Source: Escherichia coli
Lineage (GTDB): Bacteria > Pseudomonadota > Gammaproteobacteria > Enterobacterales > Enterobacteriaceae
Length of the DNA stretch: 64,000 nucleotides
Direction: 5' to 3' (one strand)
NCBI RefSeq assembly: GCF_036507355.1
Contig: NZ_AP027877.1
Shown here: piece after piece, positions 1-64,000 of the stretch
How positions within the stretch are numbered: position 1 is the stretch's first letter
How the letters are laid out: the number at the start of each line of letters is the position of its first letter
Notes under the pieces: generated by a model
The model's input: only the letters and a program-made list of their open reading frames with translations
Database searches by the model: none
What the model was told of the DNA's origin: nothing
Translations under genes and position numbers: made by a program

Positions 1-42
1 CCTCGACGAACACCAAAAAATGACCAGCGGTAAATAATTCGC

Positions 43-1776
43 GTGAAACAACAGATACAACTTCGTCGCCGTGAAGTCGATGAAACGGCAGACTTGCCCG
101 CTGAATTGCCTCCCTTGCTGCGCCGTTTATACGCCAGCCGAGGAGTACGCAGTGCGCAAGAACTGGAACGCAGTGTTAAAGGTATGTTGCCCTGGCAGCA
201 ACTGAGCGGCGTCGAAAAGGCCGTTGAGATCCTTTACAACGCTTTTCGCGAAGGAACGCGGATTATTGTGGTCGGTGATTTCGACGCTGACGGTGCCACC
301 AGCACGGCTCTAAGCGTGCTGGCGATGCGCTCGCTTGGTTGCAGCAATATCGACTACCTGGTACCAAACCGTTTCGAAGACGGTTACGGCTTAAGCCCGG
401 AAGTGGTCGATCAGGCCCATGCCCGTGGCGCGCAGTTAATTGTCACGGTGGATAACGGTATTTCCTCCCATGCGGGGGTTGAGCACGCTCGCTCGTTGGG
501 CATCCCGGTTATTGTTACCGATCACCATTTGCCGGGCGACACATTACCCGCAGCGGAAGCGATCATTAACCCTAACTTGCGCGACTGTAATTTCCCGTCG
601 AAATCACTGGCAGGCGTGGGTGTGGCGTTTTATCTGATGCTGGCGCTGCGCACCTTTTTGCGCGATCAGGGCTGGTTTGATGAGCGTAACATCGCAATTC
701 CTAACCTGGCAGAACTGCTGGATCTGGTCGCGCTGGGGACAGTAGCGGACGTCGTGCCGCTGGACGCTAATAATCGCATTCTGACCTGGCAGGGGATGAG
801 TCGCATCCGTGCCGGAAAGTGCCGTCCGGGGATTAAAGCGCTGCTGGAAGTGGCAAACCGTGATGCACAAAAACTCGCCGCCAGCGATTTAGGTTTTGCG
901 CTGGGGCCACGTCTCAATGCTGCCGGGCGACTGGACGATATGTCCGTCGGTGTGGCGCTGTTGTTGTGCGACAACATCGGCGAAGCGCGCGTGCTGGCAA
1001 ATGAACTCGATGCGCTAAACCAGACGCGAAAAGAGATCGAACAAGGAATGCAAATTGAAGCCCTGACCCTGTGCGAGAAACTGGAGCGCAGCCGCGACAC
1101 GCTACCCGGCGGGCTGGCAATGTATCACCCCGAATGGCATCAGGGCGTTGTCGGTATTCTGGCTTCGCGCATCAAAGAGCGTTTTCACCGTCCGGTTATC
1201 GCCTTTGCGCCAGCAGGTGATGGTACGCTGAAAGGTTCAGGTCGCTCCATTCAGGGGCTGCATATGCGTGATGCACTGGAGCGATTAGACACACTCTACC
1301 CTGGCATGATGCTGAAGTTTGGCGGTCATGCGATGGCGGCGGGTTTGTCGCTGGAAGAGGATAAATTCGAACTCTTTCAACAACGGTTTGGCGAACTGGT
1401 TACTGAGTGGCTGGACCCTTCGCTATTGCAAGGCGAAGTGGTGTCAGACGGTCCGTTAAGTCCAGCCGAAATGACCATGGAAGTGGCGCAGCTGCTGCGC
1501 GATGCTGGCCCGTGGGGGCAGATGTTCCCGGAGCCGCTGTTTGACGGTCATTTCCGTCTGCTGCAACAGCGGCTGGTGGGCGAACGTCATTTGAAAGTCA
1601 TGGTCGAACCGGTCGGCGGCGGTCCGCTGCTGGATGGTATTGCTTTTAATGTCGATACCGCCCTCTGGCCGGATAACGGCGTGCGCGAAGTGCAACTGGC
1701 TTACAAGCTCGATATCAACGAGTTTCGCGGCAACCGCAGCCTGCAAATTATCATCGACAATATCTGGCCAATTTAG
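43..1776 (+). CDS. recJ: single-stranded-DNA-specific exonuclease RecJ
   Basis: 577-aa ORF with DHH-family motifs (VGDFDADGATS, DHH); full-length enterobacterial RecJ-like sequence; recJ-prfB-lysS synteny. Confidence 0.95.
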   Translation: MKQQIQLRRREVDETADLPAELPPLLRRLYASRGVRSAQELERSVKGMLPWQQLSGVEKAVEILYNAFREGTRIIVVGDFDADGATSTALSVLAMRSLGCSNIDYLVPNRFEDGYGLSPEVVDQAHARGAQLIVTVDNGISSHAGVEHARSLGIPVIVTDHHLPGDTLPAAEAIINPNLRDCNFPSKSLAGVGVAFYLMLALRTFLRDQGWFDERNIAIPNLAELLDLVALGTVADVVPLDANNRILTWQGMSRIRAGKCRPGIKALLEVANRDAQKLAASDLGFALGPRLNAAGRLDDMSVGVALLLCDNIGEARVLANELDALNQTRKEIEQGMQIEALTLCEKLERSRDTLPGGLAMYHPEWHQGVVGILASRIKERFHRPVIAFAPAGDGTLKGSGRSIQGLHMRDALERLDTLYPGMMLKFGGHAMAAGLSLEEDKFELFQQRFGELVTEWLDPSLLQGEVVSDGPLSPAEMTMEVAQLLRDAGPWGQMFPEPLFDGHFRLLQQRLVGERHLKVMVEPVGGGPLLDGIAFNVDTALWPDNGVREVQLAYKLDINEFRGNRSLQIIIDNIWPI

Positions 1777-1866
1777 CGTCATCTTCTCTATAAAAAAGAG
1801 CGTGGATTGGGTACAATCCCGCTCTTATCACCGCATTTTGACTAGCTCAATAAAAGAAATCAGACC

Positions 1867-2965
1867 ATGTTTGAAATTAATCCGGTAAATAATCGCATTC
1901 AGGACCTCACGGAACGCTCCGACGTTCTTAGGGGGTATCTTTGACTACGACGCCAAGAAAGAGCGTCTGGAAGAAGTAAACGCCGAGCTGGAACAGCCGG
2001 ATGTCTGGAACGAACCCGAACGCGCACAGGCGCTGGGTAAAGAGCGTTCCTCCCTCGAAGCCGTTGTCGACACCCTCGACCAAATGAAACAGGGGCTGGA
2101 AGATGTTTCTGGTCTGCTGGAACTGGCTGTAGAAGCTGACGACGAAGAAACCTTTAACGAAGCCGTTGCTGAACTCGACGCCCTGGAAGAAAAACTGGCG
2201 CAGCTTGAGTTCCGCCGTATGTTCTCTGGCGAATATGACAGCGCCGACTGCTACCTCGATATTCAGGCAGGGTCTGGCGGTACGGAAGCACAGGACTGGG
2301 CGAGCATGCTTGAGCGTATGTATCTGCGCTGGGCAGAATCGCGTGGTTTCAAAACTGAAATCATCGAAGAGTCGGAAGGTGAAGTGGCGGGTATTAAATC
2401 CGTGACTATCAAAATCTCCGGCGATTACGCTTACGGCTGGCTGCGTACAGAAACCGGCGTTCACCGCCTGGTGCGTAAAAGCCCGTTTGACTCCGGCGGT
2501 CGTCGCCACACGTCGTTCAGCTCCGCGTTTGTTTATCCGGAAGTTGATGATGATATTGATATCGAAATCAACCCGGCGGATCTGCGCATTGACGTTTATC
2601 GCGCGTCCGGCGCGGGCGGTCAGCACGTTAACCGTACCGAATCTGCGGTGCGTATTACCCACATCCCGACCGGGATCGTGACCCAGTGCCAGAACGACCG
2701 TTCCCAGCACAAGAACAAAGACCAGGCCATGAAGCAGATGAAAGCGAAGCTTTATGAACTGGAGATGCAGAAGAAAAATGCCGAGAAACAGGCGATGGAA
2801 GATAACAAATCCGACATCGGCTGGGGCAGCCAGATTCGTTCTTATGTCCTTGATGACTCCCGCATTAAAGATCTGCGCACTGGGGTAGAAACCCGCAACA
2901 CGCAGGCCGTGCTGGACGGCAGCCTGGATCAATTTATCGAAGCAAGTTTGAAAGCAGGGTTATGA
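1867..2965 (+). CDS. prfB: peptide chain release factor 2, programmed +1 frameshift
   Basis: ATG at 1867 gives [25 protein letters not shown], then in-frame UGA at 1942-1944 in the context AGGGGGUAUCUUUGAC; +1 frame from 1943 continues to the stop at 2965 with GGQ motif (SGAGGQHVN). Confidence 0.93.
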
Positions 2966-2974
2966 GGAACCAAC

Positions 2975-4492
2975 ATGTCTGAACAACACGCACAGGGCGC
3001 TGACGCGGTAGTCGATCTTAACAATGAACTGAAAACGCGTCGTGAGAAGCTGGCGAACCTGCGCGAGCAGGGGATTGCCTTCCCGAACGATTTCCGTCGC
3101 GATCATACCTCTGACCAATTGCACGCAGAATTCGACGGTAAAGAGAACGAAGAACTGGAAGCGCTGAATATCGAAGTCGCCGTTGCTGGCCGCATGATGA
3201 CCCGCCGTATTATGGGTAAAGCGTCTTTCGTTACCCTGCAGGATGTGGGTGGCCGCATTCAGCTGTACGTTGCCCGTGACGATCTGCCGGAAGGCGTTTA
3301 CAACGAGCAGTTCAAAAAATGGGACCTCGGCGACATCCTCGGCGCGAAAGGTAAACTGTTCAAAACCAAAACCGGCGAACTGTCTATCCACTGTACCGAG
3401 CTGCGTCTGCTGACCAAAGCACTGCGTCCGCTGCCGGATAAATTCCACGGCTTGCAGGATCAGGAAGCGCGCTATCGTCAGCGTTATCTGGATCTCATCT
3501 CTAACGATGAATCCCGTAACACCTTTAAAGTGCGCTCGCAGATCCTCTCTGGTATTCGCCAGTTCATGGTGAACCGCGGCTTTATGGAAGTTGAAACGCC
3601 GATGATGCAGGTGATCCCAGGCGGTGCCGCTGCGCGTCCGTTTATCACCCACCATAACGCGCTGGATCTCGACATGTACCTGCGTATCGCGCCGGAACTG
3701 TACCTCAAGCGTCTGGTGGTCGGTGGCTTCGAGCGTGTATTCGAAATCAACCGTAACTTCCGTAACGAAGGTATCTCCGTACGTCATAACCCAGAGTTCA
3801 CCATGATGGAACTCTACATGGCTTACGCAGATTACAAAGATCTGATCGAGCTGACCGAATCGCTGTTCCGTACTCTGGCACAGGATATTCTCGGTAAGAC
3901 GGAAGTGACCTACGGCGACGTGACGCTGGACTTCGGTAAACCGTTCGAAAAACTGACCATGCGAGAAGCGATCAAGAAATATCGCCCGGAAACCGACATG
4001 GCGGATCTGGATAACTTCGACTCTGCGAAAGCGATTGCTGAATCTATCGGTATCCACGTTGAGAAGAGCTGGGGTCTGGGCCGTATCGTTACCGAGATCT
4101 TCGAAGAAGTGGCAGAAGCACATCTGATTCAGCCGACCTTCATTACTGAATATCCGGCAGAAGTTTCTCCGCTGGCGCGTCGTAACGACATTAACCCGGA
4201 AATCACAGACCGCTTTGAGTTCTTCATTGGTGGTCGTGAAATCGGTAACGGCTTTAGCGAGCTGAATGACGCGGAAGATCAGGCGCAGCGCTTCCTGGAT
4301 CAGGTTGCCGCGAAAGATGCAGGTGACGACGAAGCGATGTTCTACGATGAAGATTACGTTACCGCACTGGAACATGGCTTACCGCCGACAGCAGGTCTGG
4401 GGATTGGCATCGACCGTATGGTAATGCTGTTCACCAACAGCCATACCATCCGCGACGTTATTCTGTTCCCGGCGATGCGTCCGGTGAAATAA
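2975..4492 (+). CDS. lysS: lysine--tRNA ligase
   Basis: 505-aa ORF, class II aaRS; typical LysS N-terminus [33 protein letters not shown]. Confidence 0.95.
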
Positions 4493-4512
4493 GCATTACG
4501 TTATGCTCACAA

Positions 4513-4535
4513 CCCCGGCAAATGTCGGGGTTTTT
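4513..4535 (+). terminator. intrinsic terminator after lysS
   Basis: CCCCGGCAAATGTCGGGG hairpin followed by a T-run, ending directly at the IS1 terminus. Confidence 0.6.
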
Positions 4536-4550
4536 GGTAATGACTCCAAC

Positions 4551-5054
4551 TTATTGATAGTGTTTTATGTTCAGATAATGCCCGATGACTTTGTCATGCA
4601 GCTCCACCGATTTTGAGAACGACAGCGACTTCCGTCCCAGCCGTGCCAGGTGCTGCCTCAGATTCAGGTTATGCCGCTCAATTCGCTGCGTATATCGCTT
4701 GCTGATTACGTGCAGCTTTCCCTTCAGGCGGGATTCATACAGCGGCCAGCCATCCGTCATCCATATCACCACGTCAAAGGGTGACAGCAGGCTCATAAGA
4801 CGCCCCAGCGTCGCCATCGTGCGTTCACCGAATACGTGCGCAACAACCGTCTTCCGGAGCCTGTCATACGCGTAAAACAGCCAGCGCTGGCGCGATTTAG
4901 CCCCGACATAGCCCCACTGTTCGTCCATTTCCGCGCAGACGATGACGTCACTGCCCGGCTGTATGCGCGAGGTTACCGACTGCGGCCTGAGTTTTTTAAG
5001 TGACGTAAAATCGTGTTGAGGCCAACGCCCATAATGCGGGCTGTTGCCCGGCAT
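4551..5054 (-). CDS. insB: IS1 InsB (transposase frame, normally expressed as InsAB by -1 frameshift)
   Basis: 167-aa ORF overlapping the insA 3' end in the -1 frame; canonical IS1 InsB sequence. Confidence 0.9.
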
Positions 5055-5248
5055 CCAACGCCATTCATGGCCATATCAATGATTTTCTGGTGCGTACCGG
5101 GTTGAGAAGCGGTGTAAGTGAACTGCAGTTGCCATGTTTTACGGCAGTGAGAGCAGAGATAGCGCTGATGTCCGGCGGTGCTTTTGCCGTTACGCACCAC
5201 CCCGTCAGTAGCTGAACAGGAGGGACAGCTGATAGAAACAGAAGCCAC
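4973..5248 (-). CDS. insA: IS1 InsA
   Basis: 91-aa [46 protein letters not shown], the canonical IS1 InsA. Confidence 0.95.
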
Positions 5249-5504
5249 TGGAGCACCTCAAAAACACCATCATACACTAAATCAGTAAGTTGGCAGCATC
5301 ACCCGCATCAGGATGGGAAATAGGGTAAAAAAGTAAGGAACTTCGATACCTCTACTACAGTGAATATTTTGCTGATGATACTTCCCTTTGCCAAATGAAA
5401 TTAACCTCTTTCTCTATTACCGCGTTTTTCCAGAAGCAAGAGATTGGGTATCAAGAGGCTGGCTGCTATGATATGGCGTCTTGTTTTTTAAGCGAGGAAA
5501 GATT

Positions 5505-6260
5505 TTGAGTGCGGGACGCCTGAATAAAAAATCTCTGGGTATCGTGATGTTGTTATCGGTTGGACTGCTTTTGGCGGGCTGTTCGGGTAGCAAATCATCC
5601 GATACAGGAACGTATTCCGGCTCCGTTTACACCGTGAAACGGGGGGATACGCTATATCGTATTTCGCGCACCACGGGAACCAGCGTAAAAGAACTGGCGC
5701 GACTGAACGGCATTTCCCCCCCTTACACTATTGAAGTAGGTCAGAAACTAAAACTGGGTGGGGCGAAAAGTAGCAGTAGTACACGTAAATCAACCGCCAA
5801 ATCAACGACTAAAACCGCATCGGTTACACCGTCATCAGCGGTACCGAAATCTTCCTGGCCGCCAGTAGGGCAACGTTGTTGGTTATGGCCAACGACAGGG
5901 AAAGTTATCATGCCGTATTCGACAGCAGATGGCGGCAATAAAGGGATTGATATCTCAGCTCCACGGGGTACACCTATTTACGCCGCGGGTGCAGGAAAGG
6001 TGGTGTATGTGGGCAACCAGCTGCGTGGCTACGGTAATCTCATCATGATTAAACACAGTGAAGATTACATTACGGCTTACGCCCATAATGACACGATGCT
6101 GGTAAATAATGGGCAAAGCGTGAGGGCTGGGCAAAAAATCGCCACCATGGGGAGCACGGATGCGGCATCTGTTCGCCTGCATTTCCAGATTCGTTACCGT
6201 GCAACGGCAATTGATCCGCTACGTTACTTGCCGCCGCAGGGCAGCAAGCCAAAATGCTGA
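5505..6260 (+). CDS. ygeR: LysM/peptidase M23 lipoprotein YgeR
   Basis: Probable TTG start at 5505 preceded by GAGGA (the track ORF starts at an upstream ATG at 5481); lipobox LLAGC, LysM segment (YTVKRGDTLYRISR) and C-terminal M23 domain; located immediately upstream of glyU. Confidence 0.85.
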   Translation: MSAGRLNKKSLGIVMLLSVGLLLAGCSGSKSSDTGTYSGSVYTVKRGDTLYRISRTTGTSVKELARLNGISPPYTIEVGQKLKLGGAKSSSSTRKSTAKSTTKTASVTPSSAVPKSSWPPVGQRCWLWPTTGKVIMPYSTADGGNKGIDISAPRGTPIYAAGAGKVVYVGNQLRGYGNLIMIKHSEDYITAYAHNDTMLVNNGQSVRAGQKIATMGSTDAASVRLHFQIRYRATAIDPLRYLPPQGSKPKC

Positions 6261-6338
6261 TGGCGAATTAATCAGCAGTCAGCAGCGCGGCACTTGCTAA
6301 GGAGAGCGTAAGGTTTATAATGCCTTACGCATCTCGAA

Positions 6339-6412
6339 GCGGGCGTAGTTCAATGGTAGAACGAGAGCTTCCCAAGCTCTATACGAGGGTTCGATTCCCT
6401 TCGCCCGCTCCA
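6339..6412 (+). tRNA. glyU: tRNA-Gly (anticodon CCC)
   Basis: 74-nt sequence GCGGGCGTAGTTCAATGGTAGAACGAGAGCTTCCCAAGCTCTATACGAGGGTTCGATTCCCTTCGCCCGCTCCA with cloverleaf and CCC anticodon. Confidence 0.97.
6390..6412 (+). repeat. attL core: 3' end of glyU (23 bp), direct repeat of 10585-10607
   Basis: TTCGATTCCCTTCGCCCGCTCCA occurs identically at 6390-6412 and 10585-10607. Confidence 0.85.
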
Positions 6413-6546
6413 TGACCTTTCTTAAAGTACTCCAACCTACTGAATCCTAAGGGATACGGCTTTAAGCCTTCCGCTAGTTTTACTCACTGTAACCAACACT
6501 GTAACTAAATTTGTTGAAATAGTGAGCAGACTTAAGATCTCAGTAC

Positions 6547-8178
6547 ATGCTCAACTCAAAAACCTATCTTTATCAGCGCAATGGCGTCTTTTATATCCGC
6601 CTCAGGATGAAGTCCACAGATCGCCTGACCGTTTCACATCCTTCCCATAGCCGTTATAAAATAGCGTCAGTATCACTACGGACTAAGGATAGACGTACAG
6701 CTATGGCTTACTCACGGCAAATCAAGGCAGCACTTAGGGCAATCCATGCAGACAGACCCAACGCCTCCTATGAGGAAATGAGGGAACACCTGAGGGACAT
6801 CGCAGAGTGGGAGTTGTCTACAGGTCGTTCAGACCTCTTCGAGCCAGATATGAGAGATCTATACCGTGACCAGTATGGGGAAGTGGGAGAGAATCTTGTC
6901 CATGCTCTGGCAAGCGAGCCACTGACTATTGACCAGCATCGCTATATTAATGAGGCTCTTAATGTACTCAAGGCCTGCATGAAGCGCATTGAAGCGGGAG
7001 ATAGCCAGCCACTTATAGATTATATAGATGGATTTGATGCTGCTGCTGGGGCTAATGGCCAAGCCTCTGCAACTCTATCTGTTAGTGCTCCCCAAAAAAC
7101 AAGCATTACTGAAGGCAAACACTGCGTAACCGTTGCTTCTCTCTTTGAGCAGTACGAGCAGGAAAACGCCCAGAACTGGAAGCCAGCAACATTACGAGAA
7201 AACAAAGCTTCTCATGCTGCGTTAATCGAAGTTTTTGATTATCTGGGCCTCAATGCTGACGCCAATGTGTTAGCTCGTGCGGATATGCTTAGGGTTCGGG
7301 ATATCCTCCAGCAATTGCCGAAGAATCGTAAGCAGCGTTTCAAAGATGTTCCGTTGGTTGACCTGCTAGGTCGTGAGGATAAAACCGATTGTCTGGATAT
7401 TGTTACCATCAATAATAAATATCTCATTAAGATGGCGGCTGTTTTCAAGTGGGCCGTGCGTAATGACCTGATTAAAAAGAATATGACAGAAGGGCTAGAG
7501 CTTAAGGTTCCCCAGCGTAAAGCCTCTGAGGCGCGTAATGCTTTCTCTACGGAGCAGGTAGGACAACTACTGGCTGCCGCCCAAGTTTACTCACAGAGAC
7601 CTTCTGGTAAGCCGTATCATTATTATGTTACCGCCTTGGCTGCTATCACTGGGGCGAGACTCAATGAAATAGCCCAACTACAGGTCAAAGACGTCAGGAC
7701 CACTGAGGCGGGAACCGTTTATATTCATATCAATGAAGACGATAGTAGTCTACCCGGTAAGAGCATCAAGAACGCTCATAGTGACCGCTGTGTGCCTCTG
7801 GTCGATGGGGCCTATGGTTTTATATTGGCTGACTTTATGAGGTTGGTTGAGACCCGTAGAGGCGCTGATGGTGATGACGCTATGGTGTTCGATGGTCTTC
7901 GCCTCATGAAGAACGGTTACGGTGAGCAGGTGAGTAAATGGTTTAATCGGACGTTGTTGCCTAAAGTCCTCGCAGACCGTAGCGGCTTAGCGTTTCACTC
8001 GTTTAGACATACAGTTGCGACCCAGTTAAAACAACATGGGGTCGAGTTGGCGTATGCACAGGCGATCATGGGGCATAGTTCAGGGTCTATTACTTACGAC
8101 CGTTATGCTAAAGAGGTTGAGGTTGATAGACTGGTCAATGTGATGGCTGATGTTTATAAGGAGGTTGTGGCCCCTTAA
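6547..8178 (+). CDS. tyrosine-type integrase (543 aa, extended N-terminal region)
   Basis: C-terminal catalytic motifs ARLNEI (Arg), HSFRHTVAT (H-x-x-R), GHSSGSITYDRYAK (Tyr); first gene after the tRNA att core. Confidence 0.85.
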   Translation: MLNSKTYLYQRNGVFYIRLRMKSTDRLTVSHPSHSRYKIASVSLRTKDRRTAMAYSRQIKAALRAIHADRPNASYEEMREHLRDIAEWELSTGRSDLFEPDMRDLYRDQYGEVGENLVHALASEPLTIDQHRYINEALNVLKACMKRIEAGDSQPLIDYIDGFDAAAGANGQASATLSVSAPQKTSITEGKHCVTVASLFEQYEQENAQNWKPATLRENKASHAALIEVFDYLGLNADANVLARADMLRVRDILQQLPKNRKQRFKDVPLVDLLGREDKTDCLDIVTINNKYLIKMAAVFKWAVRNDLIKKNMTEGLELKVPQRKASEARNAFSTEQVGQLLAAAQVYSQRPSGKPYHYYVTALAAITGARLNEIAQLQVKDVRTTEAGTVYIHINEDDSSLPGKSIKNAHSDRCVPLVDGAYGFILADFMRLVETRRGADGDDAMVFDGLRLMKNGYGEQVSKWFNRTLLPKVLADRSGLAFHSFRHTVATQLKQHGVELAYAQAIMGHSSGSITYDRYAKEVEVDRLVNVMADVYKEVVAP

Positions 8179-8179
8179 G

Positions 8180-8234
8180 GATGACCATAGGCGATGACCA
8201 TAGGCGATGACCATAGGCGATGACACTTGCTACT
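8180..8234 (+). repeat. tandem 13-bp iterons (GATGACCATAGGC x3 plus a variant GATGACACTTGCTACT)
   Basis: Three perfect head-to-tail copies starting one base after the integrase stop; the variant unit recurs at about 8391-8410. Confidence 0.8.
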
Positions 8235-8293
8235 ATTCCTATGGTCCCCTTTGTGGTCCTATGTGGTCCTGTGTGACCCTTTGTGTGGTCATG
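8235..8293 (+). repeat. cluster of TGGTCC/TGTGGTC short repeats
   Basis: ATTCCTATGGTCCCCTTTGTGGTCCTATGTGGTCCTGTGTGACCCTTTGTGTGGTCATG: about five degenerate copies of one motif. Confidence 0.7.
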
Positions 8294-8330
8294 TTTTGAC
8301 TCATAGTTTTCACTACTTGTCAAGCATATT

Positions 8331-8353
8331 TAATACGACTCACTATAGGGAGA
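8331..8353 (+). promoter_or_regulatory. bacteriophage T7 RNA polymerase promoter (exact 23-bp class III consensus)
   Basis: TAATACGACTCACTATAGGGAGA read directly, predicted +1 G at 8348; followed by a TCTCTCTCTGTCTCTCTC tract. Confidence 0.85.
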
Positions 8354-8584
8354 AGGGACACAAAAAGTTTTCTCTCTCTGTCTCTCTCTATGATGACACT
8401 TGCTACTACTTCAGGTAGCTTTAACTCTAACCGTAACTTATCGCATCCTTTCAGGGGCGGGATGACCAATTACAGACACCAAGCGTTCTACTTAAAATGA
8501 ATGCTTCCTGTGTGCTCTGGGTCAGTCGATAAGTGAATAGCCTTAGACATCATATTAATTATGGTCTCTAACCCCTACAGGGGC

Positions 8585-8729
8585 TTAACTTTAAGTATTA
8601 ACTTATAGTCTACTTAAAGACACAATTAAAGATTAACTTAAAGTATTAAATTATAGATTAATTAAAGACCAATTAAAGAGTAACTTTAAGTATTAACTTA
8701 TAGTCTACTTAAAGACACAATTAAAGATT
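8585..8729 (+). repeat. AT-rich iteron array with two ~48-bp direct repeats (TTAAAGA/TTAAAGAC units)
   Basis: AACTTTAAGTATTAACTTATAGTCTACTTAAAGACACAATTAAAGATT at about 8587-8634 and 8682-8729; preceded by CCCCTACAGGGG at about 8570. Confidence 0.8.
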
Positions 8730-8920
8730 GACTCTAAGGGAATACCTTAAGAGGTGATGATATTCATAATAATCAATCACCAAACCTATAGGTCTCCTCA
8801 AGGCATTACCCAGAAGCTAACTGTATGGCCCTGTATGGTCCTGTACGCCATTCTTTAGGATGCCATGTAGTTTCGTATGGCCTGATGCCTAGCGTGGCTC
8901 AGAGACCCTCCCAGTAGTAA

Positions 8921-8945
8921 ATCAATACGACTTACTAATAGGAGA
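8921..8945 (+). promoter_or_regulatory. degenerate T7-like promoter (putative)
   Basis: CAATACGACTTACTAATAGGAGACA: 18 of 23 positions match the T7 consensus, same orientation, about 230 bp upstream of the 9158 ORF. Confidence 0.45.
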
Positions 8946-9157
8946 CACACTCCGAACCACTCACCACGTGTCTCTCAAAGTTCCACCTCTCGCGCTTCAC
9001 CATACAGTAGCTCCGCACAGCTACGACACAATCATTCATTCAATCTCAAAGTCATTCTGTTTGCATCCTGTTGTCCTGCTGGTCTCCCTTCGCTTGGGGA
9101 CTTTGAGTGGGCCAGTAGGGGGCGGTTTAGTGTGCATATTTAAAAGGTAACCAAGCA

Positions 9158-9721
9158 ATGAACAATAAACATAAACATGCAGGTCATATTATCACTATTG
9201 AAGGCCACAGCTTTAAGTCTAATGAGTCTGGCATGTGGAATCTTACAGAAATATGGAAAATCCTCGGATTACCTAACAATAAGCTACCCTCTCAGTGGCG
9301 CGGCAAGGTAACAAAGAGGCTCACCGACATGCAAAAAATGCACGTCGAGAAGATTGGTATTGAAAGCATAACCTACGCAGACAAACAGGCTACCCTCAAG
9401 TATGCAGGATGGGTCTCTGAAGATTTCGAGGACATGGTCTATGCAGCCTTTGAGGCTATCCTTGAGATGCCTGAAGTTGCCACGGTCGTTGCTAATAAGA
9501 TGGTCGAACTTGGCTATCACGCTGAAGCTGAGCTATTGGAACGTCATAAGGACGACTATAGAGAAGCTATGCAGACCCTTAAAAAGATTGGTAAACGTGT
9601 TGACGGCAGGAAGCCTGAGCGCATCTACAAGGCCGTACTTAACGGTAATCTGACGAAATTTCAAGGGTTATCCATGATTTCTCGCAGCAGTGTCTGGTAC
9701 GCCCGAACAGTGAATCTATGA
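9158..9721 (+). CDS. hypothetical protein, possible KilA-N-like N-terminal domain
   Basis: 187-aa ORF with AAGGTAA upstream; N-terminal IITIEGHSFKSNESGMWNLTEIWKILG...AGWVSEDFEDMVYAAF is reminiscent of KilA-N/APSES-type domains (tentative, from recall). Confidence 0.5.
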   Translation: MNNKHKHAGHIITIEGHSFKSNESGMWNLTEIWKILGLPNNKLPSQWRGKVTKRLTDMQKMHVEKIGIESITYADKQATLKYAGWVSEDFEDMVYAAFEAILEMPEVATVVANKMVELGYHAEAELLERHKDDYREAMQTLKKIGKRVDGRKPERIYKAVLNGNLTKFQGLSMISRSSVWYARTVNL

Positions 9722-9844
9722 TGGCTATCGATCACGATAGATGCCAGCGATCAATTTCAGGTTACCGATCGAAACAAACGATCAGCACGATGGTTGCAAT
9801 CGGATATCATATTGACACTTGTCTGACATCCTGAAGGTATCAAT

Positions 9845-10318
9845 ATGTTTGGGCTTTTTAAGAAAAAGGCAAAAGCGGAAAGGTGTTATGATGTAACACG
9901 CATTCAATACGAGCTGGTTGTAATGTCATCTAAGCTGATAAAAAAACAGACCGATATGTTCAAAGTAATAAAAGGGGAGCGAGAGGAGGCTTTAGGAGAC
10001 CCTTTATTATCAGCAGGGTATATAACGCCATGGGTCATTGGATATTGCACTGGTCTCCTGGATGCAGTGACTCAGACGGAGGCTAACAGGATGGCATTTA
10101 CATCAGAAATGCTTGGGCTTCTTTTTGCTGCAGTTTTCGGTGATGATAAGTCTCTTGAGGCCATGGGAACTTATATAGCCTGTAACGAAGCCTCCTCACC
10201 AGACCATGGATTTCATGTTACGTATGAGCTTTATATGTCTGGTCTAGCGAAAGCGTTTAATGAGGTATGTGAGGATAAACCTGCGATAGGACTTCTGAAC
10301 TATTTAATGCAGGATTGA
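9845..10318 (+). CDS. hypothetical protein (157 aa)
   Basis: ORF with no recognisable motifs; TTGACA at about 9810 upstream; last ORF before attR. Confidence 0.45.
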   Translation: MFGLFKKKAKAERCYDVTRIQYELVVMSSKLIKKQTDMFKVIKGEREEALGDPLLSAGYITPWVIGYCTGLLDAVTQTEANRMAFTSEMLGLLFAAVFGDDKSLEAMGTYIACNEASSPDHGFHVTYELYMSGLAKAFNEVCEDKPAIGLLNYLMQD

Positions 10319-10584
10319 AAATTTCCCACAAAAATCTCAGTGCCTATCTAACAGTAATAACCCTGCAACATTCCCCCGTATACCTCCAGAAGTTATCCAG
10401 AAGCCGAAGTAGGTATCCTGTCATGTATTTGAATCATCAAAGTTGTTCGTTCTATTCCTCTTTAGGGAATATTACAGCCCTACAGCCTTGACCAGAGATC
10501 ACTTGATGTGTAACCATAACTGTAACCAAAAGGATTCATCATCCTTTAAGAAACAATTGGTTAGTGAGTGATTGTCTTCGATAC

Positions 10585-10607
10585 TTCGATTCCCTTCGCC
10601 CGCTCCA
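10585..10607 (+). repeat. attR of the 4.2-kb element (also proximal att of the next islet)
   Basis: 23-bp copy of the glyU 3' end; flanking sequence diverges from the tRNA. Confidence 0.85.
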
Positions 10608-10771
10608 AACTCAAGTCTCCTGAAGTCTACCAAACTCAATTTTTCCTTGATAAATCAGCAGTTATAGCTTTCTATTAGTCTATTGAACTCAATTGTACTC
10701 CCCCAGGGTCAAGCTCAATGTGGGGGTATGGATGGGGGTATAATTGTACCCCCTGCTGAGAGGTACCCCCA

Positions 10772-11998
10772 ATGAAGCTGACTGCTCGTCAGGTTGAAAC
10801 TGCGAAACCCAAAGAGAAGCCCTACAAACTGGCCGATGGTGGTGGGCTTTACCTGCTGGTTAATCCCAACGGTAAAAGATACTGGCGTCTCAAATACCGT
10901 TCGTTAGGTAAAGAGAAGCTGCTCGCTATTGGCGTTTATCCCGATGTTTCTTTAGCTGAGGCCCGAAGTAAGCGTGAGGATGCTAAAAGAACATTAGCGG
11001 CTGGCAACGATCCCTCTCTTGAACGAAAAATTGAGAAACTTAGTCGTCAACAAGACGCTGAAAACTCGTTTGAGGCTATCACACGGGAGTGGTATCAGCG
11101 TCGCTATGACCGCTGGTCTGTCTCCTACCGCGAAGAAATGCTGAGAACCTTTGAGAAAGATGTATTTCCTTATATCGGTCACAGGCCAATCAAAGATATC
11201 AAGCCGATGGAGTTGCTTGCAGTTCTTTCAAAGATAGAAGCACGAGGGGCAACAGAGAAAGTCCGCAAGGTTCGTCAGCGTTGTGGAGAGGTCTGGAAGT
11301 ATGCCGTTGTGACTGGGAGGGCCGAGTACAATCCAGCACCTGATCTAGCCAGCGCCGTGAGTCCTCATGAGAAAGAGCACTATGCTTTTTTAACCCAGGA
11401 TGAATTGCCTGAGTTTCTTCGGACTCTGAACGCCTATGCCGGTAGTGTGCTTGTTAAGATTGCGATGCAATTGCTCATTTTAACAGGAGTAAGGCCAGGG
11501 GAGTTGAGGCAAGCGGAGTGGCAGGAGTTTGATTTTGAGAAAAAGGTTTGGAATGTACCAGCGGAACGTATGAAAATGCGCCGCCCTCATCTTGTTCCAT
11601 TATCAAGCCAGGCAATTGACCTGCTTAATCAACTTAAACCCATAACGGGAGCAGGAGCGTTATTATTCCCAGGACGTAATAATCCTAAGAAACCGATGAG
11701 CGATATGGCATTGACTGTGTTGGTCAGGCGTATCGGCTATGCCGGGCGCGTTACAGGGCATGGATTCCGCCACACGATGAGTACCATTTTGCATGAGCAG
11801 GGATTCAACTCGGCCTGGATTGAGTTACAGCTGGCTCACGTCGATAAGAACTCAATTCGTGGGACGTATAACCATGCTCAATATTTGGAAGGTCGGCGGG
11901 AGATGATGCAGTGGTATGGAGATTTCATCGGTCAAGCAGGCAAATCCGGATCATCGCTAGCTTATGCAGCTATTAGCTTGACTGCTGAATTAGAGTGA
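10772..11998 (+). CDS. P4-type tyrosine integrase
   Basis: 408-aa ORF; N-terminus MKLTARQVETAKPKEKPYKLADGGGLYLLVNPNGKRYWRLKY typical of P4-family integrases; HGFRHT and Y-containing C-terminal box; sits 165 bp after the tRNA-derived repeat. Confidence 0.9.
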   Translation: MKLTARQVETAKPKEKPYKLADGGGLYLLVNPNGKRYWRLKYRSLGKEKLLAIGVYPDVSLAEARSKREDAKRTLAAGNDPSLERKIEKLSRQQDAENSFEAITREWYQRRYDRWSVSYREEMLRTFEKDVFPYIGHRPIKDIKPMELLAVLSKIEARGATEKVRKVRQRCGEVWKYAVVTGRAEYNPAPDLASAVSPHEKEHYAFLTQDELPEFLRTLNAYAGSVLVKIAMQLLILTGVRPGELRQAEWQEFDFEKKVWNVPAERMKMRRPHLVPLSSQAIDLLNQLKPITGAGALLFPGRNNPKKPMSDMALTVLVRRIGYAGRVTGHGFRHTMSTILHEQGFNSAWIELQLAHVDKNSIRGTYNHAQYLEGRREMMQWYGDFIGQAGKSGSSLAYAAISLTAELE

Positions 11999-12008
11999 GA
12001 AGGGGCAA

Positions 12009-12056
12009 GTTGAGCCTCTTCGCTGAGAAGAGGCTCAACGTGAACCTATTTTTTTG
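12009..12056 (+). terminator. intrinsic terminator after integrase
   Basis: GTTGAGCCTCTTC-GCTG-AGAAGAGGCTCAAC hairpin followed by a T7 run. Confidence 0.7.
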
Positions 12057-12153
12057 GGAGTTAATACTTTTTGCAATTTTTTTTTTCGTGCCGTTGGATG
12101 TAAAGATCTGTGGGGGTTAGGGAAGAAAATCATGCTATGTTAGTCTTTGAGGA

Positions 12154-13131
12154 GTGAGTCAAAATGTTATAACTTTTTCAAAGAGGCGTTACATCGTGAA
12201 AGTCGTTTTTAATGTTAATGGTAAAAAAGTTCCGCTCAAATCTCTGCAATATATAAGTAAAGCAAATCAACTCGAAGTTATGCGGAATTGGTTTTTTGAG
12301 AATTTTGAAGATCCCGCGAACTCTTGCCCGTATGAATCCCGTGAAGGCGGGTATGCTTACATTTATGGGGGCCCATACGAAGCAAGTGAAGAGTTGCAAG
12401 CGATGTTTGAAGGACACGTGAAATTTGATTATATCCAAGAATTAGTCAATGAATTACAAGAACAGTGCTATGAATGGTCTGGTAATTCAAATAATATTAA
12501 TGATTGGTACGATGAAGACTTGTATGATGCTGTTACATCTTCTGAACATCCTTTTTCTAAGTTCGTTGAAAGCATTGATGGAATAAAATTGCTGTCTAAA
12601 GGCGAATTTAAAGATAAACAAAAAGATCATCTGCTTAGCATCCTATATATTAATGTCATTACAGCCCTGGAAACACTTTATGTTGAGTTATTTATTAACT
12701 CTATAGATAAAAACGACTCATATCTTGCTGACTTTATAGAAAAAGGTAAGACGGAATTTAAGGTAAATAAAGGAATATTGGCTTTGCCATTCAAAGGAGA
12801 AACTATTGAAAACATGAGGGCGCAATTAATTAAGGTAATTAAAGAGCATTTGATTAGTGCAAGTTGGCATAGTACAAACAAAGTTGTAGGACGTTATAAA
12901 GCTACATTTGATATAAAAGTACATAAAGAGTGGCCAATAGATGTGATCGAAATAGCAACTCAAAAGCGTAATCATTTAGTCCATCGTGGCGGGAAAGATA
13001 AAGAAGGTAATTCGGTAGTGATTACTGAACAGGATTTAGAAATGTTGCTGGATCACGCACAATCTCTTGGAGAAAAATTGTTTGATAGCCTTGAGGTGGC
13101 ATTACAGAAAAAAGATGAGAATGAATTTTGA
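12154..13131 (+). CDS. hypothetical protein with C-terminal HEPN-like R-x4-H motif (putative abortive-infection protein)
   Basis: 325-aa ORF; C-terminal KRNHLVHRGG fits the HEPN R-x(4-6)-H signature; AT-rich gene inside an integrase islet. Confidence 0.5.
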   Translation: MSQNVITFSKRRYIVKVVFNVNGKKVPLKSLQYISKANQLEVMRNWFFENFEDPANSCPYESREGGYAYIYGGPYEASEELQAMFEGHVKFDYIQELVNELQEQCYEWSGNSNNINDWYDEDLYDAVTSSEHPFSKFVESIDGIKLLSKGEFKDKQKDHLLSILYINVITALETLYVELFINSIDKNDSYLADFIEKGKTEFKVNKGILALPFKGETIENMRAQLIKVIKEHLISASWHSTNKVVGRYKATFDIKVHKEWPIDVIEIATQKRNHLVHRGGKDKEGNSVVITEQDLEMLLDHAQSLGEKLFDSLEVALQKKDENEF

Positions 13132-13182
13132 GTCTCGGGGTAGGTTGATAGTGCTACCGATAACGAGCAAGCAAATGATACT

Positions 13183-13202
13183 CGGCAGGCAGTGCCTGCC
13201 GG
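13183..13202. terminator. bidirectional hairpin between convergent genes
   Basis: CCGGCAGGCA-G-TGCCTGCCGG perfect inverted repeat between the 13131 and 13207 stop codons. Confidence 0.55.
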
Positions 13203-13206
13203 AGGA

Positions 13207-14910
13207 TTACTTTTTACTTCCAAATTGAATGCCGAGAAGTTTATTCTCTGCTTTATCGCCACGTAGAGTAAGAACAATTTTTGATTTCAGTTCTAACATT
13301 TCGATTTCAGATAAAGTTGTTTCCATAGCATTAAAGTTTTCAGTGTTTAAAGATGCTATATATTGCTTTCCGCTTCGTTTTAATGACTGATTGACAAATG
13401 AGAACCATCTTGCGCGAACACCTGGATCTATATCAGCAAAAAGACGGTTATCATGCCATAGCATATCCATGGCATGGTTTTCACCACATGTAAATACTAA
13501 CCAGTCAAAGCATAATATCCTAGCATCATTGATCCCATCCGAATCATCACCCTCGATTTGGATGCTTAGATCATAACGAATTTTGTTGTCACCAGTATTA
13601 ACATCCAAAACTATTCCTGCTGGTACCCTTGGGTACATTATTTCTGCGAGCTCAGCAAAAATTTTATCGTATTCTGAAAGAGGATTTGTAGAAGCATAGT
13701 TTACCGCTAATCTGTCTTGTTCAACTTTTCGTTCTCTTAGATTTTGAGCTTTCTGTTGAAGGTTAATAGAAAAATTTAAATAATCATGTAACCTTTCTTT
13801 TTCTTCTTTAAATTCAGCTAGTTGTCTAGCTATGACTGCGTATTCATCAAATGCTTTCTTGCCTTGCAGGGATTCCAAATATGAATCACGTAATGCTGAA
13901 ATATCCTTAATGTCAATTTTAAGAGATTCAATTTCTAACAAAAGTTTTACTTTATCATTTTCAAGTCTTTTCTTTCTGTTAAAAGATAATGATTTGTGAA
14001 AATTTTCAACTGACTCAAAATGGGCCAATGTTTCTGGCTTGAAAATCTCTTGTAAGCCATTGTACAGTTCAAGAAGCTCTTCTCTTGAAATGTCAGGGTG
14101 TTCTAATAAAGTTTTTTCTATATTATTTACTTTAAATTCAGCTATATTTTTGTTTTTTTCAACTTCTCGTAATTTTATAGTTAAACTGTTTGTTTCATTC
14201 TCAATAGCTCTGTATTGCTCGTGAACTTGAAATGCATTCAGTTCATCCTGCAGTCTTGGGATCTCTCTTTCTAGCCACTCATAGCGTACTTTAGGTTGAG
14301 AGCCTGCTCTAAACATGTCTTTTAGAATATCATCGTCTTGCCAATTTTTTAGCGATTGACTTACTTTATCCAGCTCTTGCTTATTATTTCTTTTAGATAA
14401 TATTAAATTATGATCTATACCGAGAAGAAATGCGGTACGAAGCAATGCTTCAAAGTCTTGCTCCTTTTTTGTCCTAGTTGGACTGATGCAGTCATCTCTG
14501 GTATATCGCGAAAAACGCTTAAATAAAGATCTGAATGATAAATACGGAATGTTATTCTCAAGATTAAATATTCCTATTTTATCTAATAAATCTTTAAATG
14601 CTTTTAAAGATATTGTTTTGTCATTTAATAATAATTTTTTTCCATTGCCCGTTCTAGATATTAAGTACTCAACTCCATTATGAGAAAAAAGTAAAGAGAA
14701 CCACCAATCTGGAACTGCTGAAGTTAATTTTTTATCAGCATTAGCTCCTAAACAATGTTGAATGAGACCGAGAATAAGTGTCTTACCGACTCCGTTACTA
14801 CTGCCTTCTTTTTCTTTAGAGCTATCACCAATGATCAACGTTAGTCCTGTATCATTGAAATGCACTGGATGAAAAGTTGGCTGATCGCAAGTTAAGCGAA
14901 TTAACTTCAT
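13207..14910 (-). CDS. SMC/ABC-type P-loop ATPase with long coiled-coil region (putative anti-phage ATPase)
   Basis: 567-aa ORF; Walker A GSSNGVGKT near the N-terminus; long K/E-rich heptad-like middle; start codon abuts the stop of the upstream 101-aa gene. Confidence 0.65.
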   Translation of the reverse strand: MKLIRLTCDQPTFHPVHFNDTGLTLIIGDSSKEKEGSSNGVGKTLILGLIQHCLGANADKKLTSAVPDWWFSLLFSHNGVEYLISRTGNGKKLLLNDKTISLKAFKDLLDKIGIFNLENNIPYLSFRSLFKRFSRYTRDDCISPTRTKKEQDFEALLRTAFLLGIDHNLILSKRNNKQELDKVSQSLKNWQDDDILKDMFRAGSQPKVRYEWLEREIPRLQDELNAFQVHEQYRAIENETNSLTIKLREVEKNKNIAEFKVNNIEKTLLEHPDISREELLELYNGLQEIFKPETLAHFESVENFHKSLSFNRKKRLENDKVKLLLEIESLKIDIKDISALRDSYLESLQGKKAFDEYAVIARQLAEFKEEKERLHDYLNFSINLQQKAQNLRERKVEQDRLAVNYASTNPLSEYDKIFAELAEIMYPRVPAGIVLDVNTGDNKIRYDLSIQIEGDDSDGINDARILCFDWLVFTCGENHAMDMLWHDNRLFADIDPGVRARWFSFVNQSLKRSGKQYIASLNTENFNAMETTLSEIEMLELKSKIVLTLRGDKAENKLLGIQFGSKK

Positions 14911-15216
14911 TTAACTTTCCTTATTTTTTAATTTGTCATAATTGCAACAGATTGGCATTATTCTGTTTTCATTATCTAGCGTTATTTGTTTGATGCAAAA
15001 AAGAATGTCTACGGCAAGTATAAATTGTGTAAAAGAGGGCGTGATTATCGTTGATTTATTTTTCCGCTCTATTTTTGTCCATAGTTCTTCTATGGATACC
15101 GGTCCATCAATTAACGAACGGATGTATCCTGCAATCGCAATTAGGGAGTTACTAAACCTAACATGCTTATGTGGCAGAAGCATTGCTTGGATGTTCATAA
15201 GCATCACATGTCTCAA
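14911..15216 (-). CDS. small hypothetical protein coupled to the ATPase
   Basis: 101-aa ORF whose stop (14911-14913) is immediately followed by the ATPase ATG (14908-14910), suggesting translational coupling. Confidence 0.5.
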   Translation of the reverse strand: MRHVMLMNIQAMLLPHKHVRFSNSLIAIAGYIRSLIDGPVSIEELWTKIERKNKSTIITPSFTQFILAVDILFCIKQITLDNENRIMPICCNYDKLKNKES

Positions 15217-15390
15217 AATATTTAGCTAAAATTAACTCTGCAGCAAATCGATAACTCGCGACCGCACTTGTGGGAACTTGCGGGGGAAGGAGTTTATCTA
15301 TCATCCAAGTATATCTTAAATCTGCATAATTGTGGTTATCTTCAGTTATCGCCAATTTACTTTTTGCATAAGTATCTCTAACTTCTTGAG

Positions 15391-16173
15391 CTATAGTTTG
15401 TTCAAGACCACAAGACCATTATCAACAGAATCTAAAAATTCATTTATCAAATATAGTTGATAGCTAAAAGATTCCAGCCTGCTTTTTATTGGTTTTGTAA
15501 TACCATTTATTTTTATTTTATCTTCGAAGTCCGGGGCTGTTTCACTTAAAAAATTCATGGGTGAAGAAGATTTTTGTGCTAAAAAAGTCAATACTTCACC
15601 AACAGCTCGAGTATCTGTAAAGTCTAAATTAACCTCAGGAATGAAACCTACAATATCTTGCTTTTCACCCTCGGATAATGACATAAACTTTTGAAGGAGC
15701 TCCATCCCACCCATTGCACCTGCGTGATTAAGACTTTTACTGATTGCAAGTGTATTTAATGAAAGTCCAACAGGTGCTGGAATACCCTTGAAATAATCAT
15801 TCATTACAAAAGTATATTTTGATACTTTCCCCCATTTGGCGACTAATTTATCAAAGTCGCCAATCGATTTATTAACAGCTTCTAGCTCTTTGGTTTGATT
15901 TGAAGGTTTAGGTCCATAAACTTGGAAGTAATGAGCCTCATGAGCAATCCACCCATCATTCCCGCCATCTCCCCAGTTTCCCCAAGGGGAAACAGCTTGA
16001 AAGCCAGGAGTCGCGTATTGCATAACCTTCGAAAAAAGCGCCTGAAAACTGTCTCCCATACATTCATGTACTTTTAACCGAAAGAACTGTCTGTAGAGGT
16101 AATCTTGCTGTGTCGAACTCATTTTCCTCTCATCCATGATGAACACTTTTGATGATAATATCCTCTCATTCAT
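15391..16173 (-). CDS. hypothetical protein (260 aa), first gene of the ATPase operon, candidate effector
   Basis: ORF with WGNWGDGGNDGWIAHEAHYF segment; no confident family assignment. Confidence 0.5.
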   Translation of the reverse strand: MNERILSSKVFIMDERKMSSTQQDYLYRQFFRLKVHECMGDSFQALFSKVMQYATPGFQAVSPWGNWGDGGNDGWIAHEAHYFQVYGPKPSNQTKELEAVNKSIGDFDKLVAKWGKVSKYTFVMNDYFKGIPAPVGLSLNTLAISKSLNHAGAMGGMELLQKFMSLSEGEKQDIVGFIPEVNLDFTDTRAVGEVLTFLAQKSSSPMNFLSETAPDFEDKIKINGITKPIKSRLESFSYQLYLINEFLDSVDNGLVVLNKL

Positions 16174-16332
16174 TGTTGTAAACCTATGATTAGCAAAATT
16201 GGAGATGCTTTCACTTTAGAGTTGGTATCTAAAGGTTATAAATTATCAAAACAGGTTGTATAGATATCAAATTGAATACGATTTGACATATATGTTAATC
16301 TGATTAGTATCAGAGAAAAACAGGAGTCCTTA

Positions 16333-16683
16333 ATGTCGCTTATCCCCCTACAACTCTTCAAAAACCTCTCCGATGAAACCCGTTTGGGCATCGTGTTGCT
16401 GCTTAGAGAGATGGGAGAGCTGTGCGTGTGCGACCTTTGCACTGCGCTAGAACAGTCGCAGCCCAAGATCTCCCGTCATCTGGCAATGCTCCGGGAAAGT
16501 GGTCTATTGCTGGATCGTAAACAGGGCAAGTGGGTTCACTACCGCTTATCCCCGCATATTCCTTCCTGGGCCGCTCAGGTGATTGAGCAGGCCTGGTTAA
16601 GCCAACAGGACGATGTGCAGGCCATCGCCCGTAAGCTGGCATCAGCAAACTGCTCTGGTAGCGGTAAGGCTGTTTGTATCTAA
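16333..16683 (+). CDS. arsR: arsenical resistance operon repressor ArsR
   Basis: 116-aa ArsR/SmtB-family protein with metal-binding ELCVCDLC and HTH. Confidence 0.9.
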   Translation: MSLIPLQLFKNLSDETRLGIVLLLREMGELCVCDLCTALEQSQPKISRHLAMLRESGLLLDRKQGKWVHYRLSPHIPSWAAQVIEQAWLSQQDDVQAIARKLASANCSGSGKAVCI

Positions 16684-16730
16684 AAAATTTGCCTGAACAT
16701 ATATGATTTTTCGAATGCGAGGTGTTCAGA

Positions 16731-17093
16731 ATGAAAAAGTTAACGGTGTTTGACCCGGCAATGTGCTGCAGTACCGGCGTATGTGGCTCAGATGTCGATC
16801 AGGTTCTGGTTGATTTTTCTGCTGATGTGCAGTGGCTGAAAGGACGTGGCGTACAGGTTGAACGTTACAACCTGGCGCAGCAGCCCATGAGCTTTGTTCA
16901 AAATGAGAAAGCGAAAGCATTCCTCGAAGCATCTGGAGCAGAAGGGCTTCCGTTACTGCTGTTGGACGGTGAAACGGTGATGGCAGGGCGATACCCAAAA
17001 CGCGCTGAGCTGGCTCGCTGGTTCGGTATACCGCTGGAGAAGGTAGGTTTAGCTCCCACCAGCTGCTGTGGTGGTAATACTTCCTGTTGCTGA
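16731..17093 (+). CDS. arsD: arsenical metallochaperone ArsD
   Basis: ATG at 16731 with GAGGTG SD; MKKLTVFDPAMCCSTGVCG with conserved Cys12/13/18. Confidence 0.9.
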   Translation: MKKLTVFDPAMCCSTGVCGSDVDQVLVDFSADVQWLKGRGVQVERYNLAQQPMSFVQNEKAKAFLEASGAEGLPLLLLDGETVMAGRYPKRAELARWFGIPLEKVGLAPTSCCGGNTSCC

Positions 17094-17110
17094 GTATGTC
17101 AGGAGGACAT

Positions 17111-18862
17111 ATGAAATTCTTACAGAATATCCCGCCTTACCTGTTTTTTACCGGTAAGGGAGGTGTAGGAAAAACTTCTATTTCCTGCGCGACGGCAATC
17201 CGCCTTGCTGAACAGGGTAAGCGGGTTTTGCTGGTCAGTACCGATCCGGCCTCCAATGTCGGCCAGGTATTCGATCAGGCTATCGGTAACACCATTCGCC
17301 CTGTGGCAGCAGTTCCTGAACTTTCCGCTCTGGAAATCGACCCGCAGGAAGCCGCCAAACAATATCGTTCCAGAATCGTTGCTCCTATCAAAGATCTTTT
17401 GCCTGATGACGTTGTTAACAGTATCAGCGAGCAGCTTTCAGGAGCCTGTACCACTGAGATTGCGGCGTTTGATGAGTTCACCGGCTTATTGACAGACGCT
17501 TCCCTGCTGACCCGCTTCGATCACATCATTTTTGATACAGCGCCGACGGGCCACACGATTCGCCTTCTCCAGCTTCCCGGTGCCTGGAGTAACTTCATTG
17601 AGAGTAACCCGGATGGTGCTTCCTGTCTTGGCCCAATGGCCGGACTGGAAAAGCAGCGTGAGCAGTATGCTCATGCGGTAGAGGCGTTATCCGATCCTGA
17701 ACGTACCCGCCTGGTTCTGGTTGCAAGACTGCAAAAATCCACGCTGCAGGAAGTCGCCCGCACCCATGAAGAACTCGCCGCAATTGGCCTGAAAAACCAG
17801 TACCTGGTGATTAATGGTGTGCTGCCTAAAGCCGAAGCTGAACATGACGCCCTGGCCGCTGCGATATGGCAACGTGAACAGGAGGCACTGGCAAATCTTC
17901 CTGCCGGTTTATCCGGGTTGCCGACAGATACCCTATTACTACAGCCAGTCAATATGGTTGGTGTTTCAGCATTGAAGGGACTGCTGGATACCCGTTCTGA
18001 GGCATTACCGCTCCCGGTAACGAACATCCAGTACACGCCTGAAAACATATCGCTCTCTGGCCTGGTCAATGATATCGCCCGCAGTGAACACGGCCTGATT
18101 ATGCTGATGGGCAAAGGTGGCGTGGGTAAAACCACGATGGCTGCTGCCATCGCCGTAAGGCTGGCGGATATGGGATTTGATGTCCATCTCACCACCTCAG
18201 ATCCCGCTGCACATCTCAGTACCACGCTGAACGGTAGCCTTAATAACCTGCAGGTCAGCAGGATTAATCCACACGAAGAAACCGAACGCTATCGCCAGCA
18301 TGTTCTTGAGACGAAGGGTAAAGATCTGGACGAAGCAGGGAAACGGCTACTGGAAGAGGATTTGCGCTCTCCCTGTACTGAAGAAATTGCCGTGTTTCAG
18401 GCCTTTTCCAGGGTGATTCGTGAAGCGGGTAAACGGTTTGTTGTCATAGATACCGCCCCTACCGGACACACGCTGTTGCTGCTGGATGCGACCGGGGCTT
18501 ACCACCGAGAGATTGCCAAAAAAATGGGGAGTAAAGGTCATTTTACTACCCCAATGATGCAGCTTCAGGATCCGGATAGAACCAAAGTTCTGCTTGTTAC
18601 GCTTCCTGAAACCACACCGGTTCTGGAAGTGGCAAACCTGCAGGCTGACCTTGAAAGAGCGGGGATTCATCCGTGGGGCTGGATTATCAATAACAGCCTT
18701 TCCATTGCGGATACGCGTTCTCCGTTGCTTTGCCAGCGCGCCCGGCAGGAACGGCCTCAGATTGAGGCTGTTAAGAATCAGCATGCTGAGCGTATAGCGC
18801 TTGTTCCGGTGCTGGCGTCAGAGCCCGCCGGTATTAAAAAGCTCAGAGAGTTGATGAGTTAA
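17111..18862 (+). CDS. arsA: arsenite-transporting ATPase ArsA
   Basis: ATG at 17111 after AGGAGG; two nucleotide-binding halves each with GKGGVGKT; about 583 aa. Confidence 0.92.
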
Positions 18863-18909
18863 TTTTTTGGCATATACAGGGCGGCAAAGTCGCCCTGTCA
18901 GGAGGTTTT

Positions 18910-20199
18910 ATGTTACTGGCAGGCGCTATTTTTGTCCTGACCATTGTTTTGGTTATCTGGCAACCAAAGGGATTAGGGATCGGCTGGAGTGCAATGCTGG
19001 GCGCGGGACTGGCTCTGATATCAGGCGTTGTGCATGTGGGCGATATTCCGGTGGTGTGGAATATCGTCTGGAACGCGACGGCGACCTTTATTGCCGTAAT
19101 TATTATCAGCCTGCTGCTTGATGAGTCCGGTTTTTTCGAATGGGCAGCGCTGCACGTTTCCCGCTGGGGTAACGGTCGTGGACGTTTGCTCTTTACGTAT
19201 ATCGTTCTGCTCGGTGCGGCGGTGGCGGCACTGTTTGCCAACGATGGTGCGGCACTTATTCTGACGCCGATAGTCATCGCCATGCTGCTGGCATTAGGGT
19301 TCAGCAAAGGCACCACGCTGGCATTCGTCATGGCTGCCGGTTTTATTGCCGATACGGCCAGCCTGCCGCTTATCGTGTCGAACCTGGTGAATATAGTCTC
19401 GGCGGACTTCTTTGGACTGGGCTTCACTGAGTATGCGTCGGTAATGGTGCCGGTGGATATTGCCGCTATTATCGCCACGCTGGTGATGCTGCATCTGTTC
19501 TTCCGCAAAGATATTCCACCGACTTACGACCTGGCTCTCCTGAAAGCACCGGCAAAGGCGATTAAAGATCTGGCAACCTTCAGAACCGGCTGGATAGTTT
19601 TAATTCTTCTGCTGGTTGGGTTCTTTGTCCTCGAGCCGCTCGGTATTCCCGTTAGCGCGATTGCGGCTGTTGGAGCTGTGATCCTGTTTGCTGTAGCTAA
19701 ACGAGGCCATGCCATTAACACCGGCAAAGTGCTGCGCGGTGCGCCATGGCAGATCGTCATCTTCTCATTGGGGATGTACCTGGTGGTCTACGGTCTGCGC
19801 AACGCCGGGCTAACCGAATACCTTTCAGGTGTGCTGAACGTACTGGCGTATAAAGGACTCTGGGCCGCAACGCTGGGTACTGGTTTCCTGACGGCTTTCC
19901 TCTCTTCCATCATGAACAACATGCCTACCGTGCTGGTTGGCGCTCTCTCGATCGATGGAAGCACCGCATCCGGCGTTATTAAAGAGGCGATGATCTACGC
20001 CAACGTGATTGGCTGCGATCTGGGGCCGAAAATTACACCTATTGGTAGCCTGGCAACGCTGCTCTGGCTGCATGTACTTTCACAGAAGAATATGACCATC
20101 ACCTGGGGATACTATTTCCGCACCGGGATCGTCATGACTCTGCCTGTGCTGTTTGTAACGCTGGCCGCGCTGGCGCTACGTCTCTCTTTCACTTTGTAA
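18910..20199 (+). CDS. arsB: arsenite efflux pump ArsB
   Basis: 429-aa polytopic membrane protein, ArsB family. Confidence 0.92.
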
Positions 20200-20211
20200 T
20201 GAGATACTGAT

Positions 20212-20637
20212 ATGAGCAACATCACCATTTATCACAACCCGGCCTGCGGCACGTCGCGTAATACGCTGGAGATGATCCGCAACAGTGGTACTGAACCGAC
20301 CGTAATTCTTTACCTTGAGACTCCACCGTCTCGCGATGAGCTGGTCAAACTCATTGCAGATATGGGCATTTCAGTCCGGGCTTTGCTGCGCAAAAACGTC
20401 GAGCCTTATGAAGAACTGGGGCTTGCAGAAGATAAGTTTACTGACGATCAGTTAATCGGCTATATGCTGCAGCATCCGATCCTGATTAACCGCCCGATTG
20501 TGGTGACACCGTTGGGAACGCGCCTGTGCCGTCCTTCCGAAGTGGTACTGGATATTCTTCCGGATGCGCAAAAAGGCGCATTTGCAAAGGAAGACGGCGA
20601 GAAAGTCGTTGATGAAACAGGTAAACGATTGAAATAA
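20212..20637 (+). CDS. arsC: arsenate reductase (glutaredoxin-coupled) ArsC
   Basis: 141-aa ORF MSNITIYHNPACGTSRNTLEMIR with catalytic Cys12. Confidence 0.92.
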   Translation: MSNITIYHNPACGTSRNTLEMIRNSGTEPTVILYLETPPSRDELVKLIADMGISVRALLRKNVEPYEELGLAEDKFTDDQLIGYMLQHPILINRPIVVTPLGTRLCRPSEVVLDILPDAQKGAFAKEDGEKVVDETGKRLK

Positions 20638-20643
20638 ATATAA

Positions 20644-20661
20644 AGGGGGCTGATGCCCCCT
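20644..20661. terminator. hairpin between convergent arsC and acetyltransferase genes
   Basis: AGGGGGC-TGAT-GCCCCCT stem-loop. Confidence 0.5.
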
Positions 20662-20671
20662 TATTCCTGCC

Positions 20672-21208
20672 TCAGAGCATACGATCTGAATCTTCTGGCA
20701 GAGTACTATTCCCTTCACCAAGTTTCATTTGCAGCAAAACCGTGTCAAGCCAGCGGCCATGCTTGAAACCAATGTCCTTTAATGTACCTATTTCAGTAAA
20801 TCCTGCGCGGATATGAAGCGCTACAGAAGCGACGTTAGCGCTGTCACCCACAACAGCAATCATCTGGCGATAGCCTTCGGACTCGGCCCATTTTAATGCA
20901 TGATCGAGCAGTGCTTTTCCGACGCCCTGTCGCTGATAAGCCGAATCAATATATATCGAATTTTCGACCGTATACCGATAGGCATGGCGTTCGCGGTAAC
21001 GGGAAATATAACAGTAGCCGATGACCGTATCGCCATGCAGAGCGACATACCATGGGAATCCTCGAGACTGAATGCTCCTCAGTCGGTTAAGCATTTCCTG
21101 CGTATCCGGAGGTTCGGTTTCGAAGCTACCTGTACCATGCAGAACATGGTGAGCATAGATATTGCGTATCGCGGTAATGTGCTGTTCTTCAGCATTAATA
21201 ATGTGCAT
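20672..21208 (-). CDS. GNAT N-acetyltransferase, phosphinothricin/arsinothricin acetyltransferase-like (ArsN-like)
   Basis: 178-aa ORF with GNAT acetyl-CoA motif QRQGVGKALL; PAT/Bar-like; located in an ars cluster, where ArsN1-type enzymes occur. Confidence 0.6.
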   Translation of the reverse strand: MHIINAEEQHITAIRNIYAHHVLHGTGSFETEPPDTQEMLNRLRSIQSRGFPWYVALHGDTVIGYCYISRYRERHAYRYTVENSIYIDSAYQRQGVGKALLDHALKWAESEGYRQMIAVVGDSANVASVALHIRAGFTEIGTLKDIGFKHGRWLDTVLLQMKLGEGNSTLPEDSDRML

Positions 21209-21332
21209 CGTGTTACTCCAGTAATGGTGTTTTACAAACTACCGGAATTCGCGACAGCAGGTTAAGTACTTAAACTTATAACCTGTATAAGCAAAAGTTT
21301 GGCTGCAGTAAATGGGGCCGTAGCCCCATCTA

Positions 21333-22034
21333 TTAGCCTGCCATTTTTGCCAGCAGAGCCGCACCCACTGGTTCTTCGTTCTGCAGTGGCGTTAATGCAA
21401 TACGCTTTGCAAACTGCTCTGCAACGTCATTTATCAGCGGCAGTTCGCGACTGGCTCGGGTTACCAGGAACGGTGAGGACGGTTTCGCAGCAGCCAGACT
21501 GCTATTGATTACCCATGCCCATGGTTCAATTTCAGCCCGACGCAAATCCTGTTGCAGGTTTGCCGCTTCCAGCACCGGTGTCGTTTCGGCAAGCGTCACG
21601 ATAATCACCTTCGTCTTCTCCGGGTCATCGGCCAGAGACTGCTGGGGACGCCGGTTAAGGTCGGATTCTTCAATCAACCACCGCTCATCTTCAGGTAATG
21701 CCTGCAATGTTTCAGGCAGGCAAATATCCAGCGTTGAGATTGCATCAGTGGATGGATCAGTTAATGGGGCATCATCTTCCAGATCAACGAATTCCCTGGT
21801 GGTGCGGTACTCATCAATCAGCAGATTCCTCGCCGCCCGATACAGCCAGGCTCGCGGATTCTCCATTTCGCAGAAACTGTCTGAATGAGCGCGGGCACGC
21901 AGGAATAGCTCTTGTAGAAGGTCTGCTGCTTTTTCGCTATCACCTGTCTTCTATGTCAGAAAGCGAGAGAGTTCGGCTTCATGTTGCTGCCAGAACACGC
22001 TCATGCAGTTGTTGAATGCCGTTACATCACTCAT
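21333..22034 (-). pseudogene. degenerate ECF sigma factor-like gene with in-frame amber stop, fused to a 3' fragment of arsA
   Basis: Minus-strand frame from ATG 22034 reads MSDVTAFNNCMSVFWQQHEAELSRFLT-stop (TAG = plus 21951-21953), then ...ENPRAWLYRAARNLLIDEYR (ECF region 2-like), ending in KVIIVTLAETTPVLEAANLQQDLRRAEIEPWAWVINSSL, which parallels the ArsA C-terminus. Confidence 0.6.
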
Positions 22035-22042
22035 ACCAGCCC

Positions 22043-22586
22043 TCAAATTTTGCTCTGATTAACCCGCCGTGAAAGTTCTTCTGCAGATTCTTTTCGTTCG
22101 CTGTAGCGATCAACGAGATAGGCTGAGTTACCTCGGGTCAGCAGAGTAAATTTCACCAGTTCTTCCATCACATCCACGATTCGGTCGTAATAAGACGACG
22201 GTTTCATTCGTCCATCTTCATCAAATTCCTGCCAGGCTTTTGCCACAGAGGACTGATTCGGGATGGTGATCATCCGCATCCAGCGGCCAAGAATTCGCAT
22301 CTGGTTTACGGCATTGAAAGACTGAGAGCCACCGCAGACCTGCATAACGGCCAGTGTCTTACCCTGCGAAGGGCGAACAGCGCCTTCTGATAACGGTATC
22401 CAATCAATCTGGGCTTTCATGATGCCGGTCATCGCACCATGGCGTTCAGGGGAACACCACACCATCCCTTCGGACCAACGAACCAGCTCGCGCAGTTCCA
22501 TGACTTTAGGATGTGAGTCAGGCGCATCATCAGGAAGAGGCAAGCCTGAGGGATTGAAGATCCGAACCTCTTCGCCCATGGCTGCA
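22043..22586 (-). pseudogene. arsH: arsH (NADPH-dependent FMN reductase), 5'-truncated by IS insertion
   Basis: ArsH-like sequence from [17 protein letters not shown] onward; the first ~42 codons of the track ORF (22587-22714) lie inside the IS element. Confidence 0.7.
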
Positions 22587-22604
22587 TGAATCGCCACGGA
22601 TAAT

Positions 22605-23417
22605 CTAGACACTTCCGAGCCGTTGATAATACTGGTTTTCATATTCTGTCGGTGACATCTGATCGCTGGAACCATGCCGACGCTTACTGTTATAAAACAT
22701 TTCGATGTAATCAAAAATATCGCTGCGGGCTTCTTCCCGCGTTCCGTAGATCTTTTTCTTTATCCGTTCGCGTTTCAACAACTGGAAAAAGCTTTCTGCA
22801 ACCGCATTATCATGGCAGTTACCGCGACGGCTCATGCTGCCCTCCAGGCCGTGTGATTTCAGGAACGACTGCCACTCATGGCTTGTGTACTGACTGCCCT
22901 GATCCGAATGAACCAGCACCTGTTTTTGGGGATTACGGCGCCATACAGCCATCAGCAGTGCGTTCAGGACAATGTCCTTTGTCATCCGGGATTGCATGGA
23001 CCAGCCGATAATTTTGCGTGAGAACAGATCAACAACCACGGCAAGATACAGCCAGCCTTCGTGGGTCCTGATGTAGGTTATGTCCGTTACCCAACGCTTA
23101 TCCGGAGCATCCGGATTGAACTGTCGCTGGAGCCTGTTGGGCGACACGATACTGGCCTCGCCTTTACGTGCCCGCGGGCTCCGGTATCCGACCTGAGCCT
23201 TTATCCCGACACGTTTCATCAGTCGCCAGACTCTGTTCACTCCGCACTGTTGCCCGCTGTCCCGCAGATCCAGATGGATTTTGCGATAACCATAGACGCA
23301 TCCCGATTCCAGCCAGAACTGTTTAATCTGCCCTGTCAGCCTCAGGTCTGCCTGATGGCGTTGTGAATGCGGCTGCTGAAGCCAGGCGTAAAAACCACTG
23401 GGATGAACATCCAGCAC
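22605..23417 (-). CDS. IS3-family transposase OrfB (DDE integrase domain)
   Basis: DDE catalytic region (WVTDITY...[10 protein letters not shown]...[11 protein letters not shown]); the true frame probably extends upstream to overlap orfA for -1 frameshift fusion. Confidence 0.85.
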
Positions 23418-23473
23418 CCGACAGAGCAGGCGAACAGGCCAGCAACAGGTGTTGTCACGGATAAAGGCGTACC

Positions 23474-23758
23474 TCAGTCGGACAGCTTTGCGAAGTACGC
23501 CGCGGCTTTTTTTAATATGTCCCGTTCGTCGGTAACCCGCTTCAGCTCTTTCTGGAGACGGCGGATCTCGGCCTGAGCATCTGACTGTTCTTTATTAGCG
23601 GAAGAATCCGGACCGTACTTCTTTATCCAGGCGTAAAGGCTGTGGGTGGTGATATCGAGACGTGTTGCAACGCTGGCAACAGAATAACCGCGATCAACAA
23701 CCTGTTTGACTGCTTCAATTTTAAACTCTTCGGGATAACGCTTACCGCTCATGGGCAC
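23474..23758 (-). CDS. IS3-family transposase OrfA (HTH)
   Basis: 94-aa ORF with HTH and leucine-zipper-like C-terminus (RRLQKELKRVTDERDILKKAAAYFA). Confidence 0.85.
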   Translation of the reverse strand: MPMSGKRYPEEFKIEAVKQVVDRGYSVASVATRLDITTHSLYAWIKKYGPDSSANKEQSDAQAEIRRLQKELKRVTDERDILKKAAAYFAKLSD

Positions 23759-23812
23759 CTCTCTTTAAGCCATCTTAAATGACTCTGAGGTGTCTGTTAA
23801 ACCCGTGGCGAT

Positions 23813-24790
23813 TCACTCTAATGCTTTTTGAGCAGCAAGTTCAAGTTCACTTTTTCCATGAAGTGCCAAAGACATATGGCATTCCGCTAGAAGGCAATAA
23901 CATTCTGTTTTTAGCGTCTGTATATCACTTTTATTTTGTAATCCATCAAATATAGTCATGGCCCTGTAAATGCTTTCAGGGGTGAACTCGTAAAGTTCTT
24001 TCTTTCCGGCTAACATTTCATCTGATAAATAATGATTCTTATATCCTTGGTCCTGCTTAGCTAATCTTACAGATCGTTCTGGTTTATGTACCGTTTGAAG
24101 GATATTATCTATAATAAATTGTGATGTATTATGTAGTTCATCAACAGGGAGATGATTACTGGCGATGAGGAAAAGGTTTTTAGCGTCGATCAACTCAATG
24201 TATAAAGTGTTCACTGCATTATTCTGGTTTATTCTTCCTGTAACGAAATAATCTGGCTTGAATCTGCTCAAGAATGAATTTTGAGATATGTGGTCATTAC
24301 AAAAATTTGTCGCAGCCATCGGATAGGTATAGAGACCATCGATTTTTTTATTTGAAATGATTTGTACTAATTCCTGATTAAGTATTAATGGATCCAGTGT
24401 ATTCAATGAAGTGGTGAAAGGGAATATAGCTATGGAATAGTCTGAAGTATTATCTTCATTAATTTTAGTTTTGAAAACCTGCCCGCTGAAACGATAACCT
24501 TTCCGGTAGATTGTTTCTATGCAGCGATCATAGCCAATTTTTTCAAAAATGCAGCGCAAAGAATAGATACATCTTGTCAGGGACTCGTCACTAACAATAA
24601 TATTTTTCCATACTGATTCGATGATCATATCTTTCAGTACAACATGACCAGCGGATTCAAGTAATACTATTAATACACCTAACTCTTTCGGTGGAATATA
24701 AACTTGCTCATTTCCTTGAGTAAGAATTCCATCTTCCGTGAGCGTTAATCCCTCAAGAAAATGATATGAGAATTTATTTTCTAAGTCCAT
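23813..24790 (-). pseudogene. ygeH: ygeH-like HilA/ToxR-type regulator (ETT2), 3'-truncated by the IS3-family element
   Basis: 325 aa with N-terminal winged-helix region; the reading frame stops on the TGA that is the first triplet of the IS terminus; K-12 YgeH is about 458 aa (recall). Confidence 0.65.
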
Positions 24791-25123
24791 TAGTTAACCT
24801 CTATGAAAAAATTGGTTTCTTGCATCCTGCATAAGCAATAGAAATTATGGCTATTCATATTTATATGTCATTAACGCTACAGGAGTTTACATTCGACATA
24901 TCTATGGTTGTGTTCACTAATTTATCTTAGGAATTCAGTGATGTAATCTGAAATAGCCTTATTCAATTTTGATAAAGTAAAATGCTCTCTAAAGCATTGA
25001 AAAATAATGATTTATTGTATGCTCTTAACTGTTTTAAGATGCTGATTTAAGAAAAGATAAGAGGTGCTGGTTATAGTGGTTAATGCACTATAACCAGCAA
25101 TTTTAACCAAATGATTGTAATGC

Positions 25124-25615
25124 TTAGTTATTATCTTCTGAATTATCGGTTAAGAGTTCGACATATGCCTGCGCTTTACTCTTAACACTATCATCCTCAC
25201 AATTGTTAATAATATGAAAGAAACATTGCATTGCGTTATCGATATTTTTAGCCCCAATTTGACATTGACCCATACGATAAATAACTGAATAGTCATCATA
25301 TGGCGAGTAATTATAACTTAGCTTGTAAAGGTCATATGCTTGTTGATATTTCTTTTTTGACTGACATACTGATGCAAAACCTTTTAGATATTCATGATTT
25401 TCGAACGCATAAATGCACAATAATTTATAATAAATTTCTGCCTCCGTTATATTACCCTTTTCATGGTAGTCGAATGCATATGCATATATTCTATCAAGGA
25501 TATCAGGAGTCAAACCATGTAGTAATGCCAGATTTTCTCCTTTCGATAATGCGTGTTTTAGTTGATTTGCCCATTCATCACTATTATTGAATATTTCAAT
25601 TGTTTCTGTGTCCAT
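25124..25615 (-). CDS. ygeG: TPR-containing type III secretion chaperone-like protein YgeG
   Basis: 163-aa acidic TPR protein, SicA/class II chaperone-like; ETT2 position. Confidence 0.7.
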   Translation of the reverse strand: MDTETIEIFNNSDEWANQLKHALSKGENLALLHGLTPDILDRIYAYAFDYHEKGNITEAEIYYKLLCIYAFENHEYLKGFASVCQSKKKYQQAYDLYKLSYNYSPYDDYSVIYRMGQCQIGAKNIDNAMQCFFHIINNCEDDSVKSKAQAYVELLTDNSEDNN

Positions 25616-25861
25616 AATATTCCTCTGTGATGTGTCTCGTGATGCTAAATTATTATTGATTGACTCATTAATATTTCTACATTTATCTTTTTTAAATTAT
25701 GAGTTTTAAGCTTGCATTGCTTATGAGTATATTTCTTCATTATTAGTAAAATTACTGTCCACTACAAACTAATTACATTATTAGTTATTTTGATAATATT
25801 CACCTTATTAGTAATCTTAATTACGACATTCCATAAATGCCTTAATGTGCATGACCATGAT

Positions 25862-26266
25862 TCATATTATCAATTTCCATTTTTCGATCAAAATTAAAAA
25901 GGGGATTTTTGCGAAGGGGCGAATGTCGTTTGTTTTTTTTTCTTTATTATGTCTGGTGATGAGGGGGGATAGAACGTCGGTGCATATAGTAGAGAATTTA
26001 TCCAGGTCTAAATTATTCTCTATTTTGGTCAGTTTTATGAGTTCATTTGTAGCCATACTCATTAAATCATCTGTTATCGGAAATTTATATATGCTCATAG
26101 CAGATAATATTGCTTGCTGAATTATTTCTTCAGAAAAATCCGCTATCTTTATTGACAAATCATGTATTTGATATTTTCCTCCAAGAGATTCTTGTTCAAT
26201 ATAATTTAAACCAGACCTCATAGTAATTTTAACTGGATTAACGAATTTTTCTTCATTTTTCTTCAT
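25862..26266 (-). CDS. ETT2-associated hypothetical protein (ygeF-like)
   Basis: 134-aa AT-rich ORF in the ygeF position relative to ygeG; no motif support. Confidence 0.35.
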   Translation of the reverse strand: MKKNEEKFVNPVKITMRSGLNYIEQESLGGKYQIHDLSIKIADFSEEIIQQAILSAMSIYKFPITDDLMSMATNELIKLTKIENNLDLDKFSTICTDVLSPLITRHNKEKKTNDIRPFAKIPFLILIEKWKLII

Positions 26267-26759
26267 TTTTCTTATTTTTGTTCTCCTGATCAGGAACTAA
26301 TGGTTGCAGTGGTAGGCTATTATTAATATTTCGTGGCTTCATTTTACATTTCTCTCATTTGATTAGAGCAAAATCCGAACTCGCAGCTTCTGATAATGTC
26401 AAATATCACCTTTTCTCATACTTTATTCTATCAAAAATCGCTCATTTTTACTTTTTTTACCATAATGTTACTTTGTAGCATCGGCAATTTACATAACTTA
26501 CACGTTGTTTTTTATATCCTGAAAAAACAGATAGATAGTGTGCGCACTCGAAATGATATTGGTAACATAAATAGCTTTATTCGTGATAAACATCTCAAAA
26601 GATTTCCTTTATTATATTCGAAATTCATTTGATCAAGGTTATCACCTTATGGAGACGTTACGTAGAATGACTATATTTGTTATCGGCACATTAGGGGTAT
26701 TAATTTTAGTATTGATGGAAGGTGATTATTGAACAGTAACATCGAGTCACGGTAAAAAT

Positions 26760-27197
26760 GTGAGGTATATAATGGATATTGAGTTTTCGCAGATTCATGA
26801 AATGGTCTATATGCATGATATTGTAAATTCGGACTCGAAAAAGAAACCAAGGATTCCGTTAAAAAAATTCCTTAATGCTGAGAAGGTTCTCACGCAAACA
26901 ACATCATGGGCATTAAATTCAAGATATGTGAATGTTAATTCTGTTAATAATGCCAACGTAAAGAGTAAAGTTAAAAACAGTTATATCTCACGATCTGTCA
27001 ATGATGAGTTTAGTTTAACAGATGATGAAATCAATTCTTTTAAAGAAACGTTAGTCCTTTCCTCTATTGATTCACTGAGTAAACTGGTTCTTAATAATCC
27101 TCTTTCTGTATTGTTTACTTCGACTGTACGAAGGAATAATAATCGAGCTAAGATGAATGTAGAGTTCGACTCATGGATTTGCACCAGATGTTGTTGA
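26760..27197 (+). CDS. yqeK: hypothetical protein YqeK-like
   Basis: 145-aa ORF; size, orientation and position match K-12 yqeK. Confidence 0.45.
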
Positions 27198-27345
27198 TAC
27201 ATGATATTTTACATTGCAAGGGGATGTCTGAAATGAAAGATGTTGATCAAAACTTTGATGCTTTAGACTGCCATATACTGCAAGCATATTTAATTTTATT
27301 GTTTTATGATTAACGAGGTTCCATCTTTTTGTTATCTATTTTAGT

Positions 27346-27840
27346 TTACCTTGCACAATGCATTATTGCTCTGTTACCAATACTCAAAATAAAAGCATGC
27401 TTACCTTGCTTTAGTATATTATAGCTTACACTTTTTTCTGGAAAGACATAAAAATCAGGAATAAGTTCTGCAAGTCTATCATCATCGACTTGATCCATAA
27501 TCTCAAACTTATTAACTTTCTTTGATGTTAAATGGGCTGTGTCATAGTTTTCAACCCATGTGTATTCAATATTTCGCCGTATTGATTTACTTTCTCTGTT
27601 ACCTTGTTGCCAGGTTCCACTCAACGCAACAGTTCCTGTTTTATTTTTTTGGTTATACATAAAGTCGATAGTAAGATTTGCTCGCCCCTGGTCATTAAAA
27701 ATTACCCAATTTGCAGTGCATGTCTCATTATATATCATTTTTTCTGCAGTGTAAGAATAGACAGTGAAGAGAATAAACCCACTGATAAAAACTAAAATAA
27801 ATAATAAGTTTTTTTTATAATCAATCACGATTAACCTCAC
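27346..27840 (-). CDS. yqeJ: hypothetical membrane-anchored protein YqeJ
   Basis: 164-aa ORF with N-terminal TM helix; overlaps the end of yqeI, suggesting an operon. Confidence 0.55.
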   Translation of the reverse strand: MRLIVIDYKKNLLFILVFISGFILFTVYSYTAEKMIYNETCTANWVIFNDQGRANLTIDFMYNQKNKTGTVALSGTWQQGNRESKSIRRNIEYTWVENYDTAHLTSKKVNKFEIMDQVDDDRLAELIPDFYVFPEKSVSYNILKQGKHAFILSIGNRAIMHCAR

Positions 27841-28630
27841 GGTAAGACAGGGTTAAACAGCCTGCCACTTCATGTTGGTTATAGTTTTTATTGCATGCCA
27901 TAACAATCATCCCCGGTGAGGATTTTGCAAGAGGGAAGTATAACCACGGATATTTTTTACAGTTAATCCCCGAATCCAATATCCGTGTTTTATATTTATC
28001 GAACTCTTTCAACCCATCAATTGTATCTTCTGTTACATTAAAATGGCAGCCATTAATTTCCGCAACAATCTTGTAATCCTTGAAAAATGGCTTCGGTTGA
28101 TTATTATTCCATAGCCAATATGCAAAATATGCGCCTATGACAAATGCGCTCAACATAATTAGATGACTTTTTATATGTTTGAGGATTTTGTTATTGAAAT
28201 TCTTTGCGCCACCAATGCTCTCTTTGTATCCCGCATTAACTTTTATGGCCGGTGGGGTATTGTGTGTATGTGCGTCTGTTGACGAGTTTATTACATGATT
28301 TTGTATGTTAATGTCATTATGGATCTTGAATCCTCTTCTCGGCACGGTTGCAATAAGTGAGTGGGTAGTATCACCAACAGCGCGAAATCCGCGTCTGATA
28401 ATGGATATGTTCTGATATAACGTGTTAGTTGGCACACGCATACCTTCTTCTTCCCAGACTCTGGTGAAAAAATCTTGTTGTGCAACCACATCAGGAAAAG
28501 CTTCAAGTAGAAGGGATAAACAACGACTGGCTGGCGTTGTCAGAACGACGTTAAGATCGGCGTTATGTACCGATATTAATTTTCGGTGCTCAGGCCAGAA
28601 CTCGATATTATCGTTAATAATCCAGTACAT
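27821..28630 (-). CDS. yqeI: ToxR-like winged-helix transcriptional regulator YqeI
   Basis: 269 aa; N-terminal OmpR/ToxR-type DNA-binding region followed by a TM segment (LIMLSAFVIGAYFAYWLW). Confidence 0.65.
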   Translation of the reverse strand: MYWIINDNIEFWPEHRKLISVHNADLNVVLTTPASRCLSLLLEAFPDVVAQQDFFTRVWEEEGMRVPTNTLYQNISIIRRGFRAVGDTTHSLIATVPRRGFKIHNDINIQNHVINSSTDAHTHNTPPAIKVNAGYKESIGGAKNFNNKILKHIKSHLIMLSAFVIGAYFAYWLWNNNQPKPFFKDYKIVAEINGCHFNVTEDTIDGLKEFDKYKTRILDSGINCKKYPWLYFPLAKSSPGMIVMACNKNYNQHEVAGCLTLSYREVNRD

Positions 28631-28963
28631 ACGTCAATAAACACTAAATCAATCGAAATGGAAATCACATAGTTTGCTAAGTATATTGGTATTTACGGCA
28701 TAAATATATATTAATTTTATATTTATCATGATGATTGAAATGAGGCTTTAATGGCGCAACGTAAAACTTTATATAAATTAACATGGTTAACATTTATGCC
28801 ACTATTGTTGATAAATTCATATTTCGTAATGCTTCTGAATTTTTCGTGTGATGGTTTTAAATACTATGTTGTTTACTCTTGGGGTTACTGCTTATTTATA
28901 AAATACGGGCATTCCAATAGATGCCCGTATAAGCAGAGTATGATTCTGGCAGATCGTTGAGTA

Positions 28964-29656
28964 TTAATGTTGGACCGAATGTGAACGAATAAATAACTCG
29001 TTTATTTTACCACCCATTCTCTTTTCGATTCGTTGCTTGTACGCGTAGATGCTACGGATATCCATATCCAGAACTTCAGTAATCTGATATGGGTTATAAC
29101 CAGAAACCATATACCCCATTATGGTGAATTCCATCTGAGTTAATGTGTTACCTCTGGTAAATGATAAATAACGACCAATAAATAGTTGTCTGATCTTTTC
29201 ATTGGCAACATCAAGACCATCATCATTATATATGACAGCAGATATTGCAGAGTTGTGCTTTCGCCAGTAGTTAGCTAACGATTGCATATTGCGGTCGCTG
29301 ACTAAAACAATCCCCATGTCAGTACTTGCAAGATAGTCAATCCAGTCTTTTTCAAGGAATAGACGTAAAAAACTTACTGAAAAATCGACAAAAATATATC
29401 CGCTTAATCTCGCATTGTGGTTTTTTGTTAAGATACCTTCCACCACACCACGATTAAAATATGAACTTTCTTCGGGCCACATACAAAAACACGAGTTTGC
29501 GCAATACTGAAAACGCGGTGACTCTTCTGGCATTATTTGGCAATGCATTGAGCAACTATTGCATGTAAGACTTTTATAACGACTACAAAGCCCCATGTTA
29601 AGAACCTCCCTATCCGTATATAATTGCATAATTTCATTGGTTATTGATGATGTCAA
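28964..29656 (-). CDS. yqeH: LuxR-family (GerE-type HTH) regulator YqeH
   Basis: 230 aa with C-terminal HTH (LTQMEFTIMGYMVSGYNPYQITEVLDMDIRSIYAYKQRI). Confidence 0.6.
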   Translation of the reverse strand: MTSSITNEIMQLYTDREVLNMGLCSRYKSLTCNSCSMHCQIMPEESPRFQYCANSCFCMWPEESSYFNRGVVEGILTKNHNARLSGYIFVDFSVSFLRLFLEKDWIDYLASTDMGIVLVSDRNMQSLANYWRKHNSAISAVIYNDDGLDVANEKIRQLFIGRYLSFTRGNTLTQMEFTIMGYMVSGYNPYQITEVLDMDIRSIYAYKQRIEKRMGGKINELFIRSHSVQH

Positions 29657-30055
29657 TACACCATGATTTTGTAATGTTGCTGGGAAAAATTGCGATTAAT
29701 CTGTATTTGCTATAATTCTGATTAAGACATTTAAAAATGCATTTCTCGTTATTAAATATGATTATGTTTCACTGATTTAATCTTGCATGGTTGAGAGTGG
29801 TCCAGATAACTATCTCATGGTATGAGAATATCTATATCGCAAATTGTTTTTGAATGACCAGAAGATATCTTGCGAATCTAAGTTATGCATCTTAAATAGT
29901 CTTATTTAAGATGTTCAGATCTCTTTGTGTGTTTAACTAACTGATAATTCTAGGATATGATGAGAGAAGTGATAGGGCGGAATAATAACAAATGAACATT
30001 ATGAAAAATGGAATGGTTCAAAATTGTAGTAATTTTGAACCATTCACAATGGATA

Positions 30056-31285
30056 TTAGCTAAAGAACATTACCGATACGCACAGAATACCCACGATCAG
30101 CGTAATCAGATTTCCGATGGAACGCCAGGGTTTAAGCGCCGGGATGAGATACGTTGACAGCGTAGGCATGATGAAAAGTATCATGGCAATGAGTGGGCCG
30201 CTGATCGCATAAATCATCGAAATCGCGTTCGGGTTAATGCAACAAACAATGAAGGTGATCAGCGATACCAACATAATTGATAGTGCGCGGTTAAATGCAC
30301 GACTTTTCTTTACACCAACCTGCTGTAATGTTGTTTTGACGACCTCTGTGGCACCTTCAATAACGCCAAAGTACGTACCCAGGAATGATTTCGACATGGC
30401 AACTACTGCGACAATAATCCCGGAAATTGACAACCATGCTGGGGCGTTCGGCAGCATAGAAAGCGCCGATAAAATGGTGACCCCTTCTTCTTTAGCCGCT
30501 TCAATATACGAAGGTGGAATAGAAAGCAGGCAGCTAAAGACAAAGAACAGTACACTTATGCAGATGATGAGATAAGCGACTTTCATAATTTTTTTGCATT
30601 TATCCATAGCGTGTTCGCCATATTTTTCACGTCTGTCTATGGCAAACGTAGAAATAATGGGCGTATGGCTAAAGGCGAAAACCATCACGGGAATCGATAT
30701 CCATATCTGGTGAAGGGTATTCTGATTGAACTCTACCTGGGTTGTTAATAGATCAGGTTGCCAACTACCGACAAGGTAAATGGAAAGAAATAAGAAATAG
30801 GCAATCAATGGGAATACCAAAAATCCCATTACCCGAATAGTGGCATGACGTCCCATCAGAAAAATGAGATTCAGAATTAATACAACACCCAGACTCACCA
30901 ACATACGGATGCGAAGATCAATAACCATATGCTTTGCCAGCTGTTCCGTAAGTGAGTTGGTAATTGCCACTGCATATATCAACACGACGACAAAAAAGGC
31001 GATGAAGTACAGCGTGGTAATCAGATTACCTATCTTCTTGCCATAGTAGTGTGTTACTGCGCCCGTTATCCCTTCACCTGCTGATGTTTTCGATGAGAGG
31101 ATGAACTGACATAAGGCTTTATGTGGCCAGTATGTTAAAGGCCAGGCGACCAGAGCAGTAATAAACAGGACCACAGCCCCTGCCGAACCTAACTGAATAG
31201 GAAGGAAGAGCGTGCCTGCACCAACGGCTGTGCCGTAGAGCGCGAAACTCCACAGAGTTTCTTCTTTTGACCAAATATTAGACAT
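30056..31285 (-). CDS. yqeG: HAAAP-family amino acid (serine-type) transporter YqeG
   Basis: 409-aa polytopic membrane protein resembling SdaC/TdcC. Confidence 0.85.
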   Translation of the reverse strand: MSNIWSKEETLWSFALYGTAVGAGTLFLPIQLGSAGAVVLFITALVAWPLTYWPHKALCQFILSSKTSAGEGITGAVTHYYGKKIGNLITTLYFIAFFVVVLIYAVAITNSLTEQLAKHMVIDLRIRMLVSLGVVLILNLIFLMGRHATIRVMGFLVFPLIAYFLFLSIYLVGSWQPDLLTTQVEFNQNTLHQIWISIPVMVFAFSHTPIISTFAIDRREKYGEHAMDKCKKIMKVAYLIICISVLFFVFSCLLSIPPSYIEAAKEEGVTILSALSMLPNAPAWLSISGIIVAVVAMSKSFLGTYFGVIEGATEVVKTTLQQVGVKKSRAFNRALSIMLVSLITFIVCCINPNAISMIYAISGPLIAMILFIMPTLSTYLIPALKPWRSIGNLITLIVGILCVSVMFFS

Positions 31286-31536
31286 TATCTGAACGTATCA
31301 TCTACAAATTAAACAAAATAGAGGGCAATTTACCATAAACCAGGTTAAGTATGGGAGATTAACGCCCTATCTACCCCTCTATTGGTGGGTTAGTGGTTGC
31401 AAACCTTACGTGCCAGTTATGTCTCTGACTGCTGGTCAGGCGTATTTCCTTTGTGATAAAAATCACTTTTTTTAAACAATTAAGATAACTGTAATTAACA
31501 ATCATTTACTATTGCACTGTTAATTGGTGCGAGGTT

Positions 31537-32721
31537 GTGATGAAAGACGTTGTGATTGTCGGGGCGTTACGGACACCTATCGGCTGCTTTCGTGGTGCGT
31601 TAGCGGGTCATTCCGCCATGGAACTTGGTAGTCTGGTCGTGAAAGCGTTAATAGAACGTACCGGCGTGCCTGCATATGCGGTGGATGAAGTGATTCTTGG
31701 CCAGGTGTTGACTGCAGGGGCAGGGCAGAATCCGGCAAGGCAATCGGCTATTAAAGGTGGCCTTCCTAATAGCGTTTCTGCAATCACGATTAATGACGTT
31801 TGCGGTTCCGGGCTTAAAGCACTGCATCTGGCTACTCAGGCGATACAGTGTGGCGAGGCTGATATTGTCATCGCCGGTGGCCAGGAAAACATGAGCCGCG
31901 CACCACATGTTCTGACTGATAGCCGCACCGGTGCACAGCTTGGCAATAGCCAGTTGGTTGACAGTCTTGTGCATGATGGGTTGTGGGATGCCTTCAATGA
32001 TTATCATATTGGTGTCACCGCCGAAAATCTGGCTCGCGAATATGGCATCAGCCGTCAGTTGCAGGATGCTTACGCACTTAGCTCGCAACAAAAAGCGCGA
32101 GCGGCGATTGACGCCGGACGATTTAAAGATGAGATCGTCCCGGTAATGACCCAAAGTAATGGTCAGACGTTGGTTATTGATACCGATGAACAGCCACGCA
32201 CTGACGCCAGTGCAGAAGGCTTAGCCCGTTTAAATCCTTCATTTGATAGTCTCGGTTCTGTGACAGCGGGTAATGCATCATCCATAAACGATGGCGCAGC
32301 TGCGGTAATGATGATGAGCGAAGCCAAAGCACGAGCGTTGAATTTACCCGTGCTGGCCCGCATCCGCGCATTTGCCAGCGTTGGTGTAGATCCAGCATTG
32401 ATGGGAATTGCGCCGGTGTATGCGACCCGCCGTTGCCTGGAGCGTGTGGGCTGGCAGTTGGCTGATGTCGATCTTATCGAGGCTAATGAAGCGTTTGCTG
32501 CACAGGCGCTTTCGGTTGGCAAGATGCTTGAATGGGATGAGCGTCGGGTCAATGTCAATGGTGGCGCGATCGCACTCGGTCACCCGATAGGCGCTTCCGG
32601 TTGCCGAATCCTGGTTTCTCTGGTTCATGAAATGGTGAAACGTAATGCCCGCAAAGGACTGGCAATGCTTTGTATCGGCGGGGGCCAGGGCGTAGCATTG
32701 ACCATTGAACGTGACGAGTAG
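31537..32721 (+). CDS. yqeF: acetyl-CoA C-acetyltransferase (thiolase) YqeF
   Basis: Thiolase motifs (active-site Cys in NDVCGSGLKAL; C-terminal GHPIGASGCRIL, CIGGGQGVA). Confidence 0.9.
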   Translation: MMKDVVIVGALRTPIGCFRGALAGHSAMELGSLVVKALIERTGVPAYAVDEVILGQVLTAGAGQNPARQSAIKGGLPNSVSAITINDVCGSGLKALHLATQAIQCGEADIVIAGGQENMSRAPHVLTDSRTGAQLGNSQLVDSLVHDGLWDAFNDYHIGVTAENLAREYGISRQLQDAYALSSQQKARAAIDAGRFKDEIVPVMTQSNGQTLVIDTDEQPRTDASAEGLARLNPSFDSLGSVTAGNASSINDGAAAVMMMSEAKARALNLPVLARIRAFASVGVDPALMGIAPVYATRRCLERVGWQLADVDLIEANEAFAAQALSVGKMLEWDERRVNVNGGAIALGHPIGASGCRILVSLVHEMVKRNARKGLAMLCIGGGQGVALTIERDE

Positions 32722-33007
32722 CTCTGCATTTCCTCCTTACCGATAAATATCTGCCGTCATTAATCTGTTGAATAATGATGGCTGGTGAGTCGACATACCT
32801 TTTCAGGACTCCCTGATTTTTCCATTCTCATGACATATTCGTGATCGACACTGCACTTTTTTTAATCCTTAACTTAAAAATGAAACATTGTTTTATTTTT
32901 AATTGAAAACCCTATCCCATGGGCATATCATCCCCTTATAGAGAAAACGAAACAGTGTTTCACTATCGTTTTCTATTTTCACGCTTCACTGATTATCGGA
33001 GGTTGAT

Positions 33008-33843
33008 GTGGACGTAAGACAGAGCATCCACAGTGCGCACGCAAAAACACTGGATACCCAAGGGCTGCGCAATGAATTTTTGGTTGAAAAGGTATTTGTC
33101 GCCGATGAGTACACCATGGTTTACAGCCACATTGACCGAATTATTGTTGGCGGCATTATGCCGGTAACTAAAACGGTTTCCGTTGGCGGGGAAGTTGGTA
33201 AACAACTCGGCGTAAGCTATTTCCTTGAACGTCGCGAGTTAGGTGTTATCAATATTGGCGGTGCCGGTACGATTACTGTCGATGGTCATGCTATGAAATC
33301 GGTCACCGCGACGCCCTGTATGTTGGTAAAGGTGCAAAAGAAGTTGTCTTTGCCAGTATTGATACCGCCACTCCGGCAAAGTTTTATTACAATTGCGCAC
33401 CTGCGCATACGACGTATCCCACCAAAAAAGTCACACCGGACGAAGTATCTCCAGTCACGTTAGGCGATAACCTCACCAGTAACCGTCGCACAATTAACAA
33501 ATATTTTGTCCCGGATGTGCTGGAAACCTGCCAATTGAGTATGGGGCTGACGGAGCTGGCTCCAGGTAACTTGTGGAACACCATGCCGTGTCACACTCAC
33601 GAGCGCCGGATGGAAGTTTATTTCTATTTCAATATGGATGATGACGCCTGCGTTTTCCACATGATGGGGCAGCCGCAAGAAACGCGTCATATTGTAATGC
33701 ATAACGAGCAGGCGGTGATCTCCCCGAGCTGGTCGATCCATTCCGGCGTCGGAACCAAAGCTTATACCTTTATCTGGGGCATGGTCGGTGAAAACCAGGT
33801 CTTTGATGATATGGACCATGTGGCCGTTAAAGATTTGCGCTAG
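33008..33843 (+). pseudogene. kduI: kduI (5-dehydro-4-deoxy-D-glucuronate isomerase) with an apparent single-base frameshift
   Basis: Two ORFs in different frames (33008-33463 and 33517-33843) together span a kduI-sized locus; the second frame is open back to 33292 and reads [24 protein letters not shown]...; frames meet at about 33288-33290. Confidence 0.75.
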
Positions 33844-33872
33844 TTGTGGGCATAAACGAATAAGGTATTGTT

Positions 33873-34634
33873 ATGATTTTAAGTGCATTTTCTCTCGAAG
33901 GTAAAGTTGCGGTCGTCACTGGTTGTGATACTGGACTGGGCCAGGGGATGGCGTTGGGGCTGGCGCAAGCGGGCTGTGACATTGTTGGCATTAACATCGT
34001 TGAACCGACTGAAACCATCAAGCAAGTCACGGTGCTGGGGCGTCGTTTTTTAAGCCTGACCGCCGATCTGCGAAAGATTGATGGCATTCCAGCACTGCTG
34101 GATCGCGCGGTAGCTGAGTTTGGTCATATTGATATCCTGGTGAATAACGCCGGATTGATTCGCCGCGAAGATGCTCTCGAGTTCAGCGAAAAAGACTGGG
34201 ACGATGTCATGAACCTGAATATCAAGAGCGTATTCTTCATGTCTCAGGCAGCGGCGAAACACTTTATCGCGCAAGGCAATGGCGGCAAGATTATCAATAT
34301 CGCGTCAATGCTCTCCTTCCAGGGCGGGATCCGTGTGCCTTCTTATACCGCATCAAAAAGCGGTGTGATGGGCGTGACGCGATTGATGGCGAACGAATGG
34401 GCTAAACACAACATTAATGTTAATGCGATAGCTCCGGGTTACATGGCGACCAACAATACTCAACAATTGCGGGCAGATGAACAACGTAGCGCGGAAATTC
34501 TCGACCGCATTCCAGCTGGCCGTTGGGGACTGCCGAGTGACCTGATGGGGCCGGTAGTGTTCCTTGCCTCCAGCGCTTCAGATTATGTGAATGGTTATAC
34601 CATTGCCGTGGATGGCGGTTGGCTGGCGCGTTAA
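33873..34634 (+). CDS. kduD: 2-dehydro-3-deoxy-D-gluconate 5-dehydrogenase
   Basis: 253-aa SDR with TGCDTGLG cofactor motif and YTASK active site. Confidence 0.92.
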   Translation: MILSAFSLEGKVAVVTGCDTGLGQGMALGLAQAGCDIVGINIVEPTETIKQVTVLGRRFLSLTADLRKIDGIPALLDRAVAEFGHIDILVNNAGLIRREDALEFSEKDWDDVMNLNIKSVFFMSQAAAKHFIAQGNGGKIINIASMLSFQGGIRVPSYTASKSGVMGVTRLMANEWAKHNINVNAIAPGYMATNNTQQLRADEQRSAEILDRIPAGRWGLPSDLMGPVVFLASSASDYVNGYTIAVDGGWLAR

Positions 34635-34655
34635 TTCATTCTTCTTACTTTTATG

Positions 34656-34681
34656 ACCCTGCCGCATGGCAGGGTTTTTTA
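34656..34681 (+). terminator. intrinsic terminator after kduD
   Basis: ACCCTGCCGCATGGCAGGGT followed by a T6 run. Confidence 0.75.
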
Positions 34682-34948
34682 TATCTGTAGATCATCATAA
34701 TCCATATCATGGTTATGAAATAATCCATATCAATTATCAATTAATGAACTTTATGAATTTTATCTGCTTTAAAATTAGGTGGTTAATAATAATCTCAATA
34801 ATTCAACTTAATTTGAAAATTGGAATATCCATCACATAACGACATGTCGCAGCAATTTAATCCATATTTATGCTGTTTCCGACCTGACACCTGTGTGAGT
34901 TGTTCACGTATTTTTTCACTATGTCTTACTCTCTGCTGGCAGGAAAAA

Positions 34949-36367
34949 ATGGTTACTATCAATACGGAATCTGCTTTAACGCCACGTTCTTTGCGGGATA
35001 CGCGGCGTATGAATATGTTTGTTTCGGTAGCTGCTGCGGTCGCAGGATTGTTATTTGGTCTTGATATCGGCGTAATCGCCGGAGCGTTGCCGTTCATTAC
35101 CGATCACTTTGTGCTGACCAGTCGTTTGCAGGAATGGGTGGTCAGTAGCATGATGCTCGGTGCAGCAATTGGTGCGCTGTTTAATGGTTGGCTGTCGTTC
35201 CGCCTGGGGCGTAAATACAGCCTGATGGCGGGGGCTATCCTGTTTGTACTCGGTTCGATAGGGTCCGCTTTTGCGACCAGCGTAGAGATGTTAATCGCCG
35301 CTCGTGTGGTGCTGGGCATTGCTGTCGGGATCGCGTCTTACACCGCTCCTCTGTATCTTTCTGAAATGGCAAGTGAAAACGTTCGCGGTAAGATGATCAG
35401 TATGTACCAGTTGATGGTCACACTCGGCATTGTGCTGGCGTTTTTATCCGATACAGCGTTCAGTTATAGCGGTAACTGGCGCGCAATGTTGGGGGTTCTT
35501 GCTTTACCAGCAGTCCTGCTGATTATTCTGGTGGTCTTCCTGCCAAATAGCCCGCGCTGGCTAGCGGAAAAGGGGCGTCATATTGAGGCAGAAGAAGTGT
35601 TGCGTATGCTGCGTGATACGTCGGAAAAAGCGCGAGAAGAACTCAACGAAATTCGTGAAAGCCTGAAGTTAAAACAGGGCGGTTGGGCACTGTTTAAGAT
35701 CAACCGTAACGTCCGTCGTGCTGTGTTTCTCGGTATGTTGTTGCAGGCGATGCAGCAGTTTACCGGTATGAACATCATCATGTACTACGCACCGCGTATC
35801 TTCAAAATGGCGGGCTTTACGACGACAGAACAACAGATGATTGCGACTCTGGTCGTGGGGCTGACCTTTATGTTCGCCACCTTTATTGCGGTGTTTACGG
35901 TAGATAAAGCAGGGCGTAAACCGGCTCTGAAAATTGGTTTCAGCGTGATGGCGTTAGGCACTCTGGTGCTGGGCTATTGCCTGATGCAGTTTGATAACGG
36001 TACGGCTTCCAGTGGCTTGTCCTGGCTCTCTGTTGGCATGACGATGATGTGTATTGCCGGTTATGCGATGAGCGCCGCGCCAGTGGTGTGGATCCTGTGC
36101 TCTGAAATTCAGCCGCTGAAATGCCGCGATTTTGGCATCACCTGCTCAACGACGACAAACTGGGTGTCGAATATGATTATCGGCGCGACCTTCCTGACAC
36201 TACTTGATAGCATTGGCGCTGCCGGTACGTTCTGGCTCTACACTGCGCTGAACATTGCGTTTGTAGGCATCACTTTCTGGCTCATTCCGGAAACCAAAAA
36301 TGTCACGCTGGAACATATCGAACGCAAACTGATGGCAGGCGAGAAGTTGAGAAATATCGGCGTCTGA
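34949..36367 (+). CDS. araE: arabinose:H+ symporter
   Basis: MFS sugar porter; start taken at [17 protein letters not shown] (472 aa); the upstream in-frame extension in the track is not coding. Confidence 0.92.
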
Positions 36368-36373
36368 TTTCAC

Positions 36374-36406
36374 GGGCCGGATGTGCTGTACATCCGGCCC
36401 TTTTTT
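36374..36406 (+). terminator. intrinsic terminator after araE
   Basis: GGGCCGGATG-TGCTGTA-CATCCGGCCC followed by TTTTTT. Confidence 0.8.
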
Positions 36407-36495
36407 CGTTAATAGAGATTGGGCACCTGGCCGTTGAGGCGTTTGTCTCGTTCCTTATTCAGCCTTGTTGCGGTAACACACATCAGGAGAGAGGA

Positions 36496-37188
36496 ATGAA
36501 AACAATTGGTTTGCTGGGAGGAATGAGCTGGGAATCCACTATTCCTTACTATCGTCTGATAAATGAAGGCATTAAACAGCGGCTTGGTGGGCTTCACTCT
36601 GCGCAAGTGCTGCTACATAGCGTCGATTTTCATGAAATAGAAGAGTGCCAGCGTCGCGGTGAGTGGGACAAAACCGGGGATATTCTGGCTGAGGCGGCGC
36701 TTGGCTTACAGCGGGCGGGCGCAGAAGGCATTGTGTTATGTACCAATACGATGCACAAAGTGGCGGATGCTATAGAGTCTCGTTGCTCTCTGCCTTTCTT
36801 ACACATTGCGGATGCCACCGGACGTGCAATTACCGGGGCCGGAATGACTCGTGTGGCGCTGCTGGGTACGCGTTACACCATGGAACAGGATTTTTATCGC
36901 GGGCGGCTGACGGAACAATTTTCCATCAATTGTCTTATTCCTGAAGCGGATGAACGGGCGAAGATTAATCAGATTATTTTTGAAGAACTGTGTCTGGGGC
37001 AATTTACCGAAGCGTCACGCGCTTATTATGCGCAAGTGATTGCTCGCCAGGCAGAACAGGGGGCGCAGGGTGTCATTTTTGGCTGTACGGAAATTGGTTT
37101 ACTGGTGCCAGAAGAGCGCAGTGTTCTGCCTGTGTTTGATACCGCGGCGATCCATGCCGAGGATGCTGTCGCTTTTATGCTGTCGTAG
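36496..37188 (+). CDS. ygeA: Asp/Glu-type amino acid racemase YgeA
   Basis: 230-aa Asp/Glu/hydantoin racemase-family protein; position between araE and lysR. Confidence 0.85.
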
Positions 37189-38110
37189 CTGACGACAGAA
37201 TAGCGTCAAGAGAAGTGACCAGTTTCGGTAACCCCGCTTGTAAATGCTCACTAAACGCCTGCACCAGCGCTGATGACGGGCGATGCAGAGGGCGGATCAG
37301 GCTGACGGTGAACGGAACCGCAATACTGAACCGCCGCACCACTAAACCGCTTGCCGCATAATCCAGTGCGGTGAGCGGGTTAACCACCGAAACACCTACC
37401 CCCGCCCGTACCATTGCGCACACTGACGCGGCGCTGTGGGTTTCTACGATCATGCGTCGTTTAACCTGATGTTCAGTAAACAATTGATCCAGCAACTGGC
37501 GATAGCTGTCAGTACGGGAAAGGCTGATGTAGTTCTCACTGTGAAAATCTTCTGGCGTTAATATCTCTTTTGTCGTCAGCGGATGACCCGGAGGTAACAC
37601 ACACACTTCATCTAAAGAGAGTAATTCGGTTCGTTCTGTTCCCGCAGGCGTATGGAGCGTCTCAGTGAGTCCTAAATCATGACGCTGGGCCGAGAGCCAC
37701 TCTTCAAGTAGCGGTGATTCCTGGGGCACGATATTTAAGCTGACATCGGGATAACGTGCCAGAAAGAGTTGCAGGAGCTGCGGTAAAAAAGATTGCGAAA
37801 AGACCGGCAGGCAGGCAATAGACAGTTCTCCCTGGCGAAACTCGCGCAGACTTTCTGCAGCGCTGACAATTCGATCCAGTCCGTACCAGGATCGTTGCAC
37901 TTCTTCAAACAGACGCAGTCCTTGCACGGTAGGATGTAATCGTCCACGTACGCGCTCAAACAATTTCAGCCCGATCACCTTCTCAAAGCGCGCCAGTTCG
38001 CGGCTGACGGTTGGCTGTGAGGTGTGTAGCAGGTGTGCTGCCTCAGTCAGGCTTCCGGCGGTCATTACCGCATGAAAAATTTCAATATGACGTAAGTTAA
38101 CGGCGGCCAT
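37175..38110 (-). CDS. lysR: LysR transcriptional activator of lysA
   Basis: 311-aa LTTR with N-terminal HTH; divergent from lysA. Confidence 0.92.
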
Positions 38111-38231
38111 TAGCGCTCTCTCGCAATCCGGTAATCCATATCATTTTTGCATAGACTCGACATAAATCGATATTTTTTATTCTTTTTATGATGTGGCGTA
38201 ATCATAAAAAAGCACTTATCTGGAGTTTGTT

Positions 38232-39494
38232 ATGCCACATTCACTGTTCAGCACCGATACCGATCTCACCGCCGAAAATCTGCTGCGTTTGCCCGCTGAA
38301 TTTGGCTGCCCGGTGTGGGTCTACGATGCGCAAATTATTCGTCGGCAGATTGCAGCGCTGAAACAGTTTGATGTGGTGCGCTTCGCGCAGAAAGCCTGTT
38401 CCAATATTCATATTTTGCGCTTAATGCGCGAGCAGGGCGTGAAAGTGGATTCCGTCTCATTGGGGGAAATCGAACGCGCGTTGGCGGCGGGATATAATCC
38501 GCAGACGCATCCCGATGACATTGTTTTTACTGCGGATGTTATCGATCAGGCGACCCTCGAGCGCGTCAGTGAATTGCAAATTCCGGTGAATGCGGGTTCT
38601 GTTGATATGCTCGACCAACTGGGCCAGGTTTCGCCAGGGCATCGGGTATGGCTGCGCGTTAACCCGGGGTTTGGTCACGGACATAGCCAAAAAACCAATA
38701 CCGGTGGCGAAAACAGCAAGCACGGTATCTGGTACACCGATCTGCCCGCCGCACTGGACGTGATACAACGTCATCATCTGCAGCTGGTCGGCATTCACAT
38801 GCACATTGGTTCTGGCGTTGATTATGCCCATCTGGAACAGGTGTGTGGTGCGATGGTGCGTCAGGTCCTCGAATTCGGTCAGGATTTACAGGCTATTTCT
38901 GCGGGCGGTGGGCTTTCTGTTCCTTATCAACAGGGTGAAGAGGCGGTTGATACCGAACATTATTATGGTCTGTGGAATGCCGCGCGTGAGCAAATTGCCC
39001 GCCATTTGGGCCACCCTGTGAAACTGGAAATTGAACCGGGTCGCTTCCTGGTAGCGCAGTCTGGCGTATTAATTACTCAGGTGCGGAGCGTCAAACAAAT
39101 GGGTAGCCGCCACTTTGTGCTTGTTGATGCCGGGTTCAACGATCTGATGCGCCCGGCAATGTACGGTAGTTACCACCATATCAGTGCTCTGGCAGCTGAT
39201 GGTCGTTCTCTGGAACACGCGCCAACGGTGGAAACCGTCGTCGCCGGGCCGTTATGTGAATCGGGCGATGTCTTTACCCAGCAGGAAGGGGGAAATGTCG
39301 AAACCCGCGCCTTGCCGGAAGTGAAGGCGGGTGATTATCTGGTACTGCATGATACAGGGGCATATGGCGCATCAATGTCATCCAACTACAACAGCCGTCC
39401 GCTGTTACCAGAAGTTCTGTTTGATAATGGCCAGGCGCGGTTGATTCGCCGTCGCCAGACCATCGAAGAATTACTGGCGCTGGAATTGCTTTAA
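38232..39494 (+). CDS. lysA: diaminopimelate decarboxylase
   Basis: 420-aa PLP-dependent fold-III decarboxylase. Confidence 0.93.
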   Translation: MPHSLFSTDTDLTAENLLRLPAEFGCPVWVYDAQIIRRQIAALKQFDVVRFAQKACSNIHILRLMREQGVKVDSVSLGEIERALAAGYNPQTHPDDIVFTADVIDQATLERVSELQIPVNAGSVDMLDQLGQVSPGHRVWLRVNPGFGHGHSQKTNTGGENSKHGIWYTDLPAALDVIQRHHLQLVGIHMHIGSGVDYAHLEQVCGAMVRQVLEFGQDLQAISAGGGLSVPYQQGEEAVDTEHYYGLWNAAREQIARHLGHPVKLEIEPGRFLVAQSGVLITQVRSVKQMGSRHFVLVDAGFNDLMRPAMYGSYHHISALAADGRSLEHAPTVETVVAGPLCESGDVFTQQEGGNVETRALPEVKAGDYLVLHDTGAYGASMSSNYNSRPLLPEVLFDNGQARLIRRRQTIEELLALELL

Positions 39495-39500
39495 CTGCGG

Positions 39501-40532
39501 TTAGTCGCTGGTTGCATGATGACTTGCCTCCAGCGACGGAGTTGACACTGAATGGCGACGTACCAGCGTCGGACTAAAGACATTAGTGATTTCCGGGAGA
39601 GGGCGATTATCCGCCAGCGCCAAAGCCAGTTCGGCAGCCTGGGTCGCCATCGTCACGATTGGATAACGCACGGTGGTCAGGCGCGGTCGCACATAGCGTG
39701 ACACCAGCACATCATCAAAGCCAATTAACGAAATCTCACCTGGTACATCAATACCATTATCATTGAGCACGCCCATCGCACCCGCCGCCATTGAATCGTT
39801 ATAACAGGCTACCGCAGTGAAATTTCTTCCTCGTCCCAAAAGCTCGGTCATTGCCTGTTCGCCGCCGCTTTCGTCTGGTTCGCCAAATGTCACCAGCCGG
39901 TCATTGGCCGCAATACCACTTTCAGCAAGGGCATCGTAATACCCTTGCAGACGATCTTCGGCGTCAGAAATAGAGTGGTTAGAGCACAGATAACCAATGC
40001 GGGTATGACCTTGCTGAATTAAATGACGCGTTGCCAGCCAGGCACCGTAACGATCGTCCAGAGCAATACAACGGTTTTCAAAGCCAGGCAGGATACGGTT
40101 GATCAGCACCATACCGGGCATTTGTTTCATTAATGAGGCTAAATCGGCATCCGGGATCATTTTGGCATGGACGACCAACGCAGCACAGCGATGGCGGATC
40201 AGTTGCTCAATAGCCTGACGCTCTTTTTGTTCGTTGTGGTAACCGTTGCCAATCAATAAGAAATTACCGGTGTGATAAGCCACCTGTTCGACCGCTTTCA
40301 CCATTGCACCGAAAAACGGATCGGAAACATCACCAACGACCAGACCGACTGTTTCAGTGGTCTGCTGTGCCAGCGCACGGGCGTTGGCGTTCGGGTGATA
40401 GCTAAGAGACTCCATTGCACTATGCACAGCCAGCCGGGACGCTTCGCTGGCTTTGGGTGAATTATTAATGACGCGGGAAACGGTGGCGACTGAAACGCCT
40501 GCCAGTCGGGCTACATCCTTTATGGTCGCCAT
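39501..40532 (-). CDS. galR: galactose operon repressor GalR (LacI family)
   Basis: 343 aa; N-terminal HTH MATIKDVARLAGVSVATVSRVIN. Confidence 0.92.
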   Translation of the reverse strand: MATIKDVARLAGVSVATVSRVINNSPKASEASRLAVHSAMESLSYHPNANARALAQQTTETVGLVVGDVSDPFFGAMVKAVEQVAYHTGNFLLIGNGYHNEQKERQAIEQLIRHRCAALVVHAKMIPDADLASLMKQMPGMVLINRILPGFENRCIALDDRYGAWLATRHLIQQGHTRIGYLCSNHSISDAEDRLQGYYDALAESGIAANDRLVTFGEPDESGGEQAMTELLGRGRNFTAVACYNDSMAAGAMGVLNDNGIDVPGEISLIGFDDVLVSRYVRPRLTTVRYPIVTMATQAAELALALADNRPLPEITNVFSPTLVRRHSVSTPSLEASHHATSD

Positions 40533-40746
40533 GAAAATACCTTAGTGGGTAAACGCTTACATTCTTTCAGTGTTACGGAAAACGCCCGTTGGTTCAAGGG
40601 GCGGTGTGTTTTCATCAGTGGGAATGTGAGCCAAACGCAAATAAGTAAGACAAAAAAAGAGATTGCAAACCTTTGGTTACACTTTGCGAAACGCTGTTGC
40701 GATTGACCGCTGGTGGCGTTTGGCTTCAGGTTGCTAAAGTGGTGAT

Positions 40747-40828
40747 CCCAGAGGTATTGATAGGTGAAGTCAACTTCGGGTTGAGCACATGAATTACACC
40801 AGCCTGCGCAGATGCGCAGGTTTTTTTT
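40747..40828 (+). ncRNA. omrB: small regulatory RNA OmrB
   Basis: CCCAGAGGTATTGATAGGTGAAGTCAACTTCGGGTTGAGC... ending in the CCTGCGCAGATGCGCAGG-T9 terminator; galR-aas intergenic location. Confidence 0.85.
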
Positions 40829-40943
40829 TGCCGGTCATCAATCTGTAACAGTAACCGACAATTTACACACCTCGTTGCATTTCCCTTCATTCCTTTGCGT
40901 TTTCTCGCTGGCGAAGAGTCGTCGTGCAGACCACAATCAAGAT

Positions 40944-41031
40944 CCCAGAGGTATTGATTGGTGAGATTATTCGGTACGCTCTTCGTACCCTGTCTCTTGC
41001 ACCAACCTGCGCGGATGCGCAGGTTTTTTTT
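40944..41031 (+). ncRNA. omrA: small regulatory RNA OmrA
   Basis: CCCAGAGGTATTGATTGGTGAGATTATTCGGTACGCTCTTCGTACC... with CCTGCGCGGATGCGCAGG-T8 terminator; tandem with omrB and sharing the 5' seed. Confidence 0.85.
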
Positions 41032-41097
41032 CGCACCTAATTTACTGTCGCTCGCGTTCTTTATCTCGTGTAATCTCCCTCCATTCGCTTTTACTGA

Positions 41098-44464
<3,367 letters not shown>

Positions 44465-44467
44465 TAT

Positions 44468-44494
44468 TTAACGCCGGTTTTAACCGGCGTTAAT
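44468..44494. terminator. bidirectional terminator between lplT and tas
   Basis: TTAACGCCGGTT-TTAACCGGCGTTAA palindrome. Confidence 0.6.
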
Positions 44495-44496
44495 CT

Positions 44497-45537
44497 TTAT
44501 GGTGCCGGATAAGTATAAACCTGATGTACCGCTTCAATTTCAGCTAATACGTCTTCGCTTAACTCCAGATGTAAACTTTCGACGTTAGTTTTCAGCTGCT
44601 CCATCGTGGTTGCGCCCAGCAGAGTGCTGGCAACAAACGGTTGACGGCGTACAAAAGCGAGCGCCATCTGAGCAGGATCCAGTCCATGACGTCTGGCAAT
44701 ATCAACATACGCCGCGACGGCTTTTTGCGTTTGCTCACCGCTATAGCGGGTGAACCGACTAAAGAGCGTATTACGTGCGCCAGCGGGTTTTGCACCGTTG
44801 AGATATTTCCCGGTCAGCGTGCCGAAACCCAGGCACGAATAGGCCAGCAGTTCGACCCCTTCATACTGGCTGACTTCTGCCAGACCTACTTCAAAACTGC
44901 GGTTTAACAGACTGTAAGGGTTCTGAATGGTGACAATACGCGGCAGATCGTGTTTGTCCGCCAGATGCAGGTAGCGCATTACGCCAAATGCAGTTTCGTT
45001 CGACACGCCGATATAACGAATTTTTCCCGCTCGTTGGTACTCTGCCAGTGCGTCCAGCGTATCCAGCAGCGAAACCGCAGGCGCAGAATCTGTCCAGCTA
45101 TAACCGAGTTTGCCGAAGCAGTTGGTTGGGCGCTGCGGCCAGTGCACCTGATAAAGATCGAGGTAATCAGTCTGCAGACGCTTGAGGCTGTCATGCAGCG
45201 CTTCGCGGATATTCTTCCGATCCAGCGCCTGATCCGGGCGGATGCCCTTGTCATTATTGCGCGACGGTCCGCTCACTTTGGAGGCGATAATTAACTTTTC
45301 GCGGCTGCCATGTTTCGCCAGCCAGTTGCCGACGTAGGTTTCGGTTAACCCTTGCGTTTCGGGGCGCGGAGGTACTGGGTACATTTCGGCAACGTCGATA
45401 AGGTTAATGCCCTGAGCGACGGCATAGTCGAGTTGTGCGTGGGCGTCGGCTTCGCTGTTCTGTTCACCAAACGTCATCGTGCCAAGCCCCAGCGTGCTGA
45501 CTTCCAGCGAACTGTGGGGTATACGGTGATATTGCAT
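44497..45537 (-). CDS. tas: aldo-keto reductase Tas
   Basis: 346-aa AKR-family protein. Confidence 0.9.
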   Translation of the reverse strand: MQYHRIPHSSLEVSTLGLGTMTFGEQNSEADAHAQLDYAVAQGINLIDVAEMYPVPPRPETQGLTETYVGNWLAKHGSREKLIIASKVSGPSRNNDKGIRPDQALDRKNIREALHDSLKRLQTDYLDLYQVHWPQRPTNCFGKLGYSWTDSAPAVSLLDTLDALAEYQRAGKIRYIGVSNETAFGVMRYLHLADKHDLPRIVTIQNPYSLLNRSFEVGLAEVSQYEGVELLAYSCLGFGTLTGKYLNGAKPAGARNTLFSRFTRYSGEQTQKAVAAYVDIARRHGLDPAQMALAFVRRQPFVASTLLGATTMEQLKTNVESLHLELSEDVLAEIEAVHQVYTYPAP

Positions 45538-45644
45538 AGCCGTTTCCTTTTTATAATCACGACATAAGGAATATAAAAATGGCAGAGGGAAGGGAAAAGG
45601 GAAAGAGAAAAATCTTAAGGCCAGCCGGATGCTGACCTTATTTG

Positions 45645-45863
45645 TTAACGTTCAATTATTTGCGAAACATCATCACGATTAATTTGCATCGCGTTACCTT
45701 GCTGATCGTGATAACTCACCAGCCCGGTATCATCATCAATTTCAGGTTTTCCATCGGTCAAAATCATACGGCCATCTTTGGTCGCCATGACGTAATCACT
45801 GGAACACCCGGAAACAGCAAACGCCAGTCCGACTGCAGAAATCATTACTGCCCATTTTTTCAT
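45645..45863 (-). CDS. ygdR: small lipoprotein YgdR
   Basis: 72 aa with signal peptide and lipobox (AVSGC). Confidence 0.85.
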
Positions 45864-46000
45864 CCGGTTATCCTCATTTGGCCCACCTATGATAATAGTC
45901 TGTTTATAAACTGACGTTATATATCTTGAAAGCAGGAAAATCTTAAACTGTGAGGGTAACAGGAGTGAGTACGCCCTCCCGCAGGAGAGCGTACGGAGTA

Positions 46001-46714
46001 TCAGAGCGGGTTCTTTTTGTTGCGAATCAGGTTGAGGCTTTCAACCGCAATAGAGAAGAACATCGCGAAGTAGATGTAACCTTTCGGTACGTGGATGTCG
46101 AAACTTTCCAGAATCAGGGTAAAGCCCACCAGAATCAGGAAAGAGAGCGCCAGCATTTTTACCGAAGGATGGCGCTCGACAAAATCACCAATCGAGCGCG
46201 CGGCGAACATCATCACGCCTACGGCAATCACCACGGCGGCCATCATAATAAACAGGTGATCTGACAGACCCACAGCGGTAATCACCGAGTCGAGGCTGAA
46301 GATAATATCCAGCAGCATAATCTGCACGATAGCGCCGAGGAATGATGAAACGCGTGTTTTCAGCCCTTCTTCTTCACCTTCAATGGATTCGTGGATTTCC
46401 TTGCTGGCTTTCCAGATAAGGAACAAGCCACCCAGAAGCAGAATCAAATCACGGGCGGAAATTTCCTGACTGAATATTGTAAAAAGCGGATTCGTCAGGC
46501 GCGTAACCCAGGCGATTGATGCCAGCAGCGCCAGACGCATAACCATGGCTCCCGCCAACCCCAGACGGCGCGCATGAGCACGTTGTGCTGTGGGGAGCTT
46601 TGCCACCACCAGAGAAAGGAAAATAATATTGTCGATCCCAAGAACGATCTCTAGCAGCGTCAGCGTACCGAGCGCAAGCCAGGCGTTAGGATCGGTTATC
46701 CATGCAAATAACAT
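46001..46714 (-). CDS. ygdQ: TerC-family inner membrane protein YgdQ
   Basis: 237-aa polytopic membrane protein. Confidence 0.85.
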
Positions 46715-46782
46715 CTAAAAAGCCCTGCCAAAAAAATGAAGCGGTAATTATATGCCCGGAAAGCGGCAGGTCAAAGCGATGG

Positions 46783-47472
46783 CTACTGGATCAGAAAATG
46801 ACGGGCCAGCAGCGCACTGGTGAAATTTTTCTTCAAATAAAAGCCGCGCGGCAGCGTCAGAATCCGTTCGCCCCGGGAACCAATGGCTTCGGTAAGCGCT
46901 TTCGCATTCGCTGCTTTCGGTCGTATCTGTAAATATTCCCCGTGACGAGCGGTAATCCGCTCAACCTGACCGAGAACAATCATATCCATTAATTCTTCCC
47001 AGTCTTCGCGTAGCTGCCGGTCTTCCTCTTCATTCGGGCTCCACAGTAACGGTGATCCTATGCGACGCTGCGCCAGCGGGATGCTGCGCTCGCCTTCAAC
47101 CGGTATCCACAGTACGCGTTTGAGCTTGTGGCGTACGTGGCTGGTTTCCCAGGTCACCCCGCTATTACCCGTTAACGGGGCAACACAAACGAATGTTGTT
47201 TCCAGCGGACGACCAAGACTATCCACAGGGATAGTTTTAAGTTCCACGCCCAGAGCAGCAAAATCTTGCTCAGGTTTACTCCCTGCGCTGGCACCTAGCC
47301 AGATCTCCAGTAACACGCCAATCCAGCCTTTATCGCGTTTTAAATTCTCTGGCGTAACCAGCCCGGCAAGTGCCGCCAGTTCTCCCAATGTATAACCAGA
47401 AAGTTGCTGTGCTTGCGCTAACAACTGTTCTTCAGTTTCGGGAGGAGAGAGCAGTGGGCGAGGTTGGGACAT
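46783..47472 (-). CDS. mutH: DNA mismatch repair endonuclease MutH
   Basis: 229 aa; [33 protein letters not shown] typical of MutH. Confidence 0.95.
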
Positions 47473-48156
47473 GTCATGATACCTTGGTTAAAAAACAAAC
47501 AGCAATTATGTGCCGAATATTCGCAGTGTAACTTTTTCCACATGCGTTGTTCAATTCTCTGATTTATATTGCTTTTTAGGTTGCCGGTAATCGAGTTGCG
47601 CAACACTGCAACGGGTTTTCCAAATCTGGTCACTGAAAATAAACAGGATCTTACACCATGTTATCCACAGAAAGCTGGGATAACTGTGAAAAACCTCCAC
47701 TACTGTTTCCATTTACAGCCTTGACGTGCGACGAAACTCCAGTTTTTAGTGGTTCAGTGCTTAACTTAGTGGCACATTCTGTGGATAAATACGGCATTGG
47801 TTGATCTTTCGCCAACCCGTAAAAGAGAGGTGTGACCTGGGTCACGAATTACTCTTTTTCATTACTTAAATTACATGTAATGCATTGACTGATAATGAAT
47901 ATTTTAAAATGTCTATATCGGGCTTATTCAGAATGCTCCGGGTTTTCCCGTAGTAATTCCGTAGTTCTTCACAACTCTATCCACAGAAAAGGTGAATAAA
48001 AACGGCTATCCACCCCTTCCTCTGTTTATAACTCTGCACATAACTGTGAGTTATTCAATTGTTATTAGTGTGTAATGCTCTGCAGAGAGTGGTTTACCGT
48101 CTTCCTGGAGTATGAAACAATCATTCGTATATAAAGCTTTATATTGAGGTAGTCCG

Positions 48157-48687
48157 GTGATTGATGACGATGGCTACCGCCCAAACGTAGGTATCGTGAT
48201 TTGTAATCGCCAGGGGCAGGTAATGTGGGCCCGGCGATTTGGTCAGCACTCCTGGCAATTTCCGCAAGGCGGAATTAACCCCGGAGAATCCGCAGAGCAG
48301 GCGATGTACCGTGAATTGTTTGAAGAAGTAGGATTAAGCCGCAAAGACGTTCGAATCCTTGCTTCAACGCGTAACTGGTTGCGCTACAAATTACCGAAAC
48401 GTTTGGTGCGTTGGGACACGAAGCCGGTTTGTATCGGCCAAAAACAAAAATGGTTTCTCTTGCAGCTGGTGAGCGGCGATGCAGAAATCAATATGCAAAC
48501 CAGCAGTACACCAGAGTTTGACGGCTGGCGATGGGTAAGTTACTGGTATCCGGTCAGACAGGTGGTGTCATTTAAACGTGATGTCTACCGTAGGGTAATG
48601 AAAGAGTTCGCGAGTGTGGTGATGTCACTGCAGGAAAATACGCCAAAACCACAAAACGCATCTGCTTATCGACGTAAAAGAGGTTAA
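48157..48687 (+). CDS. rppH: RNA pyrophosphohydrolase (Nudix)
   Basis: 176 aa with Nudix box ([22 protein letters not shown]). Confidence 0.93.
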
Positions 48688-48699
48688 GTCACGCCAATT

Positions 48700-50946
48700 A
48701 TGCTCACTCGCCTGCGCGAAATAGTCGAAAAGGTAGCCAGCGCACCACGCCTGAATGAGGCGTTAAATATTCTGGTTACCGACATCTGTCTTGCGATGGA
48801 TACCGAGGTCTGTTCGGTCTACCTGGCCGATCATGATCGACGTTGTTACTACCTGATGGCGACCCGGGGGCTGAAAAAACCACGCGGTCGCACTGTAACG
48901 CTTGCGTTTGATGAAGGGATCGTCGGCCTGGTTGGCAGGCTGGCGGAACCGATAAACCTTGCAGATGCGCAAAAGCACCCCAGCTTCAAATACATCCCCT
49001 CCGTAAAAGAAGAACGTTTCCGCGCGTTTTTAGGCGTACCAATTATTCAACGTCGCCAGTTGCTTGGTGTACTGGTGGTACAGCAACGAGAGTTGCGCCA
49101 GTATGACGAAAGTGAAGAATCCTTCCTGGTGACGCTTGCCACCCAGATGGCAGCTATTCTTTCTCAGTCGCAGTTGACTGCCTTGTTTGGGCAATATCGC
49201 CAGACGCGAATCCGCGCATTACCGGCAGCACCTGGTGTGGCGATTGCCGAAGGCTGGCAGGATGCCACGTTACCTTTAATGGAACAGGTGTATCAGGCAT
49301 CAACGCTGGATCCGGCTCTGGAACGCGAACGACTGACCGGGGCGCTGGAAGAAGCGGCAAACGAGTTTCGCCGCTACAGCAAACGCTTTGCCGCCGGAGC
49401 ACAAAAAGAAACGGCGGCTATTTTCGATCTTTACTCGCACCTGCTTTCGGACACCCGGCTGCGTCGCGAATTGTTTGCCGAGGTTGATAAAGGCTCGGTG
49501 GCAGAGTGGGCGGTAAAAACGGTCATTGAAAAATTTGCCGAACAGTTTGCCGCGCTAAGCGATAACTATCTCAAAGAGCGGGCTGGCGATTTACGTGCGC
49601 TGGGTCAGCGATTGCTGTTTCATCTTGATGACGCTAATCAAGGGCCGAACGCCTGGCCGGAACGTTTCATTCTGGTGGCAGATGAACTGTCAGCGACAAC
49701 TCTTGCTGAGCTGCCCCAGGATCGCTTAGTCGGTGTTGTCGTGCGAGATGGCGCAGCCAACTCCCATGCTGCGATCATGGTACGTGCGCTGGGGATCCCT
49801 ACCGTGATGGGCGCGGATATTCAGCCTTCGGTGCTGCATCGTCGGACGCTGATCGTCGATGGTTATCGCGGTGAATTGCTGGTCGATCCGGAGCCGGTAC
49901 TGCTGCAAGAATATCAGCGGCTAATTAGTGAAGAGATTGAGCTTAGCCGTCTGGCGGAAGATGACGTCAATTTACCCGCGCAGTTAAAAAGTGGCGAGCG
50001 TATAAAAGTCATGCTCAATGCCGGTTTAAGCCCGGAACATGAAGAAAAACTGGGTAGCCGTATTGATGGCATCGGTCTTTATCGCACTGAAATCCCATTC
50101 ATGCTGCAAAGTGGTTTCCCGTCGGAAGAAGAACAGGTGGCGCAGTATCAGGGGATGCTGCAAATGTTCAATGATAAACCCGTCACCTTGCGTACGCTGG
50201 ATGTCGGAGCAGATAAGCAGCTGCCTTACATGCCGATCAGCGAAGAGAATCCATGCCTGGGTTGGCGTGGGATTCGCATTACGCTCGATCAGCCGGAGAT
50301 CTTCTTGATCCAGGTGCGGGCGATGCTGCGTGCTAATGCCGCTACGGGCAACCTGAATATTCTGTTGCCGATGGTCACAAGCCTCGATGAAGTTGACGAA
50401 GCACGCCGCCTGATTGAACGTGCCGGACGTGAAGTCGAGGAGATGATCGGTTACGAAATTCCCAAACCACGTATCGGCATCATGCTGGAAGTGCCGTCAA
50501 TGGTATTTATGCTGCCGCATCTGGCAAAGCGGGTCGATTTCATCTCTGTTGGCACCAACGATCTGACTCAATACATTCTGGCCGTTGATCGCAACAATAC
50601 CCGGGTGGCGAACATTTATGACAGTCTTCATCCTGCAATGTTACGAGCTCTGGCGATGATCGCCCGGGAAGCGGAAATACATGGAATCGATCTCCGTTTG
50701 TGCGGTGAAATGGCGGGCGATCCCATGTGCGTGGCAATCCTCATTGGGCTTGGGTATCGCCATCTGTCTATGAACGGACGTTCTGTAGCGCGGGTAAAAT
50801 ACCTGCTGCGGCGCATTGATTTTGCCGAAGCAGAAAATCTTGCGCAGCGTAGTCTGGAAGCGCAACTGGCGACCGAAGTTCGCCATCAGGTTGCAGCCTT
50901 TATGGAGCGTCGCGGCATGGGCGGGTTGATTCGCGGAGGGTTATAG
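48700..50946 (+). CDS. ptsP: phosphoenolpyruvate-protein phosphotransferase PtsP (enzyme I-Ntr)
   Basis: 748 aa; N-terminal GAF domain plus enzyme I domains. Confidence 0.93.
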   Translation: MLTRLREIVEKVASAPRLNEALNILVTDICLAMDTEVCSVYLADHDRRCYYLMATRGLKKPRGRTVTLAFDEGIVGLVGRLAEPINLADAQKHPSFKYIPSVKEERFRAFLGVPIIQRRQLLGVLVVQQRELRQYDESEESFLVTLATQMAAILSQSQLTALFGQYRQTRIRALPAAPGVAIAEGWQDATLPLMEQVYQASTLDPALERERLTGALEEAANEFRRYSKRFAAGAQKETAAIFDLYSHLLSDTRLRRELFAEVDKGSVAEWAVKTVIEKFAEQFAALSDNYLKERAGDLRALGQRLLFHLDDANQGPNAWPERFILVADELSATTLAELPQDRLVGVVVRDGAANSHAAIMVRALGIPTVMGADIQPSVLHRRTLIVDGYRGELLVDPEPVLLQEYQRLISEEIELSRLAEDDVNLPAQLKSGERIKVMLNAGLSPEHEEKLGSRIDGIGLYRTEIPFMLQSGFPSEEEQVAQYQGMLQMFNDKPVTLRTLDVGADKQLPYMPISEENPCLGWRGIRITLDQPEIFLIQVRAMLRANAATGNLNILLPMVTSLDEVDEARRLIERAGREVEEMIGYEIPKPRIGIMLEVPSMVFMLPHLAKRVDFISVGTNDLTQYILAVDRNNTRVANIYDSLHPAMLRALAMIAREAEIHGIDLRLCGEMAGDPMCVAILIGLGYRHLSMNGRSVARVKYLLRRIDFAEAENLAQRSLEAQLATEVRHQVAAFMERRGMGGLIRGGL

Positions 50947-51096
50947 CGCGGATCATATACATATCTTTTAACGGTATCCGGCAACCAGCCAGGTCCCCTT
51001 GTGCTATTATTCGCACCTTTGGAGCGCCTGAAACCTGCGGCGCGCATTTCAATCGCTGTTCTCTTTCAGCGAAATAACAAGAACTTGTGGTGACAG

Positions 51097-51972
51097 ATGA
51101 CCAGTAGCTATCTGCATTTTCCGGAGTTTGATCCGGTCATTTTCTCAATAGGACCCGTGGCGCTTCACTGGTACGGCCTGATGTATCTGGTGGGTTTCAT
51201 TTTTGCAATGTGGCTGGCAACACGTCGGGCGAATCGTCCGGGCAGCGGCTGGACCAAAAATGAAGTTGAAAACTTACTCTATGCGGGCTTCCTCGGCGTC
51301 TTCCTCGGGGGACGTATTGGTTATGTTCTGTTCTACAATTTCCCGCAGTTTATGGCCGATCCGCTGTATCTGTTCCGTGTCTGGGACGGCGGCATGTCCT
51401 TCCACGGCGGCCTGATTGGCGTTATCGTGGTGATGATTATCTTCGCCCGCCGTACTAAACGTTCCTTCTTCCAGGTTTCTGATTTTATCGCACCACTCAT
51501 TCCGTTTGGTCTTGGTGCCGGGCGTCTGGGCAACTTTATTAACGGTGAATTGTGGGGCCGCGTTGACCCGAACTTCCCGTTTGCCATGCTGTTCCCAGGC
51601 TCCCGTACAGAAGATATTTTGCTGCTGCAAACCAACCCGCAGTGGCAATCCATTTTCGACACTTACGGTGTGCTGCCGCGCCACCCATCACAGCTTTACG
51701 AACTGCTGCTGGAAGGTGTGGTGCTGTTTATTATCCTCAACCTGTATATTCGTAAACCGCGCCCAATGGGAGCTGTCTCAGGCTTGTTCCTGATTGGCTA
51801 CGGCGCGTTTCGCATCATTGTTGAGTTTTTCCGCCAGCCCGACGCGCAGTTTACCGGTGCCTGGGTGCAGTACATCAGCATGGGGCAAATTCTTTCCATC
51901 CCGATGATTGTCGCGGGTGTGATCATGATGGTCTGGGCATATCGTCGCAGCCCACAGCAACACGTTTCCTGA
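51097..51972 (+). CDS. lgt: prolipoprotein diacylglyceryl transferase
   Basis: 291-aa membrane protein with Lgt signature region. Confidence 0.93.
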
Positions 51973-51978
51973 GGAACC

Positions 51979-52773
51979 ATGAAACAGTATTTAGAACTGA
52001 TGCAAAAAGTGCTCGACGAAGGCACACAGAAAAACGACCGTACCGGAACCGGAACGCTTTCCATTTTTGGTCATCAGATGCGTTTTAACCTGCAGGATGG
52101 ATTCCCGCTGGTGACAACTAAACGTTGCCACCTGCGTTCCATCATCCATGAACTGCTGTGGTTTCTGCAGGGCGACACTAACATTGCTTATCTACACGAA
52201 AACAATGTCACCATCTGGGACGAATGGGCCGATGAAAACGGCGACCTCGGACCAGTGTATGGTAAACAGTGGCGCGCCTGGCCAACGCCAGATGGTCGTC
52301 ATATTGACCAGATCACTACGGTACTGAACCAGCTGAAAAACGACCCGGATTCCCGCCGCATTATTGTTTCAGCGTGGAACGTAGGCGAACTGGATAAAAT
52401 GGCGCTGGCACCGTGCCATGCATTCTTCCAGTTCTATGTGGCAGACGGCAAACTCTCTTGCCAGCTTTATCAGCGCTCCTGTGACGTCTTCCTCGGCCTG
52501 CCGTTCAACATTGCCAGCTACGCGTTACTGGTGCATATGATGGCGCAGCAGTGCGATCTGGAAGTGGGTGATTTTGTCTGGACCGGTGGCGATACGCACC
52601 TGTACAGCAATCATATGGATCAAACTCATCTGCAATTAAGCCGCGAACCGCGTCCGCTGCCGAAGTTGATTATCAAACGTAAACCCGAATCCATCTTCGA
52701 CTACCGTTTCGAAGACTTTGAGATTGAAGGCTACGATCCGCATCCGGGCATTAAAGCGCCGGTGGCTATCTAA
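51979..52773 (+). CDS. thyA: thymidylate synthase
   Basis: 264 aa with active-site region ([24 protein letters not shown]). Confidence 0.95.
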
Positions 52774-52793
52774 TTACGAAACATCCTGCCAGA

Positions 52794-52821
52794 GCCGACG
52801 CTAGTGTGCGTCGGTTTTTTT
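52794..52821 (+). terminator. intrinsic terminator after thyA
   Basis: CCGACGC-TAGTGT-GCGTCGG followed by T7. Confidence 0.8.
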
Positions 52822-52956
52822 ACCCTCCGTTAAATTCTTCGAGACGCCTTCCCGAAATTTTGCAACGTCCTGCAACGGCGTAAATAGTCCGGAAGATGCG
52901 CCGAAGAAATAGAAACTGGCCCTCGTCTTTTTTTCTCCTCGCTCCATACTGCCGGC

Positions 52957-53427
52957 ATGAAAACACAACGTGGTTATACGCTGATTGAAACGCTGGTCGC
53001 GATGCTGATTCTGGTCATGCTAAGCGCAAGTGGACTCTATGGCTGGCAATACTGGCAGCAGTCGCAACAGCTTTGGCAAACCGCCAGCCAGGCGCGGGAC
53101 TATTTGCTCTATTTACGTGAAGATGCCAACTGGCATAACCGCGACCACAGTATCAGTGTTATCAGGGAGGGGATGTTATGGTGCCTTGTGAGTTCCGTTG
53201 CTGGGGCGAATACCTGTCATGGCAGTTCACCATTGGTCTTTGTGCCACGCTGGCCCGAAGTCGAAATGAGCGACCTGACACCTTCGCTTGCTTTCTTTGG
53301 CCTGCGCAATACCGCATGGGCCGGGCATATTCGCTTCAAAAACACAACGGGCGAGTGGTGGCTGGTGGTTTCGCCGTGGGGAAGACTCCGGCTTTGTCAG
53401 CAAGGAGAAACAGAAGGATGCCTGTAA
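52957..53427 (+). CDS. ppdA: prepilin peptidase-dependent protein A
   Basis: 156 aa with type IV pilin-like N-terminus ([13 protein letters not shown]). Confidence 0.85.
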
Positions 53428-53981
53428 AAGAGCAAGGTTTTTCTCTGCTGGAAGTGTTGATTGCTATGGCGATCAGTAGCGTATTGTTGCTGGGAGCGGC
53501 ACGCTTTCTGCCTGCGTTACAGCGTGAAAGTTTAACGGGCACCCGTAAGCTGGCGCTGGAAGATGAAATCTGGCTGCGGGTATTTACCGTCGCGAAGCAT
53601 CTCCAGAGGGCGGGTTATTGTCATGGCAGCTGTACCGGCGAAGGGCTGGAAATTGTCGGACAGGGTGACTGTATCATTGTGCAGTGGGATGCGAACAGTA
53701 ACGGTATCTGGGATCGCGAACCGGTAAAAGAGTCCGACCAGATTGGATTTCGTTTGAAGGAGCATGTGCTGGAAACGCTACGCGGTGCGACATCCTGTGA
53801 AGGTAAGGGCTGGGATAAAGTCACTAATCCGGATGCCATCATTATCGACACTTTTCAGGTCGTACGTCAGGATGTCAGCGGCTTCTCGCCGGTGTTGACG
53901 GTTAATATGCGTGCTGCCAGTAAGTCTGAACCGCAAACCGTGGTGAATGCCAGCTATAGCGTGACAGGATTCAACCTGTGA
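53418..53981 (+). CDS. ppdB: prepilin peptidase-dependent protein B
   Basis: Start taken at [17 protein letters not shown] (ATG 53418, overlapping the ppdA end); the longer track ORF from 53178 is an upstream extension. Confidence 0.8.
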
Positions 53982-54385
53982 ACCGCGAAAAGGGTGTTTC
54001 GTCACTGGCTCTGGTCCTGATGCTGCTGGTTTTGGGTAGCTTGCTATTACAAGGAATGAGCCAACAGGATCGCAGTTTTGCCTCTCGCGTGAGCATGGAA
54101 AGTCAGTCATTGCGCCGCCAGGCCATCGTTCAGTCGGCGCTGGCGTGGGGAAAAATGCACTCCTGGCAGACGCAGCCAGCAGTTCAGTGCTCGCAGTACG
54201 CTGGAACCGATGCCCGGGTTTGTTTGCGTTTATTGGCAGATAATGAAGCCTTATTGATTGCCGGTTATGAAGGCGTTTCGTTGTGGCGAACAGGTGAAGT
54301 CATCGATGGAAACATTGGTTTTTCGCCACGCGGCTGGAGCGATTTTTGTCCGCTGAAAGAGGGGGCGTTATGTCAGCTTCCCTGA
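53978..54385 (+). CDS. ygdB: YgdB (DUF2509) protein
   Basis: 135-aa ORF with 4-nt overlap with ppdB; ppdAB-ygdB-ppdC-recC operon context. Confidence 0.8.
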
Positions 54386-54693
54386 AGAATCAACAAGGCT
54401 TTAGCCTGCCGGAGGTAATGTTGGCGATGGTGTTGATGGTGATGATTGTCACTGCGTTATCGGGTTTCCAGCGAACATTAATGAACAGTCTTGCCAGCAG
54501 AAACCAGTACCAACAGCTCTGGCGGCATGGTTGGCAGCAAACGCAACTGCGCGCGATTTCGCCACCTGCCAACTGGCAGGTCAACCGAATGCAGACATCG
54601 CAGGCGGGATGTGTCAGCATCAGCGTTACGCTAGTTTCACCCGGGGGCAGAGAAGGCGAGATGACCCGCCTGCATTGCCCGAATCGTCAGTAG
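54370..54693 (+). CDS. ppdC: prepilin peptidase-dependent protein C
   Basis: Start taken at [20 protein letters not shown] (pilin-like N-terminus); 107 aa. Confidence 0.8.
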
Positions 54694-54705
54694 TCAGGAG
54701 CCGCT

Positions 54706-57700
54706 ATGTTAAGGGTCTACCATTCCAATCGTCTGGACGTGCTGGAAGCGTTGATGGAGTTTATTGTCGAACGCGAACGGCTGGACGATCCTTTCGAACC
54801 AGAGATGATTCTGGTGCAAAGTACCGGTATGGCACAGTGGCTGCAAATGACCCTGTCGCAAAAGTTTGGTATTGCGGCAAACATTGATTTTCCGCTGCCT
54901 GCGAGCTTTATCTGGGATATGTTCGTCCGGGTGTTACCGGAGATCCCCAAAGAGAGCGCCTTTAACAAACAGAGCATGAGCTGGAAACTGATGACTCTGC
55001 TGCCGCAATTGCTGGATCGCGAAGACTTTACCCTGTTGCGGCATTATCTGACTGACGATAGCGACAAGCGAAAACTGTTCCAGCTTTCCTCAAAAGCGGC
55101 GGACCTGTTTGACCAGTATCTGGTCTATCGTCCGGACTGGCTGGCACAGTGGGAAACAGGACATTTGGTTGAAGGGCTGGGAGAGGCACAGGCCTGGCAA
55201 GCGCCGTTGTGGAAGGCGCTGGTGGAATATACACATGAACTCGGACAACCGCGTTGGCACCGCGCCAATCTCTATCAGCGCTTTATCGAAACGCTGGAGT
55301 CCGCGACGACCTGCCCGCCGGGGTTACCTTCGCGCGTCTTTATATGCGGTATTTCCGCGTTACCGCCTGTTTATCTCCAGGCGCTCCAGGCGCTGGGTAA
55401 ACATATTGAAATCCATCTCCTGTTTACCAACCCCTGCCGTTATTACTGGGGCGATATTAAAGATCCTGCTTATCTGGCGAAACTGCTGACCCGTCAGCGT
55501 CGACACAGTTTTGAAGATCGCGAATTGCCGCTATTTCGCGATAGCGAAAATGCCGGGCAGCTCTTTAACAGCGATGGTGAACAGGATGTCGGCAACCCGC
55601 TGCTGGCTTCATGGGGTAAGCTTGGGCGCGACTACATTTATCTCCTTTCTGACCTGGAGAGCAGCCAGGAGCTGGACGCCTTTGTCGATGTCACGCCAGA
55701 TAACCTGCTGCATAACATTCAGTCTGACATTCTGGAACTGGAAAACCGCGCCGTTGCTGGTGTGAACATCGAAGAGTTTTCCCGTAGCGATAACAAACGC
55801 CCGCTTGATCCACTGGATAGCAGTATCACCTTCCACGTTTGCCATAGCCCGCAGCGTGAAGTTGAAGTTTTGCACGATCGCCTGCTGGCGATGCTGGAGG
55901 AAGACCCGACACTTACTCCGCGCGACATCATCGTGATGGTGGCCGACATCGACAGCTACAGTCCGTTTATTCAGGCAGTGTTTGGTAGCGCACCTGCGGA
56001 TCGTTACCTGCCTTACGCCATTTCCGACCGTCGTGCGCGGCAGTCACATCCGGTACTGGAAGCGTTTATCAGCCTGTTATCACTGCCTGACAGTCGCTTT
56101 GTGTCAGAGGATGTGCTGGCGCTGCTGGATGTGCCGGTGCTGGCGGCGCGGTTTGACATCACCGAAGAAGGGCTGCGTTATTTACGCCAGTGGGTCAACG
56201 AGTCCGGCATTCGTTGGGGCATAGATGACGACAACGTTCGCGAGCTGGAACTCCCCGCCACCGGACAACACACCTGGCGATTTGGCCTGACGCGTATGTT
56301 GTTGGGCTACGCGATGGAGAGCGCGCAGGGCGAGTGGCAATCGGTTCTACCTTATGATGAATCGAGCGGCTTAATTGCAGAACTGGTGGGGCATCTGGCT
56401 TCACTGCTAATGCAGCTAAACATCTGGCGTCGCGGGCTGGCACAGGAGCGTCCGCTGGAAGAGTGGTTGCCGGTTTGTCGCGATATGCTCAACGCCTTCT
56501 TCCTGCCGGATGCGGAAACCGAAGCGGCGATGACGCTGATCGAACAACAATGGCAGGCGATTATCGCCGAAGGTTTAGGTGCGCAGTATGGCGACGCGGT
56601 GCCGCTGTCACTATTGCGTGATGAACTGGCACAGCGTCTGGATCAAGAACGTATCAGCCAGCGTTTTCTCGCCGGACCGGTTAACATTTGTACTCTGATG
56701 CCAATGCGTTCAATTCCGTTCAAAGTGGTTTGCCTGCTGGGAATGAACGACGGCGTTTATCCACGTCAGCTTGCGCCATTGGGCTTTGACCTGATGAGCC
56801 AGAAACCGAAGCGTGGCGACCGTAGCCGTCGCGATGACGACCGCTACCTGTTCCTGGAAGCGTTAATTTCCGCGCAGCAAAAACTCTATATCAGCTATAT
56901 CGGGCGTTCCATTCAGGATAACAGTGAACGTTTCCCGTCGGTACTGGTGCAGGAACTGATCGACTACATCGGGCAAAGTCATTATCTACCGGGCGATGAA
57001 GCGCTCAACTGTGATGAAAGCGAGGCAAGGGTAAAAGCGCATCTTACTTGCCTACATACCCGGATGCCGTTTGATCCGCAAAACTACCAGCCAGGCGAAC
57101 GACAAAGCTATGCTCGTGAATGGCTACCTGCGGCCAGCCAGGCTGGTAAAGCACATTCTGAATTTGTTCAGCCGCTGCCGTTTACCTTACCGGAAACCGT
57201 GCCGCTGGAAACGCTACAACGATTCTGGGCACATCCGGTGCGGGCGTTCTTCCAGATGCGTTTGCAGGTGAACTTCCGTACTGAAGACAGCGAAATCCCC
57301 GACACCGAGCCATTTATTCTGGAAGGACTTAGCCGTTATCAAATCAATCAGCAGTTATTGAATGCACTGGTTGAGCAGGATGATGCCGAACGCTTGTTCC
57401 GCCGCTTCCGGGCGGCAGGGGATTTACCGTATGGCGCTTTTGGTGAAATTTTCTGGGAAACACAGTGCCAGGAGATGCAGCAGCTTGCCGACAGAGTCAT
57501 TGCCTGTCGCCAGCCGGGGCAGAGTATGGAAATTGATCTCGCTTGCAACGGTGTGCAGATAACTGGCTGGTTGCCGCAGGTGCAGCCGGATGGCTTGTTG
57601 CGCTGGCGTCCCTCTTTATTAAGTGTGGCGCAGGGAATGCAACTTTGGCTGGAACACCTTGTCTACTGTGTCAGCGGTGGTAATGGTGAAAGTCGCCTTT

Positions 57701-58074
57701 TTCTACGCAAAGACGGCGAGTGGCGTTTTCCGCCGCTTGCAGCCGAACAGGCTTTGCATTACCTCTCACAACTGATTGAGGGGTATCGTGAAGGGATGTC
57801 CGCGCCATTGCTGGTGTTACCTGAAAGTGGCGGCGCGTGGCTAAAAACCTGTTATGACGCGCAAAACGATGCCATGCTGGATGACGATTCCACGTTGCAA
57901 AAAGCCCGTACGAAATTCCTTCAGGCTTACGAAGGCAACATGATGGTGCGTGGCGAAGGTGATGATATCTGGTATCAACGGCTCTGGCGGCAATTAACAC
58001 CAGAGACAATGGAGGCAATCGTTGAACAGTCGCAACGTTTCCTGTTACCGCTGTTTCGCTTTAATCAGTCATGA
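54706..58074 (+). CDS. recC: exodeoxyribonuclease V gamma subunit RecC
   Basis: 1122 aa; MLRVYHSNRLDVLEALMEFIVERERLDDPFEPEMILVQSTGMAQW typical of RecC. Confidence 0.95.
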   Translation: MLRVYHSNRLDVLEALMEFIVERERLDDPFEPEMILVQSTGMAQWLQMTLSQKFGIAANIDFPLPASFIWDMFVRVLPEIPKESAFNKQSMSWKLMTLLPQLLDREDFTLLRHYLTDDSDKRKLFQLSSKAADLFDQYLVYRPDWLAQWETGHLVEGLGEAQAWQAPLWKALVEYTHELGQPRWHRANLYQRFIETLESATTCPPGLPSRVFICGISALPPVYLQALQALGKHIEIHLLFTNPCRYYWGDIKDPAYLAKLLTRQRRHSFEDRELPLFRDSENAGQLFNSDGEQDVGNPLLASWGKLGRDYIYLLSDLESSQELDAFVDVTPDNLLHNIQSDILELENRAVAGVNIEEFSRSDNKRPLDPLDSSITFHVCHSPQREVEVLHDRLLAMLEEDPTLTPRDIIVMVADIDSYSPFIQAVFGSAPADRYLPYAISDRRARQSHPVLEAFISLLSLPDSRFVSEDVLALLDVPVLAARFDITEEGLRYLRQWVNESGIRWGIDDDNVRELELPATGQHTWRFGLTRMLLGYAMESAQGEWQSVLPYDESSGLIAELVGHLASLLMQLNIWRRGLAQERPLEEWLPVCRDMLNAFFLPDAETEAAMTLIEQQWQAIIAEGLGAQYGDAVPLSLLRDELAQRLDQERISQRFLAGPVNICTLMPMRSIPFKVVCLLGMNDGVYPRQLAPLGFDLMSQKPKRGDRSRRDDDRYLFLEALISAQQKLYISYIGRSIQDNSERFPSVLVQELIDYIGQSHYLPGDEALNCDESEARVKAHLTCLHTRMPFDPQNYQPGERQSYAREWLPAASQAGKAHSEFVQPLPFTLPETVPLETLQRFWAHPVRAFFQMRLQVNFRTEDSEIPDTEPFILEGLSRYQINQQLLNALVEQDDAERLFRRFRAAGDLPYGAFGEIFWETQCQEMQQLADRVIACRQPGQSMEIDLACNGVQITGWLPQVQPDGLLRWRPSLLSVAQGMQLWLEHLVYCVSGGNGESRLFLRKDGEWRFPPLAAEQALHYLSQLIEGYREGMSAPLLVLPESGGAWLKTCYDAQNDAMLDDDSTLQKARTKFLQAYEGNMMVRGEGDDIWYQRLWRQLTPETMEAIVEQSQRFLLPLFRFNQS

Positions 58075-58249
58075 GTGCTGTATAAAAATTGCGCAATCTA
58101 TCCGCTTACTTTATGATGCGCACCAGTCACGGACTGATGGTTATATAAACATAGGCTGACTCGTGCAGCACAAGATTAAATTCTGGCAGATCATTTGCGT
58201 TAACCTGTTGAATCTGTCCAGAAAATAAAGTTGATTATGAGGTCCGTGA

Positions 58250-61138
58250 ATGCCCCGCAGCACCTGGTTCAAAGCATTATTGTTGTTTGTTGCCCTCTGG
58301 GCACCATTAAGTCAGGCAGAAACGGGATGGCAGCCGATTCAGGAAACCATCCGTAAAAGTGATAAAGATAACCGCCAGTATCAGGCTATACGTCTGGATA
58401 ACGGTATGGTGGTCTTGCTGGTTTCTGATCCGCAGGCAGTTAAATCGCTATCGGCGCTGGTGGTGCCCGTTGGGTCGCTGGAAGATCCCGAGGCGTACCA
58501 GGGGCTGGCACATTACCTTGAACATATGAGTCTGATGGGGTCGAAAAAGTACCCGCAGGCTGACAGTCTGGCCGAATATCTCAAAATGCACGGCGGTAGT
58601 CACAATGCCAGCACTGCGCCGTATCGCACGGCTTTCTATCTGGAAGTTGAGAACGACGCCTTGCCCGGTGCGGTAGACCGCCTGGCCGATGCTATTGCAG
58701 AACCCTTGCTCGACAAGAAATACGCCGAACGTGAGCGTAATGCAGTGAACGCTGAATTAACCATGGCGCGTACGCGTGACGGGATGCGCATGGCACAGGT
58801 CAGCGCAGAAACCATTAACCCGGCACATCCCGGTTCAAAGTTTTCTGGTGGTAACCTCGAAACTTTAAGCGACAAACCTGGTAATCCGGTGCAGCAGGCG
58901 CTGAAAGATTTCCACGAGAAGTACTATTCCGCCAATCTGATGAAGGCGGTTATTTACAGTAATAAACCGCTGCCGGAGTTGGCAAAAATGGCGGCGGACA
59001 CTTTTGGTCGCGTGCCGAACAAAGAGAGCAAAAAACCGGAAATCACCGTGCCGGTAGTCACCGACGCGCAAAAGGGCATTATCATTCATTACGTCCCTGC
59101 GCTGCCGCGTAAAATGTTGCGCGTTGAGTTTCGCATCGATAACAACTCAGCGAAGTTCCGTAGTAAAACCGATGAATTGATTACCTATCTGATTGGCAAT
59201 CGCAGCCCAGGTACACTTTCTGACTGGCTGCAAAAGCAGGGATTAGTTGAGGGCATTAGCGCCAACTCCGATCCTATCGTCAACGGCAACAGCGGCGTAT
59301 TAGCGATCTCTGCGTCTTTAACCGATAAAGGCCTGGCTAATCGCGATCAGGTTGTGGCGGCAATTTTTAGCTATCTCAATCTGTTACGTGAAAAAGGCAT
59401 TGATAAACAATACTTCGATGAACTGGCGAATGTGCTGGATATCGACTTCCGTTATCCGTCGATCACCCGTGATATGGATTACGTCGAATGGCTGGCAGAT
59501 ACCATGATTCGCGTTCCTGTTGAGCATACGCTGGATGCAGTCAATATTGCCGATCGGTACGATGCTAAAGCAGTAAAGGAACGTCTGGCGATGATGACGC
59601 CGCAGAATGCGCGTATCTGGTATATCAGCTCGAAAGAGCCGCACAATAAAACGGCTTATTTTGTCGATGCGCCGTATCAGGTCGATAAAATTAGCGCACA
59701 AACTTTCGCTGACTGGCAGAAAAAAGCCGCCGACATTGCGCTCTCTTTGCCAGAGCTTAACCCTTATATTCCTGATGATTTCTCGCTGATTAAGTCAGAG
59801 AAGAAATACGACCATCCAGAGCTGATTGTTGATGAGTCGAATCTGCGCGTGGTGTATGCGCCAAGCCGTTATTTTGCCAGCGAGCCCAAAGCTGATGTCA
59901 GCCTGATTTTGCGTAATCCGAAAGCCATGGACAGCGCCCGCAATCAGGTGATGTTTGCGCTCAATGATTATCTCGCAGGGCTGGCGCTTGATCAGTTAAG
60001 CAACCAGGCGTCGGTTGGTGGCATAAGTTTTTCCACCAACGCTAACAACGGCCTTATGGTTAATGCTAATGGTTACACACAGCGTCTGCCGCAGCTGTTC
60101 CAGGCATTGCTCGAGGGGTACTTTAGCTATACCGCTACGGAAGATCAGCTTGAGCAGGCAAAGTCCTGGTATAACCAGATGATGGATTCCGCAGAAAAGG
60201 GTAAAGCGTTTGAGCAGGCGATTATGCCCGCGCAGATGCTCTCGCAAGTGCCGTACTTCTCGCGAGATGAACGGCGTAAAATTTTGCCCTCCATTACGTT
60301 GAAAGAGGTGCTGGCCTATCGCGACGCCTTAAAATCAGGGGCTCGACCAGAGTTTATGGTTATCGGCAACATGACCGAGGCCCAGGCAACAACGCTGGCA
60401 CGCGATGTGCGAAAACAGTTGGGCGCTGATGGTTCAGAGTGGTGTCGTAACAAAGATGTCGTGGTCGATAAAAAACAATCCGTCATCTTTGAAAAAGCCG
60501 GTAACAGCACCGACTCCGCACTGGCAGCGGTATTTGTACCGACTGGCTACGATGAATACACCAGCTCAGCCTATAGCTCTCTGTTGGGGCAGATCGTACA
60601 GCCGTGGTTCTACAATCAGTTGCGTACCGAAGAACAGTTGGGCTATGCCGTGTTTGCGTTTCCAATGAGCGTGGGGCGTCAGTGGGGCATGGGCTTCCTT
60701 TTGCAAAGCAATGATAAACAGCCTTCATTCTTGTGGGAGCGTTACAAGACGTTTTTCCCAACCGCAGAGGCAAAATTGCGGGCGATGAAGCCAGAAGAGT
60801 TTGCGCAAATCCAGCAGGCGGTAATTACCCAGATGCTGCAGGCACCGCAAACGCTCGGCGAAGAAGCATCGAAGTTAAGTAAAGATTTCGATCGCGGCAA
60901 TATGCGCTTCGATTCGCGTGATAAAATCGTGGCCCAGATAAAACTGCTGACGCCGCAAAAACTTGCTGATTTCTTCCATCAGGCGGTGGTCGAGCCGCAA
61001 GGCATGGCTATTCTGTCGCAGATTTCCGGCAGCCAGAACGGGAAAGCCGAATATGTGCATCCTGAAGGCTGGAAAGTGTGGGAGAACGTCAGCGCGTTGC
61101 AGCAAACAATGCCCCTGATGAGTGAAAAGAATGAGTGA
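58250..61138 (+). CDS. ptrA: protease III (pitrilysin)
   Basis: 962 aa with signal peptide and inverted zinc-binding motif HYLEH (M16 family). Confidence 0.95.
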   Translation: MPRSTWFKALLLFVALWAPLSQAETGWQPIQETIRKSDKDNRQYQAIRLDNGMVVLLVSDPQAVKSLSALVVPVGSLEDPEAYQGLAHYLEHMSLMGSKKYPQADSLAEYLKMHGGSHNASTAPYRTAFYLEVENDALPGAVDRLADAIAEPLLDKKYAERERNAVNAELTMARTRDGMRMAQVSAETINPAHPGSKFSGGNLETLSDKPGNPVQQALKDFHEKYYSANLMKAVIYSNKPLPELAKMAADTFGRVPNKESKKPEITVPVVTDAQKGIIIHYVPALPRKMLRVEFRIDNNSAKFRSKTDELITYLIGNRSPGTLSDWLQKQGLVEGISANSDPIVNGNSGVLAISASLTDKGLANRDQVVAAIFSYLNLLREKGIDKQYFDELANVLDIDFRYPSITRDMDYVEWLADTMIRVPVEHTLDAVNIADRYDAKAVKERLAMMTPQNARIWYISSKEPHNKTAYFVDAPYQVDKISAQTFADWQKKAADIALSLPELNPYIPDDFSLIKSEKKYDHPELIVDESNLRVVYAPSRYFASEPKADVSLILRNPKAMDSARNQVMFALNDYLAGLALDQLSNQASVGGISFSTNANNGLMVNANGYTQRLPQLFQALLEGYFSYTATEDQLEQAKSWYNQMMDSAEKGKAFEQAIMPAQMLSQVPYFSRDERRKILPSITLKEVLAYRDALKSGARPEFMVIGNMTEAQATTLARDVRKQLGADGSEWCRNKDVVVDKKQSVIFEKAGNSTDSALAAVFVPTGYDEYTSSAYSSLLGQIVQPWFYNQLRTEEQLGYAVFAFPMSVGRQWGMGFLLQSNDKQPSFLWERYKTFFPTAEAKLRAMKPEEFAQIQQAVITQMLQAPQTLGEEASKLSKDFDRGNMRFDSRDKIVAQIKLLTPQKLADFFHQAVVEPQGMAILSQISGSQNGKAEYVHPEGWKVWENVSALQQTMPLMSEKNE

Positions 61139-64000
61139 TGTCGCCGAGACACTAGATCCTTTGCGCTTGCCCTTACAGGGTGAGCGCCTGATTGAAGCCT
61201 CTGCCGGCACAGGCAAAACCTTTACGATTGCGGCGCTCTATTTGCGCCTGTTACTTGGACTAGGCGGTTCCGCCGCCTTTCCCCGCCCGCTGACCGTTGA
61301 AGAACTGCTGGTGGTCACCTTTACCGAGGCTGCCACGGCAGAATTGCGCGGTCGTATCCGTAGCAATATCCACGAGTTGCGCATCGCCTGTCTGCGTGAA
61401 ACCACCGACAATCCACTGTACGAACGCCTGCTGGAAGAGATCGACGATAAAGCGCAAGCCGCGAAGTGGTTGTTGTTAGCCGAACGGCAGATGGATGAAG
61501 CGGCAGTCTTTACTATTCACGGTTTTTGCCAGCGCATGCTCAACCTGAATGCCTTTGAATCCGGCATGCTGTTTGAGCAGCAGCTGATTGAAGATGAGTC
61601 TCTGCTACGTTACCAGGCCTGCGCCGATTTCTGGCGTCGCCACTGCTACCCGCTGCCGCGTGAAATAGCCCAGGTCGTCTTTGAAACCTGGAAAGGGCCG
61701 CAGGCGTTGCTGCGCGATATTAATCGTTATCTGCAAGGCGAAGCGCCGGTTATCAAAGCACCGCCGCCCGATGATGAAACGCTGGCTTCCCGCCACGCGC
61801 AAATTGTGGCGCGTATTGCTACGGTAAAACAGCAGTGGCGCGACGCAGTGGGTAAACTGGATGCGCTGATCGAATCTTCTGGTATTGATCGACGCAAGTT
61901 TAACCGTAGCAATCAGGCTAAATGGATCGACAAGATCAGCGCCTGGGCAGAAGAAGAGACCAACAGTTATCAGTTGCCAGAGTCGCTGGAAAAATTCTCT
62001 CAGCGTTTCTTAGAAGATCGCACGAAAGCCGGGGGGGAAACCCCACGACATCCACTGTTTGAGGCGATCGATCAACTGCGTGCAGAACCATTGTCGATCC
62101 GCGATCTGGTGATCACCCGCGCATTGGCTGAGATCCGCGAAACAGTAGCGCGTGAGAAACGCCGCCGTGGCGAATTGGGTTTTGATGACATGTTAAGTCG
62201 GCTCGATTCCGCGCTGCGTAGCGAAAGCGGCGAGGTGTTGGCAGCGGCGATCCGTACGCGATTCCCGGTGGCAATGATCGATGAATTTCAGGATACCGAC
62301 CCCCAGCAGTACCGAATTTTTCGCCGTATCTGGCACCATCAGCCGGAAACCGCATTGTTGCTGATTGGCGACCCGAAACAGGCCATATATGCATTCCGGG
62401 GTGCGGATATCTTCACTTATATGAAGGCGCGTAGCGAAGTTCACGCCCACTACACCTTAGACACCAACTGGCGCTCCGCACCAGGAATGGTGAACAGTGT
62501 GAATAAGCTTTTCAGCCAGACTGATGACGCGTTCATGTTTCGCGAAATACCGTTTATTCCAGTGAAATCAGCCGGGAAAAATCAGGCGTTACGTTTTGTC
62601 TTTAAAGGTGAAACGCAGCCTGCGATGAAAATGTGGCTGATGGAAGGCGAAAGCTGCGGCGTTGGCGACTATCAAAGTACCATGGCGCAGGTATGTGCTG
62701 CGCAAATCCGCGACTGGCTACAAGCCGGACAGCGGGGCGAAGCGTTGCTGATGAACGGCGACGAAGCGCGTCCGGTGCGTGCTTCGGACATCAGTGTGCT
62801 GGTGCGCAGCCGCCAGGAGGCCGCCCAGGTGCGCGATGCCTTAACGTTGCTGGAAATCCCTTCCGTTTACCTTTCGAACCGCGACAGTGTTTTTGAAACT
62901 CTGGAAGCACAGGAGATGCTTTGGCTGTTGCAGGCGGTGATGACACCCGAACGTGAGAACACCCTGCGCAGTGCGCTGGCAACGTCAATGATGGGGCTGA
63001 ATGCGCTGGATATTGAAACGCTGAATAATGACGAACATGCGTGGGATGCGGTAGTCGAAGAGTTCGATGGTTATCGGCAAATCTGGCGCAAACGTGGCGT
63101 TATGCCGATGCTGCGGGCGCTGATGTCGGCGCGTAACATTGCAGAAAACTTGCTGGCAACGGCAGGCGGTGAGCGGCGTCTTACCGATATCTTGCATATC
63201 AGCGAACTGCTACAAGAAGCCGGAACGCAGCTGGAAAGTGAACATGCCCTGGTACGCTGGTTATCGCAACATATCCTCGAGCCAGACAGTAATGCCTCCA
63301 GCCAACAAATGCGCCTCGAAAGTGATAAGCATCTGGTACAGATTGTCACGATCCATAAATCAAAAGGGCTGGAATATCCGCTGGTCTGGTTGCCATTTAT
63401 TACCAATTTCCGCGTCCAGGATCAGGCGTTTTATCACGATCGCCACTCGTTTGAGGCTGTTCTGGATCTTAACGCTGCGCCAGAAAGCGTCGAGCTTGCG
63501 GAGGTCGAACGTCTGGCGGAAGATCTGCGTTTGCTTTACGTGGCGCTGACGCGTTCGGTTTGGCATTGCAGTCTCGGCGTTGCACCGCTGGTGCGCCGTC
63601 GTGGCGATAAAAAAGGTGACACCGACGTCCACCAAAGTGCGCTCGGGCGTTTGCTGCAAAAAGGGGAACCGCAAGATGCGGCAGGGCTTCGCACCTGTAT
63701 TGAAGCGTTATGCGATGATGATATTGCCTGGCAAACGGCACAAACTGGTGATAACCAGCCCTGGCAGGTTAATGATGCTTTAACTGCAGAACTGAATGCG
63801 AGGACGCTACAACGATTGCCCGGCGATAACTGGCGTGTCACCAGCTACTCCGGCTTGCAGCAGCGTGGTCACGGTATCGCTCAGGATCTGATGCCACGGC
63901 TGGATGTTGATGCCGCAGGCGTGGTCAGCGTCGTTGAAGAACCGACGTTAACACCGCATCAGTTCCCGCGCGGTGCGTCACCGGGGACATTCTTGCACAG
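61131..64000 (+). CDS. recB: exodeoxyribonuclease V beta subunit RecB (5' partial, runs off the window)
   Basis: ATG at 61131 overlapping the ptrA stop; MSDVAETLDPLRLPLQGERLIEASAGTGKTFTIAALYLRLLLG (Walker A); open to the window end, so absent from the ORF track. Confidence 0.93.
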   Translation, partial: MSDVAETLDPLRLPLQGERLIEASAGTGKTFTIAALYLRLLLGLGGSAAFPRPLTVEELLVVTFTEAATAELRGRIRSNIHELRIACLRETTDNPLYERLLEEIDDKAQAAKWLLLAERQMDEAAVFTIHGFCQRMLNLNAFESGMLFEQQLIEDESLLRYQACADFWRRHCYPLPREIAQVVFETWKGPQALLRDINRYLQGEAPVIKAPPPDDETLASRHAQIVARIATVKQQWRDAVGKLDALIESSGIDRRKFNRSNQAKWIDKISAWAEEETNSYQLPESLEKFSQRFLEDRTKAGGETPRHPLFEAIDQLRAEPLSIRDLVITRALAEIRETVAREKRRRGELGFDDMLSRLDSALRSESGEVLAAAIRTRFPVAMIDEFQDTDPQQYRIFRRIWHHQPETALLLIGDPKQAIYAFRGADIFTYMKARSEVHAHYTLDTNWRSAPGMVNSVNKLFSQTDDAFMFREIPFIPVKSAGKNQALRFVFKGETQPAMKMWLMEGESCGVGDYQSTMAQVCAAQIRDWLQAGQRGEALLMNGDEARPVRASDISVLVRSRQEAAQVRDALTLLEIPSVYLSNRDSVFETLEAQEMLWLLQAVMTPERENTLRSALATSMMGLNALDIETLNNDEHAWDAVVEEFDGYRQIWRKRGVMPMLRALMSARNIAENLLATAGGERRLTDILHISELLQEAGTQLESEHALVRWLSQHILEPDSNASSQQMRLESDKHLVQIVTIHKSKGLEYPLVWLPFITNFRVQDQAFYHDRHSFEAVLDLNAAPESVELAEVERLAEDLRLLYVALTRSVWHCSLGVAPLVRRRGDKKGDTDVHQSALGRLLQKGEPQDAAGLRTCIEALCDDDIAWQTAQTGDNQPWQVNDALTAELNARTLQRLPGDNWRVTSYSGLQQRGHGIAQDLMPRLDVDAAGVVSVVEEPTLTPHQFPRGASPGTFLH

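Follow-up and report, generated by a model that had tools for sequence, protein, structure and literature searches.

A scar on an Escherichia coli genomic island, very probably the non-functional remnant of a second arsenic-resistance cluster

In a 64,000-nt stretch of Escherichia coli DNA (assembly GCF_036507355.1, contig NZ_AP027877.1; hereafter the window), the minus-strand frame at 21333-22034 is very probably a non-functional remnant of a second arsenic-resistance cluster, in which the front of an ECF-type sigma-factor gene has been joined to the back of a second arsA gene (arsA2). The scar is a case of ordinary gene decay, and both pseudogene pieces were already flagged by public annotation; our analysis adds that one deletion lies behind both pseudogenes, and gives its exact junction and the order of events. 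The features of the region and the evidence for each are as follows.

16333-20637, plus strand: arsR-arsD-arsA-arsB-arsC operon, intact and convergent with the decayed cluster (ORFs; collinear with pCAV1492-199, NZ_OZ197100.1 and FAM21845)
20672-21208, minus strand: GNAT acetyltransferase gene, intact, last gene of the second cluster (Pfam Acetyltransf_1, E = 2e-18)
21333-22034, minus strand: scar frame, from ATG 22034 to TAA 21333-21335; 702 nt, 234 codons (translation)
21333-21626, minus strand: arsA2 3' remnant, last 97 codons plus stop, of 585 codons (BLAST, Pfam, NCBIfam)
21333-21866, minus strand: residual 177-aa ORF after the amber codon, from sigma Met57 (as reported by gene callers)
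21625-21626: deletion junction, TC on the plus and GA on the coding strand, with 2,060 bp absent relative to intact clusters (BLAST blocks abut)
21627-22034, minus strand: ECF-type sigma-factor gene remnant, codons 1-136 of 181 (alignment; Pfam and NCBIfam matches of the intact homologue)
21951-21953, minus strand: amber TAG at sigma codon 28, in place of serine (translation, alignment to homologues)
22043-22586, minus strand: arsH remnant without codons 1-57 (alignment, TIGR02690)
22587-23815: IS3-family insertion sequence, 1,229 bp (38-bp imperfect terminal inverted repeats, HTH_Tnp_1 and rve domains)

Translated from ATG 22034, the minus strand begins MSDVTAFNNCMSVFWQQHEAELSRFLT and then meets TAG at codon 28, after which zero additional in-frame stops occur before TAA 21333-21335. 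The original prediction, which had described an ECF region-2-like frame cut by this amber codon, was exact in its coordinates. It had also read the frame as the remains of a second, partly deleted set of ars genes, and this was borne out by intact clusters that are collinear with the window save for one 2,060-bp gap. The ancestral layout, in which arsRDABC is convergent with arsR2-arsH-ECF sigma-arsD2-arsA2(-GNAT), occurs on many enterobacterial plasmids and on some E. coli chromosomes. On the Serratia plasmid pCAV1492-199, arsR-arsD-arsA-arsB-arsC comes first, and beyond it the other strand carries arsR2, arsH, the sigma gene (WP_012540227.1), an ArsD-family gene, a 585-aa arsA (WP_013087167.1) and the GNAT gene; the chromosome of E. 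coli FAM21845 (WP_001286343.1) has the same arrangement without GNAT. An intact arsH-sigma-arsD-arsA locus is also listed for the pESI plasmids of Salmonella Infantis, with the sigma factor given without functional study (PMC12504007). Gene order and orientation in these intact clusters are as in the window, and the parts that the window retains are 94-98% identical to them at the nucleotide level; they code for a complete 181-aa sigma factor, a 120-aa ArsD2 and a 585-aa ArsA2, whereas the window lacks 2,060 bp and carries an amber codon.

The homology of 20600-23500 to thousands of enterobacterial plasmids stops at window position 21626 (megablast). Positions 16346-21626 of the window are 94.1% identical to 4747-10027 of the pCAV1492-199 locus, with order and strand kept, and 21625-22582 are 94.7% identical to 12086-13043 of the same locus; between the two plasmid blocks that end and start at window 21626/21625 lie 2,060 bp that are missing from the window. 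The gap relative to FAM21845 (12001-12958, 98.0% identical to the sigma-side block) is equal in size (2,060 bp), and the block containing the arsA2 remnant is 95.9% identical to Salmonella plasmids. Compared with pCAV1492-199, the sigma remnant shows 17 synonymous and 10 non-synonymous codon differences, and 12 codons differ in the arsA2 remnant (10 synonymous, 2 non-synonymous). On these counts, both remnants are diverged orthologues of intact genes and not random sequence.

A three-way comparison of the junction revealed nothing common to both parental flanks beyond the two bases TC at 21625-21626, which read GA on the coding strand. Relative to the intact clusters, the following parts have been removed.

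Sigma gene 3' end: 138 nt (codons 137-181)
Sigma-arsD2 spacer: 75 nt
arsD2, whole gene: 363 nt
arsD2-arsA2 spacer: 20 nt
arsA2 5' part: 1,464 nt (488 codons, 83% of arsA2)
Total: 2,060 nt

The event is a simple deletion, and its 2-bp microhomology suggests illegitimate recombination or replication slippage as the mechanism. The original prediction had called the region partly deleted and recombined; the partial deletion stands, while a simple internal deletion replaces the supposed exchange between two ars copies. What was kept amounts to 136 sigma codons and 97 arsA2 codons with their stop, so that the two frames are joined in phase, for which the chance is one in three. As the first step of decay, one 2,060-bp deletion produced a 233-codon sigma(1-136)::ArsA2(C-terminal 97) ORF, its phase being a matter of chance.

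The second step concerns the amber codon. In intact sigma homologues codon 28 is TCT or TCA (Ser); a pre-amber allele with Ser at codon 28 was predicted, and the exact 233-aa protein was looked up in public assemblies. The uninterrupted 233-aa fusion was found on one 353-kb metagenome scaffold, with the same junction and TCG at codon 28; its scar has 3 differences in 702 nt, of which the two besides codon 28 are synonymous. Given TCG at this codon in a scaffold with the same junction, a single C>A change suffices for TAG. Provided that the junction had a single origin, this intermediate allele, known from one metagenome scaffold, shows that the deletion preceded the amber mutation (TCG>TAG), which then shut the 233-codon fusion ORF. 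The amber-only allele, that is, the amber codon without the deletion, was not found, the amber 33-mer giving 0 matches in GTDB species-representative genomes.

This order of events is also what one would expect if the amber codon had been positively selected, the in-phase fusion, with sigma-2 and no working sigma-4, being harmful through titration of RNA polymerase core. In line with such a reading, the stop falls early, at codon 28 and ahead of region 2, and the allele frequencies are very unequal: the exact 177-aa protein that gene callers report after the amber codon occurs in 151 index blocks of public assemblies (in a protein collection it is on 89 contigs, named from E. coli and Enterobacter hormaechei), compared with 1 index block for the uninterrupted 233-aa allele. 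However, hitch-hiking on a successful island fits this frequency gap equally well and a single event has no statistical power, and we consider selection of the amber codon unlikely.

What the sigma gene was before the deletion can be judged from its intact homologues, which lie at the following positions of the compared loci.

FAM21845 11865-12410: intact 181-aa sigma homologue with three-Cys tail
pCAV1492-199 11950-12495: intact 181-aa sigma homologue with three-Cys tail

The intact 181-aa protein contains Sigma70_r2 at residues 15-80 and Sigma70_r4_2 at residues 105-156 (Pfam), scores 67 bits against the ECF superfamily model TIGR02937 (cut-off 42.9) and can be aligned over its whole length with SigL, an ECF sigma factor of solved structure. 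Its top NCBIfam matches are SigZ models, at 142 bits against a cut-off of 169 and thus below the equivalog cut-offs. Its C-terminus is a tail of some 20 aa (ELCQIEADDTSxVCCHKKMN, where x is S or P) with three cysteines (C163, C174 and C175), and the annotated pCAV1492-199 and FAM21845 clusters show no anti-sigma gene next to it. In the scar, region 2 is present in the DNA, region 4 breaks off inside the helix-turn-helix, and nothing is left of the Cys-rich C-terminal tail; in the SigL alignment the breakpoint falls at residue 136, after '...QQSLAD' and directly ahead of the sigma-4 recognition helix 'ELGITLTAFKSRLLRARKHL'. Neither of the two domains that define an ECF sigma factor could be translated in full: TAG at codon 28 precedes most of region 2, the post-amber ORF keeping only positions 48-69 of the 71 in the Sigma70_r2 profile (17.8 bits, cut-off 24), and the remnant stops at 136, within the 105-156 span of Sigma70_r4_2.

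Metal activation via a Cys-rich C-terminal tail of this type has been described for group ECF238, which includes CorE2 and SigZ (PMC7826278). The intact homologue resembles ECF238 (CorE2 of Myxococcus xanthus, SigZ of Bacillus subtilis) in its Cys-rich tail, its lack of an annotated anti-sigma neighbour and its best matches to SigZ, although its SigZ scores are below cut-off and it is at most a candidate member of that group; the sigma copy in the window lacks the Cys-rich tail altogether. On this resemblance, a direct response to As(III) is conceivable for the intact protein. Literature searches returned no functional work on ECF sigma factors in ars operons, which appear there in gene lists only. 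A speculative and rather doubtful proposal is that the lost sigma factor was of the CorE/SigZ type, sensing As(III) via its three-Cys tail and driving arsD2-arsA2, and that the amber codon was then selected to silence a sigma-2 fragment that titrated RNA polymerase. If this were true, it would be an arsenic-responsive sigma factor, and the biology of interest would lie in the intact relatives and not in the dead copy of the window.

The arsA2 half is equally incomplete. It matches positions 480-565 of the 565 in the ArsA model TIGR04291 (E = 1.6e-31) and covers only the C-terminal end of Pfam ArsA_ATPase and of TIGR04291, scoring 109.7 bits against a cut-off of 650, whereas ArsA has about 580 aa in two halves, each with a P-loop and a DTAPTGHT motif. 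Both GKGGVGKT P-loops and both DTAPTGHT motifs of ArsA lie upstream of the part that remains. In principle, the fusion could nevertheless be a functional chimera, either as sigma-2 with an ArsA tail or as the 177-aa product from Met57, with a new role such as regulation by binding to the core of RNA polymerase or to ArsA. The frames are in phase after the deletion, the metagenome scaffold codes for an uninterrupted 233-aa protein, and the 177-aa ORF hardly varies across the many assemblies that carry it. Against this, an in-phase join has a one-in-three chance; the allele that became widespread has the fusion interrupted at codon 28; the sigma-4 recognition helix, the ArsA P-loops and the DTAPTGHT motifs are all missing; a 99.8%-identical island that spread recently accounts for the conservation without selection; and the ORF has been cut again elsewhere (GCA_019841585.1), while in the window the upstream region has been lost as well. 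A functional chimera is therefore very unlikely. With translation halted at codon 28 and sigma-4 missing, the sigma factor cannot be made, and we infer from the sequence that sigma, ArsD2, ArsA2 and ArsH activity would be impossible from this locus.

The original prediction had taken the end of the frame for a duplicated 3' fragment of the arsA gene in the window. That it parallels the ArsA C-terminus proved correct: the last 88 residues align without gaps to residues 495-582 of the 591-codon arsA ORF called from 17087 (17087-18862), with 51 of the 88 identical (58%; BLASTP, E = 2e-30). At the nucleotide level 162 of 264 positions are identical (61.4%), far above shuffled sequences (66.8 +/- 7.1 matches, maximum 87). 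The fragment is an arsA 3' end, but it is not a duplicate of this gene, being 58% identical to it in protein and 61% in nucleotides, and we assign it to arsA2. Although the gapless alignment to an ArsA C-terminus of the same window might suggest a recent partial duplication, copied elsewhere and fused to the sigma gene, the first, second and third codon positions are 69%, 75% and 40% identical, and with so low a value at third positions the synonymous sites are saturated. Moreover, the fragment is 94-96% identical at the DNA level to full-length arsA2 genes of plasmids, which lie in the same place beside the same GNAT gene, and a recent duplication thus appears extremely unlikely. Compared with the ArsA of R773-type arsRDABC operons (window arsA 17111-18862), to whose C-terminal end it aligns at 58% identity, the remnant is a paralogue that retains 97 of 585 codons and has neither a nucleotide-binding nor a metalloid-binding site. 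Judged by this divergence, arsA and arsA2 are old paralogues from two differently organised clusters.

To survey the scar in other genomes, several collections were searched. The identical 702-nt scar, with amber codon and junction, is present in seven other assemblies, namely E. coli NZ_OZ197100.1 and six more (NCBI, ENA, Logan). Among 5,426 complete E. coli genomes the scar was found in one genome only; the junction 31-mer gave 0 matches in GTDB species-representative genomes, and no plasmid with the scar was found among 72,556 plasmids. Sequencing or assembly artefacts usually take the form of a single-base stop or an abrupt junction, with nothing specific to point to one in this genome, and the identical 702 nt in seven further assemblies together with a gene call starting past the amber codon in 151 assembly blocks leave such an artefact next to no probability.

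Among the closest known counterparts of the scar is that of E. coli isolate 23S01245-7 (NZ_OZ197100.1), in which 768 nt spanning ACNUEE_RS00200 and ACNUEE_RS00205 are identical to the window; identity over window positions 10585-22584 is 99.86%, and the match is confined to that interval. PGAP annotates the two pieces as a sigma-70 family RNA polymerase sigma factor ('internal stop; incomplete; missing C-terminus') and an arsenical pump-driving ATPase ('incomplete; missing N-terminus'), and is silent on the origin of both pseudogenes in a single deletion and on the order of events. An island with an intact second cluster and >99% identity to the window island was not found, so that we infer the immediate ancestor and have not observed it. 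In another E. coli assembly (GCA_019841585.1, positions 1-145 of the locus) the scar has been cut again near sigma codon 112; the 140 nt upstream of the cut are unrelated, resemble the end of a transposase gene and reach the contig end, and the resulting 122-aa ORF is named 'ArsA-related P-loop ATPase' by RefSeq.

A third lesion affects the upstream part of the cluster. NZ_OZ197100.1 and every other scar-bearing locus examined have an intact arsR2 and an intact arsH of 237 aa, whereas in the window arsR2 and the 5' end of arsH have been removed with the IS3-family element. The arsH homology to pCAV1492-199, NZ_OZ197100.1 and one further scar-bearing assembly ends at 22582-22584, and the apparent 223-aa arsH ORF takes its first 43 codons from the insertion sequence. 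The remnant scores 345 bits against TIGR02690 (cut-off 292), this match covering positions 52-219 only; a full flavodoxin-like fold with the GSxRxxS motif, as expected of ArsH, is lacking, and the flavin-binding motif GSVRERS (residues 38-44 of intact ArsH) lies within the 57 deleted codons. The element has no target-site duplication (flanks GCA and CTC), and on its right flank (23816-24790) ygeH is missing about 134 C-terminal codons. As the insertion sequence joins a truncated arsH to a truncated ygeH, arsR2, the remaining island and part of the chromosomal region on the ygeH side were lost in association with it. The arsH-IS-ygeH junction is absent from 5,426 complete E. coli genomes. One database match that was seemingly collinear across the IS-ygeH junction was rejected, its pieces being in a different order. 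This is the third step of decay, in which the IS3-family element removed arsR2, its upstream region and arsH codons 1-57, and it was seen in the window alone among the loci examined. The region upstream of arsR2, where the promoter of the cluster would lie, is deleted in the window.

Of the second cluster, the GNAT gene next to the scar is the only one still intact. The GNAT fold is confirmed, and the best NCBIfam match is ArsN1 family B with 146 bits, under the cut-off of 210; ArsN1a (94 bits, cut-off 170) and phosphinothricin acetyltransferase (115 bits, cut-off 300) follow, so that none of the ArsN1 equivalog models is reached and the product would be closest to an ArsN1-like or phosphinothricin-acetyltransferase-like enzyme. 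A terminator-like hairpin at 20662-20643 is common to GNAT and arsC. A promoter and terminator scan of 20500-22700 gave nothing above shuffled expectation near the scar, that hairpin aside, and an Rfam scan of 20000-24000 gave no RNA family.

A genomic island at tRNA-Gly(CCC) carries the decayed cluster. This tRNA gene (6339-6412) has its final 22 nt repeated at 10586-10607, 4.2 kb downstream, and an integrase ORF follows each copy of the tRNA end (6547-8178 and 10772-11998). This suggests two islands in tandem at one tRNA gene, the ars island being the second. Just upstream of arsR (13207-16173, minus strand) lie genes for a DUF2326 protein, middle component 6 and one more protein, which the matching record assigns to an 'ABC-three component system', a candidate defence system on the same island. 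An IS1 copy at 4536-5303, 99% identical to the IS1B of FAM21845, lies directly upstream of actS and tRNA-Gly.

Arsenic resistance in this strain presumably rests on the adjacent intact arsRDABC operon, and the redundancy that this operon provides probably allowed the second cluster to decay. The scar is a clean and datable case in which a redundant resistance cluster on a mobile island decayed step by step, by deletion, then nonsense mutation, then IS truncation. Its importance for biology at large is limited. For annotation, public entries that give the 177-aa ORF as 'ArsA-related ATPase' or 'hypothetical protein' describe a pseudogene tail and do not belong in counts of arsenic-resistance genes, and the junction and the amber codon are usable as lineage markers of the island in E. 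coli and Enterobacter. Beyond the scar itself, a Cys-tailed, SigZ-like ECF sigma factor sits inside the ars cluster of >1,600 sequenced plasmids and may merit a test at the bench.

Follow-up and report, generated by a model that had tools for sequence, protein, structure and literature searches.

An ISEhe3-type insertion sequence at a probable deletion join between an ars genomic island and ETT2 genes in Escherichia coli

ISEhe3, originally described from plasmid pPATH of Pantoea agglomerans, is tabulated as an IS3-family element of the IS51 group, a group featuring TG ends and direct repeats of 3-4 bp (PMC10425158). The element analyzed here resembles it in its two ORFs, its TG...CA ends and the 3-bp duplications found at other copies; the present copy differs in that it lacks a duplication and lies at what is very probably a deletion join. 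Insertion of ISEhe3 together with a 24.5-kb deletion was reported for the IncC plasmid pT5282-Ct2 (PMC6872532). The two cases share the same IS name, tied to a loss of tens of kilobases of adjacent DNA, but the DNA affected is a plasmid backbone in pT5282-Ct2 and the chromosome here.

The second system with which the locus can be compared is ETT2, which is situated next to glyU and exists in many deleted isoforms; a 1.3-kb transposase insertion in ygeH is also on record (PMC11068852). The present case has in common with this attrition a deletion at the glyU-linked ETT2. It differs in that the join between ygeH codon 325 and arsH is absent from 5,426 complete genomes, and in that half of a second island was removed as well. 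K-12 and many other strains reportedly keep nothing more than fragments of ETT2.

In this report, we examined a 64-kb stretch of E. coli DNA, hereafter the window, in which one IS3-family element separates a truncated arsH, part of an ars genomic island, from a truncated ygeH. Our main conclusion is that the IS very probably marks a deletion join: an ancestor with a full ars island and ETT2 genes would have lost the interval between them in an IS-dependent event. The pair of breakpoints is new, while the kind of event is already known, that is, an IS-associated deletion involving a common element at a locus known for decay.

A complete element without a target duplication

The features of the locus are collected in Table 1. 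The 13-bp terminal repeats TGAATCGCCACGG are perfect at both ends of the IS, which are of the TG...CA type, and all 11 other copies compared start and end with the same bases. The slippery run lies within TTAAAAAAAGCC at 23504-23515; a predicted frameshift across it would give an OrfAB fusion of 382 aa ending at IS position 1211, which matches the PGAP CDS 'IS3 family transposase, programmed frameshift' of identical copies. The NCBIfam profile NF033516 (transpos_IS3) gives 338.7 bits (cut-off 160). The element thus combines a DDE transposase with an rve core, two ORFs with a predicted -1 frameshift, TG...CA repeats and, at other copies, 3-bp duplications, all of which place it in the IS3 family. 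It is intact and presumably active.

Table 1. Features of the glyU-ygeH region, in window coordinates
Feature	Position	Strand	Remarks
tRNA-Gly(CCC) glyU	6339..6412	+	Integration site of islands and ETT2 (PMC11068852)
Small island	6413-10607		4.2 kb; 543-aa integrase; ends in glyU 3'-end copy
att repeat	10583..10607	+	glyU 3'-end copy, 2 mismatches, between small and ars islands
ars genomic island	10608..22586	+	Proximal 12 kb of 22.3 kb kept; distal part and attR lost
ars-island integrase	10772-11998		408 aa
arsA	17087-18862
arsB	18910-20199
arsC	20212-20637
arsH remnant	22043..22584	-	Codons 59-237 of 237 plus stop; from alignments to intact arsH of 23S01245-7 and L26
Junction bases CA	22585..22586		Part of neither IS nor intact arsH
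IS3-family insertion sequence, ISEhe3-type	22587..23815	- (transposase strand)	Complete, intact, 1229 bp
Right terminal inverted repeat	22587..22599	+	TGAATCGCCACGG
orfB frame	22605..23417	-	DDE/rve catalytic domain; Pfam rve E = 1.4e-33, plus HTH_21, rve_2
orfA	23474..23752	-	92 aa, coordinates include stop codon; HTH_Tnp_1, Pfam PF01527, E = 4e-20
A7 slippery run	23507..23513	-	Predicted -1 frameshift site
Left terminal inverted repeat	23803..23815	-	TGAATCGCCACGG; first triplet TGA doubles as stop of truncated ygeH
ygeH remnant	23816..24790	-	Codons 1-325 of 458, winged-helix DNA-binding domain kept (NF008870, Pfam)

The element is widespread. No fewer than nine further records, of unrelated E. 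coli, contain copies identical to it over the full length (100%). Copies covering nearly the full length were found in 178 of the 5,426 complete E. coli genomes, as well as on 702 plasmids from Klebsiella, Escherichia, Enterobacter, Citrobacter, Pantoea and others. A single E. coli genome can show as many as 21 matches to the IS, whole or partial, and the exact OrfB sequence is present on 606 contigs of the protein collection. An exact protein look-up returned an identical 92-aa OrfA named 'ISEhe3 transposase A' in UniRef; searches of the literature for an IS name by end sequence and by length gave no match. Since the name is taken from this OrfA label, the element could be an isoform of the ISfinder reference AF327445.

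On the plus strand, the flanks of the present copy read GCA-IS-CTC (...GGCTGCA-IS-CTCTAATGC...), and neither a 3-bp nor a 4-bp duplication is present. Perfect 3-bp duplications (CCG, CGC, AAG and TAC) border four of the 11 other copies; as such a match is expected by chance in 1 case out of 64, we conclude that simple insertion by this IS makes 3-bp duplications. The flanks of the remaining seven are unrelated. For one of these, the G4/9 copy, the left flank is shiA, and on the right the element is bordered by internal sequence of a leucine-rich-repeat gene, which is intact in another strain, where it adjoins fliE. The G4/9 copy thus marks a rearrangement as well, joined exactly, and its reading as a simple insertion whose duplication (AAC/TAC) is imperfect is ruled out. 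Of the top-scoring copies sampled, seven of 11 have no duplication; in this sample, the element seems to sit at rearrangement junctions no less often than it occurs as a simple insertion.

Two truncated genes and the bases beside the element

A sequence-only reading of the window had described one IS3-family element that truncates arsH at its 5' end and ygeH at its 3' end, with no target-site duplication. This description holds: homology to arsH ends at 22584 and homology to ygeH starts at 23816, and the flanks, GCA versus CTC, differ when the ends of the IS are fixed against the 11 other copies.

On the ygeH side, the junction is exact, as homology to the intact gene, present in many E. coli, begins precisely at the base following the element. 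The minus-strand ORF at 23813-24790 encodes 325 aa, and its stop codon, TGA at 23815-23813, lies inside the IS repeat, of which it is the first triplet, as the same reading had stated. YgeH is a 458-residue regulator of the HilA family, and the C-terminal third is gone in the remnant: the NCBIfam profile NF008870 aligns over positions 1-325 of 458 with 766.8 bits, below the cut-off of 800, so that this is not a full-length YgeH. The Pfam Trans_reg_C domain is found at residues 28-101.

On the arsH side, the first 172 nt of the gene are missing, that is, 57 codons plus 1 nt relative to an intact arsH of 237 codons. The remnant aligns with positions 55-219 only of the 219-position TIGR02690 profile, and it is consequently not a full-length ArsH; likewise, the Pfam FMN_red alignment starts at profile position 30, as compared to position 1 in intact ArsH, and the N-terminal segment of the FMN-reductase fold is absent. 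The claim that IS sequence replaces the ArsH N terminus was thus borne out, with one refinement. Indeed, arsH homology stops at 22584 and the IS begins at 22587, which leaves two bases, CA, that are not part of the IS. Intact arsH reads GGCTG-TCAGCAATC in both 23S01245-7 and L26, and the window reads GGCTG-CA followed by TGAATC of the IS, so that TC stands in the intact gene where the window has CA. Allelic variation is an unlikely source of this difference, given that the adjacent 1385 bases contain a single difference and that two independent intact alleles both have TC. Either one base was lost from the arsH triplet TCA beside the IS end, or two bases were replaced; imprecise repair of a transposition gap or flap, a later point deletion and an error in the assembly consensus are possible causes.

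Owing to this irregularity, ArsH codons 59-237 are in frame with an ORF internal to the IS (TTG 22714, ATG 22642). A rescue of arsH by an IS-derived N terminus was rejected, because with this extension the Pfam alignment still starts from profile position 22, and the gain is only 2.4 bits. A 15-residue stretch of the IS-derived leader superficially resembles the region of the GSxRxxS motif lost from ArsH, a resemblance that we regard as due to chance. It is extremely improbable that the junction is more than debris, in the sense that the leader borne by the IS could drive a hybrid ArsH or, separately, that YgeH(1-325), which keeps its DNA-binding domain, could work as a modified regulator now that the ETT2 apparatus is lost.

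The interval between arsH and ygeH in other genomes

Left of the element, the window has the order recJ-prfB-lysS, IS1, actS, glyU, small island and ars island. The arsA, arsB and arsC ORFs correspond in position to the arsRDABC operon of the 23S01245-7 annotation; beyond arsC come a GNAT gene, an ORF fusing sigma-70 and arsA parts, and the arsH remnant. Right of the element are the truncated ygeH, ygeG, and ORFs that fit yqeK, yqeJ, yqeI, yqeH, yqeG and yqeF, an assignment made from order and size only by comparison with annotated strains. A third copy of the glyU-derived att repeat was not found in the window (23S01245-7 has three copies), which indicates that the distal end of the ars island is missing.

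Three minor features of the ars island deserve mention. The fusion ORF, at 21333-21866 on the minus strand, joins the N terminus of a sigma-70-family protein to the C terminus of a second ArsA; L26 has intact sigma70-arsD2-arsA2 at this place, and the internal deletion behind the fusion is common, base for base, to the window and 23S01245-7. Between the integrase and arsR, positions 13207-16173 hold a DUF2326 / 'ABC-three component system' gene set, according to the annotation of 23S01245-7 and L26. Within it, the 260-aa ORF at 15391-16173 seems short next to its homologue, to which the annotation of these two strains gives 315 aa.

In 23S01245-7 (NZ_OZ197100.1), arsH and ygeH have the same order and orientation as in the window, and approximately 33.8 kb separates the two breakpoints, or 29.3 kb without the small island of that strain. 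The correspondence with the window is close: the ars-island integrases are identical (408/408), and the 1385 bases left of the junction contain one mismatch (1384 identical) and no indels. The ars island of this strain is 22.3 kb long and bounded by glyU-derived repeats. Past arsH, its distal 10.3 kb consists of an arsR-type gene and a block with antirestriction, radC and cbtA/yeeU genes; after the island come a 4.45-kb island, GH15, ghoT, ETT2 secretion genes, ygeI and ygeH. The integrase of the 4.45-kb island is 91% identical to that of the small island of the window. Of these related small islands, that of 23S01245-7 is distal to the ars island and that of the window proximal to it, from which we conclude that the two islands were acquired independently.

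L26 has the two genes again in the same order and orientation, with the breakpoints 3.9 kb apart. Its related ars island shows 96% identity and runs, with no annotated IS, into a truncated transglycosylase gene, which is followed by ygeI and ygeH. The join between island and transglycosylase gene, at 33388-34189 of L26, has neither an annotated IS nor a distal att repeat; it is an independent, IS-free loss of the end of the ars island and of most of ETT2.

Among complete genomes, the closest core-genome relatives of the window reach only some 99.2% identity over 25 kb of core, so that its lineage is missing from this set and the ancestral state is deduced from distant strains. Neither junction was found in the 5,426 complete E. 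coli genomes (megablast, 21300-25700), and exact 32-mer scans for both junctions returned nothing in collections of metagenomes and of species-representative genomes. An apparent match to a junction in LD91-1 was rejected, as the IS of that strain is elsewhere and its ygeH is intact. Nor did the searches of the 5,426 complete E. coli genomes and of the metagenome and genome collections reveal the presumed intermediate, a simple insertion in arsH or ygeH at these positions.

Origin of the join and its consequences

As the flanks of the IS are collinear with the references and have the same orientation, and as the interval is absent, the event was a deletion rather than an inversion. Had oppositely oriented copies produced an inversion, arsH 3' would be joined to ygeH 3', but the remnants keep the order and orientation of the references. 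A simple insertion of the IS is likewise rejected, because the flanks differ and are not contiguous in the references. The sequence-only reading had proposed that the IS is a deletion or recombination join and not a simple insertion, and the collinear positions of arsH and ygeH, 3.9-33.8 kb apart in the references, agree with this. It had also suggested a comparison with genomes carrying intact ygeH and arsH, which supports the deletion join, and a look for other copies of the IS, none of which is present elsewhere in the 64-kb window.

From these observations, we infer the ancestral layout, the size of the deletion and the route of recombination. The ancestor would have carried, downstream of glyU, a complete ars island of 22 kb and then ETT2 genes ending in ygeI-ygeH, and an IS-dependent event would have removed the entire stretch between arsH codon 58 and ygeH codon 325. 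The loss would amount to about 29-34 kb if this ancestor was like 23S01245-7, and to at least 3.9 kb if it was like L26. A single copy of the IS would be left with one flank from each gene, hence the lack of a target duplication. The lost segment could, in principle, be located elsewhere in the genome, of which 64 kb was seen.

Two routes lead to this same product. In the first, copy-out/paste-in transposition, by which such pairs readily arise, would have left one copy of the IS in arsH and another, of like orientation, in ygeH; homologous recombination between them would then have excised the interval together with one copy. In the second, a single IS copy would have been inserted first in ygeH or in arsH, and its transposase would have deleted the interval in one step, either by the joining of an IS end to the other gene or via the junction of a tandem IS dimer. 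We rate recombination between two copies as slightly more likely, and place it first because transposition in the IS3 family normally leaves the donor site intact. Indeed, members of this family, such as IS911, IS2 and IS3, transpose mainly by copy-out/paste-in via a circle, and leave the donor site untouched. This general behaviour speaks against deletion by a single copy, which we rate as only slightly less likely; it would nevertheless yield exactly what is seen, that is, one copy with an old flank, a new flank and no duplication, by an IS that is intact and presumably active, and the 24.5-kb plasmid deletion published with an ISEhe3 insertion is a precedent for it (PMC6872532). The CA at 22585-22586 is unaccounted for by precise strand transfer from a single copy, and it equally counts against our preferred explanation, since neither precise route predicts it.

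The structure could also be an artefact of assembly, in which two real IS copies, in arsH and ygeH, with the interval between them, were collapsed as a repeat by the assembler. Such a collapse across two direct repeats would give exactly this arrangement, and the abundance of the element (OrfB on 606 contigs, up to 21 at least partial matches per E. coli genome) makes it conceivable. We nevertheless consider it improbable: the 64 kb is contiguous and reads through both this IS and an IS1, the junction is bordered by clean sequence (one difference and no indels over 1385 bases), and real genomes, L26 for example, have deletions of this region that arose independently. Finally, a simple insertion into an older arsH'/ygeH' deletion join, the duplication having been lost later or never made, is more improbable still, for although L26 demonstrates that an IS-free deletion join between the ars island and an ETT2 remnant occurs and the CA on the arsH side hints at imprecision, the IS would have had to land exactly on the old junction and lack its 3-bp duplication, and none of the genomes searched has such an IS-free join.

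If the join arose by deletion, as we think very probable, arsH lost its FMN-binding N terminus and the arsR-type regulator gene upstream, and the remaining ETT2 secretion genes disappeared. The loss of attR means that the ars island can no longer be excised by its own integrase; a tRNA-linked island would thus have been fixed in place by loss of its distal attachment site. For ETT2, this is one more documented route of decay, and it carries little weight beyond the strain. In annotations, arsH and ygeH are to be marked as pseudogenes, and neither ArsH function nor an ETT2 system should be attributed to the strain.

A second deletion lies nearby. A complete IS1 of 768 bp (4536-5303) is present between lysS and actS, 17 kb upstream of the ISEhe3-type element. 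Its flanks, GGGGTTTTT and CGCATCAGG, are unrelated and show no duplication of 8-9 bp: the left flank lies 43 bp past the lysS stop codon and the right flank belongs to the xdhA-actS intergenic region, which implies that the whole idi...xdhA core block is absent. We take this block to span some 33 kb of the K-12 map. Adjacent deletions are a classical trait of IS1, and the likeness to the arsH-ygeH join extends to unrelated flanks, no duplication and, here, a missing core block, whereas the IS family is different. The IS1-associated loss of idi-xdhA and the deletion at the ISEhe3-type element lie on opposite sides of glyU, and together point to this locus as a hotspot of IS-driven gene loss in the lineage. 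An independent IS1-bounded loss of the idi...xdhA block was seen in ET650, in which idi is kept.

Follow-up and report, generated by a model that had tools for sequence, protein, structure and literature searches.

The question raised by this locus is how regulator and chaperone genes of ETT2 came to stand in a chromosomal segment that has no secretion apparatus, and whether they still act. ETT2 is a horizontally acquired, AT-rich island at the tRNA gene glyU, encoding the second, SPI-1-like type III secretion system (T3SS) of Escherichia coli. In the 64-kb stretch of E. coli DNA analyzed here (the window), an earlier note had described an ETT2 remnant with regulators and a chaperone retained. 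All genes that it named are present at the strands and coordinates implied, with 98-100% identity to their E. coli orthologues, and on alignment the ORFs do match ETT2 genes, the point on which that reading had been staked. The segment is very probably the yqeG-proximal arm of ETT2, from which the apparatus was removed by a deletion due to an IS3-family element while the regulators and the chaperone remained.

The segment lies where ETT2 is expected, between glyU and yqeG/yqeF. The tRNA-Gly(CCC) gene glyU (6339-6412, plus strand; ARAGORN, Rfam tRNA 71.6 bits) anchors ETT2 in the chromosome and serves the islands as their attachment site. On the other side, yqeG (30056-31285, minus strand) encodes a serine/threonine-type permease (TIGR00814, 516 bits) and is the first gene beyond the island, present even where glyU directly abuts it, as in genome L007. 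It is followed by the core gene yqeF (31537-32721, plus strand), encoding an acetyl-CoA acetyltransferase with Thiolase_N and Thiolase_C domains and 99.2% identity to the strain 48 protein; yqeF is the only gene named in the earlier note that lies on the plus strand, all others being on the minus strand. The markedly AT-rich stretch reported beside these two genes was also recovered, with a GC content of 33.3% over 23816-29885 (ygeH to yqeH) against 51.7% in the right-hand core. ETT2 has been described as adjoining glyU and spanning yqeH to ECs3737, with 36.9% GC against 50.8% for the chromosome (PMC3977695). The seven retained genes yqeH, yqeI, yqeJ, yqeK, ygeF, ygeG and ygeH are orthologous to ECs3703-3709, for which a gene table is available (PMC3977695), with 98-100% identity to the strain 48 proteins in tblastn. 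The reference forms of ETT2 are those of O157:H7 Sakai (ECs3703-3737) and EAEC 042. The region is matched in 5,414 of 5,426 complete E. coli genomes, and the names of the retained genes appear in the annotations listed.

Several intact genes were found in the block. One regulator is the product of yqeI (27821-28630, minus strand; 269 aa, 99.3% identity to strain 48), correctly described as ToxR-like: a winged helix-turn-helix at residues 28-102 (PF00486, Trans_reg_C, 37.9 bits) is followed by one transmembrane segment at about residues 155-173, the best hydrophobic 19-residue window (mean Kyte-Doolittle 1.5), and by some 95 C-terminal residues. This arrangement corresponds to the regulator layout of ToxR/ToxS-like co-component systems, in which a single transmembrane segment links a cytoplasmic winged helix-turn-helix to a periplasmic domain. 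The yqeI stop overlaps by 8 nt, in the same orientation, the start of yqeJ (27346-27828, minus strand), whose 160-aa product is identical to that of strain 48, has a hydrophobic segment at the N terminus by hydropathy and is the reported FidL/VtrC-like partner of YqeI (PMC9214523). YqeI/YqeJ have been reported as a co-component system of the ToxR/ToxS type in the VtrA/VtrC superfamily, with periplasmic domains that form a complex and a lipocalin fold for the partner, and as orthologues of MarT/FidL (PMC9214523). The gene yqeH (28964-29596, minus strand) encodes a regulator of 210 aa that has its helix-turn-helix at the C terminus and is 99.0% identical to its strain 48 counterpart. It had been called LuxR-like, of which the regulator with a helix-turn-helix stands; the GerE match is below the gathering score (PF00196, 19.7 bits vs 23.5, E=7e-4), and an EcpR-like model fits better (NF047921, 71 bits, E=1e-19, far under the equivalog cut-off of 300). 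On these profiles EcpR-like is the more precise label, the GerE/LuxR likeness being weak.

The chaperone gene ygeG (25124-25615, minus strand; 163 aa, 98.2% identity to strain 48) is intact and encodes a SicA/LcrH-like class II T3SS chaperone with the TPR repeats attributed to it (PF07720, TPR_3, two stretches, 81.1 bits with the cut-off at 20.7; SicA model E=2e-35). It scores below the equivalog cut-offs of NF011859 (SicA, 122.2 vs 184) and TIGR02552 (LcrH_SycD, 81.5 vs 104.8), and YgeG is, on such scores, a homologue of SicA/LcrH_SycD and not an equivalog. No cognate translocators or apparatus for this chaperone were found by tblastn within the 64-kb window. The HilA-like gene ygeH is truncated, as had been noticed (23813-24790, minus strand). 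The remaining ygeH' codes for residues 1-325 of 458, matches positions 1-325 of the 458-position model NF008870 (766.8 bits, under the cut-off of 800 for the full-length YgeH equivalog) and is 99.7% identical to the same residues of strain 48 YgeH in tblastn. It keeps the OmpR/ToxR-type winged helix-turn-helix (PF00486, 49.4 bits, residues 28-101). The missing segment is the one that bears, in full-length YgeH, a weak TPR_2/ARM match (residues 369-438).

Three further retained genes are absent from the earlier note: yqeJ, already described, yqeK and a frameshifted ygeF. The product of yqeK (26772-27197, plus strand; 141 aa) is intact and identical to that of strain 48, and no family match was obtained for it in Pfam or NCBIfam profile searches. 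When the pseudogene ygeF (about 25844-26342, minus strand) is aligned with the intact 163-aa genes of genomes L003 and L005, it shows 10 bp duplicated in tandem after roughly codon 24 and lacks 1 bp close to its 3' end.

The secretion apparatus is absent. None of the 22 proteins encoded from eivF to ygeI in strain 48, comprising apparatus and regulators, has a match anywhere in the 64 kb (tblastn, E<=1e-3), in agreement with the claim that no apparatus genes occur between ygeH and glyU; the eiv, epa, epr and org genes are all missing from the window. What stands here is thus an ETT2 remnant rather than a secretion system, and secretion from this locus would be impossible, as we infer. Strain 48 has a near-complete ETT2, likewise anchored at glyU and low in GC (PMC3977695), and its block from yqeG to ygeH(1-325) is 99.5% identical to that of the window. 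The difference lies in the 22 genes from eivF through ygeI (about 19 kb), present in strain 48 and all missing from the window.

The space between glyU and ygeH is occupied instead by an IS element and by the arsenic and defence islands that had been proposed there, as Pfam and PADLOC searches indicated, the defence system being a candidate. From glyU to yqeG, two tandem integrase islands precede the IS3-family element. Island A (6413-10607, plus strand; 4.2 kb) was delimited by its att repeat, a Pfam Phage_integrase match and its ORFs. It codes for a 543-aa tyrosine integrase, a KilA-N-like protein and a hypothetical protein, includes about 1 kb without any ORF over 63 aa, and closes with 23 nt that repeat the glyU 3' end (10585-10607), a sequence seen twice against zero expected. 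It is 89-92% identical to the copy in genome NZ_OZ197100 (L002). Island B (10608-22586, plus strand) is cut off on its right side. It codes for a P4-type integrase of 408 aa, a HEPN/RES-NTD1 protein and an ABC-3C candidate defence system (PADLOC PDC-M68B, E=8e-73), which consists of a DUF2326 ATPase, MC6 and an effector whose frame is broken by an insertion of 8 bp. It also has arsRDABC, a GNAT gene, a sigma70'/arsA' fusion and an arsH without about 57 N-terminal codons. Up to position 22584 the island is 99.86% identical to that of NZ_OZ197100, with 6 substitutions and 3 indels over 12 kb, and both copies have the internal deletion in sigma70'/arsA'. Since the chromosomal flanks differ by about 1%, an island this similar has moved horizontally, and NZ_OZ197100 is thus not a direct ancestor.

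The boundary between island B and ETT2 is the IS itself (22587-23815, minus strand), 1,229 bp long, with overlapping orfA (94 aa, HTH_Tnp_1) and orfB (270 aa, DDE/rve). Its terminal inverted repeats, 13 nt long and perfect (TGAATCGCCACGG), start with TG, and its length lies in the 1.2-1.5 kb range of the IS3 family. The ends were fixed from the identical copies that many E. coli carry at other sites (query 188-1416), annotated there as IS3 family. On the left the IS meets arsH, where collinearity with the NZ_OZ197100 island stops at 22584 and the FMN_red domain begins mid-profile; on the right it meets ygeH at codon 325, and the TGA that closes ygeH' is the terminal TGA of the IS. No target-site duplication was found at the IS. 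The flanking bases differ (GCA vs CTC) and come from the unrelated arsH and ygeH, so that this is not a simple insertion but the signature of deletion or recombination. The truncation of both genes by the same element points to an IS-mediated deletion.

A junction of this kind could also arise in assembly, if the IS repeat had been collapsed and arsH falsely joined to ygeH, the missing DNA being really present. Many E. coli genomes carry multiple copies of this IS, at up to 16 places per genome, and the arsH-IS-ygeH junction has no other instance among the 5,426 complete E. coli genomes, both of which would suit such an error. However, the IS is complete at both ends, reading frames enter it cleanly, and finished genomes commonly have ETT2 deletions that are bounded by an IS. 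The window itself has a second, independent IS1-bounded deletion 18 kb away, as fits an IS-active strain. We regard an artefact as highly improbable. Nearly all genomes of the set that bear the regulator block also retain the ygeH 3' end, ygeI and pbl; given this and the unmatched junction, the isoform is rare.

We propose that the element, either through an adjacent deletion or because two copies of it recombined, would have fused codon 325 of ygeH to the interior of arsH in the arsenic/ABC-3C island integrated at glyU. The distal part of island B, ygeQ, every apparatus gene still present, pbl, ygeI and the 133 C-terminal codons of ygeH would have been lost, together with the regulators eivF, etrA and ygeK/etrB. 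This would leave intact yqeH, yqeI/yqeJ, yqeK and the orphan translocator-type chaperone gene ygeG, as well as the pseudogenes ygeF and ygeH'. The apparatus might instead have gone before the IS event, in an ancestor like strain L26, which has a truncated pbl directly beside its ars island; the deletion by the IS would then have covered only about 4 kb, made up of the remainder of island B, pbl', ygeI and the 3' end of ygeH. Genomes of the L003 type have the same family of ars island and have already lost the apparatus up to pbl', requiring a loss of only about 3.9 kb, and alignment of the window with L003 extends to either side of the IS (21625-22579 and from 23816). However, this layout occurs in only 3 of the 5,426 genomes. 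Island B is closer to its NZ_OZ197100 copy, with which it shares the sigma70'/arsA' deletion, than to that of L003 (96-97%), and the closest relatives of the flank are both near-complete for ETT2 (strain 48, 99.5%; NZ_OZ197100, 99.0%), against 97.3% for L003. Prior loss of the apparatus is thus unlikely, and a deletion that removed it together with the ygeH 3' end is the reading that we prefer.

Other forms of ETT2 place this deletion in context. The remnant of K-12 has the same locus, order and orientation, keeps yqeH, yqeI, yqeJ, yqeK, ygeG and the ygeF pseudogene, and lacks the inv/spa/prg apparatus through an IS-bounded deletion, the shared block being 97.3% identical. In K-12, however, IS2 adjoins an orgA remnant, and full-length ygeH, ygeI, decayed pbl/ygeK, remnants of orgA/orgB, ygeN/ygeO and ygeQ are kept, whereas the window has nothing past ygeH codon 325, a different IS3-family element, and the ars island instead of ETT2 DNA on the far side. 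In strain 300081, another IS-bounded ETT2 deletion, IS1 joins etrA' to yqeJ. The ETT2-free layout common in E. coli, with glyU directly followed by yqeG, resembles the window in lacking the apparatus and keeping yqeG and yqeF, but has also lost yqeH through ygeH, which the window keeps. Reportedly, it was Ren et al. in 2004 who made the classical link of this layout to phylogroup B2. Outside E. coli, YgeH resembles HilA (NF009037, E=3e-60) and YgeG resembles SicA of Salmonella SPI-1, both below equivalog cut-offs and hence homologues rather than the same proteins, with no cognate secretion system in the window. YqeI/YqeJ are the reported orthologues of the MarT/FidL cassette of SPI-3 (PMC9214523).

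Whether the retained block still acts is less clear-cut. For ygeH(1-325), ygeG, yqeK, yqeJ, yqeI and yqeH pooled, pN/pS against four strains is 0.12-0.29, which for the intact genes is consistent with continued function across the species, this being a cross-strain comparison in which most strains still have part of the apparatus and thus no proof of selection after the loss. The AT-rich block is probably silenced by H-NS under laboratory conditions; H-NS represses ygeH (PMC4210603). In APEC, deletion of yqeI or yqeH has published phenotypes in motility, adhesion and virulence, with transcriptomes (PMC7552227, PMC9014576). By analogy, YqeI/YqeJ and YqeH, if expressed, may act outside ETT2 on flagella, adhesion and biofilm genes, and we give a residual regulatory function in this strain about an even chance. 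The remnant may instead be inert, decaying and H-NS-silenced, its survival due solely to the chance position of the deletion endpoint within ygeH, a view that is plausible but that we hold with less than even confidence. Two of the seven island genes (ygeF and ygeH') are already pseudogenes, the chaperone has no apparatus in the window, its presumed co-regulator EivF is gone, and about 1,700 of the 5,426 genomes (about a third) have lost yqeH onward without obvious cost, many with glyU directly abutting yqeG; the H-NS repression and the 33% GC point the same way. Against inertness stand the five intact genes, their low pN/pS and the APEC knock-outs. A further, rather doubtful possibility is that, with the apparatus and its three linked regulators (EivF, EtrA, YgeK) lost, yqeH, yqeI/yqeJ, yqeK and ygeG form a selected T3SS-independent module, with a SPI-3-like sensor of the MarT/FidL type and an EcpR-like regulator for motility and adhesion; YgeH(1-325), its DNA-binding domain being retained, could still bind DNA.

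The observation made in the earlier note is thus confirmed and its interpretation supported, and both are ordinary. Mutational attrition of ETT2 has been documented since 2004, with K-12 as an example, and the remnant is well known. The cross-talk of the retained regulators with other loci is not a new idea either: YqeI, YqeH and YgeG have published regulatory effects beyond ETT2, and ETT2 deletion isoforms and regulator cross-talk have been reviewed (PMC11068852). What is new is the mode of loss, that is, the exact IS breakpoint that joins arsH to ygeH codon 325. The long list of decayed ETT2 forms thereby gains another isoform made by an IS, and no new question is opened. The strain is correctly labelled as unable to secrete via ETT2, which matters little beyond annotation. 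It is also a natural background for studying YqeI/YqeJ and YqeH without the apparatus or EivF, EtrA and YgeK, and, if the T3SS-independent module were true, this apparatus-null background would serve to define its regulon.

The stretch from a truncated ygeH (ygeH') to yqeG (23813-31285) is a remnant of ETT2, the second E. coli type III secretion island beside glyU, and lies in the E. coli chromosomal order recJ-prfB-lysS ... glyU ... yqeG-yqeF-kduID-araE and onward. By megablast it matched, with identities of 95-99.5%, 5,414 of the 5,426 complete E. coli genomes, and the annotations beneath the matches listed were yqeG, yqeH, yqeI, ygeG and ygeH. To map the genes, the listed ORFs were examined with Pfam and NCBIfam and compared by tblastn with the proteins of strain 48 (NZ_CP166879), the best match, which carries a near-complete ETT2. 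The minus strand holds ygeH' (23813-24790, residues 1-325 of 458), a ygeF pseudogene (about 25844-26342) and the intact genes ygeG (25124-25615, 163 aa), yqeJ (27346-27828, 160 aa), yqeI (27821-28630, 269 aa), yqeH (28967-29596, 210 aa) and yqeG (30056-31285, 409 aa). Two intact genes, yqeK (26772-27197, 141 aa) and yqeF (31537-32721), are on the plus strand. The map, together with a GC content of 33.3% across 23816-29885 where the core to the right has 51.7%, confirmed in full the AT-rich stretch with ygeG, ygeH', yqeI and yqeH beside yqeG and yqeF that an earlier note had described. Scanned against Rfam, the window gave no RNA family within the remnant region; the matches elsewhere were tRNA and the OmrA and OmrB sRNAs (40747-40828 and 40944-41031, plus strand), which are ordinary and at their expected galR-aas site.

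The gene assignments of that note were upheld, that of YqeH in refined form. The truncated, HilA-like YgeH' covers only positions 1-325 of the 458-position YgeH model (766.8 bits, cut-off 800); it retains the OmpR/ToxR-type winged helix-turn-helix (residues 28-101) and lacks residues 369-438, the site of weak TPR/ARM matches in full-length YgeH. YgeG is chaperone-like, with strong TPR_3 repeats and a resemblance to SicA and LcrH that falls under both equivalog cut-offs. The ToxR-like character of YqeI was borne out by a winged helix-turn-helix and a single hydrophobic segment (residues 155-173). The yqeI stop codon and the yqeJ start overlap by 8 nt, and the architecture agrees with that published for YqeI/YqeJ, a 'co-component' cassette of ToxR/ToxS type in which the periplasmic domains of the two proteins form a complex (PMC9214523). 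The LuxR-like character of YqeH is weak (GerE/LuxR match of 19.7 bits, cut-off 23.5), and the protein is more clearly EcpR-like (E=1e-19). Relative to intact 163-aa alleles, ygeF has gained a tandem duplication of 10 bp and lost 1 bp, and is thus a pseudogene here, as it is in K-12 and strain 48. While ygeH(1-325) (23816-24790) is 99.8% identical to strain 48 and equally to strain L26, yqeK, yqeJ and yqeI (within 25127-29596) are 99.6-100% identical to strain 48 and 97-98.5% to L26; these unequal identities hint at a recombination mosaic inside the remnant.

The secretion apparatus is absent. The whole 64 kb was searched by tblastn with the strain 48 proteins across the locus, and matches were limited to ygeH (residues 1-325) through yqeF. 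None of the 22 queries from eivF to ygeI, which span sctC/V/N/Q/R/S/T/U, the gatekeeper, prgH/I/J/K-like genes, orgA/B, etrA, ygeK and pbl, matched within the window, diverged copies in the islands between glyU and ygeH included. Pfam and PADLOC analyses of the ORFs in those islands found solely integrase, ABC-3C, ars, GNAT and transposase domains and no apparatus genes. The absence of apparatus genes between ygeH and glyU, proposed from the first reading, is therefore supported, and the remnant locus cannot encode secretion.

The space is filled, as had also been proposed, by an IS and by ars and defence islands, the defence system being a candidate ABC-3C. There are two tandem integrase islands at glyU (6339-6412), and the last 23 nt of the tRNA gene recur between them (6390-6412, repeated at 10585-10607; none expected by chance). 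Island A (6413-10607) encodes an integrase of 543 aa and a KilA-N-like protein. Island B, from 10608 onward, contains a P4-type integrase, a HEPN/RES-NTD1 protein, the ABC-3C system, arsRDABC, a GNAT gene, a sigma70'/arsA' fusion and a partial arsH (arsH'). In NZ_OZ197100 the corresponding 23-nt copies are at 7084-7106 and 33810-33832 and the order is reversed, with B followed by an A-like island, which implies independent, sequential integrations at one tRNA.

Island B is collinear with the NZ_OZ197100 island (99.86% identity) up to 22584, inside arsH. An IS3-family element of 1,229 bp follows (22587-23815), with perfect 13-nt terminal inverted repeats (TGAATCGCCACGG) and with limits set by identical copies elsewhere in E. 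coli; the name ISEhe3 is our guess, for which a literature search yielded no verification. Its far end adjoins ygeH codon 325, and the TGA stop codon of ygeH' is formed by its last three bases. The flanks are unlike (GCA and CTC) and come from unrelated genes, so the element is not a simple insertion; it is the scar left when an IS mediated a deletion or two IS copies recombined. A search was made for genomes with the arsH-IS or the IS-ygeH junction, which could expose an intermediate, for instance a plain insertion of the IS into ygeH flanked by a target-site duplication. Not one of the 5,426 reached 80% coverage of the 1.6-kb junction query, and neither junction is shared.

An integrase-mediated swap of ETT2 for the island was also considered. 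It was rejected because att copies are found only at 6390-6412 and 10585-10607 and because island B breaks off at the IS within arsH instead of at an att site. Near-complete ETT2 is carried by both of the flank's closest relatives (99.5% and 99.0% identity), and loss of at least about 30 kb in one step is thus the most parsimonious history. Stepwise loss, by way of a layout like that of strain L26 with the ars island abutting a partial pbl, could also lead to this state, and is a less parsimonious but tenable route; the layout is rare, being found in 3 genomes.

Over 12 kb, island B (10585-22584) is separated from its NZ_OZ197100 copy (7084-19072) by no more than 6 substitutions and 3 indels, whereas the adjoining chromosome (yqeG-ygeH) differs by about 1%. 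The island is thus mobile and NZ_OZ197100 is not a direct ancestor; the contrast indicates that the ars/ABC-3C island has recently spread between lineages by horizontal transfer. Other features of the islands were recorded. About 1 kb of island A (8180-9157) has no ORF longer than 63 aa and matched no Rfam family at the gathering threshold; in the related island of NZ_OZ197100 the integrase is followed by a DUF4145 gene, and similarity to this segment is limited to a 180-bp patch (8427-8605). The third ABC-3C gene (about 15164-16111, minus) has an 8-bp insertion (15403-15410) relative to the 315-aa alleles of NZ_OZ197100 and L26, which frameshifts the last ~75 codons, so that the system is probably inactive; the DUF2326 ATPase beside it matches PADLOC PDC-M68B. 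A 177-aa ORF (21333-21866, minus) joins a sigma-70-family N-terminus to the C-terminus of a second ArsA, through an internal deletion of a second ars cluster (arsD2-arsA2); NZ_OZ197100 has the deletion too, and the cluster is intact in L26. Directly after the island B integrase, a 325-aa protein (12154-13131, plus) has a sub-threshold HEPN/RES N-terminal domain 1 (24.1 against 27.4 bits) and matched no PADLOC model; an additional defence or toxin role is possible.

A second junction lies near lysS. An IS1 (768 bp, 4536-5303) is all that stands between the terminator of lysS and the xdhA-actS (ygeR) intergenic region, and idi, uacT and the whole ygf/xdh purine-catabolism cluster are consequently missing, a segment which we take to be about 38 kb in K-12 gene order. 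Its 9-bp flanks (4527-4535, 5304-5312) are unlike (GGGGTTTTT and CGCATCAGG), and it is the second deletion in the window that an IS mediated, at a distance of 18 kb from the IS3-family one. Strain SW071610 has an independent, similar deletion, but keeps idi. IS1 occurs within about 1.6 kb of actS in 127 genomes, and this neighbourhood may be an insertion hot spot.

The original typology of ETT2 deletions is reportedly that of Ren et al. 2004. Deletions bounded by IS2 in K-12 and by IS1 in strain 300081 were both observed directly. The ETT2 reviews cover the K-12 remnant, insertions of IS elements into ygeH and some ten or more isoforms that arose by deletion (PMC3977695, PMC11068852); the ETT2 remnant is a known kind of thing and the phenomenon is textbook. 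Some eivF-to-pbl DNA is present in 3,717 of the 5,426 genomes (at least 80% in 932) and none in 1,709. The yqeG-to-ygeH(1-325) block is at least 80% kept in 3,530; those below this level mostly have yqeG alone or yqeG with part of yqeH, and in one example yqeG immediately follows glyU. The pbl-ygeI-ygeH 3' DNA is kept in about 3,550 genomes (3,551), close to the block count, so almost every genome with the regulator block keeps DNA past ygeH codon 325. Judged from these separate genome totals (3,530, 3,551 and 3,717) and not from per-genome co-occurrence, the isoform that keeps the regulators and nothing else is rare. The sole strain-specific point is the previously unsampled IS3-family breakpoint, with arsH' fused to ygeH codon 325.

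The possibility that the retained regulators cross-talk with other loci, raised in the earlier note, is already in the literature: ygeH is repressed by H-NS (PMC4210603), deletion of yqeI or yqeH costs APEC its flagella, motility, adhesion and virulence (PMC7552227, PMC9014576), and espE3 transcription is affected by YqeH and YgeG (PMC11068852). Compared with four strains, the six island genes that remain have a pooled pN/pS of 0.12-0.29, which is compatible with function species-wide and is not specific to lineages without the apparatus. For this strain, a remnant silenced by H-NS and inert and one with residual regulatory activity are about equally probable.

Follow-up and report, generated by a model that had tools for sequence, protein, structure and literature searches.

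We analysed a 64,000-nt stretch of an Escherichia coli contig (NZ_AP027877.1; hereafter the window) in which yqeF, kduI, kduD and araE lie in their usual E. coli order, spanning positions 31537-36367 (Table 1). The kduI reading frame begins with a GTG at 33008, preceded by the Shine-Dalgarno sequence GGAGGT at 32998-33003. The control region upstream of it is predicted to be intact, with two KdgR-type boxes placed around a promoter-like site. A scan with the box consensus, which reportedly goes back to Rodionov et al. 2004, gave two matches, compared with 0.02 expected by chance. An earlier note on this DNA, made from the sequence alone, had begun the gene with an ATG at 33008, which is incorrect, as the nearby ATG is at 33006 and is out of frame. 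The GTG is in fact embedded in an ATGTG motif (33006-33010), whose ATG opens an ORF of three codons (ATG TGG ACG TAA). A paper on AUGUG/GUGUG initiation sites (PMC9841429) includes K-12 kduI among its tabulated start codons and predicts no ambiguity for it. Downstream of kduI, we can confirm that kduD is intact, as the note had stated: its exact protein is present on at least 1000 contigs and scores above the cut-off of the KduD equivalog model. No terminator was found between kduI and kduD, and the terminator-like hairpin that we predict lies after kduD.

Table 1. Features of the kduI locus and comparisons with the sister assemblies, in window coordinates.
Feature or comparison	Position	Strand	Basis or result
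Intact kduI control region: KdgR-type boxes (32879-32897 and 32946-32964) around a promoter-like site (32903-32931)	32879-32964	+	Predicted
kduI, probable pseudogene (5-dehydro-4-deoxy-D-glucuronate isomerase)	33008-33843	+	Alignment; restored-protein NF002091 score; match to 1X8M
ORF translated from the native start, 151 aa (GenBank BED21091.1, 'hypothetical protein')	33008-33463	+	Translation, exact match
Site of the 1-bp deletion: codon 94 CAT versus CAA then T, one A of the AA pair gone	33287-33289	+	Comparators
Untranslated kduI remainder, residues 95-278 including H196, H198, E203 and H245	33289-33843	+	Frame translation
A_AAA_AAG heptamer, in -1 register through the shifted frame alone	33424-33430	+	Slippery-site scan
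kduD, intact, 253 aa, 29 nt 3' of kduI	33873-34634	+	Exact protein, equivalog model
Terminator-like hairpin and T run after kduD	about 34655-34686	+	Predicted
GCA_016660925.1 versus window	29040-30496		1 SNP
GCA_016660925.1 versus window	30497-43188 (12,693 nt)		2 SNPs and the kduI indel
GCA_016660925.1 versus window	44706-64000 (19,295 nt)		2 SNPs, 0 indels
GCA_021425525.1 versus window	29039-34706		3 SNPs, one T-run indel (29421) and the kduI indel
GCA_021425525.1 versus window	34812-43188 (8,377 nt)		No differences, 100% identical

When aligned with the intact kduI genes of E. coli PE164 and O145 RM9872, the gene in the window shows a single gap, being 836 nt long versus 837 nt in the intact form. 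At this place the window has GGTCATGC (C33287, A33288, T33289), where the references have GGTCAATGC. Apart from this position, the PE164 gene is 100% identical across all 836 nt, and the hexamer CAATGC is present in every comparator, including PE164, O145 RM9872, strain 48, Combat11I9 and the sister assemblies described below. Relative to its intact orthologues, the gene thus differs by a 1-bp deletion, whose length is not divisible by three and which interrupts the reading frame, as is the case in frameshift pseudogenes. The earlier note had proposed a single-base frameshift near 33288-33290 in a gene that would otherwise run for 278 codons, and both statements hold. It was also right that one base is missing, but it took that base to be a G, whereas all four references carry an A. 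Either GGTCAATGC or GGTCAGTGC at the site gives a single 278-codon frame, and Gln94 could be restored by a G as well (CAG); because the intact references read CAA at the gap, we take the lost base to be an A of the Gln94 codon. The description of the lesion as homopolymer-independent is essentially right, as the deleted base sits within an AA dinucleotide.

The frame that begins at the native start encodes 93 native residues, a histidine in place of Gln94, and 58 out-of-frame codons in all before a TAG at 33461-33463, for a total of 151 codons, in agreement with the claim that the first frame diverges into a nonsense tail ending at 33463. KduI residues 95-278 are read in the other frame (33289-33843), as far as the gene's own TAG at 33841-33843. 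That this second frame continues as native KduI to 33843 had been correctly noted; its opening position had been given as 33292, but the frame is already open from 33229, and both frames are open together over 33229-33460. We considered and rejected independent translation of the C-terminal part, as the second frame contains no ATG, GTG or TTG upstream of a GTG at 33517 and this GTG, the first start codon, is not preceded by a Shine-Dalgarno sequence. With no usable start codon, the downstream part would therefore not be made on its own. Ribosomes that start at GTG 33008, behind the GGAGGT, would make the 93 native residues followed by 58 unrelated ones before stopping, and the resulting protein would lack the whole second cupin barrel and the greater part of the first.

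Restoring the A yields a protein that scores 455.7 bits against NF002091, the NCBIfam equivalog model for KduI (curated cut-off of 250 bits), and that is identical to the E. coli KduI structure PDB 1X8M at 276 of 278 positions. The 151-aa product scores 111.7 bits against the same model and has no Pfam match, and the 108-aa ORF from 33517 scores 221.3 bits, both being below the cut-off. Orthology with kduI is supported by the sequence and by the gene order (yqeF-kduI-kduD-araE). By these measures, the DNA is kduI by descent, but it has no product that qualifies as KduI. The locus, the GTG start, the Shine-Dalgarno sequence and the upstream KdgR-type boxes are all shared with the gene for E. 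coli K-12 KduI (PDB 1XRU and 1X8M; NF002091; PF04962), and the window differs in having one A fewer in codon 94 and in encoding two fragments that each fall under the family cut-off. As this A is missing, no single ORF encodes the KduI enzyme. Residues H196, H198, E203 and H245, reported in the paper on the 1XRU structure to be the metal ligands of the second KduI cupin barrel, all lie 3' of codon 94, where translation from the native start is in the wrong frame to include them. We infer that the isomerase activity, which converts DKI to DKII, would be lost in a strain carrying the deletion.

The deletion was seen in a single record. A search with 61 nt centred on the junction found matches in 5,179 complete E. 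coli genomes, every one of them with a gap, and a 28-nt junction sequence had no match in the metagenome contig collection. The exact 151-aa product is found in one public record, BED21091.1, labelled 'hypothetical protein VEE46_08590' and belonging to a 4,643,937-bp E. coli chromosome; an exact look-up of this product found no other assembly encoding it. The proteins encoded next to it belong to the same chromosome, and a Shigella origin, considered because pseudogenes are numerous in Shigella, was dropped on these grounds. Exact-product look-ups for YqeF, YqeH, YqeI and the truncated island gene described below found nothing, and our search for literature on kduI pseudogenes found nothing relevant.

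The other members of the 90% cluster to which the 151-aa product belongs result from -1 frameshifts elsewhere in kduI that run to the same stop codon. Such alleles (P0002, P0003 and P0005; loci L004 and L007-L011) have a lesion like that in the window, with the same out-of-frame tail and stop, but their lesions lie at different positions and mostly in A or T runs. In the loci examined among them, yqeF, kduD and araE are also hit by numerous additional indels, a sign of noisy assemblies, whereas the window has just the one indel. In the kduI splits that come from poor sequence (L004, L007 and L009-L011), there are 5-18 indels, mostly in homopolymers, per 3.6-4.8 kb, and neighbouring genes are broken too. 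Two Shigella sonnei draft contigs with the 108-aa C-terminal ORF (L005 and L006) align to the window in broken pieces.

Near-identical sister strains were reached through rare alleles of YgeA, Aas and RecC, each present on approximately 5 to 9 contigs; the PtsP allele of the window was too common to be used for picking them. Two independent assemblies obtained in this way, GCA_016660925.1 and GCA_021425525.1, have an intact CAATGC and encode a KduI of 278 aa. Over roughly 33 kb, GCA_016660925.1 differs from the window by approximately five SNPs and the kduI indel alone, and in seven more contigs with the sister YqeF allele the neighbouring proteins were reported to be mostly the same. With kduI intact in such close relatives, the deletion is placed at the very tip of the lineage. 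The window assembly is not indel-noisy, since no other indel separates it from GCA_016660925.1 across this distance. The region 29040-64000 includes 141 homopolymer runs of at least 5 bases (34 of them of at least 6), and their lengths are concordant with those in the sister sequences that cover them. Strain 48, which is 98.99% identical to the window over 35.7 kb, differs from it by five indels, with the kduI deletion being the only one in a conserved gene. Sister assemblies this close can show that a frameshift arose on a terminal branch, and they also gauge the local indel error rate of an assembly.

The earlier note had named two readings, one in which kduI is truly a pseudogene and one in which the sequencing is at fault. 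This choice holds, and the intact near-identical sisters, along with the lack of any other indel over about 33 kb, favour mutation. We consider it likely that kduI became a frameshift pseudogene very recently, through a real loss-of-function mutation private to this strain, because of the identity to PE164, the intact near-identical sisters and the concordant homopolymer runs. The deletion probably arose through slippage at a two-base run. Two derived changes nearby are also private to the window, namely, 29510 C>A (YqeH L29F) and 31618 G>A (YqeF V27M). Both differ from the two sister assemblies and from the outgroups and, counted with the kduI deletion, they make three private changes within 3.8 kb; the remainder, from 35 to 64 kb, has two private changes at most. 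This 3.8-kb cluster could reflect chance, local mutation or weak assembly. The two amino acid replacements and an 8-bp duplication in the island described below are kinds of change that real mutation produces.

An assembly or sequencing error, in which the strain's kduI is intact and one A was dropped from the consensus, strikes us as rather unlikely, though it has several observations on its side. The deletion is a singleton allele known from one record alone, the remaining kduI sequence is 100% identical to intact alleles, near-identical sister assemblies have the gene intact, and many other public split kduI calls are plainly sequencing artefacts; a lone assembly error would look identical to a recent mutation. 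The three private differences clustered at 29510, 31618 and 33288 could likewise mark a stretch that is locally weak in assembly. Against an error, GCA_016660925.1 shows no second indel in its roughly 33 kb despite the 141 runs of five or more bases in 29040-64000, and one indel to about five SNPs is a normal ratio for real divergence. Furthermore, the site is an AA pair and not a long homopolymer, and has no GATC or CCWGG motif, and it is therefore not a typical context for long-read errors. Absence of the genome from the RefSeq collection would be no mark of poor quality, as its private YqeF allele has a WP_ accession.

Recoding at the kduI junction itself was rejected, as no slippery site was found there. 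Another way in which the gene might retain function is through leakiness, whereby a -1 slip at the heptamer A_AAA_AAG would return some ribosomes to the native frame and yield a full-length protein whose C-terminal cupin is functional. This heptamer is the slippery site of dnaX. It sits in register 136 nt 3' of the junction and is the sole X_XXY_YYZ site in the first frame, inside the stretch over which both frames are open. Even so, we regard such a slip as highly improbable. No stimulatory hairpin was identified (the fold of 33431-33500 has a z of 0.24, with 114 of 200 shuffled sequences folding at least as well), no Shine-Dalgarno-like sequence was seen upstream of the heptamer, and the product of a slip would keep about 46 garbled residues (94-139) within the first barrel. 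The two-frame layout is present in none of the 5,179 matched genomes, and the sister strains are single-frame, as are all relatives; recoding is therefore not being selected for. The window also provides a genuine programmed frameshift for comparison, in prfB, which has its full conserved signal. As in kduI here, prfB is read in two frames, but its +1 shift has a conserved Shine-Dalgarno and CUU UGA C signal and the gene is split in all strains, whereas no signal accompanies the junction in kduI and none of the relatives shares the split. The prfB gene lies at about 1860-2965, with its +1 signal, AGGGGGTATCTTTGAC, matched exactly at 1930-1945. It would be very surprising if the deletion were real and the gene nevertheless leaky, with a small share of ribosomes yielding a KduI that has 46 scrambled residues, an intact metal-binding cupin and some activity.

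If kduI is indeed a pseudogene produced by mutation, as we favour, the consequences for the strain may be modest. The Uxa/Uxu route is repressed by osmotic stress, and in that situation KduI and KduD help E. coli to use galacturonate and glucuronate (PMC3578941). A kduID-deficient strain was found to grow normally when unstressed and 1.5 to 2 times more slowly under osmotic stress (PMC3578941), and because this growth defect is only conditional, the loss of kduI can be tolerated. A strain without KduI would thus be expected to show slower growth on either of these sugar acids when osmotically stressed. The phenotype would be expected to be mild, and the sole reported phenotype concerns the joint loss of kduI and kduD (PMC3578941). 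The kduD gene may be affected as well, as approximately 380 nt of untranslated mRNA ahead of it may reduce its expression via Rho-dependent polarity.

A single annotation, as a frameshifted kduI pseudogene, would suit the locus best; its present annotation is the 'hypothetical protein' BED21091.1 and, apparently, another fragment. Should the deletion instead be an error, the record needs a one-base correction. Both the gene and this type of feature are already known, and a kduI pseudogene confined to a terminal branch is unremarkable, with little import beyond annotation.

The window contains several other features. Similarity to strains bearing ETT2 begins abruptly at 23816, with an ars island on the other side. 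The ygeH gene (23813-24790) is shortened to 325 aa from 458 aa, and the ETT2 type III secretion cluster is mostly absent. Compared with its relatives, a ygeF-like ORF on the minus strand (25862-26266) has 10 bp duplicated in tandem (ATTTTTCTTC) and a T run that differs by one T (25880 and 26245-26264), and the ygeF-like gene of strain 48 is likewise annotated as frameshifted.

The island itself is 11.4 kb long (10585-22007) and encodes a tyrosine integrase (10772-11998), DUF2326/ABC-three-component genes (13207-16173) and arsRDABC (16722-20637). Copies in CP060480.1 and CP173198.1 share 99.86-99.89% identity with it, whereas the recJ-prfB-lysS flank of those genomes is just 85% identical to the window; because the island is near-identical while this flank is not, it appears to have been shared horizontally between species. 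Within the island, a perfect 8-bp tandem duplication (CAAGACCA twice, 15403-15418) that is absent from three other island copies cuts the ABC-three-component CTD10 gene to 260 aa, compared with 315-332 aa elsewhere. This gene is probably a second small-indel pseudogene in the window. A tRNA-Gly(CCC) gene lies at 6339-6412, and between it and the island start at 10585 are approximately 4 kb (within 6339-10584) that include multi-copy, probably IS-like DNA, found at a median of 12 places per E. coli genome. In other genomes, copies of the island lie approximately 300 nt after the gene that precedes the tRNA.

Follow-up and report, generated by a model that had tools for sequence, protein, structure and literature searches.

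The 586-bp region between galR and aas in this Escherichia coli chromosome is one that protein-centred pipelines will treat as empty, and the question it raises is whether the two similar units of about 85 nt that lie within it are genes and, if so, which ones. A reading of the raw letters, referred to below as the earlier note, had named them as the tandem small RNAs (sRNAs) OmrB and OmrA. OmrA and OmrB have been under study since 2001–2006. Here, the locus is analysed within a stretch of 64,000 nucleotides (64 kb), which we call the window. The region almost certainly comprises two independent, tandem and co-oriented genes for the paralogous, trans-acting sRNAs OmrB and OmrA of E. coli.

The two units are omrB and omrA

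A scan of the whole window with Rfam 15 returns three matches above the gathering thresholds, of which one is a tRNA elsewhere and two are RF00079 (OmrA-B), located on the + strand at 40747–40828 and 40944–41031 with 86.1 and 96.6 bits, respectively, against a gathering score of 40. Both RF00079 matches span model positions 1–87 of 87 and are not truncated. The earlier note had offered this very covariance-model scan as the way to refute it, and both units match the family. Additionally, the galR-proximal unit is 100% identical to omrB of K-12 MG1655 (b4445, 82 nt) and the aas-proximal unit is 100% identical to omrA (b4444, 88 nt), which confirms the order, OmrB then OmrA, that had been read from the letters. 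The curated MG1655 record annotates omrA and omrB between aas and galR, and the gene order galR(−), omrB(+), omrA(+), aas(+) is the same in K-12 and in the window, where LysA and LplT open reading frames (ORFs) lie beyond the flanking GalR and Aas (Table 1). A gap of 87 nt (41032–41118) separates the end of omrA from the start codon of aas on the same strand.

Over the galR–aas intergenic region (40533–41118, 586 nt), the window differs from K-12 at four places in all. Specifically, two substitutions and one extra base lie near galR (40602, 40605 and 40617), and the fourth difference is a ninth T in the OmrB T-run (40821–40829), which is T8 in K-12; from about 40618 onwards, the region is K-12 sequence except for this extra T. 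These are the only differences from the K-12 omrB/omrA locus, and they lie outside the genes and promoters. OmrA and OmrB of K-12 MG1655 (RygA/RygB, SraE) have the same sequence, length, order, orientation, flanks, promoters, terminators, predicted fold and ompR complementarity as the units described here. Judged by sequence, the locus is omrB and omrA proper rather than merely OmrA/OmrB-like; it is already known, and its sRNA genes offer nothing novel. Of 5426 complete E. coli genomes, 5423 contain the intergenic region, and 5082 best matches reach 99% identity or more.

Table 1. Coordinates of the omrB–omrA locus and its neighbours in the window
Feature	Position	Strand	Description	Support
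galR	39501..40532	−	divergent upstream neighbour	NCBIfam NF008002, 734.5 bits; F2_81 and K-12 annotation
omrB promoter	40668..40746	+	−10 TAAAGT at 40735–40740 (−12T); −35 poor (GGTGGC)	identical to K-12
omrB promoter conserved blocks	TTACACTTTGC 40677–40687; CTGTTGCGATTG 40694–40705	+		16-locus alignment
omrB sRNA gene	40747..40828	+	82 nt; T-run one base longer, to 40829	RF00079, K-12 b4445 identity, fold
OmrB 5′ seed / conserved 5′ end CCCAGAGGTATTGATAGGTGA	40747..40767	+	20 of 21 nt identical to OmrA; nt 1–9 pair with ompR mRNA (predicted)	
OmrB intrinsic terminator	40801..40829	+	9-pair stem, AGAT loop, T9 run	
omrA promoter	40844..40943	+	−10 CACAAT at 40932–40937 (−12C)	identical to K-12
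omrA promoter conserved blocks	TGTAACA 40844–40850; GTTGCA 40874–40879; TCATTCCTTTGCGTTTTC 40887–40904; CTGG 40908–40911	+		16-locus alignment
omrA sRNA gene	40944..41031	+	88 nt	RF00079, K-12 b4444 identity, fold
OmrA 5′ seed / conserved 5′ end CCCAGAGGTATTGATTGGTGA	40944..40964	+	20 of 21 nt identical to OmrB; nt 1–9 pair with ompR mRNA (predicted)	
OmrA intrinsic terminator	41004..41031	+	9-pair stem, GGAT loop, T8 run	
aas	41119..43278	+	co-directional downstream neighbour	NCBIfam NF005959, 1526 bits

Both sRNAs share their ends and a predicted fold

Exactly two copies of the 15-mer CCCAGAGGTATTGAT exist in the 64-kb window, both on the + strand, one beginning at 40747 and the other at 40944, so that the common 5′ motif reported before lies at the first base of units measuring 82 and 88 nt. 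When up to two mismatches are allowed, 0.06 matches are expected by chance, and two copies were reached in none of 100 shuffles. The similarity of the 5′ ends takes in 20 of the first 21 nt and also the 3 nt upstream of +1 (repeat D2, 24 nt, 96%). The two units start 197 nt apart, and the repeat finder gives a spacing of 197–203 nt.

The 3′ ends are equally alike in layout. In each unit, the motif CCTGCGC[A/G]GATGCGCAGG followed by a T-run forms the close, beginning 56–62 nt after the 5′ 15-mer copy, and the window holds two matches to it against 0.00 expected. The motifs lie at 40803–40826 (T9 at 40821–40829) and 41006–41029 (T8 at 41024–41031), where the earlier note had placed its terminators, and a terminator scan called both terminator-like on the + strand, each having a stem of 9 pairs of which 6 are G-C. 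A 3′ repeat of 38 nt with 89% identity (D1) is common to the units. Over their full length, omrB and omrA are identical in 59 of 88 aligned columns, which agrees with the published identity of 68% between OmrA and OmrB (PMC13425233).

Folded alone, each RNA gives a stable structure, in which a GGUG/CACC closing helix encloses a central hairpin and the terminator comes after it. The minimum free energy (MFE) is −26.6 kcal/mol for OmrB (z −2.9), with only nt 1–6 unpaired in the MFE fold, and −29.5 kcal/mol for OmrA (z −2.7), with the first 15 nt unpaired. The conserved 5′ end CCCAGAGGUAUUGAU is exact in both units and is unpaired in the consensus of the RF00079 model. The RF00079 alignment, the folds and the terminator scan together place the GGUG...CACC closing helix, the central hairpin and a 3′ Rho-independent terminator with a poly-U tail in both units. 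By analogy with other Hfq-dependent sRNAs, the OmrB terminator is probably also an Hfq-binding 3′ module.

Omr units and their layout recur across Enterobacterales

Homologues were retrieved by scanning one genome per species (298 Gb) for the exact 15-mer CCCAGAGGTATTGAT, which gave at least 142 matches. About half of those listed are chance occurrences in unrelated phyla, without a terminator, and many such matches are to be expected at 298 Gb. They were removed by demanding the rest of the unit, which left at least 69 units with 62 distinct sequences among the matches listed; all 69 Omr-type units kept from these listed matches come from Enterobacterales. Owing to the exact retrieval, the set cannot speak for seed conservation: that the 5′ 15-mer and GGTG never vary in it follows in part from how it was assembled, and diverged copies are undercounted.

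Covariation was assessed in 60 sequences, namely the two window units and 58 distinct homologues. In all of them, the terminator helix is 100% paired, and 3 of its 8 pairs have changed on both sides, the double compensatory changes being U-A to C-G, G-C to A-U and C-G to U-A. Its covariation score was reached by no shuffle, and slid registers are only 18–53% paired. Compensatory variants of the terminator stem in other Enterobacterales include CCTACGC/GCGTAGG, CCCACGC/GCGTGGG and CCTGCGT/ACGCAGG. The GGTG/CACC helix is invariant across the 60 sequences and hence uninformative for covariation. The central hairpins of OmrA type and OmrB type do not align, and the joint alignment tests the closing helix and the terminator only; in separate A-type and B-type alignments, a single doubly changed pair appears, in the OmrA central stem. 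For the central hairpin, the individual folds are the main support, and its covariation is weak.

The Omr homologues of Citrobacter, Enterobacter, Kluyvera, Kosakonia, Pluralibacter, Mangrovibacter and Edwardsiella resemble the window units in their 5′ end, in GGTG...CACC and in their position upstream of aas, and those of Serratia, Pantoea, Erwinia, Pectobacterium, Dickeya and others have the same features. Like the window units, the Enterobacterales homologues carry a terminator with a GAT-containing loop and a T-run, whereas their central bodies have diverged. Tandem Omr pairs 188–275 nt apart are found in Escherichia, Citrobacter, Enterobacter, Kosakonia, Kluyvera, Pluralibacter, Mangrovibacter, Edwardsiella and Serratia, and in some Enterobacterales species the fetched locus shows a single Omr unit, a lower bound given that retrieval took exact 15-mer matches only. 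In Pantoea, Omr-type units lie about 2 kb apart and not about 200 nt (2747–2822 and 4789–4879 in locus L030; 647–722 and 2680–2770 in locus L059), and one of the units is unusually short (76 nt) while the other has the CCCACGC/GCGTGGG terminator variant.

Among the fetched loci, galR is divergent upstream in most of those that reach far enough, and aas is downstream in almost all; no aas was found in the two Dickeya Omr loci long enough to show it. The layout galR(−)/Omr(+)/aas(+) recurs across Enterobacterales, reproducing the published picture (PMC13425233; PMC12692685).

The promoters are conserved, gene-specific and identical to K-12

Promoter positions were set from the annotated +1 (40747 and 40944), −10 hexamers at −12 to −7, published mutations and cross-genus conservation. 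For the last of these, the 105 nt located 5′ of the first and second units were aligned for 16 loci. The PomrB blocks are nearly invariant in these loci, from Escherichia to Serratia and Edwardsiella, and the PomrA blocks are likewise conserved across the 16 loci but differ from those of PomrB, each set being gene-specific.

Single positions with published roles are found in the window as well. According to section 2.2 of PMC12692685, −12C makes omrA sigma-S-dependent, whereas omrB, with −12T, is not; the −12T of omrB and the −12C of omrA in the window match this determinant exactly. The PomrB mutations T-75C and A-68G abolish activation by RstA and impair activation by OmpR (PMC13425233), and T-75 and A-68 correspond to T 40672 and A 40679 in the window, which provides an independent check on the start site. 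OmpR-P is a direct activator of both omr promoters in vitro, and these respond to the total OmpR level (PMC5175337). That the sRNAs are OmpR-regulated, as claimed earlier, is upheld from this literature only, and the window promoters are base-for-base those of K-12. A sigma-70 consensus scan gave no + strand promoter upstream of either unit, an outcome expected for activator-dependent promoters with a poor −35 and not positive evidence for them.

Box B1 of PomrB is needed for RstA-dependent activation, and the factor that binds it is not identified in published work (PMC13425233). On the basis of its conservation and position, the 12-nt block CTGTTGCGATTG (40694–40705; −53 to −42 of omrB) appears to be this box. 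It is conceivable, but in our estimate unlikely, that an omrB-specific regulator yet to be discovered binds there and that the block is not simply a further OmpR half-site; the literature has already raised the question of the box-B1 regulator, which did not originate here. A perfect 10-nt inverted repeat, AGCCAAACGC / GCGTTTGGCT, at 40629–40638 and 40716–40725 with 77 nt between its arms, brackets the omrB upstream region and could be due to chance.

Alternative readings of the locus

The alternative that survives best is that omrB and omrA are present but silent or altered in this strain, through the ninth T or through changes elsewhere, for example in ompR. The OmrB T-run is one T longer than in K-12, the galR side carries the three differences at 40602, 40605 and 40617, and ompR and hfq lie outside the window. 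However, a T9 run is also found in E. albertii and many other genera, the three galR-side changes are over 125 nt away from the omrB +1 on its upstream side, and the promoters and transcribed sequences are otherwise identical to K-12. A silent or altered locus is thus very improbable.

Still less credible is the proposal that the units are generic intrinsic terminators, or an attenuation leader for the aas-lplT operon, and not free-standing sRNAs. Such a role would fit the short distance of 87 nt from omrA to aas, which lies downstream in the same orientation, and sub-threshold Leu_leader matches do cover both units, yet their 27.8 and 23.2 bits are far under the gathering score of 50 and compare with 86–97 bits for OmrA-B. 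With galR divergent, the terminators have no co-directional upstream gene to end, and in K-12 both annotation and experiment establish the units as independent transcription units (PMC13425233). Moreover, the gap between omrA and aas has its own −10-like element, conserved across genera as TGTAAT, TATAAT or TATAGT. A low-threshold Rfam scan of 38000–44500 returned, besides OmrA-B, only the Leu_leader matches and SgrS (15.2 bits against 37), all located on these units, and both families were rejected as similarity driven by the terminators.

In an alignment of the gap from 22 loci, the −10-like element at 41069–41074 (TGTAAT) is preceded by CTCGT/CTCAT, reads TATAAT, TATAGT or TAGTAT in other genera and is conserved across Enterobacterales. 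It is a likely aas-lplT promoter, located directly after the omrA terminator. Read-through from omrA as the driver of aas-lplT, which was also considered, is unnecessary given this conserved element.

Finally, a reading of the repeats as coding sequence, for one or several small proteins, has a negligible probability. ORFs of 38–78 aa do overlap the units, for example 40812–40964 (+), 40726–40890 (−) and 40887–41036 (−), but homologous units range from 72 to 110 nt with spacings of 188, 191, 192, 197–203, 220 and 275 nt, and the indel lengths are not divisible by three. The conserved parts are mainly the 5′ end, which does not look like an ORF, and the terminator; the body changes freely but keeps a hairpin, and the RF00079 covariance model accounts for the whole unit.

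Seed pairing and proposed mode of action

According to PMC2588501, OmrA and OmrB use their 5′ end to pair with the ompT, cirA and ompR mRNAs close to the translation initiation region, with a dependence on Hfq and RNase E; every target tested escapes control when the 5′ end is mutated, and regulation of ompR returns with compensatory mutations. Further targets include csgD, flhDC, flgM, dgcM and btuB (published abstracts and the review PMC12692685). In RNA duplex predictions with the K-12 target sequence, nt 1–9 (CCCAGAGGU) pair with ACCUUUGGG at −19 to −11 of the ompR mRNA, overlapping the Shine-Dalgarno sequence. Against the ompR Shine-Dalgarno region, the 5′ 21-mer reaches −19.0 kcal/mol for OmrB and −16.9 kcal/mol for OmrA, and 3 of 500 and 15 of 500 shuffled 21-mers, respectively, pair with ompR equally well, ompR being the one target checked. 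The predicted pairing agrees with the proof by compensatory mutations in PMC2588501.

Following the literature, OmpR would drive both genes, joined by sigma-S for omrA and, in multicopy, by RstA for omrB. Transcription of each gene would end at its own intrinsic terminator, and the resulting RNAs, as described in published work, would bind Hfq. Their single-stranded and nearly identical 5′ end (CCCAGAGGU...) would pair with short complementary segments of many mRNAs (ompT, cirA, fecA, fepA, csgD, flhDC, flgM, dgcM and btuB), located at the ribosome-binding site or close to it, blocking translation initiation and leading to RNase E-dependent decay. The outcome would be a remodelling of the outer membrane, iron uptake, motility and biofilm programmes, and pairing with the ompR-envZ mRNA would exert negative feedback on the activator of OmrA and OmrB themselves. 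Expression, control by OmpR, sigma-S and RstA, Hfq dependence and target repression are drawn from the literature on the identical K-12 sequence.

Sibling Hfq-dependent sRNAs, such as Qrr1-5, PrrF1/2 and RyhB/IsrE (PMC4211561), have a seed and overlapping targets in common and diverged promoters, and integrate different signals. They are other families with other seeds and regulators, and their likeness to OmrA/OmrB is one of functional analogy only, without membership.

Other features of the window

The window corresponds to the recJ...recB stretch of the E. coli chromosome. Between lysS (2975–4492) and actS (5481–6260) sits an IS1 copy (4536–5303) with 91% identity to IS1F of F2_81, and across it recJ-prfB-lysS is joined directly to actS-glyU. 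In K-12, the lysS side is presumably separated from actS-glyU by the idi...xdh region, which is missing in the window. The whole arrangement at 1–6412 is common to 160 complete E. coli genomes.

The tRNA-Gly(CCC) gene (glyU, 6339–6412) is followed by an integrative element of about 4.2 kb (6413–10604), which carries a 543-aa tyrosine integrase (6547–8178, Pfam PF00589) and a weak KilA-N-like ORF (9158–9721); the 20 nt at its far end (10585–10604) directly repeat the 3′ end of the tRNA. This element is without counterpart in F2_81 or NZ_OZ197100.1, where an integrase directly adjoins the tRNA. A second element stands in tandem at the same tRNA-Gly(CCC) site, from 10605 to about 23800, with an integrase at 10772–11998, an ORF resembling HEPN/RES-N-terminal proteins at 12154–13131 and a DUF2326 protein at 13207–14910. 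Together with DUF2326, genes of this element annotated as 'ABC-three component system' in the closest record form a candidate defence module, after which come arsRDABC, a GNAT gene and arsH. The segment 10585–22584 matches NZ_OZ197100.1 with 99.9% identity. Most of the ETT2 type III secretion cluster of F2_81 (eivF, sctC, sctN, sctT, prgH-like and others, from tRNA-Gly to ygeH) is absent from the window, and the islands at 6413–23815 occupy its place (1442–23825 of the F2_81 locus L124); colinearity with F2_81 is back at 23816, inside ygeH, with 98.9% identity.

Annotation of the locus and its meaning

The best 12 matching PGAP-annotated RefSeq E. coli records (NZ_CP043542.1 and others) have no feature under the galR–aas region, and among the records examined, omrA and omrB are annotated only in the curated K-12 record. 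This bears out the remark in the earlier note that the pair is easily missed by protein-centred annotation. Biologically, the copy described here brings no gain, being identical to the reference, and its value is practical: the PGAP-annotated records pass over two conserved regulatory genes, and the raw sequence alone sufficed to recognise a known sRNA locus, including its gene order and boundaries.
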